From an uncultured Bacilli bacterium (GTDB lineage: Bacteria; Bacillota_I; Bacilli_A; RFN20; CAG-826): a DNA stretch of 64,000 nt. Location of the stretch: contig CALVLC010000047.1 of NCBI GenBank assembly GCA_944336335.1, positions 775 to 64,774 on the forward strand, given 5' to 3'. The notes under the pieces are model-generated. The model saw nothing but the letters and a program-made list of their open reading frames with translations. It made no database searches and was not told where the DNA came from. Position numbers and translations under genes: made by a program. Positions 1 through 64,000 of the stretch are shown piece after piece. The stretch's first letter is position 1. Every line of letters begins with the position of its first letter.

Positions 1-570
1 GGAAATTCCGACATAAGTAATCATAGACCTGCAAAATTATATAATCTTGATGTGATTCTTGCTGTTGGTTACCGTGTCAAATCGAAAAGAGGGATTTTAT
101 TTAGAAGATGGGCAACAGCAGTTTTAAGAGATTATCTAATTAAAGGTTATGCATTATCAGACAGAGCTATAGTTACTAATGAAAATTACATTCAACTTAT
201 TAACGATGTTAACCATTTAAAAAAGGATGTCGAAGATATAAAAGAGATAGTAAATAAGAACGTTTTAGATTCAATCATTATTTATGAAGGTGATTCTTTT
301 GATGGTTTTTCTTTTATTAATGAGTTGATCAAAAAAGCAATAGAATCAGTGGTAATCATAGATGGTTATGCTGATGACTCTCTTTTTGATTTTTTAATTG
401 GATCAAAAAAGGTATTAAAAAAGTAGTAATTTGTCACAAAGCCAACAGAATATCTAAGGAAATTATAAATAGATTTGAAAAAGAATATGGGCCTATCGTT
501 ATTAGGGAAGATAAAACATATCACGACAGATTTTTGATTATTGACAATATTGTATATTTTATGGGGGGTA
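1..570 (+). pseudogene. RhuM-family protein gene, 5' end cut by the window edge and frameshifted
   Basis: Frame 1 is open from base 1 and contains the conserved RhuM core (YNLDVILAVGYRVKSKRGILFRRWATAVLRDYLIKGYAL). It stops at 424-426. The protein clearly continues in frame 2 (VVICHKANRISKEIINRFEKEYGPIVIREDKTYHDRFLIIDNIVYF), which implies a 1-nt indel in the A6 run 417-422. The C-terminal end runs into the RBS of the next gene. Confidence 0.5.
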
Positions 571-597
571 TAAAATTAACAAAGAGAGGAAAAAATA

Positions 598-1434
598 ATG
601 AAAAAAGTTATTGTTATTACAGGTGGTGGAAGCGGAATGGGTCTTGCCACAATTAAAGAATTAGGAAAGGAATATGCTATTGTTATTACCGGAAGAACTC
701 TTTCTAAATTAGAAAAAGCTTGCGAAGAATATACTAAAGATGGCTATGAAATTTATCCATTTGCATGTGATGTTTCTAAGAAAGATGAAGTTAAAAAATT
801 AGCTGAATTTTCAAAAGAAAAAGGAGAAATCGTTGCTTTAATTCATGCAGCTGGAGTTTATCCACATATGGGAAACGCTGAAGATATTATTAAAATTAAC
901 GCTTTAGGCACCCACTTTATTGATCAAGCTTTTAAAGAGGTTATGGGTGAAGGTAGTGTTATTTTAAACGTTTCATCAATGGCTGCTTATATGTTACCTA
1001 ACATGTTGCTTCCAAAAAAGCATTATGCAAAAGTCTTTGGTGAAGAAAGTACTTTCTTTAAAAAACTTGTCAAAAAATCAAGAATGTTTGGCTCAAAGAT
1101 GGAAACAAGTTTAGCTTATCCGATTTCTAAAAACTTTGTTTGCTGGTATACAAAACGTATTGCAAAAGATATGTATAAAAAAGGAATTAGAGTAATTTCT
1201 GTTTCTCCTGGTAATTTTGAAACACCAATGGGCGAACTTGAAAGTGCTCAAGGCAAAGCTTTTCTTAAAAATGGTGCAATTCAAAGATTTGGAAAAGTTG
1301 AAGAAATTGCATTACTTTTCAAATATTTAATTGATCCACGTTTAGGATATCTTACAGGTGAAGATATTATTTGTGATGGTGGATGTGTTGGCTCTTTAAA
1401 TTCATTCACTAAAAAAGAGCAAAAGAATTTTTAA
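598..1434 (+). CDS. SDR-family (short-chain dehydrogenase/reductase) oxidoreductase
   Basis: N-terminal Rossmann motif VITGGGSGMGLA, catalytic Y-x3-K (YPISK), typical length of 278 aa, and RBS AGAGAGGA upstream of the ATG. Confidence 0.9.
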   Translation: MKKVIVITGGGSGMGLATIKELGKEYAIVITGRTLSKLEKACEEYTKDGYEIYPFACDVSKKDEVKKLAEFSKEKGEIVALIHAAGVYPHMGNAEDIIKINALGTHFIDQAFKEVMGEGSVILNVSSMAAYMLPNMLLPKKHYAKVFGEESTFFKKLVKKSRMFGSKMETSLAYPISKNFVCWYTKRIAKDMYKKGIRVISVSPGNFETPMGELESAQGKAFLKNGAIQRFGKVEEIALLFKYLIDPRLGYLTGEDIICDGGCVGSLNSFTKKEQKNF

Positions 1435-1456
1435 TATAAATAATAAATGAATGATG

Positions 1457-1484
1457 AAAGCACTGCCATGAGCAGTGCTTTTTA
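1457..1484 (+). terminator. Rho-independent terminator after the SDR gene
   Basis: Perfect 10-bp stem AAAGCACTGC / GCAGTGCTTT (1457-1466 / 1472-1481) with a 5-nt loop, running into a T tract. Confidence 0.7.
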
Positions 1485-1602
1485 ACATTAAGATATCATT
1501 AAGAATAAAACTATTTTAGTTTTGATAAAAATTAAGCCATGTAAGAAAGCTATTTATGAAAGGAAAGTTTGCATTCGTCTTAAAGAAACTGAGTGAAATA
1601 AT

Positions 1603-3336
1603 ATGAAAAAAAGAAATTTTCTCACGGTTTTAATGCCACTCGTTTTAGTATTAGCAAGTTGTGGAACTACTCAAGCACAAATACCAAGTGAACCTCGAAC
1701 TATTGTTGATGTTCAAAAAATCGTAAACGATGATGGAAGTACGACTTATACTGTAACTTATTCGGATGAAACGGCTGAAACGTTTACTATTCAAGCAGAA
1801 CCAGTTGATGAAGGGCCGGTATTTGATAGTTCTAACAAAACAATTACTAGAGACGCTTTGAAAGACATTCAAGGCAGACTTGTTTTAGATGGTGCATTAA
1901 CTATTTTTGCAGGAGATGAAACGGCTAAAGGAAGTGACACTACAATTGATGTTACTTTTACAGAAGATGCTTGGTATTATTCTTCACTTGAAGATTTAGG
2001 TCAAGAAAACACCGGGAATATCTTTAAAATTGGTGATAAAGCAGTTATTGCTGGTATCAATTTATAAAATGAATTAGTTTTTTCTGAAATGACTGACGAT
2101 GAAGGAAATGTTCAAGATTTTGAAGAATATATTAATCCTTTTAAAGATTTAACAGTGTATGATTTTGAGGCTGTTGAAGGAGAAGAAGGCGTTTTCTCTT
2201 TGAGAATGGATTTACCATCAGTCGAAGAAAAGGCCATTGAAATTGTCTCAGGTCTTACTAATTATATATTTCCAGAACTTTCGAGCTTCGAAGTTGAAAC
2301 TGTAAATGGGCAAATTACAACAATTATGTTTGAGACGCCTAAATTTGAAACGTATTTCGGCTTCGAAAGGTACGTCGCTAATCTTGAAATTGTAGAAAGA
2401 GGTGCTGAAGTTGCGGATTTAAAATTTCCTGAGCCATTGCCAACTCTTGAAGGTCATGAAACTTTATTAGCAGCTCTTGAAGAAATTAATACCGAAAATT
2501 TAAAAGCCAAATATGTTCAAATTGATAAATATGATTCATCACAAACTTGGGAAGAAGCTGAAAGCAGTCTTGACTTCGATTGCTATTTCACAAAAGATAC
2601 ATTCTTACTAAAAGATAATCTTGATCCAAGATATACGGCTGGTGTAACTGTTATTGATGAACAAGCATACGAGATTGGATACGATGAAGCAAGTGGCAAT
2701 TACACTAGAGCTTTCTATCCTGTAACTGATGAAAATGGAAGTGAAATAACTGATTTAACAAATACAAGAGGTAATTTCTTAATTGCTGCACCAGAACATT
2801 TTTCTATAATTGACGATAAGCATTTTGAAATAACTGGTGTTTATGCAGGTACAGTTGCTTATTATTTTGACTTAGCTCAAAATGCATTTTCAGCATCAAT
2901 GACTAAAGTCAGTATTGAATTAGATGATAACAACAAGGTGAAAACTATTGAGTTCACTGATGAAATGTTCTCAAAAGTGACAATGACTTTTGAACAAATT
3001 GGTGGAACAGTTGAAATGCCATTTAATTTAGATGAATTAGTTGTTGAAGAAGATCCTTTCTTAGCATTAGTTCATACTTATAAATATACTGATGAAAGCG
3101 GAACTGAACATAATATTGTGGTTACAAGTCAAAGCGATATTAAAGTAGATGGAGTAGCAGCAACTAATATTTCATTTGATAAATTAGACACTATTACCTT
3201 TGAAGCTGGAGACCATACTTATGAAATAAGGTTTATGTCATATAGTAAATATTATACTTTGACTATAGAAGGGCCTGGCGATTTCTATGAATATTATTCA
3301 AGTGCTGCATACGATGGTAGTTTAACAGTAAAATAA
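1603..3336 (+). pseudogene. Surface lipoprotein gene interrupted by a single in-frame TAA (track ORFs 1603..2067 and 2089..3336)
   Basis: Both track ORFs are in the same frame. They are separated only by TAA at 2065-2067 plus 21 nt without a stop (GINL*NELVFSEMTDDEG). The first part has a signal peptide and lipobox (LVLASC|G). The second part has no signal peptide and no RBS. The joined length of about 577 aa matches the paralogues at 11850 and 13543. Confidence 0.6.
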
Positions 3337-3361
3337 TCAAAATATGTCTAAAAATTAAAAT

Positions 3362-3411
3362 TAAGTATTAATTTAGTAGATAATTAGTACCGAATAAGTA
3401 GATATTTAGTA
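3362..3411. repeat. Array A: five T(T/A)AGTA hexamers at exact 11-bp spacing (two copies of a 22-bp unit)
   Basis: Hexamers start at 3362 (TAAGTA), 3373, 3384 (TTAGTA), 3395 (TAAGTA) and 3406 (TTAGTA). The 22-bp units are TTAGTAGATAATTAGTACCGAA and TAAGTAGATATTTAGTACGTTT. The array lies between the convergent gene ends at 3336 and 3450. Confidence 0.7.
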
Positions 3412-3449
3412 CGTTTTTTGGATATTTAGATAGGGTTATTGAGGTCTGC

Positions 3450-4361
3450 TTAATTGTTAGCCTTAAAAATCCTATCTTTTAACATATATGTAAGTATAAC
3501 GTAAATAGCTAGCAAAACAATTGTAGATAATATTAAAACTATGTACATTAATTCAATACTTACATGACTATCGAAGAAGTATAGATTACAATCTAAGGAA
3601 TCTTTAATAGTGGTTAAAGCTGTTTCTGGGACATTGTATTTTGCAAGTTCATTTACTGCTCCATTTAGTGAGTGATTTCTGACTAATGATGTTCCATATG
3701 TTCCTGGAAGAAATAGGAAAATATTTTTTATGTTTGGATCAAATGATGATAAAGGCATATATGCTCCGCATATGAAACCATAACCTGCGCTAACTATAGT
3801 TCCAACAGCTGACATTTGACCTTGCGTAGTAAGAAATAAATTAATTATTGATGAAAGCGCTGTTCCAAAAAGTACTAATAAGAATATATCAACAATTAAA
3901 AGTAATGCATCTACTAAAGTGAAGTACCAACCTATAATAGCAAGATAAGCAAAAGAGATTATTAGTGCTGTATAACAAATTAATAAGGTAGCAACAAATG
4001 AGCCGAGATAATATGAAAAGGCAATTAGATAAGGTTTTTTAGGCGATATTAATATATCTTTTATTGTTTTATTTGACTTATCTTGAACCATTAAGAAGTT
4101 TGTACAAAAAGCTACAGTGACGCAAGATACAGCAAGAATTGATGAAACGAGTTGACCACCAACCAGAGAATCAAAGATTTTTGATGGTATATCAAGTCCA
4201 TCTGGTAGAGCATTCATAAAATTATCACGATAAATATTGCCTAAAAAAGTAGCATATAAAACCAATAAGATCATTGGTGTTATTAGTGAAGTTAAGAACA
4301 TTCCTTTATCATGAAAAAATAACTTAATATTTCTCTTTGTAAAAATTAAAAATGATTTCAT
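3450..4361 (-). CDS. ABC-2-type exporter permease
   Basis: 303-aa polytopic membrane protein with about 6 hydrophobic spans, lying 3 nt downstream of the ABC ATPase gene in the usual ATPase-permease ABC-2 arrangement. Confidence 0.8.
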   Translation of the reverse strand: MKSFLIFTKRNIKLFFHDKGMFLTSLITPMILLVLYATFLGNIYRDNFMNALPDGLDIPSKIFDSLVGGQLVSSILAVSCVTVAFCTNFLMVQDKSNKTIKDILISPKKPYLIAFSYYLGSFVATLLICYTALIISFAYLAIIGWYFTLVDALLLIVDIFLLVLFGTALSSIINLFLTTQGQMSAVGTIVSAGYGFICGAYMPLSSFDPNIKNIFLFLPGTYGTSLVRNHSLNGAVNELAKYNVPETALTTIKDSLDCNLYFFDSHVSIELMYIVLILSTIVLLAIYVILTYMLKDRIFKANN

Positions 4362-4364
4362 ATG

Positions 4365-5270
4365 TTACATCTCGGTTAGATTTTTTCCAGTTACATTTAA
4401 AAAAACATCATCCATATTCCCTTTACTGATTTCGTAGTCTTTAAAGATATCAGGATATTTAAGAATGAGTTTTGTTGCAATTTCGGTATTTTCTATTGAA
4501 ATAAGATAACCATTATTTGTTTTTTGATAAGGAATATTTAACTTTTTAACGTCTTCTTCACTTGTATTATATAAAGATATATAGTCATTTGCGAATTTTT
4601 CTTTGAGTTCTAAAGGAGTAGCACTTGCTACTATTTTTCCAGAGTCAATTATAATAACAAAGTCAGCATTACTAGCTTCTTCCATGTAATGTGTAGTTAG
4701 AAACACGGTCATATTTTGCTTTTTAATTAAGTCATCAATTACTGACCATATTAATTTTCTAGTTTTTGGATCTAAACCTGTTGTAGGTTCATCAAGAATT
4801 AAGATTTTAGGTTTATGTAGAAGTGCACGAGCAATATCAATTCGTCTTCTTTCTCCGCCTGATAATTTACCAACTTTTCTTTTTAATAGATTTTCAATAT
4901 GTAAAAGTTCATTTAGTTCGCTTAATCTATTTTTAAAATCTTTGCCAGTAATATCATAAAGTGCAGCACGGCTTTCTAAATTATCGTAAACATTTAAACC
5001 TTCATCCAGTAAAGAAGATTGAAAGACAACACCTAAATCTTTTTTGATAGAATCAATATTTTCTTCAATATTCATTCCATTAACTTCAACATAGCCATTG
5101 TCTTTCTTTAATTGGCCACAAATTATATTTATAGTGGTGGATTTACCTGCGCCATTAATACCTAAAAAAGCAAACAGTTCACCTTCTTTAACATTAAAAG
5201 AAATATCTTGAACTGCTTTTACTTCTCCAAAACTCTTTTCTAAATTTTTGATTACTATAACGTCTTTCAT
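4365..5270 (-). CDS. ABC transporter ATP-binding protein (ABC-2/DrrA-like exporter ATPase)
   Basis: Walker A GINGAGKST, signature LSGGERRR, Walker B ILILDEPTTGLD, and H-loop TTHYMEE. Confidence 0.92.
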   Translation of the reverse strand: MKDVIVIKNLEKSFGEVKAVQDISFNVKEGELFAFLGINGAGKSTTINIICGQLKKDNGYVEVNGMNIEENIDSIKKDLGVVFQSSLLDEGLNVYDNLESRAALYDITGKDFKNRLSELNELLHIENLLKRKVGKLSGGERRRIDIARALLHKPKILILDEPTTGLDPKTRKLIWSVIDDLIKKQNMTVFLTTHYMEEASNADFVIIIDSGKIVASATPLELKEKFANDYISLYNTSEEDVKKLNIPYQKTNNGYLISIENTEIATKLILKYPDIFKDYEISKGNMDDVFLNVTGKNLTEM

Positions 5271-5349
5271 AGTGTCATTTTATCAATCAAGTACTTTTTT
5301 AGTAAAGAACACCAATAAAAAATTTACATTTCGCCTTAAAAATTTACAT

Positions 5350-5389
5350 TTAGTAGATAGTTAGTAGTTTTTTAGCATATAAATTAGTA
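5350..5389. repeat. Array B: phased TTAGTA hexamers in the divergent control region between the ABC-2 exporter and the lipoprotein island
   Basis: Hexamers at 5350 and 5361 (TTAGTA), 5372 (TTAGCA) and 5384 (TTAGTA), spaced 11, 11 and 12 bp. The 22-bp unit TTAGTAGATAGTTAGTAGTTTT matches the array A units at about 18/22. It is preceded by a duplicated AAAAATTTACATTT (5317-5331 and 5337-5351). Confidence 0.6.
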
Positions 5390-5485
5390 TGTTTAACATT
5401 AAGATTCTATTAAGATAAAAAAGTAAAAGTTTATTACTTTTATTCAATTGAACTAAAATTTTTACATTAAGAAGGGATTTTTATT

Positions 5486-8425
5486 ATGAGAGGAAAGAAA
5501 AATTTATTAGTCCTCGGTGCACTTGCTTGTGGACTTTTAGTAACTTCATGTGGTGAACAAGTAACTGTTGATGAACCTGTGTATCATAAGTTAATAGTTG
5601 AAGCCGATAGTGGAGTTGAAAGTGTTTCTATTAAAGATGGTGATACAGTAGTTAGTGACCTTACTCGTATTGAAGAAGGAACTGAACTTACAGCTGTCAT
5701 TGATTTAAAAGAAGACTTTGAAATTAGTGCTGTAACTTTAGATGGCAGTGCTGTTAGCGCAACAGGCGGTAGCTATGTTTTTGATATGCCAACTAAAGAT
5801 GCAACATTTAAAGTTACAACAAAAAGTGTTGCTACTGAGGAAGCAACGATTACTGTTACAAATGATGATACCAAAGGAACATATACTTTAGCTGTTGGTG
5901 GTACAGCTGTTAGTGATGGTAAAGTTAGCGTTGGCGATACAGTTAAGCTAACAGTAACACCAAATAGTGGATTTGCAGTTTCTACAGTAACATTAGATGG
6001 AACAGCAGTTACTTTAACTGAGGGTGCTTATGAATTTACAGTCACTAAAACAACTCACGCTATTGTCATTGAATATGTCGAAACAACAGTAAATGTTTCT
6101 TTATCTGTCTATAATGAACCAACAACTGGTTTTTATACTGGATATCAACTTTTAAGTGGAGAAGAAGATATTACTGAAGGCGGGGAAGTTGAAGTTGGAA
6201 GTGATTTAAAGGTTGTACTTAAAGCTGAAAACGATTATAACAATTTTGTTGAGGACGAATATAGAAGTACAAGAGATAAAGTCTATCTTCATGTTGGAGA
6301 TAAAATCTATCATGGGGATGATGAATGTGCGGAACTTTCAGAAGATTTTAAAACTTTAACTTTTACAGTTCCTGCTCCAGAAGCTGATGCTGAATTAGTT
6401 GTTGCATATAACTCAAATAGAGCAAAAAAAGATAGCACAACAGGAGTCATTGTTAAGTTTGCTGAAAATGAAAACTTAGAAGTTTTCGGTTATAGTGAAA
6501 CTGATAAATACGAGTCATATAGATTCACAGCCGTATTAAAGAGAAAACCTGGCTACACCATAACAAAAGTTGTTTTAAACTATGAAGATGGAACATCTGC
6601 TGAATTAACTGAATCTTATATGCTCCCATCATTTTCAAATGATATAAGCAAGAATTGGGGAATTGATGGTAGTTATATAAAGGATAATATGACTATTTCT
6701 TTTGAAGGCGAAGTTAAAGAAGTTTTCAAAATCAGTTATATAAATGGTGATAATGTAAAAGCTGATGTTGCATTTGATTCTAATAAAGTTCCAGGCGAGA
6801 TGGTTAATGTCTATAACATTAGATCTAGCGATTCTACTAAATCAATTTCCGAGATTAAATTTACAGGTGTTGAATGTACGGCTACTTATAGTTCTTACAG
6901 CGATACTTGGTCTTATAATTTCACAATGCCTGAAAACGAAGTCACAATCGAATTTGTTTTTGAAGATTTGCTTGAATTAAGCTATACAGCTAATGAAAAT
7001 TTAGAGAGTGTTGTATTTAGATCTTCAAGTAACATTTATGATAATAGCAATATAATCACTCATGCTAAGGCAGGTGCTACTGTTTATGCATTTGCAAGAC
7101 CAAAAGATGGTTTCTTACTTGGTAGTGCAACTGATAATGCTGGTAATACTTATCAACCACGTCATGACTATGGAGAAAGTTCTTATTATCAAGTTACAGT
7201 TCCTGAAGATGGATTAGTATTAACAATCAGTTGTGATGTTGGGTATTCTGTAACTGTTGATAGCACATCAACATCACAGGTTTCAACAAATTTATCTAGT
7301 GGCGATTTAGCAGTTCCAGGTTCAACTTTTAATTTCAGTTATAGACCAACTTCTTCTTTATATATTGTTAAAGAAGTTTATTTAACTAATACTGACGGAG
7401 AAAGAGTCGACGTTGCAATTACACCTACATCAACTAGTGGAACAACAACTTATTGTTCATTCACAATGCCAGCATATGATGTTGTTATTCATTATACAGT
7501 TGAACAAGCTGCAACCTTTAAGACTGCTGTTAATGTTTCAGTGCCTCAAGGAACTACGCTTGGTGAAGTTATGACTAATTTCATGCTAAGAAATTCTGAT
7601 AGCGGTGTAAATCTTTATAGCTACACTGAAGGATTGACTGTTGATTTAGTTGAAGGAACATCAACATCATTGTCCGTTCAAGTAGCTCATGGTTACGAAG
7701 TAAGTGCCTCCTTTACGTATACAAAAGATGGAAGCGATGTCACAGAGGAAATTAAGACTTCTTCTGTTTCTGGTGGTTATTATAGTTTTACTTCGTTCAT
7801 GGTTCCTGCAAACATTAAATCTATTGATATTGTAATCACAAAAGCAACTCCAGTTGGAGTAACAATTACTCATGATGCTACTGTTACTGATGAAGAATTT
7901 GGTGCACTAGAATTTGAATATACAGTAAATAATAAAGGAGCAGAAAATCTTAATTCAGTATATAAATACGATACTATCGGTGTTGTGGTTTCTACCGAAG
8001 CTGAAAATGGATATGTTTATCTTGTTGAAGTGACTGATAGTAAAGGTAATCCTTTAGAAACTAGAGGCGAAAACCAATATTACGTTACTGGTGATTTCAC
8101 TATTACTGTTACCAAGACTCAAGCATATAGTTTTAGTGTTGTTTATAGTCCGGATCTTTATATTTCGGCAAATTTATCATTATCTAATGGCGAAACTTTA
8201 TATTCAGATGAGTTAATTTTTGGAAACGGATTAACCGGTTTTGTTAGAGTTTCTTATTCATCAGTATCTGTTGATTATGTTGTTACAGTTGGTGGCGAAG
8301 AAGTTGATACTGGCTCAATCTTGTATGATCCTGCAAACTATGGTGCGGTTGGTCAAACAAATAGTTTTGAAATCACAGGAGATGTCGTAGTTACATTTAC
8401 AGCTCACGTTGATGAAGCTCAATAG
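5486..8425 (+). CDS. Large surface lipoprotein built from tandem InlB-B-repeat-like beta-sandwich modules
   Basis: Signal peptide plus lipobox (LLVTSC|G) and RBS AAGAAGGGA. The protein contains many ~80-90-aa modules with a recurring pattern, e.g. ISAVTLDGSAVSATGGSYVFDMPTKDATFKV, VSTVTLDGTAVTLTEGAYEFTVTKTTHAIVIEY and KFTGVECTATYSSYSDTWSYNFTMPENEVTIEFVF. Confidence 0.85.
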   Translation: MRGKKNLLVLGALACGLLVTSCGEQVTVDEPVYHKLIVEADSGVESVSIKDGDTVVSDLTRIEEGTELTAVIDLKEDFEISAVTLDGSAVSATGGSYVFDMPTKDATFKVTTKSVATEEATITVTNDDTKGTYTLAVGGTAVSDGKVSVGDTVKLTVTPNSGFAVSTVTLDGTAVTLTEGAYEFTVTKTTHAIVIEYVETTVNVSLSVYNEPTTGFYTGYQLLSGEEDITEGGEVEVGSDLKVVLKAENDYNNFVEDEYRSTRDKVYLHVGDKIYHGDDECAELSEDFKTLTFTVPAPEADAELVVAYNSNRAKKDSTTGVIVKFAENENLEVFGYSETDKYESYRFTAVLKRKPGYTITKVVLNYEDGTSAELTESYMLPSFSNDISKNWGIDGSYIKDNMTISFEGEVKEVFKISYINGDNVKADVAFDSNKVPGEMVNVYNIRSSDSTKSISEIKFTGVECTATYSSYSDTWSYNFTMPENEVTIEFVFEDLLELSYTANENLESVVFRSSSNIYDNSNIITHAKAGATVYAFARPKDGFLLGSATDNAGNTYQPRHDYGESSYYQVTVPEDGLVLTISCDVGYSVTVDSTSTSQVSTNLSSGDLAVPGSTFNFSYRPTSSLYIVKEVYLTNTDGERVDVAITPTSTSGTTTYCSFTMPAYDVVIHYTVEQAATFKTAVNVSVPQGTTLGEVMTNFMLRNSDSGVNLYSYTEGLTVDLVEGTSTSLSVQVAHGYEVSASFTYTKDGSDVTEEIKTSSVSGGYYSFTSFMVPANIKSIDIVITKATPVGVTITHDATVTDEEFGALEFEYTVNNKGAENLNSVYKYDTIGVVVSTEAENGYVYLVEVTDSKGNPLETRGENQYYVTGDFTITVTKTQAYSFSVVYSPDLYISANLSLSNGETLYSDELIFGNGLTGFVRVSYSSVSVDYVVTVGGEEVDTGSILYDPANYGAVGQTNSFEITGDVVVTFTAHVDEAQ

Positions 8426-8457
8426 CAAACATTACTGACATTTGACTGTATTAATTG

Positions 8458-8484
8458 GAGGTGTCTATTGACACCTCTGATTTT
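8458..8484 (+). terminator. Hairpin (possible partial terminator) between the first island gene and the protease genes
   Basis: 8-bp GC-rich stem GAGGTGTC / GACACCTC (8458-8465 / 8470-8477) with a 4-nt loop, followed by TGATTTTATGTTT. The T tract is interrupted. Confidence 0.45.
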
Positions 8485-8522
8485 ATGTTTATAGTTTAAT
8501 AGGAAAGAAAGAGAGGCTAAGC

Positions 8523-10295
8523 ATGAAAAAGAAATTATTCCTTTTATTAGCTGTTCCGTTTCTTAGTTTAGTGTCTTGTGGAGATAGCTCGCAAGATATA
8601 AACGGTAATGGAAATAATTCATACTTAACTGATAAAGATAGTGGAACAGCCACTATTAAAATCGTAAAAGATGATTCTGCGACAGCAACAGAGCGTTATA
8701 TTTCACCAAAAAATGTTGAACTAAGCATGACTTTTAATGCACTTAGTGGAACTTTATCAAATAATGAAAACGTTTGCCCTTCAGTTGGAGACGTTAATTT
8801 ACTTGTTATTCCAGTTCATTTACCAGGTTCAACTTATAACACTGAAAGTATTAAAGAAGATATCGAAACTGCATTTTTTGGAAAAGATAGTGAAGATAAT
8901 GGCTTCATGTCTTTATCAGAATATTACTATGAATCAAGTTTTGGCAAATTAAACTTTAGTGGTTTTGTCACTGATTGGTTTGATGTTAGTGCTAACACCA
9001 ATATTAAATCATTATCCGATATTACCATGAGAACTGATGGAACAATTATTAGTGAAATTTTAAGAAAAGCAGTTGATTGGGCTTTTTCTAATGAAGAATA
9101 TGGTCTTAATAGAAAAGATTATGACAAAAACCAAGACGGAAGCATTGATGGCGTTTGGTTAGTTTATGATCATTTAAATTATTTCAATCAAGCAGCTATT
9201 GATCCAGAAAGTAATGATGAAGATTTAAATGAAGCTTTTTGGAATTTTACAAGTTGGGACTGGTATGGACCAGAACCAAATTTAGAAGTTCCAACAACTA
9301 GTGGGTTTTCATGGTCAAGTTTTGATCAACTTTATTCAGCATATGCTGATTATGATCAAGTACCTGTTCCAAATACTCAAAACCAATTTTACGATGTCCC
9401 TGATTTTTCAGATTTAGATTCTATTAAACTTGATTCACATACTTATATCCATGAAACTGGTCACTTATTAGGACTTGATGATTTATATACAAGTGATGGC
9501 AGAAGACCAACTGGTTCATCTACAATGATGGATCAAAATGTTGGTGACTTTGATCCATACTCAAAAATGGCACTTGGTTGGATTACTCCTTATGTTGTTT
9601 ATGGAAGTAGCGAAATTTTAATTCCATATAACACATATAATGACCATAGTGTTATCGTAATTCCTTCAAATTGGGAAGAAATCTCTGCAGAAATTGAAGA
9701 TTTATCTGAAAGTGAAAAGCAAAACTACGTTTATGAATTCAACCCATTTAGTGAATATATGTTAATCGATTTATATTCACCACTTGGAGTTAATTCTATG
9801 GACACATATGGTAACGAAGATGGTAATTTAGTCCATGGCAGAGAAGCTTGCGTAGCTGGTACAGGAGTTAGAATTTATCACGTCGATTCAAGAATCTTTA
9901 AATGCACAGTTGTTAGTTCTGATTTAGGAACAACTTTAGATTGGGATGAAGAGAATCTTGAGTGGGATGGTGAAACTCTTAAAGATAATGAAGCTATCAT
10001 GATGGCAATTACTAATGAAAGACTTGAACATGCTAATTTCGGACTTGATGAAGAATTTGATTATTTTGAAAGATGCCGTCTTCTTGAAGCTCATGGCACC
10101 AATACATTTGATATAAAAGATTTAACTGATCAATATGCAACAAACGAAACACTTTGGGGAGTTGATGACGAACCTTTTGATATTTATACATTTGGTTATC
10201 AATTCTTTAATGGTGTTTACACATATAATGATGGTAAAGAACTACCTTTTAAAGTTAGTGTTAAAACTTTACAGGAGGTAAAATACAATGCTTAA
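8523..10295 (+). CDS. M6-family (immune inhibitor A-like) zinc metalloprotease lipoprotein
   Basis: Lipobox LSLVSC|G. Zinc site HETGHLLGLDDLY (HExxH at 9450-9464) resembles the M6 HE(F/Y)GHxLGLPDEY motif. The upstream layout is M6-domain-like (VNLLVIPVHLPG..., YYYESSFGKLNFSGFVTDWF, DKNQDGSIDGVWLVYD). Confidence 0.8.
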   Translation: MKKKLFLLLAVPFLSLVSCGDSSQDINGNGNNSYLTDKDSGTATIKIVKDDSATATERYISPKNVELSMTFNALSGTLSNNENVCPSVGDVNLLVIPVHLPGSTYNTESIKEDIETAFFGKDSEDNGFMSLSEYYYESSFGKLNFSGFVTDWFDVSANTNIKSLSDITMRTDGTIISEILRKAVDWAFSNEEYGLNRKDYDKNQDGSIDGVWLVYDHLNYFNQAAIDPESNDEDLNEAFWNFTSWDWYGPEPNLEVPTTSGFSWSSFDQLYSAYADYDQVPVPNTQNQFYDVPDFSDLDSIKLDSHTYIHETGHLLGLDDLYTSDGRRPTGSSTMMDQNVGDFDPYSKMALGWITPYVVYGSSEILIPYNTYNDHSVIVIPSNWEEISAEIEDLSESEKQNYVYEFNPFSEYMLIDLYSPLGVNSMDTYGNEDGNLVHGREACVAGTGVRIYHVDSRIFKCTVVSSDLGTTLDWDEENLEWDGETLKDNEAIMMAITNERLEHANFGLDEEFDYFERCRLLEAHGTNTFDIKDLTDQYATNETLWGVDDEPFDIYTFGYQFFNGVYTYNDGKELPFKVSVKTLQEVKYNA

Positions 10296-11853
10296 GAAAA
10301 AAATACTCCCTATTTTAACTTTTTCAGTTTTAGGAATGCTTTCGATTGCTTCTTGTGAAGGTGAAAGTTTACCAGATATTCCTTTTGAGACGCCTTATAC
10401 TCAAACAGCCAACATTACAATTTCAAATAGTGGAATTTCTGAAGATAAAGTTTTTGCACCTGAAGAAGTTGAAATGACTTATGATATGGCTAGTTTTGAA
10501 AAAGATGCGTATTACAACACACAAGTGATGCCTTCAACCGGTGAAGTCAATGTTTTAGTTTTACCAATTCTTGTTCCTGAATATGATGAAATTGATATTA
10601 ATAATGATAAAGTTGACGATAAAGCAAAAGTAAAAGAAGACATTGAAGCAATTTTCTTTGGTGATCCAGATGAAGATGAAAGATTAAAATTCGGCAGCGT
10701 AGCTTCTTTTTATGAAGAATCAAGTTGTGGTAAACTTCATCTTTCTGGTACTGTAGCGGATTGGTTTAATGTTGAAGAAGAACTTGGTTATACTAAAGCA
10801 ACTGAAATTACTAGCGATGTTACAACCGAAATCATGGAAGCTGCACTTGCGGATTATAGAAAAAGTCAAAGCGATAATTTAAAATCTTTTGATAGCGACG
10901 AAGATGGTTTTATTGATGGAGTTTGGTTAGTTTATAGTGCACCCGATTATACAAATGGTGGTCCAAATCTATCAGATAACAATTTCTGGGCGTATACTTC
11001 TTGGGCTAATCAAGATAGTGATGGTGATAAAGAAGAACCTGTCGCAAATGTTTATGGTTGGGCAAGTTATGATTTTATGTATGAAGGATATGAAACAAGT
11101 TCCCTTGATTCTCATACATTTATACATGAAACTGGTCACTTTTTAGGATTGCAAGATTATTATTCAACTGATGGAAATCCATCTTATTCACCCCTTGGTA
11201 AAGTTGATATGATGGATAATAATATCATTGATCATAACTCATTTACTAAAATGCTTTTAGGCTGGACTAAACCATATCTTGTTTACGGAAACGCAGAAAT
11301 TAATTTAAAATCAATGCAAAACGAGAACGCTTGTATTGTTTTACAAAATGATGATGCCGAAGTTACAAATAAATTTAATCCATTTAGCGAATATATTTTG
11401 ATTGAATTTTATACAAATGAAGGGTTAAACGAAATCGATAGTTTTCAAAAATATGAAAACGTTTTAGCTCCTCAAAGTAAAGGCGTTAGAATTTATCACA
11501 TTGATAAGAGACTTTTCTCAGTTACTCTTGATAAAATAAATAATACTCAATCAATTGGTTTATATGATGGCACAAATTTAAACGATGGTTTAGTTGTACC
11601 AATTACAAATTCACGTGATTTAGATGTCTATAATCGTGTCTTTGGTTTAGATATTGACTACAATTTATTCGATGAAATTCGTTTAATTGAAGAAAATGGT
11701 AAAGATACATTCTCAAATGGTGGTTATCAAAGAATAAGTAGTTATTTTAGAGATGGTGATTCATTTTCGATGGATAGTCACGGTGCATTTTTTAGTGACA
11801 ACGCCTTAAACGATGGAAGTGAATTTTCATATACCGTAGGAGTTAAATTATGA
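10288..11853 (+). CDS. M6-family metalloprotease lipoprotein, tandem paralogue
   Basis: Lipobox LSIASC|E. HETGHFLGLQDYY (HExxH at 11125-11139). Collinear motifs match the upstream gene (VNVLVLPILVPE, FYEESSCGKLHLSGTVADWF, DSDEDGFIDGVWLVYS). The start overlaps the upstream stop by 8 nt. Confidence 0.8.
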   Translation: MLKKKILPILTFSVLGMLSIASCEGESLPDIPFETPYTQTANITISNSGISEDKVFAPEEVEMTYDMASFEKDAYYNTQVMPSTGEVNVLVLPILVPEYDEIDINNDKVDDKAKVKEDIEAIFFGDPDEDERLKFGSVASFYEESSCGKLHLSGTVADWFNVEEELGYTKATEITSDVTTEIMEAALADYRKSQSDNLKSFDSDEDGFIDGVWLVYSAPDYTNGGPNLSDNNFWAYTSWANQDSDGDKEEPVANVYGWASYDFMYEGYETSSLDSHTFIHETGHFLGLQDYYSTDGNPSYSPLGKVDMMDNNIIDHNSFTKMLLGWTKPYLVYGNAEINLKSMQNENACIVLQNDDAEVTNKFNPFSEYILIEFYTNEGLNEIDSFQKYENVLAPQSKGVRIYHIDKRLFSVTLDKINNTQSIGLYDGTNLNDGLVVPITNSRDLDVYNRVFGLDIDYNLFDEIRLIEENGKDTFSNGGYQRISSYFRDGDSFSMDSHGAFFSDNALNDGSEFSYTVGVKL

Positions 11854-13541
11854 GACGTAATAGTTTAATTTTAATTTCAGCTTCTTTGCTTTTGACTTTA
11901 GCTTCTTGCGGAGGAGAGGTAATTCCAGATGTCTCAGGAGATTTAGATTCACCAAGTTATGATGGTGGACTTGCTGGAGATGAAGCTAATGATATTTTCG
12001 ATGCAGAAAACGATAAAAATATTGAAGTTTTGCTTGAAAATGCCTTAGAAATAACCAAATATACTTATGAAGTAGATGTTAACGTAAATGGCATAACTGA
12101 AACCTATACTCAATATTACACTCCAAATGCTTGGTATACAGAAGGCGGAACTGACTCTGATTTTGGATACGCTCAAACAAATAAAGAAAAATATTTATTT
12201 AAGTATTATTTAAATGAAGAGGCTACTGAAGTTTACCCATCTATTTATGAATATAGTGGTTATTATAATAATGAAATAACAACAGGATTATATAGTCCAT
12301 TAACTATTGCTAATATTGGTCTTTTAAAGGGGACATTAGATACTTTAAGACAAGAAGGTTACCAATATCTTGGAGGAAATCGTTATGTTATTTTAGATAG
12401 TGCAACGATGTCGGTTTTCCAATTTATGTCTTCTTATGGATCATCGCTTTCTAATTACATTTCATCTTGTTATGTCCAAATTATTGATTTAGAAAGTTGT
12501 ATCTTTGAAACAACTTTAGATCTTGGAAGCTTTGGTGAAATTAAAGGAAGATTTACTCCTCAAGAAACAACTAAAATTGATTTTGTTAATGACGCTGTAA
12601 TTAACGATGGTCTCCAAGGAGTAAGGGAATTTTCTGAAGTTAGTGAAGTTTCAAATTTATTGAAAGAAAATAACTTTACCCTTCAAGGAATTAGATTGAT
12701 TGAACCAAGTGGCCTTACAAGTTCTTCAGAAACAACAATTTATTGTACAAACGATTACTTCCTTTATGATTATAAGAATAATGAGAAATATACTGATTTT
12801 GGTTTTGCTTTTATAAAGGCAAATACTGAGGTTCCGATTTATTATAAAAATGCTGAAACTGGTGAACTTAGTTCGACTCCTATAATGACAAAGTATGCTT
12901 ACGATGGCTGCTTTGAATTTGAAAGAGGAAATGATGGCATAATTCGCTTTGTTGAATTCATTGGGCCAATTGAAAATGAATCAACAAAATATGTTTATGT
13001 CGAAGAACTTCCAGCAACCGGAGAAAGTGGATATTTATATATTTGTGAAGATAAATTAACTGGTGTTCTAAATGTTTATGAATATGTTTTAGTTAATGGA
13101 AAATATCAATGGAACGTCTATTCCGAATGGTACGATTCTGTTGGTGATTTTTATGTTTATAACTATGGAGCGACTTTTTATCTAAGCAGCACAGCTTTTA
13201 CGGCTTTAGCCTCTTCTTTATTTGAACAACAAACTCCAGGAACGGCTAATCATAAATATTTTTCTTCTAATTTAGACATTATTTCAGCAATAACTAATGG
13301 CTTATTTGGTTGGGGTTTCCAGGAAACAACAACTTGGTTAGATTATATTACTAATTCTTATTTAGAAATTAATTACGGTACAAATAATGAAATTTCTTCA
13401 TTTGATTTAGGCGTTGGCGTTATGGCTTCAGTTGGCGGAGGAATGAGCGGTGAACAAAAAATTAGTTACAATTTCTCTAACTTTGGAACAACTACAGTTG
13501 AAGCAGTAGATAACATGTTATCTGAACTTTACGGAGAGTAA
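11850..13541 (+). CDS. Lipoprotein of unknown function (paralogue family member)
   Basis: Lipobox LTLASC|G and an ATGA start/stop overlap with the upstream gene. It shares the module YYTPNAWYTEGG...GYAQTNKEKYLFKY with the 13543 product and with the two decayed copies. Confidence 0.8.
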   Translation: MRRNSLILISASLLLTLASCGGEVIPDVSGDLDSPSYDGGLAGDEANDIFDAENDKNIEVLLENALEITKYTYEVDVNVNGITETYTQYYTPNAWYTEGGTDSDFGYAQTNKEKYLFKYYLNEEATEVYPSIYEYSGYYNNEITTGLYSPLTIANIGLLKGTLDTLRQEGYQYLGGNRYVILDSATMSVFQFMSSYGSSLSNYISSCYVQIIDLESCIFETTLDLGSFGEIKGRFTPQETTKIDFVNDAVINDGLQGVREFSEVSEVSNLLKENNFTLQGIRLIEPSGLTSSSETTIYCTNDYFLYDYKNNEKYTDFGFAFIKANTEVPIYYKNAETGELSSTPIMTKYAYDGCFEFERGNDGIIRFVEFIGPIENESTKYVYVEELPATGESGYLYICEDKLTGVLNVYEYVLVNGKYQWNVYSEWYDSVGDFYVYNYGATFYLSSTAFTALASSLFEQQTPGTANHKYFSSNLDIISAITNGLFGWGFQETTTWLDYITNSYLEINYGTNNEISSFDLGVGVMASVGGGMSGEQKISYNFSNFGTTTVEAVDNMLSELYGE

Positions 13542-13542
13542 T

Positions 13543-15564
13543 ATGAAGAAAAATATCATAGTTTTGCTTAGTTTTTCATTTATTTTAACAGGTTTAGCAT
13601 CATGTGGAAGTGATGTAATTATCGATGATAATCCTAACAATAACGTAACAACTCTTCCTGATCCAAAAGGTGCGCTTCAAGAGTTTTTTGCTTCTTTAAG
13701 AGGCAATAACTTTACAATTTCTTATACAGATAATTATGTAAATACTGGTTTAAGTAGAAATCAAACTACTTATTACACAGATTATTCTTTACAAAGTGAA
13801 GGTGACTTAGGATTTAATGGTTATGCTAAAAATGAAGAAGGTGTTTTTAGCTATAATTTAGTTGATGGCGAAGTTGTAAGTGGTATTCCAGTTATTGATT
13901 ATGATCATGGAACGATGGTTTATGATATCTATGATTATCGAGATGGAATGAATGATTTTGATTACACTTTTCTTCCTGAAGATTATGAGGTTGGTGCGAA
14001 ATTCACCTATGTTTTTAAGGAAAACACTAGAAATGATGAATTATTAATCTCAGTTTTCTTAAGAAAGAATTATAATCCAGATGCTTTACCAAAAAGTTTA
14101 ACAATGCAACTTGCAGCTAACACTTTACGTGTTGACAGCATTGGTCTTGAATATGAAGGTGGAGCTTATGACTCAACAAGTGTTTCAGTTTATAACGTTG
14201 GAACAACAGAAAATAGTGAAATTAAACAATATTTAGCTGATGGGAAGACATCAAAAGATCCATTAGATAAGAGATTTTTTGAACTTATTGCTCCATATTT
14301 AGAAAGCAATAACTATAAAACAACTCTTGATGCCCGTGGACTTAGAAGTGATAACGGTGGTTATGAAACTTTCTATGAAAATCAATATTTCTTAGAAGAC
14401 GCCATAATTTATGATACTGTGAGTAAAGGAACAGTAACTGGCGATTTACAAGCACCAGGCGTTGTTGTTAATTTTAAACTCGATGACATGAATGATGATG
14501 AACTTGAAATTACAGGTACACCATCAAATCAAGGCGATGGATTCTTTACAACATTATATGGTGAATATTTAACTTATATTCTTTCTTCAATGGGCTTTTC
14601 TAACTTTATTGGATATGTTGATGAAGAACATGAAGATTCTTATTACATTACTGATAGTCAAGCTCAAAGTATCTTGTCTTATATTTGTAAATTTGAAATT
14701 GATAGCACAACAAGAGCTTTAAATAGCTTAAGATTAGAGGTTGATGATTGGGAAACACATGCTTTTACCTTATATTTTGATGTTTATAATCCAACAACAT
14801 CTTTACAAAAAGGCATTTATAAAGCATCTTTTTCAGATGTTAACAAAGTTTCTTCAAAAGCAGTTGAACGTTACTTAAATATTGGCGAACGTGCTTTAAA
14901 TCAAGATAAATCTGAGCTTGAAAGTGTTTTAAACAAGTATAGAGAACATAATTATTCAATGGATGTTTTAACCGATGTTGGTCTTGCAAAAGTTTATTAC
15001 ACTAAAGATTATTACTTTATTCAAACTTATGGAGTTCCAAGTTCTAATGAAGGTTTCATTAAACAAGGTAATTCAATTTACGAATTCAATCTTTCATACA
15101 ATAGTTTAACCGGCAACATAAGTAGAATTAATATTTTAACAAATAAAGATTATGCACAAGCTGGAATGACTCTTCCAGGATGTGGCGAATATAATGGTCA
15201 TGGCGATACCGACTTATTCTATTTCAGTGCTTTTGATGATGTTATTTATGATTACGATAATTATACTCAAGGTTCAATTATGGGTCATAATTATTGGAAA
15301 AATAACGGGAAAACAAGTTCTGATATGATTTTTTCTCAAGCTGTTTTAAAATATTTTTATCCTAATGATACTAGTGGCGCCTTACCTCAAGGAGCTGGAT
15401 TTATGGTATCAGATAGTGATGACCCATACGATACAAGAGCAAGTTTATACCTAGCTTACTCAAGTAAAGATGGCTCTCAATACGGTGGTCAATATACAAC
15501 ATTTTATGATATTGGCGGAACAAGTTTTGAATACTTAGACAACTATATAAAAGAAAATAGTTAA
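13543..15564 (+). CDS. Lipoprotein of unknown function (paralogue family member)
   Basis: Lipobox TGLASC|G, starting 1 nt after the upstream stop. It carries the module YYTDYSLQSEGDLGFNGYAKNEEGVFSYNLVDGEVVSG. Confidence 0.8.
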   Translation: MKKNIIVLLSFSFILTGLASCGSDVIIDDNPNNNVTTLPDPKGALQEFFASLRGNNFTISYTDNYVNTGLSRNQTTYYTDYSLQSEGDLGFNGYAKNEEGVFSYNLVDGEVVSGIPVIDYDHGTMVYDIYDYRDGMNDFDYTFLPEDYEVGAKFTYVFKENTRNDELLISVFLRKNYNPDALPKSLTMQLAANTLRVDSIGLEYEGGAYDSTSVSVYNVGTTENSEIKQYLADGKTSKDPLDKRFFELIAPYLESNNYKTTLDARGLRSDNGGYETFYENQYFLEDAIIYDTVSKGTVTGDLQAPGVVVNFKLDDMNDDELEITGTPSNQGDGFFTTLYGEYLTYILSSMGFSNFIGYVDEEHEDSYYITDSQAQSILSYICKFEIDSTTRALNSLRLEVDDWETHAFTLYFDVYNPTTSLQKGIYKASFSDVNKVSSKAVERYLNIGERALNQDKSELESVLNKYREHNYSMDVLTDVGLAKVYYTKDYYFIQTYGVPSSNEGFIKQGNSIYEFNLSYNSLTGNISRINILTNKDYAQAGMTLPGCGEYNGHGDTDLFYFSAFDDVIYDYDNYTQGSIMGHNYWKNNGKTSSDMIFSQAVLKYFYPNDTSGALPQGAGFMVSDSDDPYDTRASLYLAYSSKDGSQYGGQYTTFYDIGGTSFEYLDNYIKENS

Positions 15565-15581
15565 GATTTGTGAGGTTTTTT

Positions 15582-18455
15582 ATGAAAAAACATTATTTAG
15601 CATTAACTCTCCTTGCTAGTACATTATTAATTGGGACAACCTTAACTTCTTGTGGTAGTGAAACACCTGAACCAGATACAACTGGTCCAACAAGCTTAGT
15701 TATCGGTGGTCCACTTAGTGTTAAAGTTGGTGAGAAAATTACTTTATCAGCTGACCTTGTCGGTAGTGAAGATGATGCTGTTAACTGGGAAAGTTTAGAT
15801 ACAACAATAGCAACTGTTGATGCTAGTGGCGTTGTCACTGGCTTAGAAGTTGGAAGAGTAAAAATTAAAGCAACTTCTAAAAATTTCCCTTCTTTTTCAG
15901 CAGAATATGAAATTAGTGTAACTGCTGAATATGCTCGTGGAATTTCAATTGTAGTTGAAGAAAATGAAGATATAACTTTTGAAGATGGAGTTTATAACAT
16001 CCCAGGTGGTGTAACTTTTAGAGTTAACTATAAATTAGATAGCACTACAGCAACTAAACCAGATTCAATTGCTTATTCTTTTGCTTATGCGAATGGAGAT
16101 CAAGCAACAAATTCCGATTGTGTTATTGAAAATCAAGCTGATGGATCTGCTCTCGTTACTTTCTATAAAACTTTTACAGGTGGCGTAATTACAGTCACTG
16201 CAAGTTATAAAGCTAGTATTGATGCAGCAATTAGAAATGCAATTAGTGTAAATTCATATGATAAGAATGAAGCTAATGTTACAAAATTAAATGAAATTAT
16301 TTCTTCTTTAACTGAAAAAGAAATTGGTTCATTAACTAGTGCAAAACATGTTTATAAAGAAGGCGATTCAATTACTGAAACAAGTGAATTTAGAGTTTAT
16401 AAAGATGCAACTTATAAAACTTTAACCCGTGTTGAAGGCGATCAAAGCAAAACAACAAAATCTTATTCAACTTTAGACGAAGAAACATCTTCTTTCTATT
16501 TATTTAGTTATGATGAAGATAAAAAGATTGAAGAAATGTATGCTAATGAAGAAGTCCTTTCTGCTAATTTAGAAAATTATCAAAACTTTGTTGCTCAACC
16601 TAACTTTATGGTCGATAGTGTTCCAACTTATGGTTTTACAACTTTAATTAATACTATTGCAACTGGTGGAACATATCGTAGTGAATATGCTTTTGGCGAT
16701 TTCTTGGCAAGAGGAAATGCAGTTTATACATTTACTGATACAAGTGTAAAAGTTGAAACAACTTATTTAGATGATGTTGATTATTTAAATCATGCACTTT
16801 TAGAACTTGATTATAATTCAGAATTTGAATTAACGAATTTCCATTATCTTTATGAACAAGGAAAAGATGAAGAATCTTTAACTAAAATTTTTGAAGAAAC
16901 TGGTAGTGATTTTGTTTATGGAGAAAAAGGAAACGACATCACTAAAGAGATCGATATTCAAGAATATTACATTCGTGATTTTGAAATTGAATATGTTGAT
17001 GGTTATGAAGACATTGCTAGTGATGGCACTGATGGAGCTCGTTACGATATTGAAAGTGAAACAGTTGATGAAAATGGAGTGAAAACTTTTACATTAACTT
17101 ACGATCGTACCTTACCTCTTAGAATTACTGATTTCGATCCATCAACAGGTTCAACTTTAATTGATATTGCAAGCGTAACGGTATCAAGTGAAGAGTCGGG
17201 TTCAAGAGATGTTGGTATTTATCGAGATGGTATTACCGTAATCAGTGCTCCTAAAAAAGAAGATGGAACATTCTTTAAAGTTGAAGAAACAGTTCAGATT
17301 GAAACAAGAGGTGGAGCAGTTAAAACCTGTAAAATTAACTGGAAAGAACCAGTTTTAAATGGAATTAATTTTGATTGCCCACTTGATCAAGAAGTCAATA
17401 CGTCTCATAAATTTAATGACATTAGAATTTATAAAGAAACAGAGTATTTCTGGTTAAATGCTGATCCAGATGATTCAATTTATGATTTCGATATGAAGAT
17501 TTTAAGTGGTGATGCTGATGGAATTGAACTTGTTTCACATGATGGAGATACTGATAAAGAAGTGCCTGAAGGAGCTTATACAATTAGAGCAAACAAAGTT
17601 GGAACATATACTTCCCATTTTTATGTTATTGGTCATGAAGATGTTCATACAGAAACATTTACATTAAATGTTCTTGAAGGAATTAGTGCTGAAACATATA
17701 AAACTAATTTAATTGGTAAAACATATGAATATAACAACGGCTCTGCAGACTTCAGTTTAAATTTTGCAAGTGAAACAAATATGGTATTAACTATGCCAAA
17801 ATACGTTGAACGTGCAGAAGGTTCTGAAGATGTTGGTGATGGCGAACAAGTTTCAGTAAATATTAAATATGAAATTGCTGATGGAAGAGTTACAGTTCTT
17901 ACTGATGGCGAAGATAAAGTTAATCAAATCTTCAATTCAAACGATTCATATTTAGAATCAATTTATGGCGGCGATCTTGAAATTAGTGAAGATTTCAAAA
18001 CAGTCGAACTTGAACTTAGAATGAGAAGCGATGCTAGAAACGATCCAACAAATTATAACTACAATGTCTATACATTCACACTTCCAAGTGATATGAGTTC
18101 ACTTGCTGGTAAGAGCTTTGCTTCTGGAAGTATCTTTGTTACTGGTCAAGCTATGAGTTCAGTAACATTAACATTTGAAGATGATAGCAAAGGTAACTTC
18201 AAACTTGTTAATAATGTTACTAAGTTTGAAATCGCTTCATTTACTTTTGACTATGTTGTTAATACAAATGATCCAATATTTGGAACAGCTGTTGAATTAA
18301 GCAATGTAACTTTAGTTAACGCTGGTGTTTCAGGAACAACTTTTGTTTCAGCGTCAATGTATGACGCGAATAACATCGACTTAAGATTTAAAATTCCATG
18401 TCAATACGGTTCTTTCGATTATACATTCAGGGTCGATCTTAGAAATCCTTTATAA
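15582..18455 (+). CDS. Big_2 (bacterial Ig-like group 2) domain surface lipoprotein
   Basis: I prefer the ATG at 15582 over the track GTG at 15570, because GAGG lies 7 nt upstream. Lipobox TLTSC|G. The Big_2 signature is LSVKVGEKITLSADLVGSEDDAVNWESLDTTIATVDASGVVTGLEVGRVKIKATS. Confidence 0.8.
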   Translation: MKKHYLALTLLASTLLIGTTLTSCGSETPEPDTTGPTSLVIGGPLSVKVGEKITLSADLVGSEDDAVNWESLDTTIATVDASGVVTGLEVGRVKIKATSKNFPSFSAEYEISVTAEYARGISIVVEENEDITFEDGVYNIPGGVTFRVNYKLDSTTATKPDSIAYSFAYANGDQATNSDCVIENQADGSALVTFYKTFTGGVITVTASYKASIDAAIRNAISVNSYDKNEANVTKLNEIISSLTEKEIGSLTSAKHVYKEGDSITETSEFRVYKDATYKTLTRVEGDQSKTTKSYSTLDEETSSFYLFSYDEDKKIEEMYANEEVLSANLENYQNFVAQPNFMVDSVPTYGFTTLINTIATGGTYRSEYAFGDFLARGNAVYTFTDTSVKVETTYLDDVDYLNHALLELDYNSEFELTNFHYLYEQGKDEESLTKIFEETGSDFVYGEKGNDITKEIDIQEYYIRDFEIEYVDGYEDIASDGTDGARYDIESETVDENGVKTFTLTYDRTLPLRITDFDPSTGSTLIDIASVTVSSEESGSRDVGIYRDGITVISAPKKEDGTFFKVEETVQIETRGGAVKTCKINWKEPVLNGINFDCPLDQEVNTSHKFNDIRIYKETEYFWLNADPDDSIYDFDMKILSGDADGIELVSHDGDTDKEVPEGAYTIRANKVGTYTSHFYVIGHEDVHTETFTLNVLEGISAETYKTNLIGKTYEYNNGSADFSLNFASETNMVLTMPKYVERAEGSEDVGDGEQVSVNIKYEIADGRVTVLTDGEDKVNQIFNSNDSYLESIYGGDLEISEDFKTVELELRMRSDARNDPTNYNYNVYTFTLPSDMSSLAGKSFASGSIFVTGQAMSSVTLTFEDDSKGNFKLVNNVTKFEIASFTFDYVVNTNDPIFGTAVELSNVTLVNAGVSGTTFVSASMYDANNIDLRFKIPCQYGSFDYTFRVDLRNPL

Positions 18456-18484
18456 TAAGAAAAGTGTTGCATTAAAACAAAAAA

Positions 18485-18508
18485 GGCTGCAAATCTGCAG
18501 TCTTTTTT
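18485..18508. terminator. Bidirectional terminator between convergent operons
   Basis: Stem GGCTGCA / TGCAGTC (one G.U pair) with a 4-nt loop. It is flanked by an A run upstream (18475-18484) and a T run downstream (18503-18508). Confidence 0.6.
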
Positions 18509-18526
18509 GCTAATTGTTGAATTAAA

Positions 18527-20446
18527 TTATCTCTTTCTATGTCTAAATTTAACGGAAATAATTATTATTATAGCAATAGCAACGAAAGCTGTTGAACCAA
18601 TAACTGACCAAAGAATTATTCCGTTCGAATTGTTTGGTTGTTCTAATTTTGGGATTTTTCTAGTTTGAATTACTTCGTGGCAAACAGAACAAACATAGCT
18701 TTCTAATCCTTCTTCATCGTAGGTAGGTTCTTTTGTAACTTGCCATGAACCACGATGTTCAATAAGTGGGATGGTTTCAGTTTCTTTTTCTCCACAAACT
18801 GAGCAAACTCTTTCTTTTATACCAGTTTCTGTACAAGTAGCTTCTTTTGTTACAGTCCATTCGCCATAACTGTGCTCAGTAGTTTTTTCAATTGGTCTAG
18901 TTTCAATAACTGTTCCACAATGATCACAAATTAAGCTTTCAACACCTTCATCTTTACATGTAGGTTCTTTTGTAACTTGCCATGAACCATGATGTTCAAT
19001 AAGTGGGATGGTTTCAGTTTCTTTTTCTCCACAAACTGAACAAACTCTTTCTTTTATACCAGTTTCTGTACAAGTGGCTTCTTCTGTTACAGTCCATTCG
19101 CCATAACTGTGAGATAAATTAGCAGCTTTTATAGCGTGACTTTGATTAATATCTTTCAACGGGTTGGTAGTTATATCTACTATATCTGAACCTATGATGT
19201 TAAGTTTAGTATCGAAATTTTCACAAGGTTTCGTAAATTTAAAATGAATAGTGAGAAGATTGCCGATTACACTGTCGTTGTTGAATTTTAATAACGACAA
19301 ATGTAAGTTTCCTGCTCCTGCCTTTGACTCGTTCAAATAACATATATCAAAAATTTCGCTTAGTGAACTAAATTCATGTGAAGAATAAGTTAAAAACTTG
19401 GCATCAAAATTTATATCAAAATCGCCAGCTGCTAGTTTTGAATTTTCTGGAATTTGTAGCGTAACGTCACATGTTTTATTTGTTTCATCTATCTTAATAG
19501 AAGAAGTGACGGAATCATCGCTTCCAATTAAATTGTCAAATTCAAAATTTATTAACGTACTAACAATTTCAGAAGAAAATTGATTATTATCTAAATCAAA
19601 TAAAGATGAAGGAGTAAGGGTAATAAAGCAAGAAGAAGTTAAATTTTCTTTTGCTTTCAAATTTATTGTTATTAAATCGTTAAAATTATTATTTTTGTCA
19701 TTAATAAAACTAAATGAAACTGAACCAGGATTACCTGTATTGATATCAAAAATGATACCATCTTGGTTTAAATAATTTCCTTTTTCATAAGACTCAAAGT
19801 CTAATAAATCCTTATCATATGAAAGCAACAATGTGCCGGCGTTCAATTTATTCAAGTCATAACTATTTATTTTGATTGATAAAATTTCATTTTGCTTAAG
19901 TGTAGTTTTATTTAAATCAAAATAAAATAATATTTTGTTAAGTTCTTGATTTTCGCTAATAAAAAAGGATAAATAATCTCCGTTAATGTTAAATACATTT
20001 AAACTTGAATCATAAGCTTCGACAACTTTTATATCAAAAAATGATTGAGTTAATGTCGTATCTGATTTAACAGTGAATGAAATAGAGATTAATCCTTGGC
20101 TTTGATCCAATTCTTCATTAAATAAATAAGAAGAATAGATTGTGTCAGCACCAATTTTAATATCTGACATAGCCTTGGAAGAATTATCACTAGCATTATC
20201 AATTTTAATTGCTTGACTGTCGTAATGAATTTCGAAAGTTATGGCAGAGAGGGCAAAAGCATTTTCCAAATCTATATAAAAAACTACTGATTCACCTTTT
20301 TTATAAGAATTTTTTAAATTATTCGTGAAATAAGCCGTTTGGCTTTCAGTTTGTTTGTTTAAAGAAGCATTAAAATTACTCCCACTAAGTGGGGTAGTGG
20401 GAGTAATGAGTAATGTAGCAACAAGAGATAGATAATTAAGCGACAT
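18527..20446 (-). CDS. Membrane-anchored scaffold protein with three cohesin-like modules, four Cys-rich repeats and a C-terminal TM anchor
   Basis: Three ~125-aa modules (about 19129-20314) carry cohesin-like signatures: FALSAITFEIHYDSQAIKIDN, LNAGTLLLSYDKDLLDFESYEKG...GSVSFSFIN, and LAAGDFDINFDAKFLTYSS...GNLHLSLLKF. Four units follow of the form W-x-V-T-x-E-x-T-C-x3-G-x5-C-x2-CG. The C-terminus is ILWSVIGSTAFVAIAIIIIISV followed by KFRHRKR. The ATG overlaps the S8 gene stop by 11 nt. Confidence 0.7.
   Translation of the reverse strand: MSLNYLSLVATLLITPTTPLSGSNFNASLNKQTESQTAYFTNNLKNSYKKGESVVFYIDLENAFALSAITFEIHYDSQAIKIDNASDNSSKAMSDIKIGADTIYSSYLFNEELDQSQGLISISFTVKSDTTLTQSFFDIKVVEAYDSSLNVFNINGDYLSFFISENQELNKILFYFDLNKTTLKQNEILSIKINSYDLNKLNAGTLLLSYDKDLLDFESYEKGNYLNQDGIIFDINTGNPGSVSFSFINDKNNNFNDLITINLKAKENLTSSCFITLTPSSLFDLDNNQFSSEIVSTLINFEFDNLIGSDDSVTSSIKIDETNKTCDVTLQIPENSKLAAGDFDINFDAKFLTYSSHEFSSLSEIFDICYLNESKAGAGNLHLSLLKFNNDSVIGNLLTIHFKFTKPCENFDTKLNIIGSDIVDITTNPLKDINQSHAIKAANLSHSYGEWTVTEEATCTETGIKERVCSVCGEKETETIPLIEHHGSWQVTKEPTCKDEGVESLICDHCGTVIETRPIEKTTEHSYGEWTVTKEATCTETGIKERVCSVCGEKETETIPLIEHRGSWQVTKEPTYDEEGLESYVCSVCHEVIQTRKIPKLEQPNNSNGIILWSVIGSTAFVAIAIIIIISVKFRHRKR
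18723..19111. repeat. Two near-identical 152-bp direct repeats (18723-18874 and 18960-19111), period 237 bp
   Basis: The copies align base for base with only a handful of mismatches and encode duplicated 79-aa Cys-rich units (HSYGEWTVT(E/K)EATCTETGIKERVCSVCGEKETETIPLIEH...). Confidence 0.85.
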
Positions 20447-23400
20447 TTTCTAAACTTGTAATATTACCATTAATATATTGGAGGACCATTAAGACTTCTT
20501 TAGCTTCAATGACACCACTATCATTTAAATCAGCTCTTTTAAATTCATCATCTTTTAGTAAAATAATTCCTTCAATTGCTTGTTTCATCATTAATGCATC
20601 AAGCATATTGACTGTACCATCAGCATTAACGTCTCCTTTTCCAGAAAGTAAGGAAGCATCTTTAATTGTGACAAAATATGGGGATTCTGCAGTACCTTTT
20701 CTAATAATATTGTTACCATCACTTACTTCGATGTAATAATCAATACCTTCAAGAGATAATTCGCCTCCATTAATCTTGCCACTGAATCTATCATTATTTT
20801 GACTCATAGTAATTGTTTTGTATTCTTCTGTTCCGTGTTTTCTATAGAATAATTTTGCATATTCTATACTTACATTGTCTGAAGCAGTAACTGATAAAAC
20901 AAGATTATTACCGACATACCCTTGATTAACAGGAGTGTGATAAACAGTAGGGCTAATCGTATCTTTTATTGTGCATTGAGTCTTACCAGATGGAACGGAT
21001 TCGGTCATATCAGTTAAAACGACAGTGAAAATATAGAAATAGGTTTTACCAGGTTCAGCATTATCATCTATAAAACTTGTTTCTTCTTTTGGTAAGACAG
21101 TGTTATTTAATCTAGTATAATTGCCGTTTTCTTCTTCTGAACGATAAACGTTATACCCCATTAAAGTTTCATAATCGTCTTGGAACCATTTAAGTTCAAC
21201 GCCTTCATCAGTTGGAGTTGCTTGTAAGCTCATGGCCAATGCAGCAGAAGTATCGATAGTAAATGTAAATGTTTCTGCATTATCAGCAAGAGTTAATGCA
21301 TGATTATCTTTAGCTCGACCGTTTGTGACAGAGAAATGTTGATAACCGCCTTCCATTCCGACATCAGCGATTTTATTCATTTTAAGCTTACCTAACCAAA
21401 GAGTGTCTGACAAATAAACACCATCGATTACGTAATCAGCATATGGTCTAACTGAACCAAATGTTACATCAAGTGGTAACGAAGTGTCCATTGGTCTATT
21501 AAATTCAATTCTAACCTGGAAATCTTCCTTACCAACTGTGTCAGTTTCAACGTCATCAAATGTTAATACAGTTATATCTGTAATAAATGGAGGAAGTTTT
21601 GAAATATCAAAATCTTCAGTGTTTTCGTTTTCAATAATGAAGTTACTTTCTGTATCGAAGAAATCTGAAATAATTAAATCGAACATAGTTTGTGGCATAC
21701 CATAAAGAAGTGTGTTTTTGATTTTATATATTTCTCCTTCCTCTCCGTTGCCACTTATTGAAATTAAGAATGTATTGTTTAACTGCGTGGTTTCGGAAAG
21801 AATCAAAGCATTACCATTGTAGTCTGATGTTTCTTTATTAATTTTAAAGGTGATATTGAATGGGTTCAAACTAATTGAATTTTTATTGATAAATAAGTTA
21901 TTTACGGAAGAATTTGCAAATTTTAGTCGCAAACCAGTCCAATAGTAAGGTCGTTCGCTTTCTGGACTAAATTCGAATATGTTTTCTTTAGCATCAATAG
22001 TAGAAAAAATAACGGTCGCTTTTAACAAAACTGTGGATGACTCAAGTTTTTTAATAGCAAAAGTTGAATCTGTGGTATATAAAACATCGACAGTTTTCCC
22101 GTTTTTAATGTAAACCATGTTATTATCAGCAGCTAAAGTGCTATAAAAAGTTATATTGCTATTCTTAATTGATATATTTGAATGATCTAAATCTGAGGTA
22201 GCATAATCGTTTTCAAATTGAGTTACACAGTTATATAAATCAGCGTATTCAATATTAATTTGACCATTGCCAACAGTTTTCATTTGCCACATGTAGTCAA
22301 CATACCAATCTGCGACGTGAAAATTGACGTAGTCGTCTTCACTACCTTTAATTTCAATATTTCCCCAAGCGGTTATACTAGGAGATGAAATAAGTTGATC
22401 GTAATAATTTGAATTAACATCATTATAAACTTGAATATCAACGCCAGGTTCGATTGTTAAAGTGGCGCCTTCCATGACTCTCATTTGATTGAGAAGTAAA
22501 TATGAATGATCTTTTGTTAAAGTTGTGTCTTTGTCGATTACAGTTGGAAGTAAAATTCTATTTGAAACGCTAATTGTCACAGATAAATCATTAAAATTAA
22601 ATGGTGTTCCGCTATTATCAGTGCAAGAAACTCTTAAATTAAATGTAATTGAATATTCATCTGGACAATCTTCAGAAATTACGAATTCAAAATACTGTTC
22701 TGTTCCAATAACTGAATTGCTTGCTTCATCATAAATTAAGCCAGTATCTTTATTAGAATATGTGCCAATCGTTTCAAAATTAATTGTATCTTTTGTAATT
22801 TTTACATATGGATCTGTTAATAGACCTTCATCATCTCTATTAACGTCGATTTTCGCAATAGTATTACTTGCAGCTCCACCAATATTTGCAAGGTTTAAGC
22901 CCATTCTTATGGTCTCGCCTGCGTTGATAGTGGAATTACCATTATTATTTGAAGAAAATTCTCCATCATCAAAAGTGTAGTAATCATAAACACCAATTTT
23001 AGGTTTTGAAGCTTTTGCTAATGCAGCATAAGCATCAACACATTTTGCATAGTTATCTACTCTGTATGGATGATAAGTATTAACAAATAAATCTGAGGTA
23101 TTAACAATTTGAGAGAATAAATACTTTGTAGGATACATCTCTTTGTCTGGGTGCATAGATCTAATTAAGGCAGCAACCGCAGAAACAACTGGAGTTGCCA
23201 TTGATGTACCATTAAAACTTGTGTATCTATTATTAGGGTAGGTTGAATAAACATTTTCACCTGGAGCAAAAACTTCGTATTCAACACTATTATTTGGGAA
23301 AACATCAAAGTTTGTGAACCAGCTTTCTGAATATTCATTGCTTGTACTCATAACGCCACAAACAAATGAATAAGAAGCAGGATATTCTTTAACTACATCA

Positions 23401-24422
23401 TAACCTGGATATCTAAATTGATTTTGAGCTTGATCATTTCCAGCGGCTGCGACTAAAAAAGAAGTAGTATAAGCCGCTTCAAGAGCATCTTGAACTTCAA
23501 GTGACATAGTTGAACCACCGATTGACATTGAAATAATGTCAGCTCCGTTCATATAAGCATAGTTTATAGCTTCTGCGATATTTGAATTGTTAAATGTACC
23601 GGACGAATTACCACATTTAACAGGCATAATTTTACAATTATATGCGATACCGGTTGTGCCAAAATTATTTTTGGAAGCACCGATAATACCAGCTACGTGG
23701 GTGCCGTGTCCGTTATCATCCATAGGATCGTTATTATCGCCAACACAGTTCCATCCCATTGTATCATCGATATAACCATTGCCATCGTTATCGATTCCGT
23801 CACCCGGAATTTCTTGAGTGTTTGTCCAAATATTATCTTTTAAGTCAGGGTGATTATAATCAACACCGGTATCTAAAACAGCAACAACTACCGACGAATT
23901 GCCACCTGCAGTAGAACCATGTGTTTCCATATATTCGTAGGCTTCATCAAGATTAATAACATCTTCTAAACCTAACTTAACCGAATCATCTTTTTGAACT
24001 GGAGATTGATCACTTTCTAAAGCATCGGTTTCAAAAATATAATCAAAATCTACAACCTCAAAAAAACCTGATTTTCTAAAATCAGAGATTAAATCACTAG
24101 CTTTGTAATTATCTTCTAAATAAATAGTGGTCCAGTCACTATTTTTGTGATTTTCAATTGATTTAATTTTAAGAGCTTTGCTGATTGCTCCATCTTCTTT
24201 AATTAAAGTTGTGTCTTTGAGTTTAACTAAAAGATGATCTTCGTTAAATTTAACGTCATTCAATTTATTTAAATCAACTGACATATCCATCGGTTGAGTT
24301 AATAAATCTGAATTTAAAGTTTCGGCTTCTTTTTTAGTTAGACTTTCTGGTGCAGTATATGTTTGAAATGCCGAAAATACTAGCATCAAGAAAGGAAATA
24401 TTGCTAAATATTTAGTTCTCAT
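20436..24422 (-). CDS. Secreted S8 subtilisin-like serine protease with CARDB/beta-helix-like middle region, FN3 domain and C-terminal dockerin
   Basis: Signal peptide MRTKYLAIFPFLMLVFSAFQ. Catalytic triad motifs VAVLDTGVDYNHPDL (Asp), GHGTHVAGIIGA (His) and NGTSMATPVVSAVAALI (Ser). FN3-like stretch GVELKWFQDDYETLMGYNVYRSEE...GKTYFYIFTVV. Dockerin at about 20460-20642 with duplicated Ca-binding loops DVNADGTVNMLD and DLNDSGVIEAKE. Confidence 0.9.
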   Translation of the reverse strand: MRTKYLAIFPFLMLVFSAFQTYTAPESLTKKEAETLNSDLLTQPMDMSVDLNKLNDVKFNEDHLLVKLKDTTLIKEDGAISKALKIKSIENHKNSDWTTIYLEDNYKASDLISDFRKSGFFEVVDFDYIFETDALESDQSPVQKDDSVKLGLEDVINLDEAYEYMETHGSTAGGNSSVVVAVLDTGVDYNHPDLKDNIWTNTQEIPGDGIDNDGNGYIDDTMGWNCVGDNNDPMDDNGHGTHVAGIIGASKNNFGTTGIAYNCKIMPVKCGNSSGTFNNSNIAEAINYAYMNGADIISMSIGGSTMSLEVQDALEAAYTTSFLVAAAGNDQAQNQFRYPGYDVVKEYPASYSFVCGVMSTSNEYSESWFTNFDVFPNNSVEYEVFAPGENVYSTYPNNRYTSFNGTSMATPVVSAVAALIRSMHPDKEMYPTKYLFSQIVNTSDLFVNTYHPYRVDNYAKCVDAYAALAKASKPKIGVYDYYTFDDGEFSSNNNGNSTINAGETIRMGLNLANIGGAASNTIAKIDVNRDDEGLLTDPYVKITKDTINFETIGTYSNKDTGLIYDEASNSVIGTEQYFEFVISEDCPDEYSITFNLRVSCTDNSGTPFNFNDLSVTISVSNRILLPTVIDKDTTLTKDHSYLLLNQMRVMEGATLTIEPGVDIQVYNDVNSNYYDQLISSPSITAWGNIEIKGSEDDYVNFHVADWYVDYMWQMKTVGNGQINIEYADLYNCVTQFENDYATSDLDHSNISIKNSNITFYSTLAADNNMVYIKNGKTVDVLYTTDSTFAIKKLESSTVLLKATVIFSTIDAKENIFEFSPESERPYYWTGLRLKFANSSVNNLFINKNSISLNPFNITFKINKETSDYNGNALILSETTQLNNTFLISISGNGEEGEIYKIKNTLLYGMPQTMFDLIISDFFDTESNFIIENENTEDFDISKLPPFITDITVLTFDDVETDTVGKEDFQVRIEFNRPMDTSLPLDVTFGSVRPYADYVIDGVYLSDTLWLGKLKMNKIADVGMEGGYQHFSVTNGRAKDNHALTLADNAETFTFTIDTSAALAMSLQATPTDEGVELKWFQDDYETLMGYNVYRSEEENGNYTRLNNTVLPKEETSFIDDNAEPGKTYFYIFTVVLTDMTESVPSGKTQCTIKDTISPTVYHTPVNQGYVGNNLVLSVTASDNVSIEYAKLFYRKHGTEEYKTITMSQNNDRFSGKINGGELSLEGIDYYIEVSDGNNIIRKGTAESPYFVTIKDASLLSGKGDVNADGTVNMLDALMMKQAIEGIILLKDDEFKRADLNDSGVIEAKEVLMVLQYINGNITSLENVA

Positions 24423-24890
24423 CGTGAAGCGCCTCCTTGTACTTAATAATTTTAAACCTTTAAATAGTCAAGGTCTAATTTTTAGGACCGCGTTTAGAGA
24501 TATTGTCATATTTAAATTTTGCCTTTTTGTTGCTCTTTTATTTTTAAGAAAAAATTTTTTTGTATGAAAATACTATAATTTTTATATTTTTGTGTTAAAA
24601 AACCTGCAAAAACCTAATATTTTATTTAAAAACTGGGTATATATTACTTTTGTAATTTTCTAAAAATCTTTGCAAAATCCAAATAAAAAAATATTTTTTG
24701 GCATACTACATTTTTGTCAGTTTAGTAAATTTTAAGATTTTATAAATGGAATAATCTATAGAATTCAAAGTTGAAATTAGACAACTTTTACAATCATTAA
24801 TCTTAATAAATAGTAATGTAAATTAAGTTTCTAGAAATTAATTTCCATTACAACTTACAGTCTATAATTCCTTTTTTGAATTGGAAATTT

Positions 24891-24920
24891 CAAACAAAAA
24901 CCACCTCGATTTCGAGGTGG
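24891..24920 (-). terminator. Rho-independent terminator of the purine permease gene
   Basis: On the minus strand: CCACCTCG-AAAT-CGAGGTGG followed by TTTTTGTTTG. Confidence 0.7.
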
Positions 24921-24943
24921 TTAAGCAATCAAAACTTTTAAAG

Positions 24944-26482
24944 TTATTTAGTCATGAGTGGCGTTGCTAATAGTATGAAATTTAATAAGAATAAAGCAGC
25001 ACTCACTGCAAGAATAATACTAATATTTAATTTAGGTTTTACAAGTAAATTACCATTTTGGTCTTTAATTTCACCAGTTTCAGTATCGGTTGTTTTTGTT
25101 GTTCTATTGAAAACAATAAGATCTTTAATATAGATAGAAACTTTAACTAAGCAATAAGTAATGAAGCCCATTGCAATGCCATAACTGATTGAATAACAGA
25201 AAGCCATAAATGCTGTTGCAAAGAAAGCAGGGATAGCTTCTTCAAGTTTATGCCAATCAATATCTTTAAAGTTAGCAAGCATCATGCAACCAACAACAAT
25301 TAAAACAGGAGCAGTTGCAGCAGATGGTACAGCACTAATTGGACCAGCAAAGAAGATTGAAATTAAGAAACATAATGCAGTAACGCAGCTTGCAAGTCCA
25401 GTTCTTGCACCAGCTCCAATTCCACTAGCTGATTCAACAAATGTTGTAGTGTTACTTGTTCCAAAGATTGCACCAACGGAAGTCGCAACACTATCAGCAA
25501 ATAATGCACGATCCATTTTGGATTTAAATCCTCTAGAATTTTCAAGACTTGCTAAATCTTCATCAGAGAAGATACCACTCTTTCTTCCGGTTCCAATAAA
25601 TGTTCCTAAGGTATCAAATGTATCTGAGAGTGAGAAAGAGAAGATTGTAATAACAGCAGTAATTGCTTTTACTCCATCATTAAATAAAGATCCAAATCCT
25701 TCACCAGTAAAGATAACACCAAATGTTTGTGGAAGCTCTTCAAAAGCATCAATAAATCCATCCATATAACCATATTGAGCACTACCAATTTCAAGTGCAC
25801 CAAATGTGGTAACAGCTGTTCCTTCACCAAAGAAAGGAATTAAACCAATTAAAGTAGTAGCAATGATTGTAATAATCATAGCACCCTTAATATTTAAAAC
25901 GTTTAAAACGATACAAATAACTAAACCGATTAAGAATACGACTAAAGTTGGAGAGTTCCAAAGAGCATTTCCACTAGCCATTGCTGGTACACCGCTAGAA
26001 AAATCAATAAATCCAGCATTTAGTAAGCCTAAATAAGCAATAAATAAGCCAATACCACCAGAAATTGCTGCTTGGAGTGATTTAGGAATAGATTTAATAA
26101 TCATTTTCCTAACTTTCGTAATGGTAATTAATATGTTAATAAGACCACAAATAAATACCATTGTGAGTGCTTCTTGCCAAGTAAAACCTAAAGCAAGAAC
26201 AACCGTATAGGCAAAGAAAGCATTTAAGCCCATACCTGGAGCTTGTGCATATGGGACATCTGCAAATAAGCCCATAATCAAAGTTCCAATAATCGACGCT
26301 AGAATTGTTGCAATAAATACAGCTCCCCAAGGCATACCACTTCCAGAAAGAATACTAGGATTAGTGATGATAATATAACTCATTGCAAAGAATGTAGTTA
26401 AACCACCAATAATTTCCTTTCTTATAGAGGAGTTGGTACCTTTAATGTCAAAGAGCTGAAGTTTGCCATCAACCATTTTCAT
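24944..26482 (-). CDS. NCS2-family nucleobase permease (AzgA/PbuG-like guanine/hypoxanthine/adenine permease)
   Basis: N-terminal MKMVDGKLQLFDIKGTNSSIRKEIIGGLTTFFAMSYIIITNPSIL is typical of PbuG-type permeases, and the protein has about 13 TM spans. I prefer the ATG at 26482 (RBS AAGGGGA 6 nt upstream) over the track start at 26563. Confidence 0.85.
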   Translation of the reverse strand: MKMVDGKLQLFDIKGTNSSIRKEIIGGLTTFFAMSYIIITNPSILSGSGMPWGAVFIATILASIIGTLIMGLFADVPYAQAPGMGLNAFFAYTVVLALGFTWQEALTMVFICGLINILITITKVRKMIIKSIPKSLQAAISGGIGLFIAYLGLLNAGFIDFSSGVPAMASGNALWNSPTLVVFLIGLVICIVLNVLNIKGAMIITIIATTLIGLIPFFGEGTAVTTFGALEIGSAQYGYMDGFIDAFEELPQTFGVIFTGEGFGSLFNDGVKAITAVITIFSFSLSDTFDTLGTFIGTGRKSGIFSDEDLASLENSRGFKSKMDRALFADSVATSVGAIFGTSNTTTFVESASGIGAGARTGLASCVTALCFLISIFFAGPISAVPSAATAPVLIVVGCMMLANFKDIDWHKLEEAIPAFFATAFMAFCYSISYGIAMGFITYCLVKVSIYIKDLIVFNRTTKTTDTETGEIKDQNGNLLVKPKLNISIILAVSAALFLLNFILLATPLMTK

Positions 26483-26902
26483 AAGCATTCCCCTTTCGTA
26501 AAAAATACCTTTTAATTCTATGCCTAGAAAATTTATAAAACAACAAAAATATGCGACAACCATCGTACTTTTTAGCTATTTTTGCTTGCTTAATTAAATA
26601 GTATAAATGAAAAAATATTAAATTTGTGTTAAAGGTGAAATAAAAGCACTAAAGCAGATAAAAATTAATGCTAAGTTAACACGATGTAAAGTTAAATTAC
26701 CTTTATTAAGTAAAATAATTGTGAATTTTTAAGTATTAAGATTGTATTAAAAAATTAAAAATGAGGTTTAGGTGAAACTAAATATGCATAAAAAAATAAT
26801 TAAAAAGGTAAGTGTTGTTTAAAAAAGGAAAATAGACTTTTAGATCCTTGTTAAGGCATAAAACCGATATGTCTATAATATAAAAGAGGAGCTTTAAATT
26901 TA

Positions 26903-27505
26903 ATGGCTAAATTTGATTACGAACGTTTTTACTCTAAATATGTTAAAAGAGCAGTACTTGAAAAGGCCAGTTCTAAAAAACTTAATAAATTGGACGGTAG
27001 CTTCTTTGCTAACTTTTTCTTATTACCAACTCTTTGGTTAAGTTATTTTACTTTTACTGACTTAACAAATTTAGGTTTTACATTATTTACCGTTACTTTT
27101 TCTATGTTTATTTTCTTTTTCTTATTAGATATAAATTCAACCATTAAATTAATAAAAAGATCTAAATCAATTGGCATTTTTAGAGATACCAATTATGTAT
27201 ATAAAAAGTTGATTTATAAAGCGATTCTAGTTTTTTATATAGTTTTTGCAGAGATTTTTGTAAATTTAACATATGTTTTATTCGACTACCAGCTATTTAT
27301 GCTTGGTAAAATTATTGTTTTAGTATTTCTTTACATACCAATGGAAGCTTATTTATATGATTTTATTTGTAAGGAATTTCTTATTGGATTAGGTGAATGG
27401 TGCAAAATTAGAGAAGAACAAGAAAAAATAAAAGAAGAAGAGATAAGAAATAGTCTTCCTTTAGCTTTTCGAGATGAAAGTAATTGTGAAGATGAAAAGA
27501 ATTAA
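26903..27505 (+). CDS. Hypothetical membrane protein
   Basis: 200 aa with about 4 hydrophobic spans and an acidic C-terminal tail. Good RBS (AAGAGGAG). No recognisable motif. Confidence 0.6.
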   Translation: MAKFDYERFYSKYVKRAVLEKASSKKLNKLDGSFFANFFLLPTLWLSYFTFTDLTNLGFTLFTVTFSMFIFFFLLDINSTIKLIKRSKSIGIFRDTNYVYKKLIYKAILVFYIVFAEIFVNLTYVLFDYQLFMLGKIIVLVFLYIPMEAYLYDFICKEFLIGLGEWCKIREEQEKIKEEEIRNSLPLAFRDESNCEDEKN

Positions 27506-27563
27506 TTTTTGTTTATGATACAGATAATAAAATTGAATAAATTGATTAGTTTTTAAAACTTGA

Positions 27564-28682
27564 TTAATCATTAAAAGAAAATAAGTATAATTCTTTTTCT
27601 TCTTTGCTTCCTCCAGCATGGGCTCCTTTAAAACCTACTGGTTCTTCGCCATCATAGAAAATATATTTATGTTTAGAAATTAAGCAGTAGTCTGGTAAAG
27701 TTTCGTTGAGATATCCGCACATTTTTCCATAACCAAAAATGTTATTTTTTAGTAGTTCGTCTCTCGACAAAATATAGAAGTTTTCACTATAGTATTTGTT
27801 AGCAAGTTCTTTGAATTTTACATCATCTTTAACGAAAAATCCTGCAAAAGCCGGCTCAAATATGAAATATGGTCTTGAAAGTGTTTCAAAAAAATCTTGA
27901 TGTTCGCGGATAGATATTTCTTCTACATCTTGAAAACCATGGTCTGCAACAAGTAAAAATAAAGTATCAGGATTATCTTCAACGAGTTTTTTAAATTTAC
28001 TTTCTAAGTAAATTAAAGTGTCTTTAATTGTGTTGTTAAAGCAGCCAAAATCATGGAGATAATGATCTGGCATTGAAGAATATACATATACAAAATCATG
28101 AGCTTTGATCAATTCATCAGCATGAGAAAAGAAGTATTCAAAGTCGTCTTCTCTAAGTTGTGTTTTCTTTTGGAAACTAGAAATTGAAGTAGCGTTATGT
28201 TTTTGAGTTTTATTGATTAATTCCCATAAGTAAGTTGGCTTTAAAATATTTTGTTGAACATTAGGATATGATAAACGTGGTTCGAATTTATCATTTGATG
28301 GAAAAACGTTAATAACAGTATTGTGTTTTTTAAAATATTGATTCCAACCAATATGTCCATTTTCAATAGGATATAAACCAGTTGTTAAAGCTGTTGTTGC
28401 TGCAACAGTAGTTGGTGGATTGATACTTGTAAACTCAAATTCTTTATGAGAATAAATAAAAGGAGTACTTTCTTTATAATAATCAGCGATTACTTTGCCA
28501 TATCCATCAAATAAAACTAGTGCGATTTTTTGTTTGCCACTTTTTTGAATAATTTCGTCAGCTTCTTTTAAAGTTTCATGAAATGGAGTGACTCCGAAGA
28601 ATTTTAAGATTGAGTTTCCTAAATTAACAAGTGTATTTGTTTTACTTAAATTTAAATTTTCCATAGCCTTATAATTTAACAT
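27564..28682 (-). CDS. Alkaline-phosphatase-superfamily protein (type I phosphodiesterase/nucleotide pyrophosphatase-like)
   Basis: AP-superfamily landmarks: VLFDGYG (metal-binding Asp), PTTVAATTALTTGLYPIENGHIGW (nucleophile Thr region) and LVADHGF. Confidence 0.75.
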   Translation of the reverse strand: MLNYKAMENLNLSKTNTLVNLGNSILKFFGVTPFHETLKEADEIIQKSGKQKIALVLFDGYGKVIADYYKESTPFIYSHKEFEFTSINPPTTVAATTALTTGLYPIENGHIGWNQYFKKHNTVINVFPSNDKFEPRLSYPNVQQNILKPTYLWELINKTQKHNATSISSFQKKTQLREDDFEYFFSHADELIKAHDFVYVYSSMPDHYLHDFGCFNNTIKDTLIYLESKFKKLVEDNPDTLFLLVADHGFQDVEEISIREHQDFFETLSRPYFIFEPAFAGFFVKDDVKFKELANKYYSENFYILSRDELLKNNIFGYGKMCGYLNETLPDYCLISKHKYIFYDGEEPVGFKGAHAGGSKEEKELYLFSFND

Positions 28683-28703
28683 AACTTAATGATTTTACAA
28701 GAT

Positions 28704-28735
28704 AAAAAAACCGGCCATGAGGGGATCATGGCCGG
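28704..28735 (-). terminator. Rho-independent terminator of rpsD
   Basis: 10-bp GC-rich stem CCGGCCATGA / TCATGGCCGG (28711-28720 / 28726-28735) with a 5-nt loop. A T7 run follows on the minus strand (28704-28710). Confidence 0.75.
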
Positions 28736-28760
28736 ATAAGTGCTACATAATGAACTATAA

Positions 28761-29387
28761 CTAGATAATTCTGTTATAGTATTCAACGATTAATGCTTCG
28801 TTGATTTCTTTAGATAATTCGCTTCTTTCTGGAAGTCTTAAGAATTTACCAGATTTCTTTTCTTTGTCGAGTTCAACATAAGGAACTGTGACAGTTGTGT
28901 TATCTAAAGAAGTTTTGACAACAGCTAAATCTTTGCTGTTTTCTTTAAGAGCGATTACATCATTGACGTGGCAAAGATATGATGGAATATCAATTGTCTT
29001 TCCGTTAACAACGATGTGTTTGTGATTAACGAGTTGTCTTGCGGCTCTTCTTGTAGGAGCAAAACCTAATCTGTAAACTAAGTTATCAAGTCTTGATTCT
29101 AAGATTGTCATGAATTCTGTACCTGTGACACCGTTTCTTTTACGAGCCATAAGGAACAATCTTCTGAATTGTCTTTCGTTAACTCCGTATAAATCTCTTA
29201 ATTTTTGTTTTTCGTTTAATTGCTTTCCGTATTCAGAAAGTTTTTTCTTTTCTGCACCATGTTGTCCTGGAGCATATTCTCTTTTGTCACCTTTTTTAAG
29301 TGTGTGACCATTGAATTCTTCACCTGTTCCGAGTAATGAGAAGCCAAGTCTTCTTGCTCTTCTCCATTTTGGTCCTGTGTATCTCAT
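28761..29387 (-). CDS. rpsD: 30S ribosomal protein S4
   Basis: MRYTGPKWRRARRLGFSL... N-terminus, an S4 RNA-binding domain (RLDNLVYRLGFAPTRRAARQLVNHKHIVVNGK), length 208 aa, and a strong RBS (AGAGGAGAAAAAA). Confidence 0.95.
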   Translation of the reverse strand: MRYTGPKWRRARRLGFSLLGTGEEFNGHTLKKGDKREYAPGQHGAEKKKLSEYGKQLNEKQKLRDLYGVNERQFRRLFLMARKRNGVTGTEFMTILESRLDNLVYRLGFAPTRRAARQLVNHKHIVVNGKTIDIPSYLCHVNDVIALKENSKDLAVVKTSLDNTTVTVPYVELDKEKKSGKFLRLPERSELSKEINEALIVEYYNRII

Positions 29388-29550
29388 CTTTTTTCTCCTC
29401 TCTTTAACAATGTAAAGCTAAGGTCATTAACTCCCGACTCCTACGGTGAACAAATGGGGATTTCAGATATGTAGCGAATCTTACTTTCGTAATCAAATTG
29501 ATCTTTGTTCAACTAGACGAGTGATGCTAATGATGCTCACAATTGCTTTA
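29388..29550 (-). promoter_or_regulatory. Candidate structured 5' leader of rpsD (possible S4 autoregulatory element)
   Basis: About 160 nt between a plausible promoter and the rpsD RBS. The promoter reads TTGCAT at 29581-29576 and TGtTATATC ending at 29555, with a 15-nt spacer. The leader is visibly more GC-rich than the surrounding intergenic DNA and contains self-complementary stretches (e.g. GTGAGCATCATTAGCATCAC). I could not verify a fold by hand. Confidence 0.3.
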
Positions 29551-29797
29551 AAAGGATATAACAAAAAAGCAAATCATGCAAGATTAAGTTGATAAAAATT
29601 CTTCAAGTGACTAGAAAATAGTTCTTTTTGACCATTTTATAGAAAATTTCGATGAAATTTTAAAATATCATCCAAATTTTAGATTCTATTATCTGATTTA
29701 TAGAAGAAAATTTAGGATACAAGTGGCTTAAATAAACTCTTATAAATATAGAAAAAATTAGGTCTCTAGTATAAAATACTAGAGAGGAAAGAAAATC

Positions 29798-31537
29798 ATG
29801 CATATTAATATTTTAGAAGGCTTAAGTACTGAGCTTATTATTGGAGTAGTTGTTTCTTGCGTTTTCGCTTTATTTTTATTGATACTTGTTGGCTATTTAG
29901 CTTTGAGTAAATTTTATTTAAATAAGAAGAAATGTCGAAAGCAACTTGATATTTATCAATCTAAATACGAATATCTTCATGCTTTACTTACTGGACAAGA
30001 TAATTCATATATTCAAAGACTTGAAATAATAAGTCGTACTAATCTTTTATATAGTGATATTCATGCAAGTTATTTTAAAAGAAGCAAAGAAATAAAAGAT
30101 ACTATCGATCAAAAATATCAAGATATTCTTTTCCAACTTCAAAATTATTTAGATGAAAACAAAACCCGTGAATTTAAATATTATTTAAAAGATAATTTGT
30201 CAATCTTAAAACAATATGAAGATGCAGTTAACTCATTAAATAATGATTTAGTAAATGTTATTAAACCAGAAGAGGACGCACGTCAATTATCTTTGAATGA
30301 AAAAGAAAAATTGAGAGATGTGAAATCTAAATTTAATTTTAATGAAAACGAGTTAACGTTTGCAGCATCATCTTTCCAACAAGTTTTTGCTAAAATTGAT
30401 CGAAAATTTAATGATTTTGATGATTTAGTTGAAAATGCAAATTATGATGATGCAAAAGCAATCATTCCTGAAGTTGATAAAGTTTTAGATTTATTAGATC
30501 GTTTAATTGATGAAATTCCACCTCTTGTTAAGGAAGTAAACGATAATATTCCTGAAAAAGTTACAAAATTAACTAATGAATATGAAAAACTTTTAAAAGA
30601 AGGTAAGCCTTTAGCTCATCTTCAAGTTGAATATTTGGTTAGTCAAATTAATGATGCTCTTGATACAGAAAGAAGTAATATCAAAAACTTAGCAATTTCT
30701 CATATCAAAGAAGAAACAGAAGAAATTAATAAAGTAATTGATGAACTTTTTGAAAAATTCAAAGAAGAAAGTGATGCATTTAATGAATTCAGTGAGAAAA
30801 AAGATTTAATTATTAATGAATTTTTGAATTACGATAAAGAATTAATAAAGATTAACAACAATATCACTCGTTTTAAAAAGATTTATATTATTGATAACGA
30901 TCATACAAATGAACTTACAAACATTCGTATCAAAGTTGAAGAAGTTAGCAAGAATAAACGTATGCTCGATCAATATATGAGAAATATCGAACCATGTCCT
31001 TATACTAAACTTTTAGAAAAATTAAGACTTGTCGAAGCTGGTACAAGAGAAATTAGTGATCGTATTAATTCATATAATGATTATTTAATTTCTTTAAAAA
31101 CTGATAGTGAAACAGCTTTTAAAAATATTCGTACTAAATATGATTTGCTTAAAGAACATGAAAAGATTATTCGTGATTTTAAAGTAGAAAAATATAATGA
31201 CTTCTTTAAGGACCGTTTTGATGATTGTTATGCATTAATTGATGATATTTCTAAATTATTAGGAAAAGTTCCAATCGATGTTAATCAAGTTAATCAATAT
31301 CAAAGAGAATTAAATGATAAAACAAATAATCTTGTAAAAGAGATTCAAGATTTAGATAATTATAAACGTTTGGCTAGCGAAGATATTCTTTTAGTTAATC
31401 GTGATCGTATGAAATTTGCTGAAATTAACAATATTATCTCACAAGCTGAAACATTATATTTAAATGGAGACTTTAAGAGTGCTTATGATATGGGTGAACA
31501 AGCACTCGAAAAATTAAATTTTAGGGATAAGCAATGA
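29798..31537 (+). CDS. ezrA: Septation ring formation regulator EzrA-like protein
   Basis: A single N-terminal TM helix (LIIGVVVSCVFALFLLILVGYLAL) is followed by about 540 aa of K/E/D-rich coiled-coil. Length is 579 aa. The rpsD / ezrA / cysteine desulfurase / thiI neighbourhood matches Bacillus. Confidence 0.7.
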   Translation: MHINILEGLSTELIIGVVVSCVFALFLLILVGYLALSKFYLNKKKCRKQLDIYQSKYEYLHALLTGQDNSYIQRLEIISRTNLLYSDIHASYFKRSKEIKDTIDQKYQDILFQLQNYLDENKTREFKYYLKDNLSILKQYEDAVNSLNNDLVNVIKPEEDARQLSLNEKEKLRDVKSKFNFNENELTFAASSFQQVFAKIDRKFNDFDDLVENANYDDAKAIIPEVDKVLDLLDRLIDEIPPLVKEVNDNIPEKVTKLTNEYEKLLKEGKPLAHLQVEYLVSQINDALDTERSNIKNLAISHIKEETEEINKVIDELFEKFKEESDAFNEFSEKKDLIINEFLNYDKELIKINNNITRFKKIYIIDNDHTNELTNIRIKVEEVSKNKRMLDQYMRNIEPCPYTKLLEKLRLVEAGTREISDRINSYNDYLISLKTDSETAFKNIRTKYDLLKEHEKIIRDFKVEKYNDFFKDRFDDCYALIDDISKLLGKVPIDVNQVNQYQRELNDKTNNLVKEIQDLDNYKRLASEDILLVNRDRMKFAEINNIISQAETLYLNGDFKSAYDMGEQALEKLNFRDKQ

Positions 31538-32664
31538 TATATTTTGATAACGCAAGTTCAACAAGACCAACCGATGAATGTCTTGAAGCATTTTTAAGTG
31601 CTTCTAAAGACAATTTTTATAATCCAAGTTCAATTCATGCTCCAGCAATGAAACTTTTTAACGATATCAATCGTATAAAAGAGAATTTTTTAAAACAACT
31701 TAAATTGGATAATTCTTATGAAGTTATTTTTACAAGCGGAGCAAGCGAATCAAATAATTTGGCCATTATTGGATACGCTTTAAAAAATCGAGGACGTGGA
31801 AATAAATTAATTACAACAAAGATAGAACATGAAAGCGTTTTAGAAGTTTTTAAATATTTAGAAACGCAAGGATTTGAAGTAACTTACTTGAATATTAATG
31901 AAAAAGGGAAAATTGATTTAGAAGAATTCAAAAACGCAATCGATAATAAAACTATCCTTGTTTCAATAATGGGTGTAAATAACGAAGTTGGCAACGTATT
32001 AAATATAAAAGAGATTAGAGAAGTTATTAAAAATTATCCTAAATGTGTTTTACATTCTGACCTTGCTCAAACACTTGGGAAAGAGAAATTTGATTATTCT
32101 CTTGTAGATATGTTTACAATAAGTGCGCATAAAATTTATGGAATAAAAGGAATCGGAGCGCTTGTTAAGAAAAAGAAAATTATGCTTAATCCAGTAATTT
32201 ATGGCGGTGGTCAAGAGAATGGATTAAGAAGTGGAACTTATGATTATCCAGCGATCGTTTCTTTCAATGTTTCGCTTAATTATATAACTAAGAATTTTGA
32301 TACTTTTTACAAAAAAACAAGAGATTTGCAAGCTTTTTTAATTAATTACCTTAAAAATATTGATGAAATTTGTATTAATAATTTTCAAAATAATTCATCG
32401 CCATATATAGTAAATTTTTCTTTAAAAAGTAAAAAAGCTAGCGTAGTCGTCGAAGCTTTATCAAATAAAGAAATTTATGTTTCAAGTGTCTCGGCGTGTA
32501 ACTCTAAAAAAGAAGGCGCATCTTATGTCTTAGAAGCAATTGGAAAATCAACTCGTGAAGCTAGCAATTCGATTCGAATATCTTTAGGTAAAGATAACAC
32601 TCTTGAAGAGTGCAAAATATTTATTGAAACTTTAAAAGGAATTTTAACTAATGTAAGAGGATAG
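31534..32664 (+). CDS. Cysteine desulfurase (class V aminotransferase, NifZ/IscS-type, ThiI partner)
   Basis: PLP-lysine motif SAHKIYGIKGIGAL, active-site Cys loop SSVSACNS, a 4-nt overlap with ezrA, and a position directly upstream of thiI. Confidence 0.9.
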   Translation: MIYFDNASSTRPTDECLEAFLSASKDNFYNPSSIHAPAMKLFNDINRIKENFLKQLKLDNSYEVIFTSGASESNNLAIIGYALKNRGRGNKLITTKIEHESVLEVFKYLETQGFEVTYLNINEKGKIDLEEFKNAIDNKTILVSIMGVNNEVGNVLNIKEIREVIKNYPKCVLHSDLAQTLGKEKFDYSLVDMFTISAHKIYGIKGIGALVKKKKIMLNPVIYGGGQENGLRSGTYDYPAIVSFNVSLNYITKNFDTFYKKTRDLQAFLINYLKNIDEICINNFQNNSSPYIVNFSLKSKKASVVVEALSNKEIYVSSVSACNSKKEGASYVLEAIGKSTREASNSIRISLGKDNTLEECKIFIETLKGILTNVRG

Positions 32665-32667
32665 AAT

Positions 32668-33828
32668 ATGAAATATAATACGATTATTGTTCGATTTGGC
32701 GAAATGTCAACGAAAGGCAAAAATAAAAGAGATTTTATAAATTCATTAGCAAGATCGATTAGACATAGTTTAAAAGAAAACGAAAATGATTATGAAATGA
32801 TTATTCGTCATGATCATATTTATTTAAATCTTAAAAATGAAATTGATGATTTGGTGAACAAATTAAAGGATATATCTGGGATGTATTCTTTTTCACTGGC
32901 ATTAAAAATTGATCAAGATTTAGATAATATTTTGGATACTTCGTTAGAAATTCTTAAAAATGAAGAAGGCAACACATTTAAAATTAGAACGAAAAGAATC
33001 GATAAATCTTATCCTTTTATAAGTGATGAAATTAATCGTAAAGTTGCAACTCTTGTTTTAAGAAATACTGATAAAAAGGTTGATGTACATAATCCAGACA
33101 CTTTGCTAGATATTGAAATTAGAGAAGATGGTGCTTATTTATTTACAGAAACTGTTAAAGGAATGGGTGGTTATCCAAGCGGAACTATTGGTAAATCTTT
33201 AGTTATGTTAAGTGGTGGAATAGATTCTCCAGTTGCAGCTTATCTTTTACTAAAAAGAGGAGTTGATATTACTTGTATTCATTATGCTTCTCCACCTTAT
33301 ACAAATAGTGGAGTTATTGATAAACTTGAAGACATTCTACATAAACTTACAAAGTATCAAACAAAAATCAAACTTTATGTAATTCCTTTCACTAAAATTC
33401 AAGAAAAAATATATGAAGTTTCACCTGAAGGCTATCCAATTACCATCATGAGAAGAATGATGTATCGTTTAGCCAGTAGACTTGCAAAAAGATTAAAAAT
33501 TAATTGTTTAGCAAATGGTGAAAGTATCGGGCAAGTTGCTTCTCAAACAATTGATTCTTTAAACGTTATTAATGAAGTTACAAACATGCCAGTTTTAAGA
33601 CCGCTTTGTACTTATGATAAAGTTGATATTATCAAAATCAGTGAACAAATCGGAACTTATGATATCTCAATTAGACCATATGAAGATTGTTGTACAATTT
33701 TTGCCCCAGTACGACCAAAAACTTCTCCAAAACTTGAAGAGTGTTATGAAATTGAAAAGAAATTTGACTTTGAACCTCTTCTTGAAGAAGCTTTAAAGAA
33801 TGCTGAACTTAAAATTATAAAAGATTAA
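32668..33828 (+). CDS. thiI: tRNA 4-thiouridine(8) synthase ThiI
   Basis: Ferredoxin-like and THUMP N-terminal region, PP-loop motif LSGGIDSPVAAYLL, length 386 aa. Confidence 0.9.
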   Translation: MKYNTIIVRFGEMSTKGKNKRDFINSLARSIRHSLKENENDYEMIIRHDHIYLNLKNEIDDLVNKLKDISGMYSFSLALKIDQDLDNILDTSLEILKNEEGNTFKIRTKRIDKSYPFISDEINRKVATLVLRNTDKKVDVHNPDTLLDIEIREDGAYLFTETVKGMGGYPSGTIGKSLVMLSGGIDSPVAAYLLLKRGVDITCIHYASPPYTNSGVIDKLEDILHKLTKYQTKIKLYVIPFTKIQEKIYEVSPEGYPITIMRRMMYRLASRLAKRLKINCLANGESIGQVASQTIDSLNVINEVTNMPVLRPLCTYDKVDIIKISEQIGTYDISIRPYEDCCTIFAPVRPKTSPKLEECYEIEKKFDFEPLLEEALKNAELKIIKD

Positions 33829-33851
33829 TTTTGTTATATTGAGGTAAAAAT

Positions 33852-33894
33852 ATAGGAGTTTTGCGCGGTTTTTGCTCATAACTCCTATTTTTTA
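33852..33894 (+). terminator. Putative terminator after thiI
   Basis: 9-bp stem ATAGGAGTT / AACTCCTAT (33852-33860 / 33880-33888) followed by a T6 run. The 19-nt loop is large. It overlaps the stop of the convergent gene. Confidence 0.45.
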
Positions 33895-34355
33895 TTGAAG
33901 ACATGAAGGAGTTTATTTTTGTTGTGTTTTTCAATTAGTATATTGGAAAGTGTTAATCCTGCAATTATTGCTGCAAAAAGTGAGAAGAAAAAGGTACCTC
34001 CTTGGATACCTCCAATAACAATATTACGTCCTATTGTGTAAATATTAGCTTCAGCAAACAATAATAAAACAAAGATTATTATTGATATAGAAGTAATTAA
34101 AAGAGATAAATTTAGAGGATTGCTCTTTTTAGGAATTATTAAACAAGCAATAGGAAGGATAAAGTTTGTAACGGATAAAATAATAATAATTAATGGCGTA
34201 AAAAATGTTGTTCCTACTAACATTGAGATACTCTCAAAACAATTATATGTTTGATAAACAGAAATAGTAATTGCGCTATTTAAAGAGGTGTCGGCTGTAA
34301 TCATTGGTGCAAAAAGTTTACAAAAAGCAATAAAAGATAAAAATACGGTAATCAT
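33885..34355 (-). CDS. Hypothetical small membrane protein
   Basis: 156 aa with 4-5 hydrophobic spans. It lies downstream of the decayed XRE gene, mirroring the intact XRE-TM fusion at 46252. Confidence 0.55.
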   Translation of the reverse strand: MITVFLSFIAFCKLFAPMITADTSLNSAITISVYQTYNCFESISMLVGTTFFTPLIIIILSVTNFILPIACLIIPKKSNPLNLSLLITSISIIIFVLLLFAEANIYTIGRNIVIGGIQGGTFFFSLFAAIIAGLTLSNILIEKHNKNKLLHVFNKK

Positions 34356-34415
34356 TGTTATGATGCTTGTTGTAGTTAATGCAAAGTTTCTTTTTTCTTT
34401 AGTAGTGGCCTAGTG

Positions 34416-34686
34416 TTATTCTGAAGTTTGAGGTGAATTATTTGAAGCTGAATTTACTTGCGGTAAAGAATTAGGCTTATCTTCAAGAATTTTATCGTCT
34501 AGCAAATAATCAATAGAGCAGTCAAATGTTTGACTTATTCTAATTACTTTTCAGTTTCTGGATAAGAAATGTTGCTCTTCCATTTTGAAAAAGGACTGAC
34601 GAGAAACTTTTAATAAACTCGCAAGTTAATCCTGAGCTAAATTATTTTCTTTTCTTAGTTTTGCAATTTTATCTCCGGTTTTCATT
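34416..34686 (-). pseudogene. Decayed XRE-family HTH regulator gene
   Basis: The minus strand reads MKTGDKIAKLRKENNLAQD*LASLLKVSRQS..., with an in-frame TAA at 34629-34627. A +1 shift in the T5 run (plus-strand 34588-34592) and a -1 shift in the A run (plus-strand 34548-51) are needed to recover SFSKWKSNISYPETEKVIRISQTFDCSIDYLLDD. RBS AAGGAGAAAACC is present. Confidence 0.65.
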
Positions 34687-34792
34687 TTGGTTTTCTCCTT
34701 CAAACTTTGTTTAAATTGCAGTTCTTTTCTTGCTTTACATACAAGTTAGTTCAAGGTTAGTTTTGTAAATTTTTGGTTGTGTTATATTAATA

Positions 34793-34840
34793 TTAGTTGC
34801 TTTTTAGTGAAAATTTAGTGTTACTAGTAGATTTCTAGTA
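34793..34840. repeat. Array C: phased (T/C)TAGT(A/G/T) hexamers
   Basis: Hexamers at 34793 (TTAGTT), 34804 and 34815 (TTAGTG), 34824 and 34835 (CTAGTA), spaced 11, 11, 9 and 11 bp. The 22-bp unit CTAGTAGATTTCTAGTAGAAAA matches array B at about 17/22. Two more TTAGTT copies sit 11 bp apart at 34746 and 34757. Confidence 0.55.
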
Positions 34841-34851
34841 GAAAAATATAT

Positions 34852-34880
34852 TAAAAAAATCGCTCCCGATAAAGGAAGCG
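34852..34880 (-). terminator. Terminator of the ferritin gene
   Basis: On the minus strand: CGCTTCC-TTTATC-GGGAGCG (7-bp stem with one G.U pair) followed by ATTTTTTT. Confidence 0.55.
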
Positions 34881-34896
34881 ATTTCGTTAGTTTTAA

Positions 34897-35388
34897 TTAC
34901 TTTCTTCTTGCACCAAGCTTTTCACTTAACTCAAATACACCTTTAGTGTCAATTGCAAAGAGTTCAAATTCTTTAAGAAGATCTTGAGCAGTTTTTTCTT
35001 CTTCAGCTTGTTCAGTTATGAACCAATTTAAGAAATTGACTGAACGATAATCTTTTGCTTCAATAGCAGCAGCATAGATGTCATTAATTAATGAAGTAAC
35101 ATATTTCTCGTGATTAAGTTGAAGAACAAGTGGGTCTTTAAAAGTTTTAAAAGCTGCTTTATAGACATCAATTGTTTCTAAAGTTACTTTTTCATCATTG
35201 TCATGGAGATATTCCATGAATTTTTCAGCGTGTTCGCTTTCCTCTTCGGCTTGCTTTTTAAACCACGATGCAAAGCCATTTAATCCTTCTTCGGCGTAGT
35301 AATTCGAAATTACTAAATATAAATAAGACGAATACAATTCTTTGTTAATTTGATTAACCATTAATTTTGATACTTTTTTATCTAACAT
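34897..35388 (-). CDS. ftn: Non-haem ferritin
   Basis: 163 aa with ferroxidase-centre ligand pattern (ELYSSYLYL, EEESEHAEKFMEYL, LNHEKYV, EQAEEE). RBS AAAGGAGAT. Confidence 0.9.
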   Translation of the reverse strand: MLDKKVSKLMVNQINKELYSSYLYLVISNYYAEEGLNGFASWFKKQAEEESEHAEKFMEYLHDNDEKVTLETIDVYKAAFKTFKDPLVLQLNHEKYVTSLINDIYAAAIEAKDYRSVNFLNWFITEQAEEEKTAQDLLKEFELFAIDTKGVFELSEKLGARRK

Positions 35389-35648
35389 TAATCTTATCTC
35401 CTTTATTAATATTTCTATTTTAATGTTTAATGCGGTTAAATGCTATTTAGATGCTTAATAAAGATATTATTGAGTGATTTTAAATAAAACAAACTTAAAA
35501 ATGTAAAAAAGACTATCGTAATAATTTTAAAGTGGTAAAATACTTCCGATTTAAAAAGGCACATTAAAATTAATGCTAGATTAAATGCTTAAACAGGTCC
35601 AAAATTAGTAGTCTAAAAATCTTAAAGTGAGGTTTTGAGGTAAAGATT

Positions 35649-37133
35649 ATGGCTAATCAAACTAAAGGAAATATACTTGATAAAATTAGAAAAATTTTTG
35701 CTTTCCAAGACTTAACATCAGGAAGGCCATTTAAAGTAATTCTTCTTTTTGCTCTTCCAATTTTATTATCAAATCTTCTTGGATCGAGTATTGGTTTAAT
35801 AAATAGTTTGGTTTTAAAAACAACTGTTGGTACAACGAGTGTTGTCGCTATGAATCAAACAAATTCTATAAATTCACTTTTGTTTCAATTAGGATTTGGT
35901 GCTTCAAGCGGCTTTGCAATAATAGGTTCTCAAAGATATGGTGCAAAAGATGAAGAAGGGCTTAAAAAGGCGTTCAATATTTCTATTTTTCTTTGTGTAA
36001 TTTTAGCGATTTTAATTAGCACGGCTGGATTTATTTTTCTAGATCCATTACTTGATTTCTTAAATGTCGATGCTGCATTTTATGATAGAAGTAAAATTTA
36101 TTTAATAATGCTTCTTTCAGGTTTTATTTTAACTTTATTGAATAATCTTGTTGGAAATTATTTAAGAGCTTTAGGAAATTCTTCATTTCCTCTTCTTGTA
36201 AGTTTTGGAGGAGCAGTTTTAAATATACTTTTTGTTTATTTATTAACTGCGCAAAACCTGGCTAATTTAGATACTTTAGGTTGTGGTATTGCAAATATAT
36301 TAATGAATTTAATTTCAATTTTATGTAACTACCTTTACTTAGTTAAGAAACATAAATTTTTAAGATTTAGTCTTTCATCTTTAAAAGGCGATAAGAAAAC
36401 ATATCTTGATTTATTGAAACTTGGTTTACCACTTGGCTTTCAATGGTCAATTCTTTTTATTGGATCATTTGTTCAAAATAGTCAGATCAATATCTATGGA
36501 CCAGATGCAAGTAGCGCGATGACTTGTTATTCACAGTTTGAAAGTTATTTAACTATTGTTTTTAGTGTTTTAGCTAGTGCTCTTTTAACTTATGTTGGTC
36601 AAAATTATGGCGCTAAAAAATACAAAAGAGTAAGAAAAGGTATTTTAGAATGTTCTGCTTTAGCATTTGTTTTCTATTTAATTTTATTGGTTGTCGGTTT
36701 TTCATCAGCAAAATATGTTCCTTATATCTTTTTAAATGCTGAAGATGTTAATGACAAGATAGTTTATTACACATCATCTTATTTGTATGTATTAACTCCT
36801 TCTTTAATTCTTCAAGGAATCTTAATGATTTCTAGAAGTTCCTTACAAGGTATTAATAAACCACTTATTCCTTTTATAAGTGGAGTTGGCGAATTAGCGG
36901 CAAGAATTTTAGTTAGTTTATTTGTCCCATATTTAATTGATAATAATTATCAAATAACGCATTCAAATGCCAGTTTCCTAGGTCTTTGTTTTTCAAACAC
37001 TTCGGCTTGGCTTGTGAGTTTTTTACTTATGGGAACGGCAACTATCGTGACAATCATTCTTAATAAAAAATTCAAGTATGATGAAGTAGTTGATATAAAT
37101 AACTGCCAAGAGAAAAAAGAAGAAAATATTTAG
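35649..37133 (+). CDS. MATE-family efflux transporter
   Basis: 494 aa with 12 predicted TM spans. The N-terminus is typical of MATE proteins (PFKVILLFALPILLSNLLGSSIGLINSLVL). Confidence 0.85.
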   Translation: MANQTKGNILDKIRKIFAFQDLTSGRPFKVILLFALPILLSNLLGSSIGLINSLVLKTTVGTTSVVAMNQTNSINSLLFQLGFGASSGFAIIGSQRYGAKDEEGLKKAFNISIFLCVILAILISTAGFIFLDPLLDFLNVDAAFYDRSKIYLIMLLSGFILTLLNNLVGNYLRALGNSSFPLLVSFGGAVLNILFVYLLTAQNLANLDTLGCGIANILMNLISILCNYLYLVKKHKFLRFSLSSLKGDKKTYLDLLKLGLPLGFQWSILFIGSFVQNSQINIYGPDASSAMTCYSQFESYLTIVFSVLASALLTYVGQNYGAKKYKRVRKGILECSALAFVFYLILLVVGFSSAKYVPYIFLNAEDVNDKIVYYTSSYLYVLTPSLILQGILMISRSSLQGINKPLIPFISGVGELAARILVSLFVPYLIDNNYQITHSNASFLGLCFSNTSAWLVSFLLMGTATIVTIILNKKFKYDEVVDINNCQEKKEENI

Positions 37134-37259
37134 GTATTGCAATGTTTTTGCTTTAATTTAATTGTTTTTTTCTTAAAATATATCTATTAAATTTCTATAT
37201 ATTTAGTAAAATATTAATTAACTCTCACTTTAAATAGTGCTGTCAAGGAGGCTAATAAA

Positions 37260-37877
37260 ATGACTGAATATGAAAAAATGTGCATTGGTAAAATTTATGA
37301 TCCAAATGATGCTTATCTAATTGAACTTAAATTTAAAGCACATCGACTCAATATTGAATACAATAGAACTTTAGATGAAGAAAGCGAAAAAAGAGAAAAG
37401 ATATTAGATGAGTTACTTCCAAATAGAAAAGAAGGCACATATTTACAAGGGCCAGTTTATTTTGATTATGGTATTAATACAAGCGTTGGAAAGAACTTTT
37501 ATGCCAATTTTAATTTTACTTGTGTTGATTGTGCAAAAGTTACCATTGGGGATAATGTCTTTTTAGGACCTAATGTATCAATTCTTACTCCAATGCATCC
37601 ATTTCTACCTGAAGAAAGAAATCCATATATAAGAGAAGATGGAGACCAAACTGATAAAGAATATGCAAAGCCTATTAAAATTTGCGATAACACATGGATA
37701 TGCGGCAATGTAACAATTATTGGTGGCGTCACAATAGGTGAAGGCTGTGTAATTGGTGCTGGAAGTGTCGTCACAAGAGATATTCCTCCACATTATTTAG
37801 CTGTTGGAAATCCGTGTAGAGTTATCAGAGAAATTAGCGAAAAAGATTCCATCAAATATAAAAAAGAATTGTTCTAG
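37260..37877 (+). CDS. maa: Sugar (maltose/galactoside) O-acetyltransferase, left-handed beta-helix family
   Basis: Mac-type N-terminal domain (MTEYEKMCIGKIYDPNDAYLIELKFKAHRL) and hexapeptide repeats (ICGNVTIIGGVTIGEGCVIGAGSVVTRDIPPHYLAVGNPCRVIR). RBS AAGGAGG. Confidence 0.85.
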   Translation: MTEYEKMCIGKIYDPNDAYLIELKFKAHRLNIEYNRTLDEESEKREKILDELLPNRKEGTYLQGPVYFDYGINTSVGKNFYANFNFTCVDCAKVTIGDNVFLGPNVSILTPMHPFLPEERNPYIREDGDQTDKEYAKPIKICDNTWICGNVTIIGGVTIGEGCVIGAGSVVTRDIPPHYLAVGNPCRVIREISEKDSIKYKKELF

Positions 37878-38456
37878 CTAATTTGAATATCTTTAAATAT
37901 GTCAAAAAATTCACAAATGCATGTATCTTGAATGAATTTACTATCAAAAATTGTCTTTATTAGTGGATTTGCTTAATTAAGAAATAAGCAAACGAAAGAG
38001 GAGGAGTGATACTGAGCCTTATACTTATGAAAGAACTCTATATGTGAATCATATTAGAACTGTAGAAAGAGCAGTCGCTAACTATTCAACAAGTGCGAAA
38101 AAATTAATTGAGATGAGATATCTTGGGGCAAAAATTTCTTTGGCAAAATTGCCTCAAAGAGTAAAAGAATAGTTGTTTAAAACTAATTTACAATTTTGAG
38201 AAAAAATTTCAGAAAGAAGTTTATTGTGCTTAATATCGATTTAATAATTAATCTTTAAGTAACAATTTTCATTAGTTTTTGGCAAAATGAGATAAAACTT
38301 TTTAAGAAAAAATATTTACTATTGAGAAATTATTCAATTTGTTTGTTTCAAACGAAAGTAATTAATTTTCATTAAAAAAAGACAAAAATGATTAATTTAT
38401 GGATGTTGTGATACTTCAATTTTTTAAAAATATTTTAGTATGACATATAAGTGTAA

Positions 38457-39194
38457 TTGATTTTTAAGTTTTGTTTAATTAATATTGATTATATGTTTGG
38501 GGAAACAAAAGTAAAAAAGTTCGACTATATCGATAAAATTGAAAAAGTATTCACTTATAAAAATGAAAAAATTAGATTCAATGATGGTTTAATTTTGGCT
38601 TTAACTACTTCAGATGCTATCGATAATCAAGAAAAAACTTATTTGACAATGGATGATGACATTGTCGATGTATTCAGATCATTAAAAAATGGTAGTGAAA
38701 AAGCTTTCAATATTTTCTACTTTAAGACATACAAAAGTGTTTATTATAAATTGCTTTCCTATGTTAAAAACCCTGATTACGCCAACGACCTTTCTCAAGA
38801 AGTTTATATTGAGTTTTATCGCAGTGCTAAACGTGTTAGAGAAGACAAATCATGTATTACTTTTCTATTTACAATTGCCCGTAACATTGCTCTTAACTAC
38901 ATCAAGTCTAGAAAAGAAGATTTAGAATATGATGATGCCATCAATTCAACTGGTGATAGTAGAGAGCAAAAAATTGACGTAAACATTATCTTTGCTGTTT
39001 TATTGAATGATATCAAAGTTAAAGAAGAAGATTGTGATATTCTTTTACTTCATGTTATTCAAGGCTATTCGTTTAATGAAATTGCCGCAATGTATAATGC
39101 GAACTTAAACACAATTATTACGAAATACAATCGTACGATTAAAAAACTTCAAAATTACTTTATCGAGAAAGGAGAGTCTTTAGATGCAATTTGA
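38457..39194 (+). CDS. ECF-type (sigma-70 family) RNA polymerase sigma factor
   Basis: Region 2: FNIFYFKTYKSVYYKLLSYVKNPDYANDLSQEVYIEFYRS...FLFTIARNIALNYIKS. Region 4: LLLHVIQGYSFNEIAAMYNANLNTIITKYNRTIKKLQ. The start is uncertain. The track start is a TTG, and internal ATGs at 38493 or 38649 would give a more typical length of about 181 aa. Confidence 0.75.
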   Translation: MIFKFCLINIDYMFGETKVKKFDYIDKIEKVFTYKNEKIRFNDGLILALTTSDAIDNQEKTYLTMDDDIVDVFRSLKNGSEKAFNIFYFKTYKSVYYKLLSYVKNPDYANDLSQEVYIEFYRSAKRVREDKSCITFLFTIARNIALNYIKSRKEDLEYDDAINSTGDSREQKIDVNIIFAVLLNDIKVKEEDCDILLLHVIQGYSFNEIAAMYNANLNTIITKYNRTIKKLQNYFIEKGESLDAI

Positions 39195-40998
39195 TGAAAC
39201 AAAGTTTAAAGAAGAACTTCTTTCTAATACAAAAATTGAAAATCGTTACGATAATATAAAAGCTGAGATTGAAAAAAGACATGTCGTAATGCTTGAAAGA
39301 AAGCCTAGTTTTTTTGAACGCTTAAATGATTTAACTTCAAGTCGAGCATTTAAATATTCTTTAGCTACATGTGGAGGACTTGTTTTAGTAGCAGGAGTAA
39401 CTTTGGGAATCTTGCTCCCTCAACTTGGTGGAACACCAGACGTGCCTGATGTTAAATCAGCACCTATTTTTTTGGGAGTTAGTTTAAAAGAAACACCTTC
39501 TAATGAACTTAGTTTCTCTAAAAATCTTAATTACGCAGAAGAGTTAACCGAAACTGATAGAGACATAGTTCTTGATAAGGATTCCGATATTATTCTTGAT
39601 TTAGCTTTTGATAATCCTGACGAATTTGAAATTGATTCTTTTGTCGTAAGCGAAAAAGAAGGCGGCGATAAAACATATACAACTGCCGATTATCTTGAAG
39701 GTTCCAATTTTGACCATATTTATGTGAATGTAGGAAAGATGGAAGAAAGTGTACTTAACTTTAAGATACAAAATATTACTTATTTAGATGGTGGTGCTCA
39801 ACGACCTGTCATCATGAAAGGAGATAATACTCTTGCAGTATCTCCAACCCCTCTTCCACCTCCTATTGAAGATCATGAATATACAATTTCTCTTGAAAAT
39901 TCAGAAATATATATTGATTCTGCAAGCTTTTTATTTGATATTAATGATGAATATAACATGCTTCAAAATATGAAAGCAACATTATATAAAGATGATTTAG
40001 TCGTTGAAGTTAAAAATGTTACTAACGAAAAAGAACTTAACGTTAAGTTTGATAAATTAGTTTATAACAGCGATTATCATTTGGAAATTGTTGCCGATAT
40101 TACTGATAATGGTGAAGTCAAGGATAACGTGACTATTATTGAACATGATTTTTCAACTGGTAAATATTTTGATGATATTATTGTCACACCAAGTTTTGTT
40201 AGTGCTGAAGTAAGTGTTCAAAACATTAAAGAGAAAATTACACTCGATTCCGTTAGTGTATTAAGTGCTGATAATGCTCTAGTCAAAAATATTACAAATC
40301 CAGGTACTGATTTTACTATAGATGGTTTAAACGCTAATACAGATTATAAATTAGAGTTTACTTTCTCTTTGAGAGGTTCGCACGTTTATAAAGAGACAAA
40401 AACAATTAAAACTCAAAAATACACAGTCCCATCTTTAGAAATTACAACTTTAGAAGTTAGTGGTTCAACTGTTGATTTCAGTTATACATTATATGATCCA
40501 AATAACATTGCTGAATTTTCGAAAATTGAGCTATATCGAAACGGCGAAATCTTTAAAACTTCTCAAAAAGATACTTCTATGTTTGATGGATTGACTCCTC
40601 TTTCAAATTATGAATTAAAAGTAATTTATACTTATGATCTTCACGAAGGAATAGGGGGACAAGAATTAGTTGCTACCAAAGCATTTGAAGTAAGTATAGA
40701 GGACTTATCAGTTGCAGATGTCGAATACGAAAAACCAGCTCACACTGGAAACGATATTCCTATTCGAATTCAATTAAGAAATCAAAGTTCATTAGATGTT
40801 AGCGGATTTGTTATTAATGGAGAAGAATATCAAACTACAAAAGAGATGGATGGTACTTATTTAGTTAATTTAGATCCAATATACAGTTCTGGCACATTCT
40901 ACTATACGATTACATCATGTATATGCGAAATAGATGGCACAGTAAGACAAGTCGAATTATCCTCTACATATGATTTTGAAATCGATGTAATTTTTTAA
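39184..40998 (+). CDS. Putative anti-sigma factor: short cytoplasmic N-domain, one TM, large extracytoplasmic repeat region
   Basis: Overlaps the sigma gene by 11 nt, with RBS GAAAGGAGAG. One TM span (FKYSLATCGGLVLVAGVTLGILLP). The extracytoplasmic part has FN3/Ig-like repeats (NANTDYKLEFTF, LTPLSNYELKVIYTYD). No zinc-binding anti-sigma motif is present. Confidence 0.55.
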   Translation: MQFDETKFKEELLSNTKIENRYDNIKAEIEKRHVVMLERKPSFFERLNDLTSSRAFKYSLATCGGLVLVAGVTLGILLPQLGGTPDVPDVKSAPIFLGVSLKETPSNELSFSKNLNYAEELTETDRDIVLDKDSDIILDLAFDNPDEFEIDSFVVSEKEGGDKTYTTADYLEGSNFDHIYVNVGKMEESVLNFKIQNITYLDGGAQRPVIMKGDNTLAVSPTPLPPPIEDHEYTISLENSEIYIDSASFLFDINDEYNMLQNMKATLYKDDLVVEVKNVTNEKELNVKFDKLVYNSDYHLEIVADITDNGEVKDNVTIIEHDFSTGKYFDDIIVTPSFVSAEVSVQNIKEKITLDSVSVLSADNALVKNITNPGTDFTIDGLNANTDYKLEFTFSLRGSHVYKETKTIKTQKYTVPSLEITTLEVSGSTVDFSYTLYDPNNIAEFSKIELYRNGEIFKTSQKDTSMFDGLTPLSNYELKVIYTYDLHEGIGGQELVATKAFEVSIEDLSVADVEYEKPAHTGNDIPIRIQLRNQSSLDVSGFVINGEEYQTTKEMDGTYLVNLDPIYSSGTFYYTITSCICEIDGTVRQVELSSTYDFEIDVIF

Positions 40999-41108
40999 TA
41001 AGAAACTTCATTATTATCATATTTTTGCTTTTTTAGGCATTTGAAAATATTTTTTAAAAAAATAAAATAATATGAAATATTTTTCATACTTAAGTTGTCT
41101 TTATTGGT

Positions 41109-41354
41109 ATGAGGACAAATATTGCTATTTTAACCATCTTCAAGATGGTAATTAAAAAAGAAAAGTTTAACACAAATGATCTTGTAAAGATTACAGGTTG
41201 TTCTAAAAGAACCTGTTTTCGTTACATCAAAGACATTAAGGAGTTCATTAAGGAAAACACACGTTTTGAATTAAGATATTCAGCACATCTTAAAAGTTTT
41301 GTTCTTGTAGAAACAAGAGCTAAAGCGAATAAAGATAATGCTTTACAAGATTGA
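41109..41354 (+). CDS. Small HTH-domain protein (HTH_11-like)
   Basis: 81 aa. FNTNDLVKITGCSKRTCFRYIKDIKEFI is a helix-turn-helix pattern. Confidence 0.5.
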   Translation: MRTNIAILTIFKMVIKKEKFNTNDLVKITGCSKRTCFRYIKDIKEFIKENTRFELRYSAHLKSFVLVETRAKANKDNALQD

Positions 41355-41481
41355 GTTTCGAAAATTCATAGTTGTTTTTAAAATTATTTTTAAGCATCCA
41401 AGTTTGATTGCTTAATTATTTTTTGTTATTAAATTGTTATTGTTCAACATTAAGATAACGTTAATTAAAATACGAAAATAA

Positions 41482-43597
41482 TTAATATATTTTAGAATTG
41501 TAAGTCAAAATCAACTTTCTATTGAAACTTTAAGTAATAACTTAAAGTCTGCAATGGAAGTTGAAAAGAAGGAAGCAAATAAAACTCAGCTTGTTTTAGA
41601 AGAAAAGGCTGCAGAAGAAACTTCAAGTAAAACAACTACATATGACTTTGAGGTATTTGATGATAACCATTAAGTTACAACTGTAACTAATGAAAAAGGC
41701 GATATATCACGTTATTATCGAGCAATCAAAGATAATAAATTCTATTCATTATATAGAAATGGAAGTGAAACAACTGTTCCTTATGAAGGAACTGCGGATA
41801 TCACTTCTCAAAATGCTGAAGAATATCAAACCATAGTTGATACGTTTGGAGGTGTCGAATTTGGATATGAAAGTTCATATAGTGGTGTAATTGATTACCT
41901 TTATGAAAAAAACTTTAGGTGATTCTTCAATTTATGAACAAAATGATGAATTTGATCCTTTCGCTTCTTCAACAATCGTCAGCGATTCTTTTGGCGCATC
42001 AATTGATATCATGACAAGAATTCAAAGTGAAGATTTCTTGGGAACTTATGCTTTTGACATTCACTTATATTTCGAATTCAATTTATATGGCGATTTATTA
42101 TCTGCTACATATAAAAGAAAAGATTATGAAGGTATCGAAAGTGTCGACCAAGAAATTACCGAAACAACAGCATATGATTATGAAAAGATTAAAATTTCGT
42201 TAACATATGGAGAAAAAGGTGTAGACGAAAATAATTACTTTAACTTAAAAGAATATTTCTTTATGGACTTTACTCCAGAAGTTTATTTATCAAGAGATTT
42301 AACAGAAGAAAGTAAAGTAACGGCTGACACAGATGGTAAGTATGGAGTAACAGTCGATGACACTGTTTACGTTTCTTTAAGTTATGTATTACTAGAAAGC
42401 GCTATGCAAGATGTCGATAAAATCGAAGCTACTTATGAAGACAATGAAGGCGGTGTTATTGGAGCAATTTCTTCAACTAGCGACGGACTTTTCTATTTCG
42501 ATGTTCTAAAAGATGGCGAAGCAACAATTACTTTAAAGAGTAAAAATGTTGAAAAGAAAATTACTATTAAATCAACTTATAACTCCGTAGAATCCATATC
42601 TTTTGATGAAAATATGGTTGATACAATGCTCGCTTCAAGTGAATTAAAACTTGCTGCTAGTGTATCGACTGATGAAGGAATTAAAAGTGGTGAAATATCT
42701 TTTGAAGTAGTTGAATATACAACAGACGGAGCAACAATTGACGCTAGACCTGATAGATGGGGAATTAGTAATGAGTGTTACTTAATTGCTTGTATAAAAG
42801 CTGGAACAATTAAAGTTAAAGCTACCTCGGTTGATAATCCTGAAGTTTCAGCTACTAAAGAATTTACAGTTAAAGAAGTTCTAAGTATTCTTGAAAGTAT
42901 TGCAGGTAAAACTTATAGTGCTTCATGGAGTGAATTTGATGCTTCTACTTATGGCGATATAACTTATTCGTATAAGGTGACATTTGGAAATGATGCAAAC
43001 AACTTAACGGCGGAAATAGAATATTCTAAAACAACAGAGCCTTGGTACGGTGAAAGTGAAAAAACTGCTGGCAAATTTAGCGCAAGTGTTGTCCAAGAAG
43101 GCACAAATTTATTATTTAAAGTATTGACAGCAATTGGAGAAGCAACTATGGAAGTTAGTGCTGTTCCTTCAAGTCTTTCTATTTCACTTAATAACGATAT
43201 GAGTTTTAAAGACTTAACTGTAAAAGTAGATGATACAAGTAAAGCTTTAACTGAATATGTAGATATTGCATCTTTGATTGTTGGAAAGACTTTTAAACTC
43301 GAATGGACTTCTAGTTATGGCGGAAGTTGCTCCATGGATATTTCATTTGACAATTCTACAGGTTCTCTTAGTGCAACAATTAATTATTCAATTGCCTCAT
43401 ATTATAGTGATACCTCGACTGGCAAATTTACAGCTTGTGTAACTATTAATTCCGGTTCCATTACTTTGACAAATTTAACCTTAGTCGAAGGTGAAATTGC
43501 AACTTATGATTATCCACCAACAGAATTAAATTTTACCGTTAAAGACGGCGAGGTTACTTTTTCTTATGAGTCAACCGGATCTGGTTGGGATTATTAA
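41482..43597 (+). pseudogene. Decayed Big_2-domain surface protein gene (N-terminally truncated, nonsense codon plus frameshift)
   Basis: The frame is open from 41482 with no signal peptide or start codon. There is an in-frame TAA at 41671-41673 (FEVFDDNH*VTTVTNEKG). A frameshift in the A7 run 41906-41912 joins ...IDYLYEK to the track ORF 41891..43597. Big_2 signature: ELKLAASVSTDEG...GTIKVKATSVDNPEVSATKEFTV. By eye it resembles the 15582 product. Confidence 0.6.
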
Positions 43598-43619
43598 AGT
43601 GAGAGGAGATTAATAAAAT

Positions 43620-44785
43620 ATGAATAAGTTGAAATTATTTGTTTTCCAAGCATTAGTTACACTAGGAACCTTATGTATAACAAGTTGTGGAGAAAAAACA
43701 GAACAACCAAATTTATCTCCAGTTACAAACTTGGGTGATGAAGAAAAACCTGCTTTTGTTGATCTTGCCGAAATTAGTCTAGAAAATACAACTTTACATC
43801 CAAATCAAACTTTAAAATTAACTGGGCCAGAAAATGTAACTTGGTCTGTTAGTAATGATTTAGCAACCATTAGCGAAGATGGGACAATAATGGCTGGTGA
43901 AAAAGATGGAACTTTCATTGTTAAGGCCACAAGTAAAACTAATGGTGATATTTCTGTACAAAAACAATTTACAATTCATACAATGTCTTCAAAAGAATTA
44001 TCAAATAAAATCTATTCTTGGGCTGAAGGCTATAATTATACCATGAATTGGACTGGTAAATTCTTTAATGAAGATGGTAGTGAAGTAACCGCTGAACAAA
44101 TTATTAAAGATTCAGAAAGTGTTGGAAGTACTGATGCTTCATTAATTTACGAAGATATGGCAATAAAAGGCAATATGGTTAAATATACAAACGATGCTTT
44201 TTATTGGAAATATGGTGTTGATGGTTATGCTTAAGCCTATGAAGGTGGTTCTTATAATTCACCTATAGATGATGGAATTGTTTGGGACTATAACGTAGTA
44301 GATGGAAAAGTAGTTAAAGGTCGCCTGATTATTATGATGGTTGGCTTCATTTAGGTGATTATAAATTGCTGTATACATCAGATTTAAGTTTCTTTATTAG
44401 AGATGAGTTTAAAGTAGAAGATTCTAATTTAACATTAAGTGATGATAAATCAGCGTTATTATATGACGCAACTAAAGACGCTAATAATTTTAGAGATAAA
44501 AGCGAACATAATAGTGATTATTCTTTACCAATAACGCTTTGGGGAATTATTGATTCTAGCTACGCACTCCAATTCTTTGATTTTGGATGGAATGAAGACG
44601 TTACAGGTACCATTTTCTATGATGATTATGGTTTTACAGGAAAATTTACTTTCAAAGATGTTGCTATTGGAACCGCAAAGACTTACGATTATGAGGCTAT
44701 TTTCACAATTGCTGATATAGGGACAACCGTCATCGATGGTATTGATGAATTAATTGCTAGTGATTTGGAATCAATGGGCGAATAA
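43620..44785 (+). pseudogene. Decayed Big_2 lipoprotein gene (nonsense codon plus frameshift; track ORFs 43620..44234 and 44366..44785)
   Basis: Lipobox LCITSC|G and a Big_2 signature (LKLTGPENVTWSVSNDLATISEDGTIMAGEKDGTFIVKATS). The in-frame TAA at 44232-44234 (GVDGYA*AYEGG) falls where the paralogues read GYAK/GYAQ. A 1-nt deletion near 44321-44326 (GGTCGCCTGAT) shifts into the frame of 44366..44785 (RSPDYYDGWLHLGDYKLLYTSD). Confidence 0.65.
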
Positions 44786-44818
44786 CGATTTTAACAAAAT
44801 CAAAACTGTCCAATTCTG

Positions 44819-44860
44819 AAAATGGTTATTTAAGAGTATTTCAAAAATAACCATTTTTTT
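44819..44860 (+). terminator. AT-rich hairpin terminator
   Basis: 13-bp stem AAAATGGTTATTT / AAATAACCATTTT (44819-44831 / 44845-44857) with a 13-nt loop, running into a T tract. Confidence 0.45.
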
Positions 44861-45072
44861 AAAAATGATGATTTCTATATTTTTCCGTAATTATGAGAAT
44901 AAAATTTCCTAATTTAACAATAATTATTTTTCCAAACTATTGATTGAACTCCTTAAATTTGACAGTAACGCGAAACTATTTATTCTCTAAAATAGAGAGT
45001 GGTTTCTTAATAGTAAAGAGTGCAATTTAATGCGTCTTTCTTTATTATATTAGTAGTAATTTTTGGTGAATT

Positions 45073-46233
45073 ATGAAAAAGAAAGTTAAATTTACAAGTG
45101 GAAGTTTGTCATTAGTATTTCTTGGAATAATTTTGATTCTATTGCCATTTATTAATTCTAAATTTGATGGTGATTCGAGAGACGTTGCTAGACTAGGTCT
45201 TTTGATTTCTATCGGAATGATATCTTTAATATTTGGCGTAACAAAGTATCTGCTTAAAGAACAATCTAAACTAGAATTAACTAATTCTTGCTTTGCCTTT
45301 TTAACGCTATATTTTTTAATCGAGGGTATTTCATTCTTTAGCTATAGTGAATTTGGAAGAGGATCTTTTGTAATTGTTATATCACTTTTATTTTTCTTTT
45401 TACGTTTTGTTTTTGGCTACCTTAAAGCAAAAGACAACTCAAATTTAATTGATAAATACTTGGAAATATACTTAAGTTTTGCGTTGATTTTGTTATCAAG
45501 TACTTATTTTATTTATTCTTCAATTTTATATATTGATACATCAATTGTTTTAGCAATTATTGTTTTGACTTTAACGATTATGTTTGCTTTTGCCAGTATA
45601 ATTTTCTTATGTTTAAAGGAAAATGAGACAATAAAGTTTAACGTTTCAGCTTTTAAAAACACCTTAGCAGTTTCTTCTTTAATACTTTTTGGTGTCTTCT
45701 ATTTTCTAGTCTTTACTTTAATATATTGGGATGTTGATTATACAGGTATTGAAGTATATAAATATGGAAATTTGATTATAGGTTTAATTTCTATTGCTTT
45801 AGGCGTTGTTCTTTACTTCATGTTAAGGAAGAAAAAAATAGACGATTTTTATGTTTATTCAATTTTCAGTACGCTAATTGCAATTTCAAGTTTTGTTATT
45901 TTTTTCTTTAGAAATGGCGTAAGTAGTGTTGATTTATTTATTTTGCGGTTACTAGCTTGTATACTTCCTTGTATTATTTATTTCCTTAAGTTCGTTTTAA
46001 GTGAAGTTATCGAACTACCAATTTGGACAGAAATTATAATAGTAATTTGCAATCTTGAATTTTTTATTGGTAGTGGTATACCTTTTGTTTCAAGCATGTT
46101 CTCTTTCAATAGTTTACCTGAGCCTAGTTTTTATATAACTTATGTAGTTCTTTTTGGAACAGTTTCAATGGCAATACCATTGATTTATAATGTTATTCAT
46201 ATTTTAGAGATTATAAAAGGTAATCGTTTATGA
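45073..46233 (+). CDS. Hypothetical polytopic membrane protein
   Basis: 386 aa with about 10 hydrophobic spans and no recognisable motif. It is the first gene of a tightly packed three-gene unit. Confidence 0.6.
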   Translation: MKKKVKFTSGSLSLVFLGIILILLPFINSKFDGDSRDVARLGLLISIGMISLIFGVTKYLLKEQSKLELTNSCFAFLTLYFLIEGISFFSYSEFGRGSFVIVISLLFFFLRFVFGYLKAKDNSNLIDKYLEIYLSFALILLSSTYFIYSSILYIDTSIVLAIIVLTLTIMFAFASIIFLCLKENETIKFNVSAFKNTLAVSSLILFGVFYFLVFTLIYWDVDYTGIEVYKYGNLIIGLISIALGVVLYFMLRKKKIDDFYVYSIFSTLIAISSFVIFFFRNGVSSVDLFILRLLACILPCIIYFLKFVLSEVIELPIWTEIIIVICNLEFFIGSGIPFVSSMFSFNSLPEPSFYITYVVLFGTVSMAIPLIYNVIHILEIIKGNRL

Positions 46234-46251
46234 TGATTGTCAAGGAGTTTT

Positions 46252-46812
46252 ATGGATCTTGGAGATAAAATATCAGAAGCTAGAAAAAAGAAAGGTTTGA
46301 CTCAAAAAGAGCTAGGGGCTTTACTTCATGTTTCCGACAAAGTCGTATCAAAATGGGAAACAGGTAAGGCTTTACCTGATTTAGATATGTTTAAAAGCAT
46401 ATCAAAAGTTCTTGATATTAACATTGATGAAGTGTTTGATAAGGTGGAACTAAAGCCAAAAACTTCACAACTTTTTTACGATGTAACTTTTTTGCAATAT
46501 TTAAAATTTATATTAATAAACATATTTGTTTTGATTTTAGGGATTATTATTTATAGTTCTGGTTATAACATTGCTTCAGGAAATACATATTTTAATGCAA
46601 CTATTTTTGAAATTTTTAAGTTAATAAAGGATTTACTTTGTATTATTAGTGTTATTAGTGAAATCGTTTTAACGGTTAACTATTTAATTGCAAGCAAAAA
46701 TGTTTATACCATATTTAATAAAAGAAATATTGTTACTATGTTAGTAATTTCATTTACTTATTTAATTGTTTTTTTAGTCGCGATAGGATTAGGTCATTAT
46801 ATATTCATTTAA
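46252..46812 (+). CDS. Membrane-tethered XRE-family HTH transcriptional regulator
   Basis: HTH_3 motif LGDKISEARKKKGLTQKELGALLHVSDKVVSKWETGKALPDLDMFKSISKVL, followed by 3-4 TM spans. I prefer the ATG at 46252 (AAGGAG 4 nt upstream) over the track TTG at 46237. Confidence 0.7.
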   Translation: MDLGDKISEARKKKGLTQKELGALLHVSDKVVSKWETGKALPDLDMFKSISKVLDINIDEVFDKVELKPKTSQLFYDVTFLQYLKFILINIFVLILGIIIYSSGYNIASGNTYFNATIFEIFKLIKDLLCIISVISEIVLTVNYLIASKNVYTIFNKRNIVTMLVISFTYLIVFLVAIGLGHYIFI

Positions 46813-46813
46813 G

Positions 46814-47506
46814 ATGAAAATAAAAAAACTTTTGCAATTAACTCTTTACCTTTTGCTTCAAATATCTATTTGTTCATGTGCGACTGTTGAACCTCTAAGT
46901 TTTGATGTTTTTTATAGTTATCTTCGGGGCAATGCAATTGAAATTAGCTTAGCTAGTTTTGGTGAAATGCCTTATTTTGACAATAAAATTGTTGTTTTAA
47001 GAAATATTGAAAATGAATCTCGAACTAATTTTAATCTTTCTAAATCCAACGTTGAAACCTATATCAAATACAATATTAATCTTTTAGAAAATAATGATAT
47101 TAATACTGAATTTCTATCTAATAATATCTATGTGCTTGACGTTAAAAATAATGTTTCTTACGCCTTTAAAACCGAAACTAAAGATATAAACAAAAAAATT
47201 AAAGAAATTTATGAAGAAATGGATTTAATATGCAAAGCAATAGAAAGTTATGAAAGAATAGAAGAGAGTAGAGAACCATTTAAGCTTATATCAATTCATA
47301 ATTTTGATTATTTAAATGTTCCATATTGTTCATTGTATGCAACTTTTTATTTGTGGAAGTATCGTTTTAGCGAACTTTCAAGTTTTTATATTCTTGAATC
47401 AGAAATTGAATTTAATCCTGGCTCTAAAATAAATTATGGGAGTAATGGAAATTACTCAAATTGGCTTAATTTAAACAATCAGTTTAAGATGATAATGTCA
47501 ATATAA
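46814..47506 (+). CDS. Hypothetical secreted protein or lipoprotein
   Basis: N-terminal signal-like MKIKKLLQLTLYLLLQISICSC|A with an atypical lipobox. It starts 1 nt after the upstream stop and ends 4 bp before the IS21 terminus. Confidence 0.55.
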   Translation: MKIKKLLQLTLYLLLQISICSCATVEPLSFDVFYSYLRGNAIEISLASFGEMPYFDNKIVVLRNIENESRTNFNLSKSNVETYIKYNINLLENNDINTEFLSNNIYVLDVKNNVSYAFKTETKDINKKIKEIYEEMDLICKAIESYERIEESREPFKLISIHNFDYLNVPYCSLYATFYLWKYRFSELSSFYILESEIEFNPGSKINYGSNGNYSNWLNLNNQFKMIMSI

Positions 47507-47556
47507 AAGTTGCCAATTTTCGGAATTTAATTAGCCAATTTTGGCAACAGACATTC

Positions 47557-48315
47557 CTAATCGTCATCTTTGAAAAAGGACAGCTTATCTTTAGTTCTAT
47601 AAGAAGGCCCAACGATCGAGAAAATCTTGGAATGATGAAGCAAACGATCCAAAATTGCGTTTGCAAGAACTGTATCGCCAAAGACTTCTCCCCATTTATT
47701 AAAGCTTTTGTTAGTAGTAATAATTGTAGGATGTTTTTCGTAGCGTTTACTTATTAGCTGGAAAAATAAATTTGAATCTTCCCTTGAAATTGGAAGAAAG
47801 CCAACTTCATCGATGATTAAGACACTATATGAAGTAAAGTGTTTTAATCTTCGTGCAAGCGTATTTTCCATCTGTGCTTTTTTAAGCTGAGAAATTAAGT
47901 CATTGGCTGTAATAAAATAAGTTTGAAGTCTATTTTTAGCTGATTCTATTCCTATAGCGGTTGCTAAATGAGTTTTACCAACACCAGAAGTCCCCACAAA
48001 AATAATATTTTCGTTTTTTTCAACGAAACGTAAATTTTTAAGGTCTAAAATTTCTTCTTTGTTTAATTGAGGTTGAAAGTTAAAGTCAAAGTCTTCGAAA
48101 GTTTTTATAAAAGGAAAATGAGCAGTTTTGATCATTGATTTATCAACTCTTTCTTGTCTAAATTCAAGTTCTCTTTCGCTCATCGAATACAAAGAATCAA
48201 GAAAATTTAATTCACCAGAATTTACCTTGTCAATATAATAATCTAGATTTTGTGAAAATGTAAAAAGTCCAATGGAGTCGAGATTATTTTTAAGTTTATT
48301 GTAATTATTGATCAT
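47557..48315 (-). CDS. istB: IS21-family helper ATPase IstB
   Basis: Walker A VGTSGVGKTHLA, Walker B LIIDEVGFLP, 252 aa, positioned downstream of and overlapping istA. Confidence 0.9.
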   Translation of the reverse strand: MINNYNKLKNNLDSIGLFTFSQNLDYYIDKVNSGELNFLDSLYSMSERELEFRQERVDKSMIKTAHFPFIKTFEDFDFNFQPQLNKEEILDLKNLRFVEKNENIIFVGTSGVGKTHLATAIGIESAKNRLQTYFITANDLISQLKKAQMENTLARRLKHFTSYSVLIIDEVGFLPISREDSNLFFQLISKRYEKHPTIITTNKSFNKWGEVFGDTVLANAILDRLLHHSKIFSIVGPSYRTKDKLSFFKDDD

Positions 48316-49535
48316 ATATATTTAAACCTTTCTAGTGCTTCAGATGAATATTTTTCTACATCTTCATCGCTCAATCCCTTATCTTTCAAAAACTTGCTGT
48401 AATGTTCTGGAAGATAATTTATTTTTTGCTTCGAAACCTTATGTGTGGCTATTAAAACAGTGTTATAGAAAATGGATACTTTTTCATCGTCACCGATGAT
48501 TTTGACGTGTTTTCCAATAAATCTGCTATCAACACTGTACTGTCTTCCTTTATAATTAATTAAACCGGTTTGAGGAACTTTTGACGAGAAAGCGTAGTTT
48601 GTTTGTAGTGTTTCGTAGTCTAACTCACTTAACTCAGTTAAAAGTTCTTTTTCATTTTTAAAAAACATACAAGGAGGAACTCCCAATAGCTGATTAGCAT
48701 ATTTTGTATTAATTGTTGTATTTAATCGATAAATTATTCTAAATAGGTCTAATTCATCTTTGACTTTATTGTTATACGAGTAAAGCCGTTTAACAAATTT
48801 ATTTGAAGTTTCACACTTTCCTTTTGTTTGAGGTGTGAATGGATTACACAGTTTTAATTCTACCCCTAAATCTTTAAAAAACTGTGCAATTTCTTGGTGA
48901 ATTATTCTATTTCCTTTTTCATCAATATGGACAACTGCCGGCATGTTATCAGTTAATACTTTCTTTGTTTTGCCGCCAAAATATTTGAAAGTATGGAGCA
49001 AACATCTCATAAAGTCTTCGTTTGTACGGCTTATGGAATATTCGAAGTAATGCATTCTTGAATATCCTAAGGTTGCAGAGAATAAATTGAATGTAATAAT
49101 CTCACCCAAAATTGTGTTTAAGCTTATGCTTTCAACCCAGTCAACTTGCAATTGTTCTCCAGGCTCAGTTTCGTATCTAAAATGAGCTATATGATTCTTT
49201 TCTTTAACATTTAAATTATTTCTTTGTACAAATTTTAGAAAATTTGAGTAAGTACAAGTAATTTGTTTTTCTTCTCTTTGCTCGTCAGTGAAGTAGAAGA
49301 AAGCGGACGCAACGCCAATAGCTGGATCCTTAAGCACATCCCTAATTTCTTCTTTCAAATCGTCCAGTTGGGATTTTCTTTGGCGAGGTTTAAAATCTCT
49401 TTTTTCATGATACATATCAGACAGAGTATGTCTATTAATGTTTGTTTCACGTGACAGTGCTGTAAAATTCGGCTTCACATTAATCTCCTTACAAATTGCT
49501 ATTTTGCGCATAGCTAGCGCATAATCTTTCTTCAT
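48312..49535 (-). CDS. istA: IS21-family transposase IstA
   Basis: N-terminal HTH followed by a DDE-type integrase core (QVDWVE..., VLTDNMPAVV..., KGKCE). I prefer the ATG at 49535 (AAAGGA 7 nt upstream) over the track TTG at 49556. Confidence 0.85.
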   Translation of the reverse strand: MKKDYALAMRKIAICKEINVKPNFTALSRETNINRHTLSDMYHEKRDFKPRQRKSQLDDLKEEIRDVLKDPAIGVASAFFYFTDEQREEKQITCTYSNFLKFVQRNNLNVKEKNHIAHFRYETEPGEQLQVDWVESISLNTILGEIITFNLFSATLGYSRMHYFEYSISRTNEDFMRCLLHTFKYFGGKTKKVLTDNMPAVVHIDEKGNRIIHQEIAQFFKDLGVELKLCNPFTPQTKGKCETSNKFVKRLYSYNNKVKDELDLFRIIYRLNTTINTKYANQLLGVPPCMFFKNEKELLTELSELDYETLQTNYAFSSKVPQTGLINYKGRQYSVDSRFIGKHVKIIGDDEKVSIFYNTVLIATHKVSKQKINYLPEHYSKFLKDKGLSDEDVEKYSSEALERFKYI

Positions 49536-49715
49536 AATTAATTCCTTTCTAAACAAAGAATAATTATGAAATAAATAATCAGTATCGGCTATTTTAAATT
49601 CCGATTTATGGCTAAGATTATTTTCCTATTTTCAATAGAGAATCAATTCTCCTTTTTATAGAGTGACTATATCTTTACGTTTCAGTATATTTAAAGCATA
49701 AAACATGGAGTTCTT

Positions 49716-52433
49716 ATGAAAAGGTTAATATTAATTTTCTCAAGTTTGTTATTATGCGTTAATGATTGTTCTATTCCTTGTAAAACTACAGATTTTAAGG
49801 CTAATCAAATTACAAATGTGTCAACTTCATATAAATTTAATATCAATCATAATGAAAAAGATTTATTTGAGGAAGATTTAGCGAGGACAAATCTCATAAG
49901 CTTAAATGCCATAGATTTAGAACTTTCATCATTTACTTTTTATAAAATGAATTTTAACGGAGTATATTATGTTGCCGATATAAAAGATTCACAAAGTAAT
50001 GGTTTGGTAGAACTGAAAATAATTTCGAATTGTACTTTATATAATAATTTTGGCGAATATCAGGATTTATGTGGAGAAAATTATATTCTTGAAATTTTGA
50101 GATATGATTATACAAACGATAAGCTCTATAAAACATTTTCAAAATTAGATTCTAACACTGTGAAGAAAATCATTGAAAATTCCTCTGAAATAAGCGAAGA
50201 ATCTCCTGAATATTTTAATCTATTGGCCAGCTTAAATGCGGAATTTACTTATAGAAGTAAATATTCAAAAGAAAGCAATATTGAAAATTATTCCCTTTCT
50301 CTTGATAAGCCACAAGTTGATAACCAATCTATATTGGACCACTATTTAACAGTAGCGAAAAGTAATAGCGATGCTGACATGATTCCAATAGAAAATAATC
50401 AAGAAGGATACATTTATTCTTTCGATGATTCAATTGTAAATTTGATTCCAAAATCATATTTTGCGAATAATGGAACTTATAGCGGAGGTGGATCTGAGTG
50501 GGGCTATTTTGTTAAGACTTATAATGATCTTGGAAATAACAAAATTTCTAGTGTGTTGGTTTATGATATTTTTACTATCTCTTCTGATATAAAGACGCCA
50601 GATTTAACAGAAATAAAAGTAGTTTTGCATAAAAATTTTAAATACTACTTCGATTCTGATGTTGTAGTTGGCGATGTTGACAATAATTATTGTCTTGGAA
50701 ATCCCCAATATAAAGCCTCATTAAGATATTTTGAACCTAATAATGTGGAAAATCCTGCTTCACATCCTAATCCTGAAGATGGTAATAATTTATATAATCC
50801 CTTAGATGATTATGGTTATTCATTTGGAAATGTAGCGACCAAAATGCTTGGCACATTTAAAAATTCACGTGGTATTGAAGATAATGCAAATATTTTCTTT
50901 AAATTTATAATTTCTGCATTAAGTGATTTGGTCGTAACTGGCGCTTTAAGTGCAGCTAATATACCTCTTGGCGCATCATTTTTAATATCGCAAGCTGCCG
51001 GTTTGATTACAGATTTGATAACTAGCTCTCTATTTAAAAAAGCTAAAAATGAATCGCCATTTGTTGATTTGGGAAATTATAATTTTAGTTTTGATTCTGT
51101 TTCTTTTAATGATTATTCAAGTTTTGAAGATATGAGGAAAAATAAAGCTTTGCTTAAAGAAATTGGAGTTCTTGTGCCTAATAATTCTGGTGACTATTTA
51201 TCTCCTGAAAGAAATAAACCGCTTTTGTTTAAAAACCAAAATCATTATATAACATATAGAATTAATATGGTGAGAAGTGAACGTAATGACGATTATTATG
51301 CTTTAATATCTCATTGTTTTAAAGCGGAGGTTTTTAATGACACAACTAATATTTTCTCTTGGTATCCAGAGTTTCTAGGAACATCAACAGCAAAATGGGC
51401 TTATTCTACTGGAATAAATTCGAAGCCTCTTACTATAAATGCTTATGCGAAGGGAAATAAATATAATTTAAGTTTCGGCGAAAACACTTCACAAATTGTT
51501 TATTTTACTCCTGCCAAAAGTGGAACTTATTCTTTCTTTATTGATAACGCATATGCTTATACTTTTGCTAGTTTATACGATGAAAATTTAAATCTTCAAA
51601 AGACAAAAAAGACAAATGATATTACCTATATTGATAAATGGACTAATAAGATAAAGATAGCTCAAAATAATTGTTTAACTTTAAATTCGTATTTAACAGC
51701 AAATAAAAAATATAAAATAGTTATTTATAGGAAAAACGATTCAAATGTAAGATTATTTGGAACATCAAACATTGAGATATTAATGGTAAATGGCTCAATA
51801 AATTCAATTAGTTCATCAGCAACGTTTAAAAGAAATACTAAAGTAATAAGCGGAAACGAAAGTAATCTATTGAGTTTTGTCCCAAGCATGACGGACATCT
51901 ATACTTTTGTTGCCACTGATGAATATAGTGGTGTATTAGATACTTACTTAGAAGTTAGAGATAAAAATCAACAAATAATTTATAAAAGCGACAATGGTGC
52001 TGGGAGTTCAAGAGCTTTCGTAGCATTGACTTTAGCAAAAGGTATTCGATATTATATAGTTTCTAGAAACAAAACTTCTTCGCATACGTCATACAAAATT
52101 TATACTTTTGCGGAAGATTATCTTCCTTATATTAGCGGTTCGAATAGAAACGCAAGCATAAGAATGAATTTTAATGGAATAAAACATTATTATTTGGTTC
52201 ACTATAATCGTGCTTATAATGGGAAATTAATTTTGGAGTTTCTGTATACCAATATTACTCGTACGCCTATTAAAGTGGAATTAACTGACTATAAAGGAAC
52301 TTTAAAATATAATTATTCGATTTCGGATTCAAATTATAATTCTTTTTCTGTGAGTTCTAACACGTTTTATGTGTTGCATGTATTCACAAACAGCTCATCA
52401 TCGAATGAATATATTAATTTTTGCTTGTCTTAA
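49716..52433 (+). CDS. Large secreted protein of unknown function with an internal hydrophobic helical hairpin and C-terminal PPC-like beta-sandwich domains
   Basis: Signal peptide MKRLILIFSSLLLCVNDC. A hydrophobic stretch of about 50 aa, NIFFKFIISALSDLVVTGALSAANIPLGASFLISQAAGLITDLITSSLF, maps to 50889-51040. The C-terminal modules are IVYFTPAKSGTYSFFIDNAYAYTFASLYDENLNL and LSFVPSMTDIYTFVATDEYSGVLDTYLEVRDKNQQIIYKSDNGAGSSRAFVALTLAKGIRYYIVS. No catalytic motif was recognised. Confidence 0.7.
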   Translation: MKRLILIFSSLLLCVNDCSIPCKTTDFKANQITNVSTSYKFNINHNEKDLFEEDLARTNLISLNAIDLELSSFTFYKMNFNGVYYVADIKDSQSNGLVELKIISNCTLYNNFGEYQDLCGENYILEILRYDYTNDKLYKTFSKLDSNTVKKIIENSSEISEESPEYFNLLASLNAEFTYRSKYSKESNIENYSLSLDKPQVDNQSILDHYLTVAKSNSDADMIPIENNQEGYIYSFDDSIVNLIPKSYFANNGTYSGGGSEWGYFVKTYNDLGNNKISSVLVYDIFTISSDIKTPDLTEIKVVLHKNFKYYFDSDVVVGDVDNNYCLGNPQYKASLRYFEPNNVENPASHPNPEDGNNLYNPLDDYGYSFGNVATKMLGTFKNSRGIEDNANIFFKFIISALSDLVVTGALSAANIPLGASFLISQAAGLITDLITSSLFKKAKNESPFVDLGNYNFSFDSVSFNDYSSFEDMRKNKALLKEIGVLVPNNSGDYLSPERNKPLLFKNQNHYITYRINMVRSERNDDYYALISHCFKAEVFNDTTNIFSWYPEFLGTSTAKWAYSTGINSKPLTINAYAKGNKYNLSFGENTSQIVYFTPAKSGTYSFFIDNAYAYTFASLYDENLNLQKTKKTNDITYIDKWTNKIKIAQNNCLTLNSYLTANKKYKIVIYRKNDSNVRLFGTSNIEILMVNGSINSISSSATFKRNTKVISGNESNLLSFVPSMTDIYTFVATDEYSGVLDTYLEVRDKNQQIIYKSDNGAGSSRAFVALTLAKGIRYYIVSRNKTSSHTSYKIYTFAEDYLPYISGSNRNASIRMNFNGIKHYYLVHYNRAYNGKLILEFLYTNITRTPIKVELTDYKGTLKYNYSISDSNYNSFSVSSNTFYVLHVFTNSSSSNEYINFCLS

Positions 52434-52528
52434 ATTGAAGTTTGTTTGTGCTTATTATTCAGGAAGCAGTTTAATTCGGCTTTATAAATTTTACAATTCA
52501 CTTTTAAAATCAGTGCTATAATTGAAAT

Positions 52529-53827
52529 ATGAAGAGCAATTATTTTTTAAACGTTTTAGCATTCTTATCGATATTTTCTTGCCTAACTTCTTGTGGAGGA
52601 AGTGGAAAAGCAAGTCAACTTTTTGGAGCAAAAGAAGCAACTGAGTTTACCTATTCAGAAGCTGATGAAGAAGGTTATAAGAGAATAGGCGAAAGTGCAC
52701 AAATGTTTTCTGCAAAAGTTTCTGATAAATTGTTAAAAACTTATCAAAATGGTGAAAACTTAGCATTTTCTCCAATTTCAATATATTTAGATTTAGGTAT
52801 GGCTGTTGAAATGACACGCGGCAATACTCAAAAGGAATTGTTAAGCGCTTTAAACATTGATTATAATACCTTGAGAAATAATTATTCTTCATTATATCGT
52901 TCCTTAAATAATGAATTTGAAGGCGGAATGTCAATTGCTACTAATTCTATTTGGCTAGATTGTAATCTTTCTTTCAAAGAAGATACTTTAGAAAATTTAG
53001 CGAATAAATATTATTGCTATTCTTATTCAACTGATTTTATGTTTGATAATGAGAACGCAAATAAAGCGATTACTAATTTTATTAAAGAACATACAAATGA
53101 ATTTTTAGCTCCTGATCTTAATTTAAGTGAATTAACAAGTTTTGTTTTACTGAATACTTTCTATCTTAAAGACGTATGGAATGTATTTGGTAAAGACTTA
53201 GCAACGTATAAAGAAAAAGTTAATTTTAAGAATAGCGATGAAAGTATCACAAATAAAGAGTTTTTGTGTGCGGATTATGAATTTGGTTTGTCATATGAAA
53301 CTGATGATTTTGATACGTTTTATGCTCAAACTGAAAACTCTTATAAGCTAATTTTTATTAAGCCTAAAGAAAAGAAAACAGTAAAAGATGTTTTTACGGA
53401 AGAAAACATTTATTCATTATTAAAAGAATCGTTTAATGATAATGCAGTTGATGAGGAAAACAACATTCATCACTTTACAAGAGTAATTTTTCCAGAATTT
53501 GAAGCTAGTTTTGATGAAAATATTAAAGACTTGATGGTTGATGCGTTTAATGTAAAAGATTTATTTTCTTCATCATGTGATATTTCACCATTATTTGGAA
53601 GTAACAATTCTTCAACTTCTTGTAGTGCTTTACAACATATAACGAAATTAAAAGTAGACAGTTTAGGCATAGAAGGTGCAGCAGTTACAGCTTTAGTTGG
53701 TGATACATCTATTGATGTTCCTTATCAAAAAGTTTTTCACGATTTTGTCATAGATAGAGATTTCGGCTATTTGATATTAGATAAATATGATAATTTGCTT
53801 TTCAGCGGTGTTGTTGAAAAGATTTAA
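52529..53827 (+). CDS. Serpin-family protease inhibitor, lipoprotein
   Basis: Lipobox CLTSC|GG. Serpin N-terminal motif NLAFSPISIYLDLGMAVEMTRGNTQKELLSAL. Hinge and reactive-centre loop VDSLGIEGAAVTALVGDTSIDVPYQKV. C-terminal FVIDRDFGYLILDKYDNLLFSGVV. Confidence 0.85.
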   Translation: MKSNYFLNVLAFLSIFSCLTSCGGSGKASQLFGAKEATEFTYSEADEEGYKRIGESAQMFSAKVSDKLLKTYQNGENLAFSPISIYLDLGMAVEMTRGNTQKELLSALNIDYNTLRNNYSSLYRSLNNEFEGGMSIATNSIWLDCNLSFKEDTLENLANKYYCYSYSTDFMFDNENANKAITNFIKEHTNEFLAPDLNLSELTSFVLLNTFYLKDVWNVFGKDLATYKEKVNFKNSDESITNKEFLCADYEFGLSYETDDFDTFYAQTENSYKLIFIKPKEKKTVKDVFTEENIYSLLKESFNDNAVDEENNIHHFTRVIFPEFEASFDENIKDLMVDAFNVKDLFSSSCDISPLFGSNNSSTSCSALQHITKLKVDSLGIEGAAVTALVGDTSIDVPYQKVFHDFVIDRDFGYLILDKYDNLLFSGVVEKI

Positions 53828-54032
53828 TTATTTTTAAAATAAAGTTAGTTTTACAATGTTTTTTTGCAAAATGTTGATTATTTAAAAATCAAAAATTACT
53901 TTTAATAAGTTGTGTTTACTTCTTTACAATTCGTTTTAAAAATTAGATTATATATCCGAATAATTGCGATTACAGGCTTTCTTTTTTAAAAATAATAGTG
54001 AATTTAACTTGTTTAAATTGTAAAATTTTTAT

Positions 54033-54710
54033 ATGAATGGTTTTTTAATTTACTCGATAGAAGATGATCATGAAATATCTGATTTAATAAGGTTAGCATT
54101 AGAAAAAAGTGGGTTTGAGGTTCGCTGTTTTGATGATGGTGAAGATTTTTTAAAAAAATTTGAAATCAAAAAGCCAAATCTCATCCTTTTAGATTTAATG
54201 CTTCCTGGAATACAGGGCAACGAAATTTTAAAAGAAGTTAGAAAAGACACAAAAAACGATAAAATTCCTATCATTATTTTGAGTGCAAAATCATTACTTG
54301 AAGATCGTATAATTGGCTTAAATAATGGTGCTGATGATTATGTGATAAAGCCTTTTAATATAAAAGAATTAATAAGTAGAATTAACGTTCATTATCGTAA
54401 ATTTTTAAAAGATCAATTTATTATCAAGGATAGAGAATATACATTAGATTATAAAAATGAAGTATTTTATAAATATGATGAGAAAATTAATTTAACTTCG
54501 AATGAGTACAAAATTATTAAATATTTATTATTAAAACAAGGGAACATTGTTTCTAGAGATGAACTTTATAACGAAATCTGGGGAACCAATAACAAAAATA
54601 ATTCTAGAAGTGTAGACATGCATATAAAATCGATCAGATCAAAAATCGGCGATGAAAATAAGAATTTTATTAAATCTATCTATGGTGGTGGATACATTAT
54701 TGAAAAATGA
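54033..54710 (+). CDS. OmpR/PhoB-family response regulator
   Basis: Receiver domain with acidic pocket IEDD, phospho-acceptor LILLDLMLPG and SAKS..K. The C-terminal winged helix is LTSNEYKIIKYLLLKQGNIVSRDELYNEIWG...SRSVDMHIKSIRSKI. Confidence 0.9.
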   Translation: MNGFLIYSIEDDHEISDLIRLALEKSGFEVRCFDDGEDFLKKFEIKKPNLILLDLMLPGIQGNEILKEVRKDTKNDKIPIIILSAKSLLEDRIIGLNNGADDYVIKPFNIKELISRINVHYRKFLKDQFIIKDREYTLDYKNEVFYKYDEKINLTSNEYKIIKYLLLKQGNIVSRDELYNEIWGTNNKNNSRSVDMHIKSIRSKIGDENKNFIKSIYGGGYIIEK

Positions 54711-56362
54711 ATCGATTTAAAAGAACTTTAACTATATTTTTATTTACAATTAGTTTTATTTTAATAGCATTAATTGGACTTTTGGTGCCTTTTTATCAAA
54801 CGAAAGCATCATATGAAACTGAATTAAATAATTTTTCTCTTGACATAAACAATAATTTAACTAATGATAATTTTGAAGAAATTTTATCTATTTATGGAAA
54901 TGATTCTAGAACTGATATCGTAATTTTTAATAAGAGTGGAAACATAATAGATTCAACCAGTGATTTTACGTTTGAATCAAACTATTTATTTAAACTGAAA
55001 AACGAACTTGATATAGTTAAAAACTTTAATGTTTACGATAAAAGTGGAATCGCAATTTGCACTTATAATTCAAATATTTCTTCATATGTTTTATGCGTTG
55101 TTTATTACGAGTCATTTTATTTTATGTTTAAAGTCTTTGTGATTGTTGTTCCGATTGTTTTAGCGATTTTAGGCGCTTTTTGTGTACTTTTTGAATATTT
55201 TAAATCGAAAAAGGAAGCAACCTATTTAAAATATCAAGTCAGAAAATTACGTAATATTGTAAACATATCAACTATGGTTGAATATGATAACGATATTGAA
55301 AATTTGGCTAATATTTTAAAAGACACAAGAAGAGAACTAGATAGACAACTTAAAAACAATTTTTTAAGTGAAAAGAAACTAAATTTTATTTTAGACTCTA
55401 TTGAACAAGGTATTATTGTTGTTTCTCTTGAAGGGGCAATAATTTTATCTAATAAAAAAGGTAGAGACATTCTTCATCTTGATAAAAACGATAAGAAAAT
55501 GGTTGAAAATGCATTAGTTCACGATGTTTTAGTTAATGTTAAAGTAGCATCGTCTTTAAATAGATCGCTCCTTTTTAATAAAGAAATAGAAGGTAAAATC
55601 TATGAGTTTAATATCAACAATATTGACGATTCATTTAACGAGAATTCGAATATTAAAAGTGTTTCTATTTTAATTGTTGATATTACTGAAAAATTTAATA
55701 GCGAAAAAATGAAAAGAGATTTTTTTGCAAACGCCGCTCACGAATTAAAATCACCATTGACCACGATTTTATGTTATCAAGAATTAATTAAAGATGGCGT
55801 TTTAACAAGCAACGAAGAGATAAAAACTGCAAACGAAAAAACAATTAAGGAAAGTGAAAGAATGAATAAATTGATTATGGAAATGCTTGAACTTTCTTCG
55901 CTTGAGAACAATAACTTAAGGCCAATTGAAAAGGTTGACGTTTGTAATGAACTTGATCACATTTTATCGATGCTTGAAGAGCAGATAAAAGTAAAGAATA
56001 TTAAAGTTGTTAGAAATTATCAAAAATTGATTTTAAAAATAAACAATGAAGATTTTTATAATTTATTCAAAAACTTAATTGAAAATGCAATTAGATATAA
56101 TAAGGTAAATGGTGAAATCAGAATTAATATAGACACTAAAAATAAAACAATCTCAATCGCTGATGATGGAATTGGAATAAGTGATGAAAATAAATCTAGA
56201 ATATTTGAGAGATTTTATCGAGTTGACAAAGCTAGAAGTAGAGAAAACGGTGGAACCGGACTTGGTCTCTCTATTGTTAAATATATTTGTAACTATTACG
56301 ACTACAAAATCGAGGTTAAGAGTAGTTTAGGCAATGGTGCTGAATTTACAATTTATTATTAA
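54707..56362 (+). CDS. Sensor histidine kinase (two TM spans, PAS-like domain, HisKA, HATPase_c)
   Basis: H-box FFANAAHELKSPLT, N-box NLIENAIRYN, G-boxes DDGIGI and GGTGLGLSIV. ATGA overlap with the response-regulator gene. Confidence 0.9.
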   Translation: MNRFKRTLTIFLFTISFILIALIGLLVPFYQTKASYETELNNFSLDINNNLTNDNFEEILSIYGNDSRTDIVIFNKSGNIIDSTSDFTFESNYLFKLKNELDIVKNFNVYDKSGIAICTYNSNISSYVLCVVYYESFYFMFKVFVIVVPIVLAILGAFCVLFEYFKSKKEATYLKYQVRKLRNIVNISTMVEYDNDIENLANILKDTRRELDRQLKNNFLSEKKLNFILDSIEQGIIVVSLEGAIILSNKKGRDILHLDKNDKKMVENALVHDVLVNVKVASSLNRSLLFNKEIEGKIYEFNINNIDDSFNENSNIKSVSILIVDITEKFNSEKMKRDFFANAAHELKSPLTTILCYQELIKDGVLTSNEEIKTANEKTIKESERMNKLIMEMLELSSLENNNLRPIEKVDVCNELDHILSMLEEQIKVKNIKVVRNYQKLILKINNEDFYNLFKNLIENAIRYNKVNGEIRINIDTKNKTISIADDGIGISDENKSRIFERFYRVDKARSRENGGTGLGLSIVKYICNYYDYKIEVKSSLGNGAEFTIYY

Positions 56363-56522
56363 TTTCTTTACAATTTGATAATTTAAAAAAGTACGATATT
56401 TATCGATAAAACTAGTAATTTTTCTTAATTCTAAATTTTAATTGTAAATTTTTTTGCTTGAATTGTAAGCGCTTACATATATAATTAAGGTATCTAAAAA
56501 ACTTTTTGTAGGAGGATTTATA

Positions 56523-57890
56523 ATGAGAAATTCAAAAGGTTTATTTACGTTGAGCGCTGCCTTAATCTGTGCATGTACTATGACAGCTTGTGGCGGCGGA
56601 AGTGCTACTGAAGATATCAAAAATACTAATAAAGATATCATTGCAGAAGCACAAACATTAACAAGAGATGATCTTTTTAAAAAAGCTGCAGAAGAAATTG
56701 GCGGTGGAACTTTAAAATTCATTGGTACATCTTCAAGATTTAAAAATGCTATTGATGGATTTAAAGCTGAACTTGCTAAATATAATTCTGCTTGTGCTAA
56801 CATGACAATCACAACAGATACAGCAGTTGATGGCGAAATCTATTCAAAACTTTGTGGAGAAATTGAAGCTGGTCTCACAACTGGTTATGATGCGGCTTTA
56901 GTTCAAGACGGTTATCAATTACAAGCTCTTGGTATTAATACTGGATATTTCTTAAATTATGTACCAAAAGAATGGAACGATGACAAAGATACAAATAAAA
57001 CAAAGAACGCTAATCCATTCTCGCTTCAATATAATATGAAAACTTGGATGGTTAATAATGGTGGAAGTGGAGCTGATGTTGTAATCGATAATATTTGGGA
57101 CGTTACACAAGATAAATTTAAAGGTCATATCCATACAATGGATCCTAATAACGAAAACGTTAATAGAGACTGGCTCATCATGCTTACTCAAGACGAATGG
57201 TGCGATGCTCTTGAAGAAGCTTTCAATGCTTCAACAAATGACAACAAGTCATTAGATATGAAAAAATATGAATCTTATGGCGATCAAAAATATGCTTATG
57301 CATTTATTGATAAATTCTTAACAAACGCTGTCTTCCATGGTGATGATGGCGCGGCTCGAGATGCATTCATGAAAGACTATGGTGGACTTGGCTGGATTGT
57401 TTACTCAAAGATCGCTTCAATTCAAGAAACAGCAGAAATTACTAAGAAAAACATTACTATTGCTGCTTTAGGAAAAGATTTTAGTGATGGTGCTAACCCA
57501 GGCGATTCAAAAGTTAATGGTTTCGGTGGATTTATGTATAAACACTATCTCCAAATCATGCCATATACTCAACATCCTTGGACATCATGTGCATTCATTA
57601 ATTACTTAAGCACAACTAAAGAAGGTTATGCAGCTTGGGGTAAAGATATTGGCGATTATCCATCAATGCCTTCAATTAATGTTGATAGAACTAAGTTCGG
57701 ACATGGCACATTAGAAAACTATGAATTTACACAATCCGATGATGGTGAAAATGTATTTTCTTGCTTAAATGACCCAGCATCAAGTTGGTGGGAAGATAAA
57801 GCTAATGTTGTAGTCGAAGATCCTGCATTCATTGTTACTGAATATCAAAATGTTAATAACTTTATAAAAGACGTTATTGCAGCTAAATAA
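56523..57890 (+). CDS. ABC importer substrate-binding lipoprotein (substrate unknown)
   Basis: Lipobox CTMTAC|GGG, strong RBS GTAGGAGG, 455 aa, first gene of an SBP-permease-ATPase operon. Confidence 0.8.
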   Translation: MRNSKGLFTLSAALICACTMTACGGGSATEDIKNTNKDIIAEAQTLTRDDLFKKAAEEIGGGTLKFIGTSSRFKNAIDGFKAELAKYNSACANMTITTDTAVDGEIYSKLCGEIEAGLTTGYDAALVQDGYQLQALGINTGYFLNYVPKEWNDDKDTNKTKNANPFSLQYNMKTWMVNNGGSGADVVIDNIWDVTQDKFKGHIHTMDPNNENVNRDWLIMLTQDEWCDALEEAFNASTNDNKSLDMKKYESYGDQKYAYAFIDKFLTNAVFHGDDGAARDAFMKDYGGLGWIVYSKIASIQETAEITKKNITIAALGKDFSDGANPGDSKVNGFGGFMYKHYLQIMPYTQHPWTSCAFINYLSTTKEGYAAWGKDIGDYPSMPSINVDRTKFGHGTLENYEFTQSDDGENVFSCLNDPASSWWEDKANVVVEDPAFIVTEYQNVNNFIKDVIAAK

Positions 57891-57904
57891 TTGAATTAAT
57901 TTGA

Positions 57905-57937
57905 TTTTGCGGGTAAGTGATTGCCCGCAAAATTTTT
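57905..57937 (+). terminator. Intra-operon hairpin/attenuator after the SBP gene
   Basis: Stem TTTTGCGGG / CCCGCAAAA (57905-57913 / 57924-57932) with a 10-nt loop and a T5 run. This fits the usual SBP-excess arrangement. Confidence 0.6.
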
Positions 57938-57957
57938 AAAACTTACGGAGTTAAACT

Positions 57958-59784
57958 ATGGAAAACACATTTCAACTTGATTCCATGAAATTAAAAGCAA
58001 AAAAGGCGATGAATCGCGGTTTAACTTTTTTTGGTATGCCTGCAAATTCCATTTTAATTATTTTTGGAGTTTTGCTTTTGATTTTAACCTTTATTCCATT
58101 TATTTATGTTATTGTAGATTCTTTTACAGTACACATAATGGAATCGACTGCACTAGGACTTCCAAATGGTAGTTTTACAACAGCCCATTGGCAAGATGTT
58201 TTTGCGGGAAGAAATAGTGTAGCTTATTTCTGGCGACCATTAGGCAATTCTTTATTAGTTTCTGTATTAGCCTGTGCGTTTGCAATTTTGTTTGGTGGAA
58301 TCGTAGCGTATTTGGTCACTAGAACAAATATGCCATTTAAAAAATTCGTTTCTAGTGTTTTTATTTTCCCTTATATTATGCCTCAATGGACTTTGGCATT
58401 ATTTTGGAAAAACTTTTTTATTTCAACAAATTGTACTGGTGGATATGTTGGTGAACTTCAAGCTATGACGGGATTTGCTTCTCCTGAATGGTTAGTTTTT
58501 GGAACATTCCCAATTGCTCTTGTTTTAGGCCTTCACTACGCGCCATTTGCTTATATTTTAATGGGTGGCATCTTAAGAAATATGGACGCTAACCTTGAAG
58601 AAGCCGCAACAATTTTAAATATTCCACGTCGTAAAATATTTACTCATATTACAATTCCAATTTTAAAACCTGCAATTTTAAGTACGGTTTTGCTTGTTTT
58701 TTCAAGCGCAATGAGCTCTTATCCTGTTGCAACGACTTTAGGTAAGCCAATTAACTATCAAGTTTTAGCAACTCAACTTAATGTCATGTTACAAGGTGGA
58801 CGATATTCTGGTGAAGCTGGAATGGGAGCTATTATTTCTCTTGTTTTAATTGCGATTGGTGTTGTTATTCTTTTATTAAATAATGCAACTACTGGAAGTC
58901 GTAAACAATATACAACGGTTAGTGGAAAGAGCGGTCAAGTCAGCAAGAATAATCTTGGAAAAGTTGGAAAATGGGTCGTAGCAGTTATTTTATCAATTAT
59001 CGTTTTATTCTTCTGCATTGGTCCAATGGTTTCGTTTATTTTTGAATCCTTGTTACCAAATTCGGGTGATTACTCAATTGGTTTTACAACTAAATGGTGG
59101 ACTTCTCAAGAAGTATTAAGAAATGGATATAAAGGTGTATTCTACTCTCCAGAAATTTGGTCTGCACTTGGTGGATCAATTGCTATGTCTCTTGTTTGCT
59201 CACTATTTGCTGGAACATTTGGCTTACTTATTGGTTATGCAGTTAGTAAAAAGAGAAAGAGTAAACTTGCTCAAGGTGTCAATAGTTTAGCTTTCTTACC
59301 TTACTTATTACCTTCAATTTCTCTTTCTGCAATCTTCTTTATGGTTGGTTTAAATATCAAGTGGTTATATGCAACTCCTTTCTTACTTTGTGCAATTGTT
59401 GGTGTTGTTAAATATATACCATTTGCAAGTAGAAGTAGTTTAAACGCAATGCTTCAACTTAGTAATGAAATTGAAGAAGCAGCGATGATTCAAAACATTC
59501 CATGGTGGAAGAGAATGGTTCGAATTGTCTTCCCAATTCAAAAATCAAGTTTCTTAAGTGGCTATTTATTACCATTTATTAGTTGTATGAGAGAACTTTC
59601 ACTATTTGTTCTTATAGCTCCAACTGGAATGCTTCTTACAACACTTATGTTCCAACTTGAAGAGACTGGTTTACCAGCACTTGAAAATGCAGCTAACTTA
59701 ATTCTTGTTGTTGTTATTTTGATCTTTAACTGGTTAATCAACAAGATTACTGGTGCTAGCTTAGATAAAGGTATAGGAGGTTAA
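57958..59784 (+). CDS. ABC importer permease, fused two-domain type (FbpB/ThiP-like topology)
   Basis: 608 aa with about 12 TM spans and two EAA loops (LEEAATILNIPRRKIFTHITIPILKP and IEEAAMIQNIPWWKRMVRIVFPIQKS). Confidence 0.85.
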   Translation: MENTFQLDSMKLKAKKAMNRGLTFFGMPANSILIIFGVLLLILTFIPFIYVIVDSFTVHIMESTALGLPNGSFTTAHWQDVFAGRNSVAYFWRPLGNSLLVSVLACAFAILFGGIVAYLVTRTNMPFKKFVSSVFIFPYIMPQWTLALFWKNFFISTNCTGGYVGELQAMTGFASPEWLVFGTFPIALVLGLHYAPFAYILMGGILRNMDANLEEAATILNIPRRKIFTHITIPILKPAILSTVLLVFSSAMSSYPVATTLGKPINYQVLATQLNVMLQGGRYSGEAGMGAIISLVLIAIGVVILLLNNATTGSRKQYTTVSGKSGQVSKNNLGKVGKWVVAVILSIIVLFFCIGPMVSFIFESLLPNSGDYSIGFTTKWWTSQEVLRNGYKGVFYSPEIWSALGGSIAMSLVCSLFAGTFGLLIGYAVSKKRKSKLAQGVNSLAFLPYLLPSISLSAIFFMVGLNIKWLYATPFLLCAIVGVVKYIPFASRSSLNAMLQLSNEIEEAAMIQNIPWWKRMVRIVFPIQKSSFLSGYLLPFISCMRELSLFVLIAPTGMLLTTLMFQLEETGLPALENAANLILVVVILIFNWLINKITGASLDKGIGG

Positions 59785-59788
59785 TTAA

Positions 59789-61792
59789 ATGCCTACAATA
59801 GATTTAGTAAATGTTACAAAAAGATGGGGAGATTTCTATGCTGTAGATAATTTAAATCTCCATATTGATGATTATTCTTTTATTACACTTCTTGGTCCTT
59901 CTGGATGTGGTAAAACAACTACATTAAGAATGATTGCTGGTCTTGAAACTCCAACAAGTGGGAAAATTTATATCAATGGTGTGCCCGTTTTTGATAGCGA
60001 ACTTGGAATTAATATTCCAGCTAGCAAAAGACATGTTGGTTTCTTGTTCCAAAACTATGCTCTTTGGCCACATATGACCGTACAAAAAAATATTGAATTT
60101 GGTCTTCAAAATTTAAAAGAGTATATGCCTGTAATTGATAGTGATTATACTCAATATAAAAATGATTTAATCTTATTTAATAACGCTTCTAAAGTTGTTG
60201 AAATTATTAAAGAAAATATCGATAAAAAAGGCAAAGTTGATAAAAGAAGAGCTTTAATTGCAATTATTGATAATTTCAAGGTTTCAATGTTTTCTGCAAA
60301 GAAAATCTTTGACTTAAATCTTGAAGAAAAAACTCCAGAAGAAGTTAAAACAATTTGTGAAAACAAGATTAAAGAAACTAATGAAAAAATTGATAATATT
60401 GTTAAAAAATGTGAAGAAAAAGGTATTGACCTTAATTCAGATGGTTACGTTTTAGCTGATTCTGAACTTGCTGAAGATTATATATCAGTTAAATTAATTT
60501 ACGATATTATTAAAGATTATAAGACTCTATTAACTTATCTTGATAAAGCAAAAGAAGAAAATGTAAAACCTGTTAAATATATTATGAGAAAAACAAATGT
60601 CTCATATAAAACAGCAAAAACGTTATTAGATTTTGCAACTTCTATTGTTTCAAAAAATGATCAGGAAAAAGAAGAAGAAGTACAAAGAGAACTTAAATTT
60701 TATAGTAACGAAATTGAAAGAGTTAAAAGTTATTATTTAAATAATGGTTTCCATCTTAATGAAAAAGGTGAAAAAATTCCAACTATTGATTATGAAAATA
60801 AATCTTGGGATGGTAAAAAAGTTCACTTAATTAAATTAAGAGGCTTATCTAAAGAAGAAATTGATCTTAAAGTAAGACATGTTTCCCGTGTTGTTAAAAT
60901 TGGTGAATTCATGGATCGTTATCCTAGTGAATTAAGTGGTGGACAACAACAAAGAGTTGCAATCGCTCGTACCCTTGCTCCAGGACCAAAAGTCTTATTT
61001 ATGGATGAACCACTCTCTAATCTTGATGCTAAGTTACGTCTTGAAATGAGAAGTGAACTTAAACGTTTACATCTTGAAACAGGATCAACTTTCATTTATG
61101 TTACTCATGATCAACTTGAAGCTATGACTCTTGCTACAAAGATTTGTCTTATTAATAATGGCGTTTTACAACAATACGATGCACCTCTTGATGTTTATAA
61201 AAAACCTAAGAATATCTTCGTTGCTGACTTTGTTGGCTCTCCTGCCATTAACTTTGTTGAAAGCTTTGTAGAACAAGGAGCTGATAAACGTATTAAACTT
61301 TCCTTCTTAAATAACTTACATTTTGAATTTAATCCTTTAAGTGATGTTAATCTTGAAGAATTAAGGAAAGAAAGAGACGAAGAATTTAAGAAAGAGGAAG
61401 AAGAAAAAGCTAAACTCAAGGACAATAAGAAATTCGTTGAAAAAGGAAATAAAGACAAAGATTTTGCTTTCGCTATCCAAAAAGTCACTGAAACAATGAG
61501 TTCAGATGAGGAAAAAGAAATCAAAGATAATGAATATATTATTGGCATTAGACCTGAATTTATTCGTTTATCTGATGAAGGAAAAGTGGAAGGTGAAATT
61601 TATAGTGCACTTCCTTCTGGTATGGAAACAATTGTTAAAATTAGAGTTGGTGAATTCTTATTAACAAGTGTTATATTTGGCGGAGTCGATTATAAAGTCG
61701 GAAGTATTTGTCGCTTTGATTTTGTTGGAAAAGAAATTTTACTTTTCGATAGAAAGAGTGGCAAATTAATCGCTCAAGGCGGATTAGAATAA
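59789..61792 (+). CDS. ABC importer ATP-binding protein (MalK/UgpC/PotA class) with large insertions
   Basis: Walker A GPSGCGKTT, Q-loop FQNYALWPHMTV, signature LSGGQQQRVAIARTL (Leu382), Walker B VLFMDEPLSNLD, H-loop YVTHDQ. About 240 extra residues sit between FGL (104-106) and the signature. A second charged insertion lies in the C-terminal regulatory domain. Confidence 0.9.
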   Translation: MPTIDLVNVTKRWGDFYAVDNLNLHIDDYSFITLLGPSGCGKTTTLRMIAGLETPTSGKIYINGVPVFDSELGINIPASKRHVGFLFQNYALWPHMTVQKNIEFGLQNLKEYMPVIDSDYTQYKNDLILFNNASKVVEIIKENIDKKGKVDKRRALIAIIDNFKVSMFSAKKIFDLNLEEKTPEEVKTICENKIKETNEKIDNIVKKCEEKGIDLNSDGYVLADSELAEDYISVKLIYDIIKDYKTLLTYLDKAKEENVKPVKYIMRKTNVSYKTAKTLLDFATSIVSKNDQEKEEEVQRELKFYSNEIERVKSYYLNNGFHLNEKGEKIPTIDYENKSWDGKKVHLIKLRGLSKEEIDLKVRHVSRVVKIGEFMDRYPSELSGGQQQRVAIARTLAPGPKVLFMDEPLSNLDAKLRLEMRSELKRLHLETGSTFIYVTHDQLEAMTLATKICLINNGVLQQYDAPLDVYKKPKNIFVADFVGSPAINFVESFVEQGADKRIKLSFLNNLHFEFNPLSDVNLEELRKERDEEFKKEEEEKAKLKDNKKFVEKGNKDKDFAFAIQKVTETMSSDEEKEIKDNEYIIGIRPEFIRLSDEGKVEGEIYSALPSGMETIVKIRVGEFLLTSVIFGGVDYKVGSICRFDFVGKEILLFDRKSGKLIAQGGLE

Positions 61793-61800
61793 AATTCTTT

Positions 61801-61824
61801 AAGGGGCGTAAAAACGCCCCTTTT
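61801..61824 (+). terminator. Rho-independent terminator of the ABC importer operon
   Basis: AAGGGGCGT-AAAA-ACGCCCCTT followed by TT (the stem's two final T plus these form a T4 run). Confidence 0.75.
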
Positions 61825-61856
61825 ATAGAAATAATTGATTTTTGCGGGGTTTTTAC

Positions 61857-63566
61857 ATGAATATTAATGCTTTAAATAACTTTAATGTTTGGAAAAATAA
61901 ACTTAATGATATCTCTAAAATAGACTATCAAGAACTTTTAAAAATGAATGAAGATAATATCAACGATTCATTTTATAAAGATCTTTCCTTTGGAACTGGT
62001 GGATTAAGAGGAAAGATGGGTTTAGGAACTAATCGTATAAATCAATTTACGATTTATAAAGCAACAAGAGGAGTTGGTTTATATTTAAAAACTAAATTTA
62101 ATAAACCAAGCGTTGTAATTGGCTATGATTCTAGAAATCATTCAAGAGAATATGCTTATATTAGTGCAAACGTTTTTGCTAATTTAGGAATTAAAGTTTT
62201 TATATTTAATGAACTTATACCAACTCCTGTTGTTAGTTTTGCAATTCGTTATTTAAAAGCTAGTGCGGGAGTAATTTTAACGGCAAGCCATAACCCAAAA
62301 GAATACAATGGCTATAAAGTTTATAATGATGGAGGGAATCAAATTACTTTAGAAGAAGCAAATGCAATAACTACTAAAATTAGTGAAATTGACCCTCTTG
62401 ATGAATATTTAAAATTTACATCTTTAAACAAAGAAAGTTCTTTTTTGATAAATGAAATAGGAGAAACTCTTATTGAAGATTTTATTAAATCTAATAAAAA
62501 AACCTCACTTTTAGAGACTTTTTCAGAAAAAAGAATCAAAATTGTCTACACTCCTTTAAACGGAGCAGGTTATAAATTAGTACCACAAGTTTTAAAAGAG
62601 TGTGGTTTTAAAAATTTACTAGTTGTTAAAGAGCAAGCAAGTCCTGATGGAAATTTTCCAACCTGTCCTAAACCAAATCCTGAACTTAAAGAAGCAATGG
62701 AACTTGGTATAAAACTTGCTAAATCTTCTAATAGCGAACTTTTAATTGCAACTGATCCTGATTGTGATAGATGTGGGGTTGGAGTGCGTTATAATGATGA
62801 CTTTATTCTTTTAAATGGAAATGAAGTAGCGATATTAATGCTTAATTATTTAATTAAAGTTAAAGGTAATTTAAGTGATAAAGAAATTGTAAGAAGTATT
62901 GTTTCAACTTCCTTTGTTGATAAATTAGCTAAAGCAAATAATATCAAAGTAAAAGAAGTTTTAACTGGCTTTAAATATATCGGTGAAGAAATGAATCGCC
63001 TAGAAAGAAATGGTAAATTAGATAATTATCTTTTTGGTTTTGAAGAAAGTTATGGATATTTAACTAATAAAGAGGTCCGCGATAAAGATGCAGTTAATGC
63101 TTCTTTGTTTATTGCTGAAATGAGTGAATATTATCGTCTTAATGGACATTCTTTAATTGATGAATTAAAAAATATATATGCTAAGTTTGGTTATAACAAA
63201 ACAATTTTACTTACTGAAGAATTAGATGGAGAAAGTGGCTTAAAACGCATTGATAAGATTGTTCAAAATTTAAGAGAAATGTCTTTTGAAAAACTTTCTG
63301 AATTATTTTCTGAAAATGTTTTGTCTAAAGAAGATTATTTAATATCAAAGTGTTTTTATAAAGAAAGCACAAGCGAGATTTTATTACCTAAAAGTAATGT
63401 TCTTATTTTTAAACTCGAAGATGAGACACGTTTTATGATAAGACCTAGTGGGACTGAACCAAAAATAAAGTGTTACATCGAAGTTAATGATAAAGATGAA
63501 GAAAAATGTAATGAAAAATTAGAAAGATACTCAAAGCTCTTCAAGAAAGTAGTTAATGAATTATGA
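61857..63566 (+). CDS. Phosphoglucomutase/phosphomannomutase (alpha-D-phosphohexomutase, PgcA-like)
   Basis: Active-site loop TASHNPKEYNGYK, Mg loop ATDPDCDR, sugar loop GFEESYGY, phosphate loop RPSGTEPKIK. I prefer the ATG at 61857 over the track TTG at 61842. Confidence 0.9.
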   Translation: MNINALNNFNVWKNKLNDISKIDYQELLKMNEDNINDSFYKDLSFGTGGLRGKMGLGTNRINQFTIYKATRGVGLYLKTKFNKPSVVIGYDSRNHSREYAYISANVFANLGIKVFIFNELIPTPVVSFAIRYLKASAGVILTASHNPKEYNGYKVYNDGGNQITLEEANAITTKISEIDPLDEYLKFTSLNKESSFLINEIGETLIEDFIKSNKKTSLLETFSEKRIKIVYTPLNGAGYKLVPQVLKECGFKNLLVVKEQASPDGNFPTCPKPNPELKEAMELGIKLAKSSNSELLIATDPDCDRCGVGVRYNDDFILLNGNEVAILMLNYLIKVKGNLSDKEIVRSIVSTSFVDKLAKANNIKVKEVLTGFKYIGEEMNRLERNGKLDNYLFGFEESYGYLTNKEVRDKDAVNASLFIAEMSEYYRLNGHSLIDELKNIYAKFGYNKTILLTEELDGESGLKRIDKIVQNLREMSFEKLSELFSENVLSKEDYLISKCFYKESTSEILLPKSNVLIFKLEDETRFMIRPSGTEPKIKCYIEVNDKDEEKCNEKLERYSKLFKKVVNEL

Positions 63567-64000
63567 AAAAGATATATGAATTAATTCCGCCATTAAAAGA
63601 ATATATTTGGGCTGGAGAAAATCTTAAAAAATATAAAAAGACCGAGCTAGGGAAAATATCTGAAAGCCGGGAACTTTCTTTTTTAAAAGGTGATGAGACA
63701 AAGTTAATATATGACAATCAAGAAATAACAATAAGTGAATTTATAGAAAAAGAAGAAATAAAAAAATACATTAATCCAAAACTTAAAAATCTTTTAGTTA
63801 AACTTATTGATTCAAGTCAATCTCTTTCAATTCAAGTTCATCCAAGTGATGAATATGCTTTAAAATATGAAAATTCGCTTGGTAAAACTGAAATGTGGAT
63901 CATTTTAGAAGCTGAAAAGGATTCTTATATTAATCTTGGCTTTAATAAAGATGTTTCAAAAAGCAATTTTCCAGAGCTAATAAAAGATGATTCGATTTTA
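63563..64000 (+). CDS. manA: Mannose-6-phosphate isomerase, class I (3' end beyond the window)
   Basis: ATGA overlap with the upstream gene, and the frame stays open to the window end. The product reads MKKIYELIPPLKEYIWAGENL...LLVKLIDSSQSLSIQVHPSDEYALKYENSLGKTEMWIILEA, which carries the type I PMI zinc-ligand motifs. This ORF is not in the supplied track. Confidence 0.8.
   Translation, partial: MKKIYELIPPLKEYIWAGENLKKYKKTELGKISESRELSFLKGDETKLIYDNQEITISEFIEKEEIKKYINPKLKNLLVKLIDSSQSLSIQVHPSDEYALKYENSLGKTEMWIILEAEKDSYINLGFNKDVSKSNFPELIKDDSIL

What the first reader, a model, noticed from the sequence alone, without database searches (positions are those of the whole stretch)
3362..5389. Conserved 22-bp element of TTAGTA hexamers phased at 11 bp, present in three intergenic regions (3362-3411, 5350-5389, 34793-34840)
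Seen in the sequence:
- At 3362-3411, five T(T/A)AGTA hexamers sit exactly 11 bp apart.
- At 5350-5389 there are four, spaced 11, 11 and 12 bp.
- At 34793-34840 there are five, spaced 11, 11, 9 and 11 bp.
- The core 22-mer TAGTAGATAnTTAGTA(C/G) is 17-18/22 identical between loci (TTAGTAGATAATTAGTACCGAA, TAAGTAGATATTTAGTACGTTT, TTAGTAGATAGTTAGTAGTTTT, CTAGTAGATTTCTAGTAGAAAA).

This is more order than AT-richness alone gives.

Established knowledge: hexamer-N5-hexamer direct repeats with one-helical-turn phasing are the classic binding architecture of OmpR/PhoB-family response regulators (pho box; WalR TGTWAH-N5-TGTWAH).

Inference: these arrays are operator sites for such a regulator. One OmpR-type regulator is encoded at 54033. 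A degenerate phased set (AAGTAC-N5-TTATCG-N5-ACTAGT, 56389-56417) lies upstream of the neighbouring ABC importer. Array B sits in the shared control region of the ABC-2 exporter and the lipoprotein/protease island. Arrays A and C lie just downstream of gene 3' ends, so they could instead drive unannotated transcripts or be relics of a small repeat element.
Basis: partly seen in the sequence, partly recalled or inferred. Interest (0 to 1): 0.6.

Follow-up and report, generated by a model that had tools for sequence, protein, structure and literature searches.

The report
Terminus-linked phased TAGTA binding-site arrays
The three sites are real members of a family of TAGTA pentamers repeated every 11 bases that, in a whole family of uncultured gut bacteria, cluster around the chromosome's dimer-resolution site (dif) and sit in the promoter of a lineage-specific DNA-binding protein with a dead Fic enzyme domain, which most likely binds them; they are not operators of the nearby two-component regulator.

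Summary
Observation confirmed. Genome-wide, TAGTA-N6-TAGTA occurs 57 times, against 5-9 at neighbouring spacings.

The arrays are not a response-regulator regulon:
- They show no orientation rule towards genes.
- 29% lie between convergent genes.
- The window's OmpR-type regulator has no orthologue in many array-rich relatives.

What I found instead:
- In relatives the arrays concentrate within about 60-100 kb of a single-copy dif site at the GC-skew switch.
- One array lies 95-125 bp from dif across the family, often beside a DnaA box.
- Pentamers and phase are conserved at orthologous sites while the spacers drift.

Best candidate binder: a 450-550-aa protein with an inactive Fic core and a near-invariant C-terminal winged helix.
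- It was found in 40/40 genomes of the family and 6/6 of a sister family, and in almost none elsewhere in the class.
- It carries a TAGTA pair abutting its own promoter in 18 of 20 genomes.

Binding and function are inferred, not shown. The window's contig is not placed relative to dif. This genome has extra arrays away from dif.

The scan has found this array/dif system before on other DNA (e1-2845357, e1-693010, e1-746023, e1-4606802, e1-5231088). I found no description of it in the papers searched.

The parts
3362..3411 (+). Array A: five (T/A)AGTA units at an exact 11-bp period, between the convergent 3' ends of ORF 2089-3336 (+) and the ABC-2 permease gene 3450-4361 (-).
   Evidence: The first two units are perfectly conserved in the 85%-identical relative G057, while the surrounding spacer is only 71% identical.
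5350..5389 (+). Array B: four units (TAGTA, TAGTA, TAGCA, TAGTA; spacing 11, 11, 12). It lies in the divergent region between the ABC ATPase gene (4365-5270, -) and the lipoprotein gene (5486-8425, +). It starts right after a promoter-like TTTACA-16-TACATT at 5323-5350.
   Evidence: It is conserved in G057 apart from an 8-bp deletion of the first unit.
34793..34840 (+). Array C: five units (TAGTT, TAGTG, TAGTG, TAGTA, TAGTA; spacing 11, 11, 9, 11). It lies between the ferritin gene terminator and a broken XRE-type HTH gene, and it is antisense to both neighbours.
34856..34885 (-). Intrinsic terminator of the ferritin gene (34897-35388, -), abutting array C. It is context only and not part of the array.
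   Evidence: 12-pair stem followed by a T run. Ferritin domain.

Best explanation
The arrays are multi-site docking platforms for one sequence-specific DNA-binding protein. Each TAGTA pentamer would take one winged-helix domain. The 11-bp period puts successive domains on the same face of the helix, so 2-5 copies bind side by side.

The most likely binder is a lineage-specific protein of 450-550 aa. In this genome it is G000:C6:20288-21871, 527 aa, downstream of lepA. It has a Fic fold whose catalytic motif is lost, an acidic disordered linker and a nearly invariant C-terminal winged helix.

The protein would control its own gene through a TAGTA pair abutting the -35 box. Across the family its other sites centre on the replication terminus:
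- one array at a fixed 95-125 bp from dif, often next to a DnaA box;
- in this genus, 15-30 more arrays within about 100 kb of dif.

The system therefore most likely marks or organises the terminus/dif region, for example in dimer resolution, termination or local compaction. It is not an ordinary regulon.

This genome has extra copies outside the dif-flanking contigs, including the three in the window. Array B sits just downstream of a promoter-like site, where a bound protein could block transcription. Arrays A and C lie at gene ends.

Shown: the motif statistics, the location, the conservation, and the co-distribution of arrays and protein. Inferred: the binding itself, the stoichiometry and the cellular role.
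For: 1. The phased motif is real. TAGTA at N6 spacing occurs 57 times against 5-9 at other spacings, and mostly in 3-5-unit arrays.

2. It is shared by the genus. The three-unit pattern occurs in 22/24 same-genus genomes, with 0-1 hits for the reversed control.

3. It is linked to the terminus and dif.
- In G055, G017, G013 and G010 the array-rich stretch straddles the cumulative GC-skew maximum and the point where gene orientation converges.
- A dif-like site lies exactly there. It is single-copy in 56/60 genus genomes.
- Within 60 kb of dif there are 44 array loci, against 16 in the rest of those contigs. That is 15.8 against 3.3 per 10 kb of non-ORF DNA (P=6e-9), at equal GC and with less non-ORF DNA near dif.
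- In G000, 18 of 45 loci lie on the two dif-flanking contigs, which make up 6.7% of the assembly (P=2e-10).

4. The dif-adjacent array is conserved. The composite dif arm-N95-125-TACTA-N6-TACTA occurs in 26/40 genomes from 13 of the 16 genera sampled in the family. It occurs in 3 of about 350 genomes of other families, which is control level. Arrays also flank dif in sister families.

5. There is purifying selection. The xseB-dinB array keeps its pentamers and phase in 5 species whose DinB is 62-73% identical, while the spacers differ.

6. The candidate binder fits.
- It was found in 40/40 genomes of f1, 6/6 of f7 and 0/3 of f8, and gave one partial hit in the other roughly 350 genomes of the class.
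- Genome by genome it is concordant with arrays in the order.
- Its gene lies 16-55 kb from dif in the genomes where both were located.
- A TAGTA-N6-TAGT(A) pair lies 55-75 nt upstream of its start codon, abutting a -35/-10 promoter, in 18 of 20 genomes from 12 genera of f1 plus 4 genomes of f7.
- The C-terminal recognition region (CAYETAR...LGYY...) is invariant, while the rest of the protein is 25-45% identical. This matches the invariance of the TAGTA motif.
- The model shows a Fic core plus winged helices, and the best structural matches are Fic proteins including the wHTH-bearing Shewanella Fic.
- Fic-HTH fusions have been proposed to control their own expression (PMC2686095).
Against: - No binding data exist. 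The promoter array shows that the gene is a target, not that its product is the binder.
- Three genomes of sister families have the protein but no three-unit array (G027, G034, G040). One has a single array hit without the protein (G025).
- Related genomes are not independent, so the co-distribution is weaker than the counts suggest.
- In G000 itself 27 of 45 loci, including the three in the window, lie on contigs that are not syntenic with the relatives' terminus contigs. The terminus reading is therefore not shown for the window's own arrays.
- About a third of G000 arrays sit at fixed distances from a second dispersed word, TTTGCA[AG]GGTTTTT. This model does not explain that.
- The intergenic location says little. 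Three TTAGTAG units put stop codons in all frames on both strands, so arrays cannot lie inside genes.
Confidence: 0.5

Rival explanations
1. The arrays are operators of an OmpR/PhoB-type response regulator, specifically the one encoded at 54033-54710, which controls neighbouring transporter and lipoprotein genes.
For: - Pentamer-N6 direct repeats are the classic OmpR/PhoB site architecture (established knowledge).
- The gene at 54033 has Response_reg and Trans_reg_C domains.
- Every genome searched has at least one OmpR-type regulator.
- Array B lies in a divergent control region.
Against: - Orthologues of the window regulator (60% identity or more) occur in only about 4 of 40 genus genomes. 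Array-rich G010, G017, G002 and G008 have none.
- The arrays have no orientation rule, and 29% lie between convergent genes.
- In relatives they are confined to the dif region.
- The 'set' at 56389 is not an array.
Confidence: 0.03
2. The arrays are bound by a different, still unidentified terminus protein. The inactive-Fic/winged-helix gene is only one of its conserved targets.
For: - The promoter array proves only that the gene is a target.
- A DnaA-box-like TTATCCACA lies beside the dif-adjacent array in G013, G017, G010, G036 and G033. This suggests other partners.
- Some genomes have the protein but lack three-unit arrays.
Against: - Known terminus or TACTA-binding proteins were not found: RTP, Tus, MatP and the Rok winged helix.
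- Other candidates fit worse. MraZ has its own AAGTGG boxes. The FtsK gamma recognition helix varies within the genus. The MazF-fold gene next to dif was not found in the sister families that keep the dif array.
- Among the candidates examined, only the Fic/wHTH protein has a range matching that of the arrays.
Confidence: 0.2
3. The arrays are polar terminus elements. They would act either as replication-fork barriers arranged as a trap around dif, or as orienting or loading sites that point a DNA translocase towards dif.
For: - Every array seen within about 300 bp of dif points towards dif. In G036, G030 and G026 arrays on both sides point inward.
- In G055 all 17 pairs point towards dif.
- Overall, 43 of 60 three-unit loci point towards dif (my tally).
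- Fork traps are known to have arisen independently twice (PMC13220808).
Against: - The overall polarity (about 70:30) equals the strand skew of the isolated hexamer TAGTAG (325:164).
- G013 has 4 loci pointing to dif and 4 pointing away.
- The inward dif-proximal arrays are only one or two evolutionary events.
- GAAGAAG, not TAGTAG, is the strongly skewed word (537:84).
- The FtsK gamma recognition helix is not conserved, while the motif is.
Confidence: 0.12
4. The arrays are only the phased tail of a dispersed 'uptake-signal-like' 30-base word (earlier scan note e1-4610143), or decaying copies of a small mobile repeat.
For: - In G000 about 14 of 38 arrays lie next to TTTGCA[AG]GGTTTTT, in two fixed configurations (N8 and N21).
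- T-rich tracts recur 11 bp apart downstream of the word.
- Both motifs are over-represented between convergent genes.
Against: - Most arrays have no word nearby, and most of the 80-100 words have no array.
- In relatives the two have different distributions. Arrays are concentrated within 60 kb of dif, where words are about 3-fold depleted.
- Arrays are conserved at orthologous sites, with selection on the pentamers.
- They sit in the promoter of one specific gene in 18/20 genomes.
Confidence: 0.05

Closest known systems
matS sites and MatP (Ter macrodomain of E. coli)
   Same: A short DNA site is repeated many times only in the terminus-proximal 10-20% of the chromosome and is bound by one dedicated protein. 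MatP acts there as a sequence-specific unloader of MukBEF (PMC8669397).
   Different: matS is a single 13-bp palindrome (own knowledge). Here the sites are arrays of 2-5 direct pentamer repeats at 11 bp. No MatP domain was found. The candidate protein is an inactive Fic/winged-helix protein. One site is fixed beside dif.
RTP-Ter of Bacillus subtilis and Tus-Ter of E. coli (replication fork traps)
   Same: Multiple protein-binding sites are spread over about 10% of the chromosome around dif, and the gene of the binding protein lies in the terminus region (PMC13220808). The B. subtilis Ter core also contains TACTAA (own recollection, not checked).
   Different: Ter sites are single 23-32-bp asymmetric sites in two strictly opposed groups. 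Here polarity is only about 70:30, no more than the hexamer's own skew. RTP and Tus were not found. Fork arrest was not tested.
Accessory sequences of plasmid Xer sites (cer with ArgR/PepA, psi with ArcA/PepA)
   Same: Protein-binding DNA lies at a fixed short distance from a Xer core site. Here an array lies 95-125 bp from dif across a bacterial family.
   Different: This is a chromosomal dif with FtsK present. The array lies on the TTATGT-arm (XerD-type) side in this family, not the XerC side. The same motif also occurs at many other terminus-proximal loci.
Rok of Bacillus subtilis
   Same: Rok's winged helix prefers TACTA/AACTA, the complement of TAGTA (PMC6212790). Arrays here sometimes adjoin DnaA boxes. 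An earlier scan note compares this to Rok's partnership with DnaA.
   Different: No Rok winged-helix domain was found (12.9 bits against a cut-off of 27.6). Rok targets are loose AT-rich regions, not rigidly phased arrays, and are not terminus-specific.
OmpR/PhoB-family response-regulator boxes (pho box, WalR site)
   Same: Direct repeats of a short half-site one helical turn apart, read by winged-helix domains.
   Different: The arrays are not placed like a regulon. They are terminus-restricted in relatives. The window's regulator is not co-distributed with them.
Fic proteins fused to HTH or winged-helix domains (e.g. Shewanella oneidensis Fic, PDB 3eqx/3zcn)
   Same: The domain plan is the same, a Fic core plus a C-terminal winged helix. 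Such HTH domains were proposed to regulate fic expression (PMC2686095).
   Different: The catalytic motif HPFx[D/E]GN[G/K]R is replaced by [KR]PFExYSEE throughout the family. The protein has a long acidic linker. It is tied to a genome-wide set of phased sites around dif.

Membership tests
OmpR/PhoB-type response-regulator operator | Direct repeats of a 5-7-bp half-site with 10-11-bp centre-to-centre spacing | tested here: met
   TAGTA at an exact 11-bp period.
OmpR/PhoB-type response-regulator operator | Sites at defined positions in the promoters of a regulon | tested here: not met
   of 31 loci, 9 are convergent, 6 divergent, 9 sense and 7 antisense. In relatives the arrays are confined to the dif region.
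OmpR/PhoB-type response-regulator operator | Cognate regulator co-distributed with the sites | tested here: not met
   the window regulator has no orthologue in many array-rich genomes. At class level the test is inconclusive, because every genome has at least one OmpR-type protein.
matS/MatP | Sites restricted to the terminus domain | tested here: met
   for relatives. In G000 the restriction is only partial.
matS/MatP | Palindromic 13-bp site and a MatP protein | tested here: not met
   The sites are direct repeats. PF06303 was not found in 5 genomes.
RTP-Ter / Tus-Ter fork trap | RTP or Tus protein | tested here: not met
   PF02334 scored at most 16.7 bits, against a cut-off of 26.7. PF05472 gave no match.
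RTP-Ter / Tus-Ter fork trap | Two strictly opposed polar groups of sites around the terminus | tested here: inconclusive
   43 of 60 three-unit loci point to dif. The dif-proximal arrays all point inward. The TAGTAG hexamer alone is skewed 66:34.
RTP-Ter / Tus-Ter fork trap | Polar arrest of replication forks | not testable with these tools
   Needs 2D gels or marker-frequency analysis.
Rok xenogeneic silencer | Rok winged-helix domain | tested here: not met
   The shared TACTA preference comes from PMC6212790.
KOPS/SRS (FtsK/SpoIIIE-orienting sequences) | Genome-wide, strongly leading-strand-skewed word read by a conserved FtsK gamma helix | tested here: not met
   TAGTAG ranks 344th of 3650 hexamers by skew, and GAAGAAG is the skewed word. 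The gamma recognition helix varies within the genus.
Plasmid Xer accessory sequences (cer/psi) | Protein-binding DNA at a fixed distance from the Xer core site | tested here: met
   The array lies 95-125 bp from the dif arm in 26/40 family genomes.
Plasmid Xer accessory sequences (cer/psi) | Bound by PepA with ArgR or ArcA, giving a topological filter | not tested
   No search for PepA or ArgR was made. The function needs experiments.
Fic/Fido enzymes | Fic fold | tested here: met
   Pfam Fic scored 21.1 bits, just below the cut-off of 24. PDB profile hit 4rgl, E=1.4e-4. Foldseek top hits are all Fic proteins.
Fic/Fido enzymes | Catalytic motif HPFx[D/E]GN[G/K]R | tested here: not met
   Replaced by [KR]PFExYSEE in all 25 aligned homologues. 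The motif is as given in PMC2686095.
DNA uptake signal sequences (USS/DUS) | Very high copy number, on both strands, inside genes as well as between them | tested here: not met
   There are about 45 array loci, nearly all outside ORFs, and they are terminus-restricted in relatives.

The most novel reading that the evidence does not exclude
A third, independently evolved terminus system. A pseudo-enzyme (an inactive Fic core with winged helices) coats helically phased TAGTA arrays that flank dif and pepper the terminus domain. Together with an adjacent DnaA box, it controls where replication ends, how sister chromosomes are resolved, or how the terminus is compacted, in a whole family of small-genome gut Bacilli that lack MatP, Tus and RTP.
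Probability: 0.3. Interest if true: 0.8.

Novelty: new variant of a known kind. Interest (0 to 1): 0.62.

Why it matters
Dedicated terminus systems are known from few bacteria: MatP/matS in enterobacteria and fork traps in E. coli and B. subtilis. [quoted passage not shown] What marks the terminus in most Firmicutes is not known.

This finding offers a concrete pair to test: an 11-bp-phased pentamer array and a lineage-specific winged-helix protein with a dead Fic domain. The pair comes with a fixed module next to dif. It occurs in a widespread family of uncultured human and animal gut bacteria.

It would also be an example of a Fic enzyme fold recruited as the scaffold of a DNA-binding protein.

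For annotation, it warns that such arrays should not be read as response-regulator operators.

Tried and rejected
- **Known terminus or TACTA-binding proteins.** The Rok winged helix, RTP, MatP and Tus domains were not found.
- **MraZ.** Its gene has its own AAGTGG x3 boxes at a 10-bp period, so it does not read TAGTA.
- **FtsK gamma domain.** It is present, but its recognition helix varies within the genus while the motif does not.
- **The 160-185-aa gene abutting the dif array.** It has a MazF/Kid fold and was found almost only in this genus. It was not found in the sister families that keep the dif array, so it is not the binder.
- **KOPS-like polarity.** It is no stronger than the hexamer's own skew.
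- **RNA-level function.** Rejected, because arrays occur on either strand relative to transcription and there is no Rfam match.
- **'Stop codons in all frames' insulator.** Rejected, because arrays are not oriented to the upstream gene (24 against 17).
- **Sigma-70 promoter or terminator scans at A, B and C.** No excess over shuffles.
- **More or AT-richer intergenic DNA near dif as the cause of the clustering.** Rejected.
- **A two-strain chimeric bin.** Rejected.
- **Placing contig C47 relative to dif.** This failed. There is no synteny with the relatives' dif contigs, and the only link is a contig-end overlap with C24.
- **Small ORFs on the dif-flanking contigs.** Listing them gave no other candidate binder.
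Full report
**1. Observation.**
The three arrays are at the stated places, with the stated spacing.
- A: pentamers start at 3363, 3374, 3385, 3396 and 3407.
- B: 5351, 5362, 5373 and 5385.
- C: 34794, 34805, 34816, 34825 and 34836.

The only three exact TAGTA-N6-TAGTA matches in the window are these arrays.

The window is C47:775-64774 of an assembly of 169 contigs, 1.996 Mb and 32% GC. In the whole assembly:
- TAGTA-N6-TAGTA occurs 57 times, against 5-9 for N4, N5, N7 and N8.
- 39 of the 57 fall in the 11.6% of the DNA outside long ORFs.
- TAGTAGAT-N3-TAGTA occurs 24 times, against about 0.3 expected from composition.

The unit is yTAGTAGWTWW. One period upstream and downstream of a pair the pentamer mostly recurs, so the typical site has 3-5 units.

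**2. Not a response-regulator regulon.**
I placed 31 intergenic array loci of this genome by their neighbours. Nine lie between convergent genes, six between divergent genes, nine are sense and seven antisense to co-directional neighbours. Convergent regions make up 12-13% of the intergenic background but hold 29% of the loci.

The gene at 54033 is a genuine OmpR-type regulator. Orthologues of 60% identity or more exist in only about 4 of 40 genomes of the genus. Array-rich genomes such as G010, G017, G002 and G008 have nothing better than 36%.

The 'degenerate set' at 56389-56417 holds one TAGTA and a small palindrome.

The intergenic location carries little information. Three TTAGTAG units 11 bp apart put stop codons in all three frames on both strands, as can be read directly from the sequence. 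Such arrays therefore cannot sit inside genes.

**3. Distribution in relatives.**
The three-unit pattern is present in 22 of 24 genomes of the same genus, with 0-1 hits for the reversed control. It is sparse in other families of the order. The nearest named record is an 'uncultured Mollicutes bacterium' gut MAG.

The arrays are not spread over the chromosome. In G055, G017, G013 and G010 nearly all pairs lie on one contig. On each of those contigs they straddle the maximum of cumulative GC skew, which is also the point where gene orientation converges.

A site with 4-6 mismatches to B. subtilis dif lies exactly at that point in all four genomes, and in this genome at C49:4549. The dif pattern is single-copy in 56 of 60 genomes of the genus, with no control hits. 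The three-unit arrays of at least 12 genomes lie mostly on the dif contig.

Three controls support the clustering:
- Within 60 kb of dif the four contigs hold 44 array loci, against 16 outside. Near dif there is less non-ORF DNA (5.8% against 9.0%) and the same GC. Per 10 kb of non-ORF DNA that is 15.8 against 3.3 loci (P=6e-9).
- Of the 30 permutations of the pentamer, only TAGTA and its register shifts behave like this.
- By synteny the start of contig C49 adjoins the end of C6, with dif 4.5 kb into C49. These two contigs are 6.7% of the assembly and carry 18 of 45 array loci (P=2e-10).

The bin is not a mixture of two strains.

**4. The dif module.**
In every genome I looked at, an array lies about 100-125 bp from the TTATGT arm of dif and points towards dif.

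The composite pattern 'dif arm, 95-125 bases, TACTA-N6-TACTA' occurs in 26 of 40 genomes from 13 of the 16 genera sampled in the family. It occurs in 1 of 6 genomes of a sister family. It occurs in 3 of about 350 genomes of the other families of the class, which is the level of the reversed control.

In two sister families arrays flank dif on one or both sides, at slightly different distances.

A DnaA-box-like TTATCCACA lies between dif and the array in G013, G017, G010, G036 and G033.

**5. Selection.**
The array between xseB and dinB is present in five species whose DinB N-termini are 62-73% identical. Three pentamers and the 11-bp phase are kept, while the spacers differ freely.

Arrays A and B of the window are kept in the closest relative, G057 (85% identical). 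The first two units of A are perfectly conserved inside a spacer that is only 71% identical. One unit has been lost from B.

An array upstream of deoC is shared with two other genomes of the genus.

**6. Polarity.**
About 70% of arrays have TAGTA on the leading strand, so they point towards dif. G000 pairs are 37:19, and three-unit loci in 13 genomes are 43:17 (my tally). The isolated hexamer TAGTAG is itself skewed 325:164.

The really skewed word is GAAGAAG (537:84), as in other Firmicutes.

I therefore do not claim polarity beyond composition, except that all dif-proximal arrays point inward. Those arrays represent only one or two evolutionary events.

**7. Who binds?**
Known candidates failed.
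- The Rok winged helix, RTP, MatP and Tus were not found. Rok's preferred 5-mer is TACTA (PMC6212790).
- MraZ has its own AAGTGG boxes.
- The FtsK gamma domain is present, but its recognition helix varies within the genus.
- A 160-185-aa gene whose 3' end abuts the dif array was found almost only in this genus (20 of 24 genomes, plus one weak hit in another family). It always lies next to dif and has a MazF/Kid fold. It was not found in the sister families that keep the dif array.

After this I read earlier notes of the scan. Several describe the same arrays around dif in other genomes. One of them (e1-5231088) names an inactive-Fic/winged-helix neighbour as the binder. I tested that lead here.

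**8. The candidate protein.**
G000:C6:20288-21871 encodes a 527-aa protein downstream of lepA.
- **Fic core.** Pfam Fic scores 21 bits, just under the cut-off of 24. A PDB profile search and Foldseek both give only Fic proteins, including the winged-helix-bearing Shewanella Fic.
- **Dead active site.** The catalytic motif HPFx[D/E]GN[G/K]R (PMC2686095) is replaced by [KR]PFExYSEE in all 25 aligned homologues.
- **Architecture.** A variable acidic linker predicted as disordered precedes a C-terminal domain of about 95 aa. That domain has a helix-helix-helix-wing topology and is nearly invariant (CAYETAR...LGYY...K.KF.Y.PVK), while the rest of the protein is 25-45% identical.
- **Annotation.** All 207 homologue clusters are unnamed or 'hypothetical'.
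- **Range.** In a sample of 399 genomes of the class it was found in 40/40 of the family, 6/6 of one sister family and 0/3 of another. There was one partial hit elsewhere.
- **Concordance with arrays.** Among the 41 relatives scanned for arrays, presence of the protein and of arrays agree in most genomes. G039 lacks both. G026, G033, G028, G035, G030 and G036 have both. Three genomes have the protein only, and one has a single array hit only.
- **Position.** The gene lies 16-55 kb from dif in the genomes where both were located.
- **Own promoter.** A TAGTA-N6-TAGT(A) pair lies 55-75 nt upstream of its start codon. It ends a few bases before a recognisable -35/-10 promoter. This holds in 18 of 20 genomes from 12 genera of the family plus four genomes of the sister family. 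Several further genus genomes show the same.

This is the signature of a DNA-binding protein that controls its own gene. It is also the only feature I found whose phyletic range matches that of the arrays.

**9. What remains open.**
- Binding is inferred, not shown.
- The cellular role (dimer resolution, termination, compaction, or plain repression of a few genes) is not known.
- In this genome 27 of 45 loci lie on contigs that I could not place relative to dif: C29, C12, C47, C24 and others.
- Core genes of the window, such as thiI, are not on the dif contig in relatives, and array C is not conserved there.
- This species has a larger genome (2.0 Mb against 0.8-1.7 Mb in relatives) and more arrays. 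Several flank accessory genes that relatives lack, namely nrdAB and groEL.
- About a third of its arrays sit at fixed distances (N8 or N21) from a second dispersed word, TTTGCA[AG]GGTTTTT. In relatives the word is about three-fold depleted where the arrays are dense, so the two are separable. Their link in this genome is unexplained.

**10. Comparison with known systems, and verdict.**
In distribution the arrays resemble matS/MatP. In the fixed dif module they resemble Xer accessory sequences. In chromosomal setting they resemble RTP/Tus Ter sites (PMC13220808, PMC8669397). They fail the defining tests of each, as listed in the membership table.

I found no description of this system in the papers searched.

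I class it as a new variant of the known kind 'terminus-specific site/protein system'. The architectural idea is partly right and the named regulator is wrong.

Noticed in passing
G000:C49:4549-4576 (outside the window): This is the chromosomal dif site, ACTTCGTATAATATCTATTATGTAAATT. It lies at the convergence of gene orientation. The flanking genes are yqeG-yqeH-yhbY-yqeK and, 3-5 kb away, parC/parE on one side, and an ABC permease, deoB and a Xer recombinase on the other. A second Xer paralogue lies on C62.
   Followed up: yes
G000:C49:4725-5282 (-): A 185-aa gene has its 3' end abutting the dif-adjacent array. It is single-copy and always next to dif. It was found in 20/24 genomes of the genus, with one weak hit in another family. 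It has only 34 representative clusters among 1.8 billion proteins. It has no Pfam match, and its predicted fold is MazF/Kid-like with extra N- and C-terminal helices.
   Followed up: yes
Between dif and the array in G013, G017, G010, G036 and G033; also G000:C6:~49324: A perfect or near-perfect DnaA box (TTATCCACA / TTTTCCACA) lies 20-40 bp from the dif-adjacent array. Five of 105 array loci have such a box within 80 bp, against 0.44 expected.
   Followed up: partly
Genome-wide in G000, e.g. C29:19684 and C48:21175; in the window only a weak look-alike near 34757: A second dispersed word, (AAAATAGTTGAGA)TTTGCA[AG]GGTTTTTG, occurs about 80-100 times, 40% of them inside ORFs. It sits at fixed distances (N8 or N21) from arrays in nine cases. 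In relatives it is about 3-fold depleted within 60 kb of dif.
   Followed up: partly
window 47557-49556 (-): A two-gene pair of 414 aa and 252 aa. The second gene weakly matches the DnaA/IstB-type ATPase. The first has several copies, some broken, in relatives. It looks like an IS21-type insertion sequence rather than replication genes.
   Followed up: partly
window 34416-34703 (-): An XRE-type HTH gene just downstream of array C is interrupted by two in-frame stop codons (MKTGDKIAKLRKENNLAQD*LASLLKVSRQ...SRN*KVIRIS...). It is probably a pseudogene.
   Followed up: partly
G000:C49:~55995-56030 (-): The mraZ promoter carries three AAGTGG repeats at a 10-bp period immediately upstream of the start codon. 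These are classic MraZ boxes.
   Followed up: partly
Terminus contigs of G055, G017, G013 and G010: GAAGAAG and related purine-rich words are the most leading-strand-skewed 7- and 8-mers (537:84). They are the likely FtsK/SpoIIIE-orienting word of this group.
   Followed up: partly
FtsK gamma domains, e.g. G000:C50:7085-7276: The DNA-recognition helix of FtsK gamma (GYNRAAR in canonical proteins) is unusually divergent and variable within this genus (GFPRAGK, GYTRSMK, GFNKAGK). The gene lies about 55-78 kb from dif in nine genus genomes where both were located.
   Followed up: partly
G000:C12:24585-28243 and C29:14343-15962: No class I ribonucleotide reductase (nrdAB) matching this genome's was found in the five relatives searched, and groEL was found in one of five. 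Both loci are flanked by several arrays.
   Followed up: partly
Left ends of contigs C47 and C24: The left ends of C47 (the window's contig) and C24 share about 118 bases. This is a possible assembly adjacency or a shared repeat. C1(L)-C12(L) and C29(R)-C8(R) share about 224 bases.
   Followed up: no

Follow-up and report, generated by a model that had tools for sequence, protein, structure and literature searches.

Lactococcal PrtP is a very large nutritional S8 protease of the cell surface with an LPXTG wall anchor, and it needs PrtM, an adjoining maturation lipoprotein of the PPIase chaperone type. In Clostridium (Acetivibrio) thermocellum, the scaffoldin ScaD is attached to the wall through SLH repeats. 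This cell-bound scaffoldin is described as being bound by dDoc_0689, the double dockerin of an S8 protease (PDB 8X39/8X3A; Chen et al. 2024, PMC12484212). Adjacent genes for a single cohesin and a dockerin (ClcC/ClcD) are reported from Cellulosilyticum lentocellum, and the corresponding heterodimer was shown experimentally (PMC13487519). Cell-attached cohesins which capture the dockerins of peptidases are represented by R. flavefaciens ScaE and R. bromii Sca2 (PMC5301203, PMC4611034), Sca2 carrying a sortase signal and ScaE being described as sortase-anchored (PMC4611034). The CTD2/CTD4 domains of the Thomasclavelia ramosa IgA protease (PDB 9QA6) contain predicted Cys/His zinc sites and an uncharacterised 'periscope' fold, this repeat being predicted to form zinc-linked beta-sheets which act as an elongated spacer between the surface enzyme and its cell anchor (PMC12415215).

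In the current work, a gene pair is analysed that lies in a 64-kb window (the whole stretch of DNA considered here, from an uncultured gut bacterium) and specifies a secreted subtilisin-family (S8) protease with a C-terminal dockerin (gene 1, 20436..24422, minus strand, 1328 aa; assigned by Pfam and full-length orthology) and a membrane-anchored tri-cohesin protein (gene 2, 18527..20446, minus strand, 639 aa; assigned by Pfam, AF2 and family search). Its resemblance to PrtP/PrtM, where a large surface S8 protease is also found beside a membrane-attached accessory gene, is functional only, without cohesin or dockerin. The dDoc_0689 protease is, like the product of gene 1, a subtilisin-family enzyme with a type I-like dockerin and a proposed cohesin-mediated tethering to the surface; it has two tandem dockerins, whereas gene 1 specifies one, and its partner ScaD is a general, wall-attached cellulosomal anchoring scaffoldin encoded elsewhere, unlike gene 2, which encodes a dedicated, TM-anchored tri-cohesin partner in the same operon. 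No cellulosome context is visible around the gene pair within the 64-kb window. ClcC/ClcD also combines adjoining cohesin and dockerin genes in a host without a large cellulosome; however, as far as the account drawn on here describes it, that system is cellulase-related and enhances cellulase activity, in contrast to the protease found here, it contains a single cohesin instead of the fixed three-module block of gene 2, and no counterpart of the TM/zinc-stalk anchor of gene 2 is mentioned for it (PMC13487519). Unlike the present gene pair, ClcC/ClcD is not known as a widely conserved cassette. ScaE and Sca2 parallel the role proposed for gene 2 in that a cohesin on a cell-attached protein displays peptidases at the surface, yet each has one cohesin, serves many different dockerin clients and is not encoded beside the peptidase. 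Finally, CTD2/CTD4 and the stalk of the gene 2 product have in common the Cys/His-rich repeat HxYGEW..ATCTExG..R.C..CG...H, which in T. ramosa is located within a protease chain that has its own C-terminal cell anchor (PMC12415215), whereas in gene 2 it belongs to the non-catalytic partner and is located between the cohesins and the TM helix.

Organization of the locus

Nucleotides 20436-20446 are common to both genes, which corroborates the 11-nt overlap between the start of gene 2 and the protease stop region, as well as the two ORFs, described in a first-pass annotation of this DNA. A terminator-like hairpin on the minus strand (24899..24922; 10-bp stem including 6 GC pairs, with a T-run behind it), situated 3' of the upstream permease gene, sets the upstream limit of the two-gene unit, and a promoter should be present in the 476-nt spacer (24423-24898). 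On the opposite side, a bidirectional terminator hairpin (18478..18509), with a 14-bp stem on the plus strand and an inner hairpin and T-run on the minus strand (18500-18487), separates the pair from a convergent lipoprotein gene. Hairpin/T-run analysis of the locus detected terminators flanking the pair on both sides and none between gene 1 and gene 2. The overlapping or abutting arrangement fits translational coupling and matched dosage, and the pair is likely to be a self-contained bicistronic cassette from which the two subunits of a cell-surface protease are made.

Gene 1 specifies an S8 protease with a C-terminal dockerin

In the gene 1 product, a signal peptide and a propeptide-like region precede the catalytic domain; a beta-helix-like middle comes next, then three Ig/FN3 domains and finally a type I-like dockerin (every feature of both genes lies on the minus strand). 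In each related cassette, the upstream gene is a full-length orthologue of gene 1, for example with 40% identity over 1283 aa in L004. The signal peptide (MRTKYLAIFPFLMLVFSAFQTYTA, 24351..24422) is of the ordinary kind and lacks a lipobox cysteine, unlike 10 of the 11 full-length orthologues compared, in which a lipobox is present. The earlier subtilase assignment is borne out by a Peptidase_S8 match (E 9.6e-54) at aa 176-443 (23094..23897), for which deseasin MCP-01 (3vv3, E 3.3e-49) is the best solved relative. The motifs DTGVD (Asp, aa 184-188), HGTHVAG (His, aa 239-245), AAAGND (oxyanion Asn) and GTSMATP (Ser, aa 405-411) are all kept in 11/11 orthologues, and the gene 1 product is, on these motifs, an active-looking S8 protease with an intact catalytic triad. 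The central region (aa 446-938, 21609..23087) shows the lowest conservation within the protease (mean pairwise identity 0.25-0.44) and is without any Pfam match in the window's protease; it probably consists of a beta-sandwich followed by a beta-helix, and a weak precomputed Beta_helix_4 match exists in the L096 orthologue. Ig-like, FN3-like and Ig-like domains (aa 939-1250, 20673..21608; regional identities 0.45-0.58) then lead to the dockerin; their alignment (A4) has a mean column identity of 72% and contains the motif YHTPVNQGY, and the last Ig-like domain has a weak similarity to the PPAD Ig domain.

The dockerin (aa 1262-1318, 20469..20639) matches Dockerin_1 over profile positions 1-57 of 57, at 44.5 bits (cut-off 22.9; E 1.8e-11), and its Ca-binding loops DVNADGTVNMLD (20598-20633) and DLNDSGVIEAKE (20496-20531) are located where a duplicated Ca-binding segment had previously been read as a type I dockerin, a reading which the full-length HMM match upholds. 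A profile of 10 orthologous tails has the serine protease double dockerin 8x39/8x3a as its best solved match (E 3.3e-14) and also matches the type I dockerins 1ohz_B and 2ccl_B. Among the protease orthologues, the dockerin (mean pairwise identity 0.61) is about as conserved as the catalytic domain (0.66) and more so than the middle region (0.25), and by this measure it is under strong purifying selection. No dockerin other than that of gene 1 was found in the 64-kb window; further dockerins or cohesins may be encoded elsewhere in the genome, outside that window.

Gene 2 specifies a predicted type I membrane protein with three cohesin modules

From its sequence, the gene 2 product is predicted to be a type I membrane protein in which three cohesins on a Cys/His stalk make up the ectodomain, a TM helix comes next and a basic tail lies on the cytoplasmic side. 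It starts with an atypical signal-like segment (MSLNYLSLVATLLITPTTPLSGSNF, 20372..20446) whose hydrophobic core is short and from which Lys/Arg are absent, aa 1-33 having an AF2 pLDDT below 50. The N-termini of its closest relatives (L083, P0157, L089) are likewise uncharged, and canonical MKK... signal peptides occur in relatives at greater distance. If this segment were non-working, the cohesins would remain cytoplasmic, which would count against the assembly proposed below.

The complete protein matches the Pfam Cohesin profile in three stretches, at 47 bits (cut-off 24.1; E 3.9e-12). When scanned singly against that cut-off, module 2 (aa 171-302, 19541..19936; 33.2 bits, AF2 pLDDT above 90) passes on its own, whereas module 1 (aa ~36-165, 19952..20341; 21.3 bits, an AF2 beta-sandwich with pLDDT about 90) and module 3 (aa 313-441, 19124..19510; 17.1 bits, pLDDT about 90), the latter of which holds the family-wide motif LxAGDF...F(D/N), remain below it. 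The three cohesin-like modules of the first-pass annotation are therefore retained at the level of the whole protein, and when taken alone for module 2 only. By hhalign, module 1 matches module 2 at 98.3% and module 3 at 98.7%, and module 3 matches module 2 at 98.9% (E 1.7e-17). The AF2 model of the three-module block (pLDDT 91.2) contains three all-beta domains, and in Foldseek searches the cohesin dyad 3l8q was the top match of the full-length model. The single cohesins 2vo8 (TM 0.78, rmsd 3.0) and 2jh2 (TM 0.73-0.76) were matched as well, and so were stalks of a generic beta-sandwich type, for instance integrin legs and complement C3. A cohesin-type beta-sandwich is consequently predicted for the modules, in agreement with the fold that had been anticipated, and profile-profile comparison together with structure prediction identifies modules 1 and 3 as cohesins too. 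Positional orthologues reach alignment scores of ~190, paralogues 40-51 and shuffled sequences ~38, which indicates that the three modules diverged from one another anciently and are each conserved by position.

Four Cys/His-rich units follow (aa 445-603, 18638..19114; pattern C-x9-10-C-x2-C ... H, the fourth unit being without the first Cys). Units 1+2 and 3+4 represent a 228-nt duplication, seen as a direct repeat of 86% identity (18647-18874 / 18884-19111), and AF2 models the units as three-stranded (pLDDT 75-91). By phmmer they are related to C-terminal domains in the IgA protease of T. ramosa (9qa6_A, E 2e-4), and they probably form a zinc-stabilised stalk. The protein ends (18530..18619) with the TM segment IILWSVIGSTAFVAIAIIIIISV (aa 610-632, 18551-18619; AF2 helix aa 619-634) and the tail KFRHRKR (aa 633-639), so that the Cys-rich units, TM helix and tail recognised earlier are all accounted for.

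Conservation of the gene pair

An exhaustive HMMER search with the three-module block, with clustering at 50% identity, yielded a family of at least 294 clusters, 163 of them at E <= 1e-10, which makes the earlier description of the system as 'minimal' misleading. Nearly all matches listed align as one co-linear stretch of ~390 aa starting at about aa 35-50. Putative cohesins of R. flavefaciens FD-1 considered 'too divergent' (ScaJ, ScaM and others) may be members of this family.

Approached from the cohesin side, an S8-dockerin gene or a dockerin-bearing 3' end was located immediately upstream at 9/9 loci (P0001, P0027, P0172, P0304, P0156, P0165, P0197, P0263 and P0295). From the protease side, a tri-cohesin ORF follows directly at all nine metagenome loci whose match covers the complete C-terminal region (block HMM E 2e-36 to 2e-174); none was found at the 4 partial protease matches without the dockerin region. 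These 18 relatives range from 23 to 66% in identity and from 28 to 51% in GC, the upstream orthologue being an S8-dockerin protein of ~1300 aa; the spacing between the two genes varies from -14 to +18 nt and the flanking genes vary by locus. Because the pair is strictly conserved in 18/18 relatives examined, functional coupling of both genes is strongly supported by comparative sequence evidence.

The anchoring elements are more variable. A TM helix with basic tail occurs in 37 of the 150 best relatives of gene 2; the C-terminal payloads of other partners are very different, with dockerins in some, a 3882-aa LRR protein or an annotated InlB B-repeat protein in others, and none at all in still others. 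Most orthologous proteases are lipoproteins, and a TM anchor is present in addition on some of the partners (L085, L087, L089), so that anchoring cannot be the general reason for pairing. TM-anchored versions are also present in relatives of 40-48% GC, and proteins that combine one cohesin with this stalk and TM anchor are frequent in Lachnospira, so that such an anchor, earlier suggested to suit a wall-less host, is not specific to hosts of that kind.

Dockerin distances correlate with cohesin-module distances at r 0.85-0.90, and with those of its own S8 domain at only 0.57. The highest correlation, with module 3 (r = 0.90, n = 11), is a weak hint that this module is the partner cohesin of the dockerin.

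Discussion

The gene pair likely specifies a surface protease of two obligate subunits that are held together by cohesin-dockerin binding, the binding itself being what we infer. The dockerin of the secreted protease would bind one particular cohesin of its partner in a Ca-dependent manner, giving a heterodimer held at the membrane, with the stalk keeping the enzyme at a distance from it. Since the window's protease is without a lipobox, the TM helix of the partner is the only visible tether here and would serve as the sole anchor, and the previously suggested tethering through the scaffold is a reasonable reading of this locus. Across the family the anchor would be supplied by the protease lipid, the partner's TM helix, both, or a second dockerin of the partner, which in some members could plug into a larger scaffold. 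As the anchor-bearing subunit varies in this manner, the conserved function would be the complex itself and not anchoring as such. The differentiation and positional conservation of the modules point to three different parts of one fixed unit and not to equivalent sockets; simple trivalent display, as the multivalent reading of three cohesins had it, is unlikely, and each of the other two cohesins probably has a role of its own, as a structural part or in the binding of another molecule, instead of all three holding copies of the protease.

A complex could also form in which the partner is a functional subunit (for substrate recruitment, regulation or maturation) and not an anchor, the dockerin filling one cohesin and the other two capturing substrates or other proteins, or holding the protease controlled. 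This possibility overlaps the explanation above, from which it differs in the partner's role only, and it would agree with the differentiated modules, with the diverse C-terminal payloads of the partners, and with the lipid anchor of most protease orthologues and the TM helix of some partners, which render anchoring redundant in much of the family. It is nevertheless judged unlikely, considering that the missing lipobox makes anchoring at least part of the partner's role here, and that no sign of a second ligand, such as another dockerin, was seen within the 64-kb window.

Less probable again is that the genes are co-expressed while their products do not bind each other, the dockerin binding a cohesin or ligand encoded elsewhere and the tri-cohesin protein displaying other dockerin proteins or serving as an adhesin. 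The dockerin is far more conserved than the cohesin modules (mean pairwise identity 0.61 versus 0.31-0.33), a contrast that simple co-evolution of two tightly bound partners would not predict and that leaves room for another, more conserved ligand; in addition, peptidase dockerins of cellulosome-bearing relatives bind general anchoring cohesins (ScaE, Sca2, ScaD), and the genome is covered here by a 64-kb window. However, dockerin divergence tracks that of the cohesin block, the overlapping or abutting genes are consistent with translational coupling and matched dosage, and strict pairing in 18/18 contexts, across very divergent lineages and differing neighbourhoods, is hard to explain without direct interaction. 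Such obligate pairing would be equally unexpected if modules and dockerin were mere structural beta-sandwich and EF-hand spacers of surface proteins that are neighbours by chance. The sub-threshold scores of modules 1 and 3, the Foldseek matches to generic stalks and the doubts of specialists concerning the divergent 'putative cohesins' of R. flavefaciens (PMC5301203, PMC4081043) are compatible with that explanation, yet the full-length dockerin match (57/57) with canonical Ca loops and strong purifying selection, the score of module 2 above the cohesin cut-off, and the homology of modules 1 and 3 to module 2 at >98% hhalign probability render it highly improbable.

For the two-subunit protease favoured here, the physiological role would likely be to break down proteins outside the cell for a gut bacterium with a small genome, which is the weakest step of the proposal. 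The recurrence of the gene pair over many distant gut Firmicutes indicates that it probably represents a widespread, so far undescribed two-part surface protease.

Gene organization of the protease-partner cassette

The gene specifying the S8 protease (20436..24422, minus strand; 1328 aa) is followed on the same strand by that of its tri-cohesin partner (18527..20446; 639 aa), with 11 nt (20436-20446) common to both ORFs. One terminator-like hairpin, at 24899-24922, is located just upstream of the protease promoter region and another, at 18478-18509, shortly after the end of the partner gene, while a hairpin scan between the two genes revealed no terminator of comparable quality. The flanking position of these hairpins, together with the 11-nt overlap, indicates that protease and partner form a single bicistronic unit.

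The two overlapping minus-strand ORFs correspond to the description in the first-pass annotation, which had also reported the dockerin Ca loops, four Cys-rich units, the TM segment and the KFRHRKR tail, all of which were retrieved at the positions it had assigned. The Pfam profiles Peptidase_S8, Dockerin_1 and Cohesin each scored above cut-off, with E-values ranging from 1e-11 to 1e-54, which rules out a chance occurrence of the motifs and confirms the original observation far beyond chance.

Catalytic domain and dockerin of the protease

The Peptidase_S8 domain spans aa 176-443 (183.1 bits against a cut-off of 21.8, E 9.6e-54) and contains the Asp-His-Ser triad in the expected order plus the oxyanion Asn, the corresponding motifs DTGVD, HGTHVAG, AAAGND and GTSMATP being intact and kept in 11 orthologues. 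Among solved structures, those closest to the protease come from secreted subtilases, with deseasin MCP-01 as one example. Since comparison with NCBIfam and PADLOC produced generic catalytic-domain matches only, far under the family cut-offs, the protease is, as judged by profile, outside every S8 subfamily curated in these two collections.

The catalytic domain is followed by a poorly conserved middle region, for which one orthologue has a weak precomputed Beta_helix_4 match, and then by a well conserved Ig-like/FN3-like/Ig-like stretch that precedes the dockerin. Dockerin_1 (PF00404) matches aa 1262-1318 across profile positions 1-57 of 57 (44.5 bits against a cut-off of 22.9, E 1.8e-11), and the two duplicated segments contain the Ca-binding loops DVNADGTVNMLD (20598-20633, minus strand) and DLNDSGVIEAKE (20496-20531, minus strand), so that both the full-length match and the paired loops which define a type I dockerin are present. 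A profile of 10 orthologous C-termini retrieved as its best match 8x39/8x3a (E 3.3e-14), which is a double dockerin belonging to a serine protease, and also matched the type I dockerins 1ohz_B (8.4e-10) and 2ccl_B, as well as 4uyq_B and 2y3n_B. The dockerin consensus reads GDVDGxGxVTTKDALMLMQCxNGDLxLSDDxFKRADLNxDGxLSSxEALRILQYINGKxTTLEM, and the domain is under purifying selection. A search of all frames across the 64-kb window found no further dockerin-type loop.

The partner contains a fixed block of three cohesin modules

When the whole partner was analyzed, Cohesin (PF00963) matched three stretches with a combined 47 bits against a cut-off of 24.1 (E 3.9e-12). Scanned singly against the same cut-off, module 2 (aa 171-302) scored above it (33.2 bits), and modules 1 (aa 36-165; 21.3 bits) and 3 (aa 313-441; 17.1 bits) scored below. 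Mutual hhalign comparison of the three module profiles, for which about 155 members of the family served as input, yielded values of 98.3-98.9% with E 2.5e-14 to 1.7e-17, and modules 1 and 3 are thus homologues of module 2 as well as of each other. An AF2 model of the block, obtained with an 18-sequence alignment, comprises three all-beta domains at a pLDDT of 91.2, and its low pTM (0.46) fits predicted flexible joints between these domains.

In Foldseek searches against the PDB, cohesins appeared among generic multi-sandwich proteins, the top match of the full-length partner model being the type II cohesin dyad 3l8q. Additional matches to cohesins, single ones being reported for the model rather than for an individual module, included C. 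perfringens 2vo8 (TM 0.78, rmsd 3.0) and 2jh2 (TM 0.73-0.76), as well as 2w1n, 4fl4 and 3kcp. A fold other than the cohesin jelly-roll had been named beforehand as a possible refutation; the predicted fold is a beta-sandwich for which cohesins are retrieved, and the cohesin call therefore stands.

An exhaustive HMMER search, for which aa 30-445 (the cohesin region) served as query, identified 294 clusters, defined at 50% identity, at E <= 1e-3, 163 at E <= 1e-10 and 19 at E <= 1e-30. Nearly all matches listed align as one co-linear stretch of ~390 aa starting at target residue ~35-50, with 21-33% identity, from which it follows that the three modules constitute a fixed N-terminal unit placed after the signal peptide. 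Mean local alignment scores were 184-196 for positional orthologues, 40-51 between modules and 36-39 for shuffled controls; given this large difference between positions and modules, the triplication is ancient, with each position keeping its own identity. What follows the block is variable: of the 150 best relatives, 37 end in a TM helix plus basic tail, 44 have dockerin loops and 73 have Cys units (27 of which also have a TM helix), and in other relatives LRRs or B-repeats occupy this position.

This family emerged only from the exhaustive HMMER search; a search with an 18-sequence profile found just 3 proteins. When the full partner was compared with a set of 5.8 billion proteins, the Cys-rich repeat dominated the outcome and P0001 and P0027 were the only true full-length relatives; the cohesin region alone retrieved only P0001 (97-98% identical). 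A genome-collection scan with the protease and a tblastn search of plasmids with its C-terminus gave no match.

Probable stalk, membrane anchor and signal peptides

The four Cys-rich units (aa 445-603) fit the pattern C-x(9-10)-C-x2-C...H and match the C-terminal domains of the IgA protease of Thomasclavelia ramosa (9qa6_A; whole-sequence phmmer E 2e-4, best domain 17 bits). In that enzyme CTD2 and CTD4 consist of sheets joined by predicted Cys/His zinc sites and have been named an uncharacterised ‘periscope’ fold, acting as spacer between the surface enzyme and the cell (PMC12415215). The partner units share this Cys/His pattern, zinc being a prediction in both proteins. AF2 modelled the units as three-stranded (pLDDT 75-91), and beyond them a linker that is disordered and then a TM helix (aa 619-634).

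A direct-repeat search revealed a 228-nt repeat with 86% identity in the partner gene (18647-18874 and 18884-19111, spaced 237 nt), on which Tandem Repeats Finder reported nothing, and the four units thus arose from a duplicated two-unit block. Across relatives the number of units ranges from 0 to 38, which fits a putative spacer of variable length. The partner ends in a TM segment (aa 610-632) plus the basic KFRHRKR tail, and neither an SLH domain (Pfam) nor an LPXTG motif was found in its C-terminus.

The signal peptide of the window protease, MRTKYLAIFPFLMLVFSAFQTYTA (24351-24422), is plain and without lipobox cysteine, and the same cysteine-free signal peptide is present in the L003 protease, which is 99.5% identical. 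Among the 11 full-length orthologous proteases the window’s is the exception, the other 10 (at loci L004, L006, L085, L087, L088, L089, L096, L097, L099 and L100) carrying a lipobox signal peptide; in the window lineage the protease lipid anchor was either lost or never gained. The partner signal sequence in the window’s clade is atypical. Partners are TM-anchored in the window and at L083, L085, L087 and L089-91, bear a dockerin at L004 and L006, and have neither at L084 and L088. Because anchor type differs among cassettes, it is the proposed complex, rather than any one anchor, that is conserved.

The first-pass annotation had proposed that the protease is tethered to the membrane through its partner. 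This fits the organism in question, where the partner’s TM helix would be the only visible tether, but anchoring cannot be what explains the pairing in general, given that most orthologous proteases carry a lipobox of their own. The same annotation had regarded a TM anchor as suited to a wall-less or thin-walled host, a view which is not supported as stated: TM-anchored partners occur in relatives with 40-48% GC, and Lachnospira abounds in proteins that combine a single cohesin with this type of stalk and a TM anchor, so that the anchor is no signature of a wall-less host.

A separate family with the same local logic, namely a TM-anchored cohesin stalk beside a dockerin-bearing peptidase-like enzyme, was observed on a Lachnospira-type contig (L102, 7091-11981). 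A 731-aa protein containing one cohesin, about 10 Cys-rich units and a TM helix is there specified by a gene overlapped by an upstream 306-aa cohesin gene, and followed by a gene for a Transglut_core plus Dockerin_1 protein. The 731-aa protein is very common, being listed in 67 contig-index blocks.

Conservation of the protease-partner pairing

Starting from the cohesin side, an S8-dockerin gene was found directly upstream of the partner gene in all nine relatives with a readable contig. Seven have complete S8 plus Dockerin_1 genes of 1273-1345 aa on the same strand as the partner: P0001 (L003), P0172 (L004, a Ruminococcus sp. MAG), P0304 (L006), P0156 (L096), P0165 (L097/L098), P0197 (L099, a 3882-aa LRR protein) and P0263 (L100). 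For P0027 (L001) and P0295 (L101) the contig begins within the upstream gene, the remaining fragment of which is a dockerin-bearing protease end. The fragment upstream of P0027 (L001 1-110, and also L002) contains a TAA in frame, 13 nt before the contig breaks off, which could be an assembly-end artefact or reflect a decaying protease gene.

For the reciprocal analysis, metagenomes were scanned with an alignment covering the last 390 aa of the protease, a conserved region, and 13 loci were identified. In nine of these the match extends through the dockerin (41-66% identity), and in all nine the next ORF downstream is a tri-cohesin one (block HMM E 2e-36 to 2e-174); such an ORF was absent downstream of the four partial matches lacking the dockerin region. 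The spacing between the two genes ranges from -14 to +18 nt, neighbouring genes vary by locus, and GC content varies from 28 to 51%. The proteases are full-length orthologues, those of the window and L004 being 40% identical over 1283 aa. The pairing of protease and partner is thus obligate in 18 of the 18 relatives examined.

Mean pairwise identity among 11 cassettes was 0.66 for the S8 catalytic domain, 0.61 for the dockerin, 0.58 for the last Ig-like domain, 0.57 for the FN3-like domain and 0.25 for the protease middle region, and each cohesin module, at 0.31-0.33, is far less conserved than the dockerin. Distances between dockerins correlate with those between cohesin modules at r 0.85-0.90 (module 3 highest; 11 related sequences), as compared with r 0.57, 0.71 and 0.70 for the S8, Ig and FN3 domains of the dockerin’s own protein. 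This mirror-tree comparison fits dockerin-cohesin co-evolution but is only a hint, also as regards module 3, eleven related sequences being too few to single out a binding module.

Host and genomic neighbourhood

Ribosomal protein S4 encoded in the window is 95% identical to that of ‘uncultured Mollicutes bacterium UMGS238’, 89-94% to those of uncultured Bacillales/Bacilli gut MAGs and 80% to that of Candidatus Onthovivens (Bacilli). The GC content is about 30%. EzrA and a GlmM-like mutase are encoded, and no diagnostic wall-synthesis gene was found within the 64 kb.

Six consecutive lipobox ORFs (5486-18455, plus strand; 521-979 aa) are convergent on the cassette and look like a surface-protein island, four being without Pfam match and the others specifying an M6 (InhA-like) metallopeptidase (10288-11853) and a Big_2 protein (15570-18455); several more lipobox ORFs occur elsewhere in the window. 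At 28 kb from the protease, a gene (52529-53827, plus strand) specifies a serpin of 432 aa (E 7.3e-36 to Pfam Serpin). Its signal peptide is of the lipoprotein type (…FSCLTSCGG), and it would be a membrane-tethered serine-protease inhibitor. Considering that serpins of cellulosomal bacteria have been reported to inhibit subtilisin-like proteases, it could, by analogy, protect the cell’s own surface.

Other features of the window include a 667-aa ABC transporter ATPase (59789-61792, plus strand), the nucleotide-binding domain of which is split between about aa 7-132 and about aa 348-500 by an insert of ~200-240 aa without family match, and an IS21-type element (47557-49556, minus strand) composed of an IstB-like ATPase (47557-48315) and an integrase/Mu-transposase-like IstA (48312-49556). 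At 38457-40998 (plus strand) a Sigma70_r2 (ECF-like) gene and the beginning of a 604-aa ORF without family match overlap, and these could be a sigma/anti-sigma pair.

Discussion

The arrangement described here suggests a mechanism in which the secreted protease would, through its dockerin and depending on Ca, bind a single specific cohesin of the co-translated partner. The TM helix and the zinc-type stalk would then mount the protease at a distance from the membrane, and the remaining two modules would take different roles. Conservation of the gene pair speaks indirectly for such binding; caveats to the mechanism are the atypical signal sequence of the partner and the low conservation of the cohesins relative to the dockerin, and the analysis covered 64 kb of the genome. 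Trivalent display of the protease, as envisaged in the first-pass annotation, is unlikely since the three modules are not equivalent. Membership of a cellulosome or amylosome, to which cohesins and dockerins could point, was rejected: protease and partner are devoid of any CBM or CAZyme domain, and the window has no second dockerin loop. Wall anchoring of the cellulosomal scaffoldin type, by SLH domains or sortase, was likewise dismissed, as the partner ends in a TM helix and a basic tail instead. An anti-phage S8 system (IteS/IetS, PADLOC subtilase) is matched by the catalytic domain alone, with 86 bits to PADLOC ‘subtilase’, 26.7 to IetS and 22 to NCBIfam IteS against a cut-off of 900, and the partner has no match, so this candidate was also discarded. 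As regards the use of the tethered protease, nutritional extracellular proteolysis is likely, which we infer only from the class of enzyme and from a gut lifestyle with a small genome.

Non-cellulosomal cohesin-dockerin pairs are numerous, yet to our knowledge few have known partners. All parts of the cassette are already known, as is the tethering of a dockerin-bearing peptidase to the cell by a cohesin: cell-attached cohesins perform this task in R. flavefaciens (ScaE) and R. bromii (Sca2) (PMC5301203, PMC4611034) and, as summarised in PMC12484212, in C. thermocellum (dDoc_0689 and ScaD). A minimal adjacent cohesin/dockerin pair of C. lentocellum is reported to form a heterodimer (PMC13487519), the adjacency of cohesin and dockerin genes being common to that pair and our cassette. 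In curated families and the searchable literature we found no description of a family defined by the fixed block of three cohesin modules, of the obligate association of this block with a single orthologous S8-dockerin protease, or of its occurrence in a Mollicutes-like Bacilli lineage; nor did the literature searched yield any cohesin-dockerin system for Mollicutes-like lineages. Putative cohesins of R. flavefaciens FD-1 (ScaJ, ScaM and others) have been termed ‘too divergent’ (PMC5301203, PMC4081043), and R. albus 7 has one putative cohesin, Rumal_2328 (PMC4300822); all of these may be candidate members of the block family.

It is conceivable, although we consider it rather doubtful, that the cassette represents a non-cellulosomal cohesin-dockerin machine, ancient and obligate, of the Firmicutes, whose three differentiated cohesins have three jobs, one holding the protease and the others capturing substrates or further subunits, with the partner C-terminus setting the mount (membrane helix, larger scaffold or giant LRR adhesin). 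If true, this would be a distinct class of surface proteolytic complex, reaching even Mollicutes-like gut Bacilli, and would bring a new set of orthogonal cohesin-dockerin specificities.

The cassette names its own partner by adjacency, in 18 of 18 relatives examined and within a family that comprises about 300 clusters (50% identity), and the cognate pair is therefore directly testable. Confirmation would provide a function for many divergent ‘putative cohesins’ that specialists have put aside as doubtful, and would mean that the cohesin-dockerin principle is used for the degradation of protein, not fibre. It would also supply protein engineering with new cohesin-dockerin specificities that are probably orthogonal. 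Large surface proteases of gut commensals matter to the host, as exemplified by IgA proteases with the same stalk repeat, and knowledge of the mode of mounting is a step towards the substrates of the protease. If confirmed, the principle would extend to an uncultured lineage of lipoprotein-rich gut Bacilli, named Mollicutes in public records.
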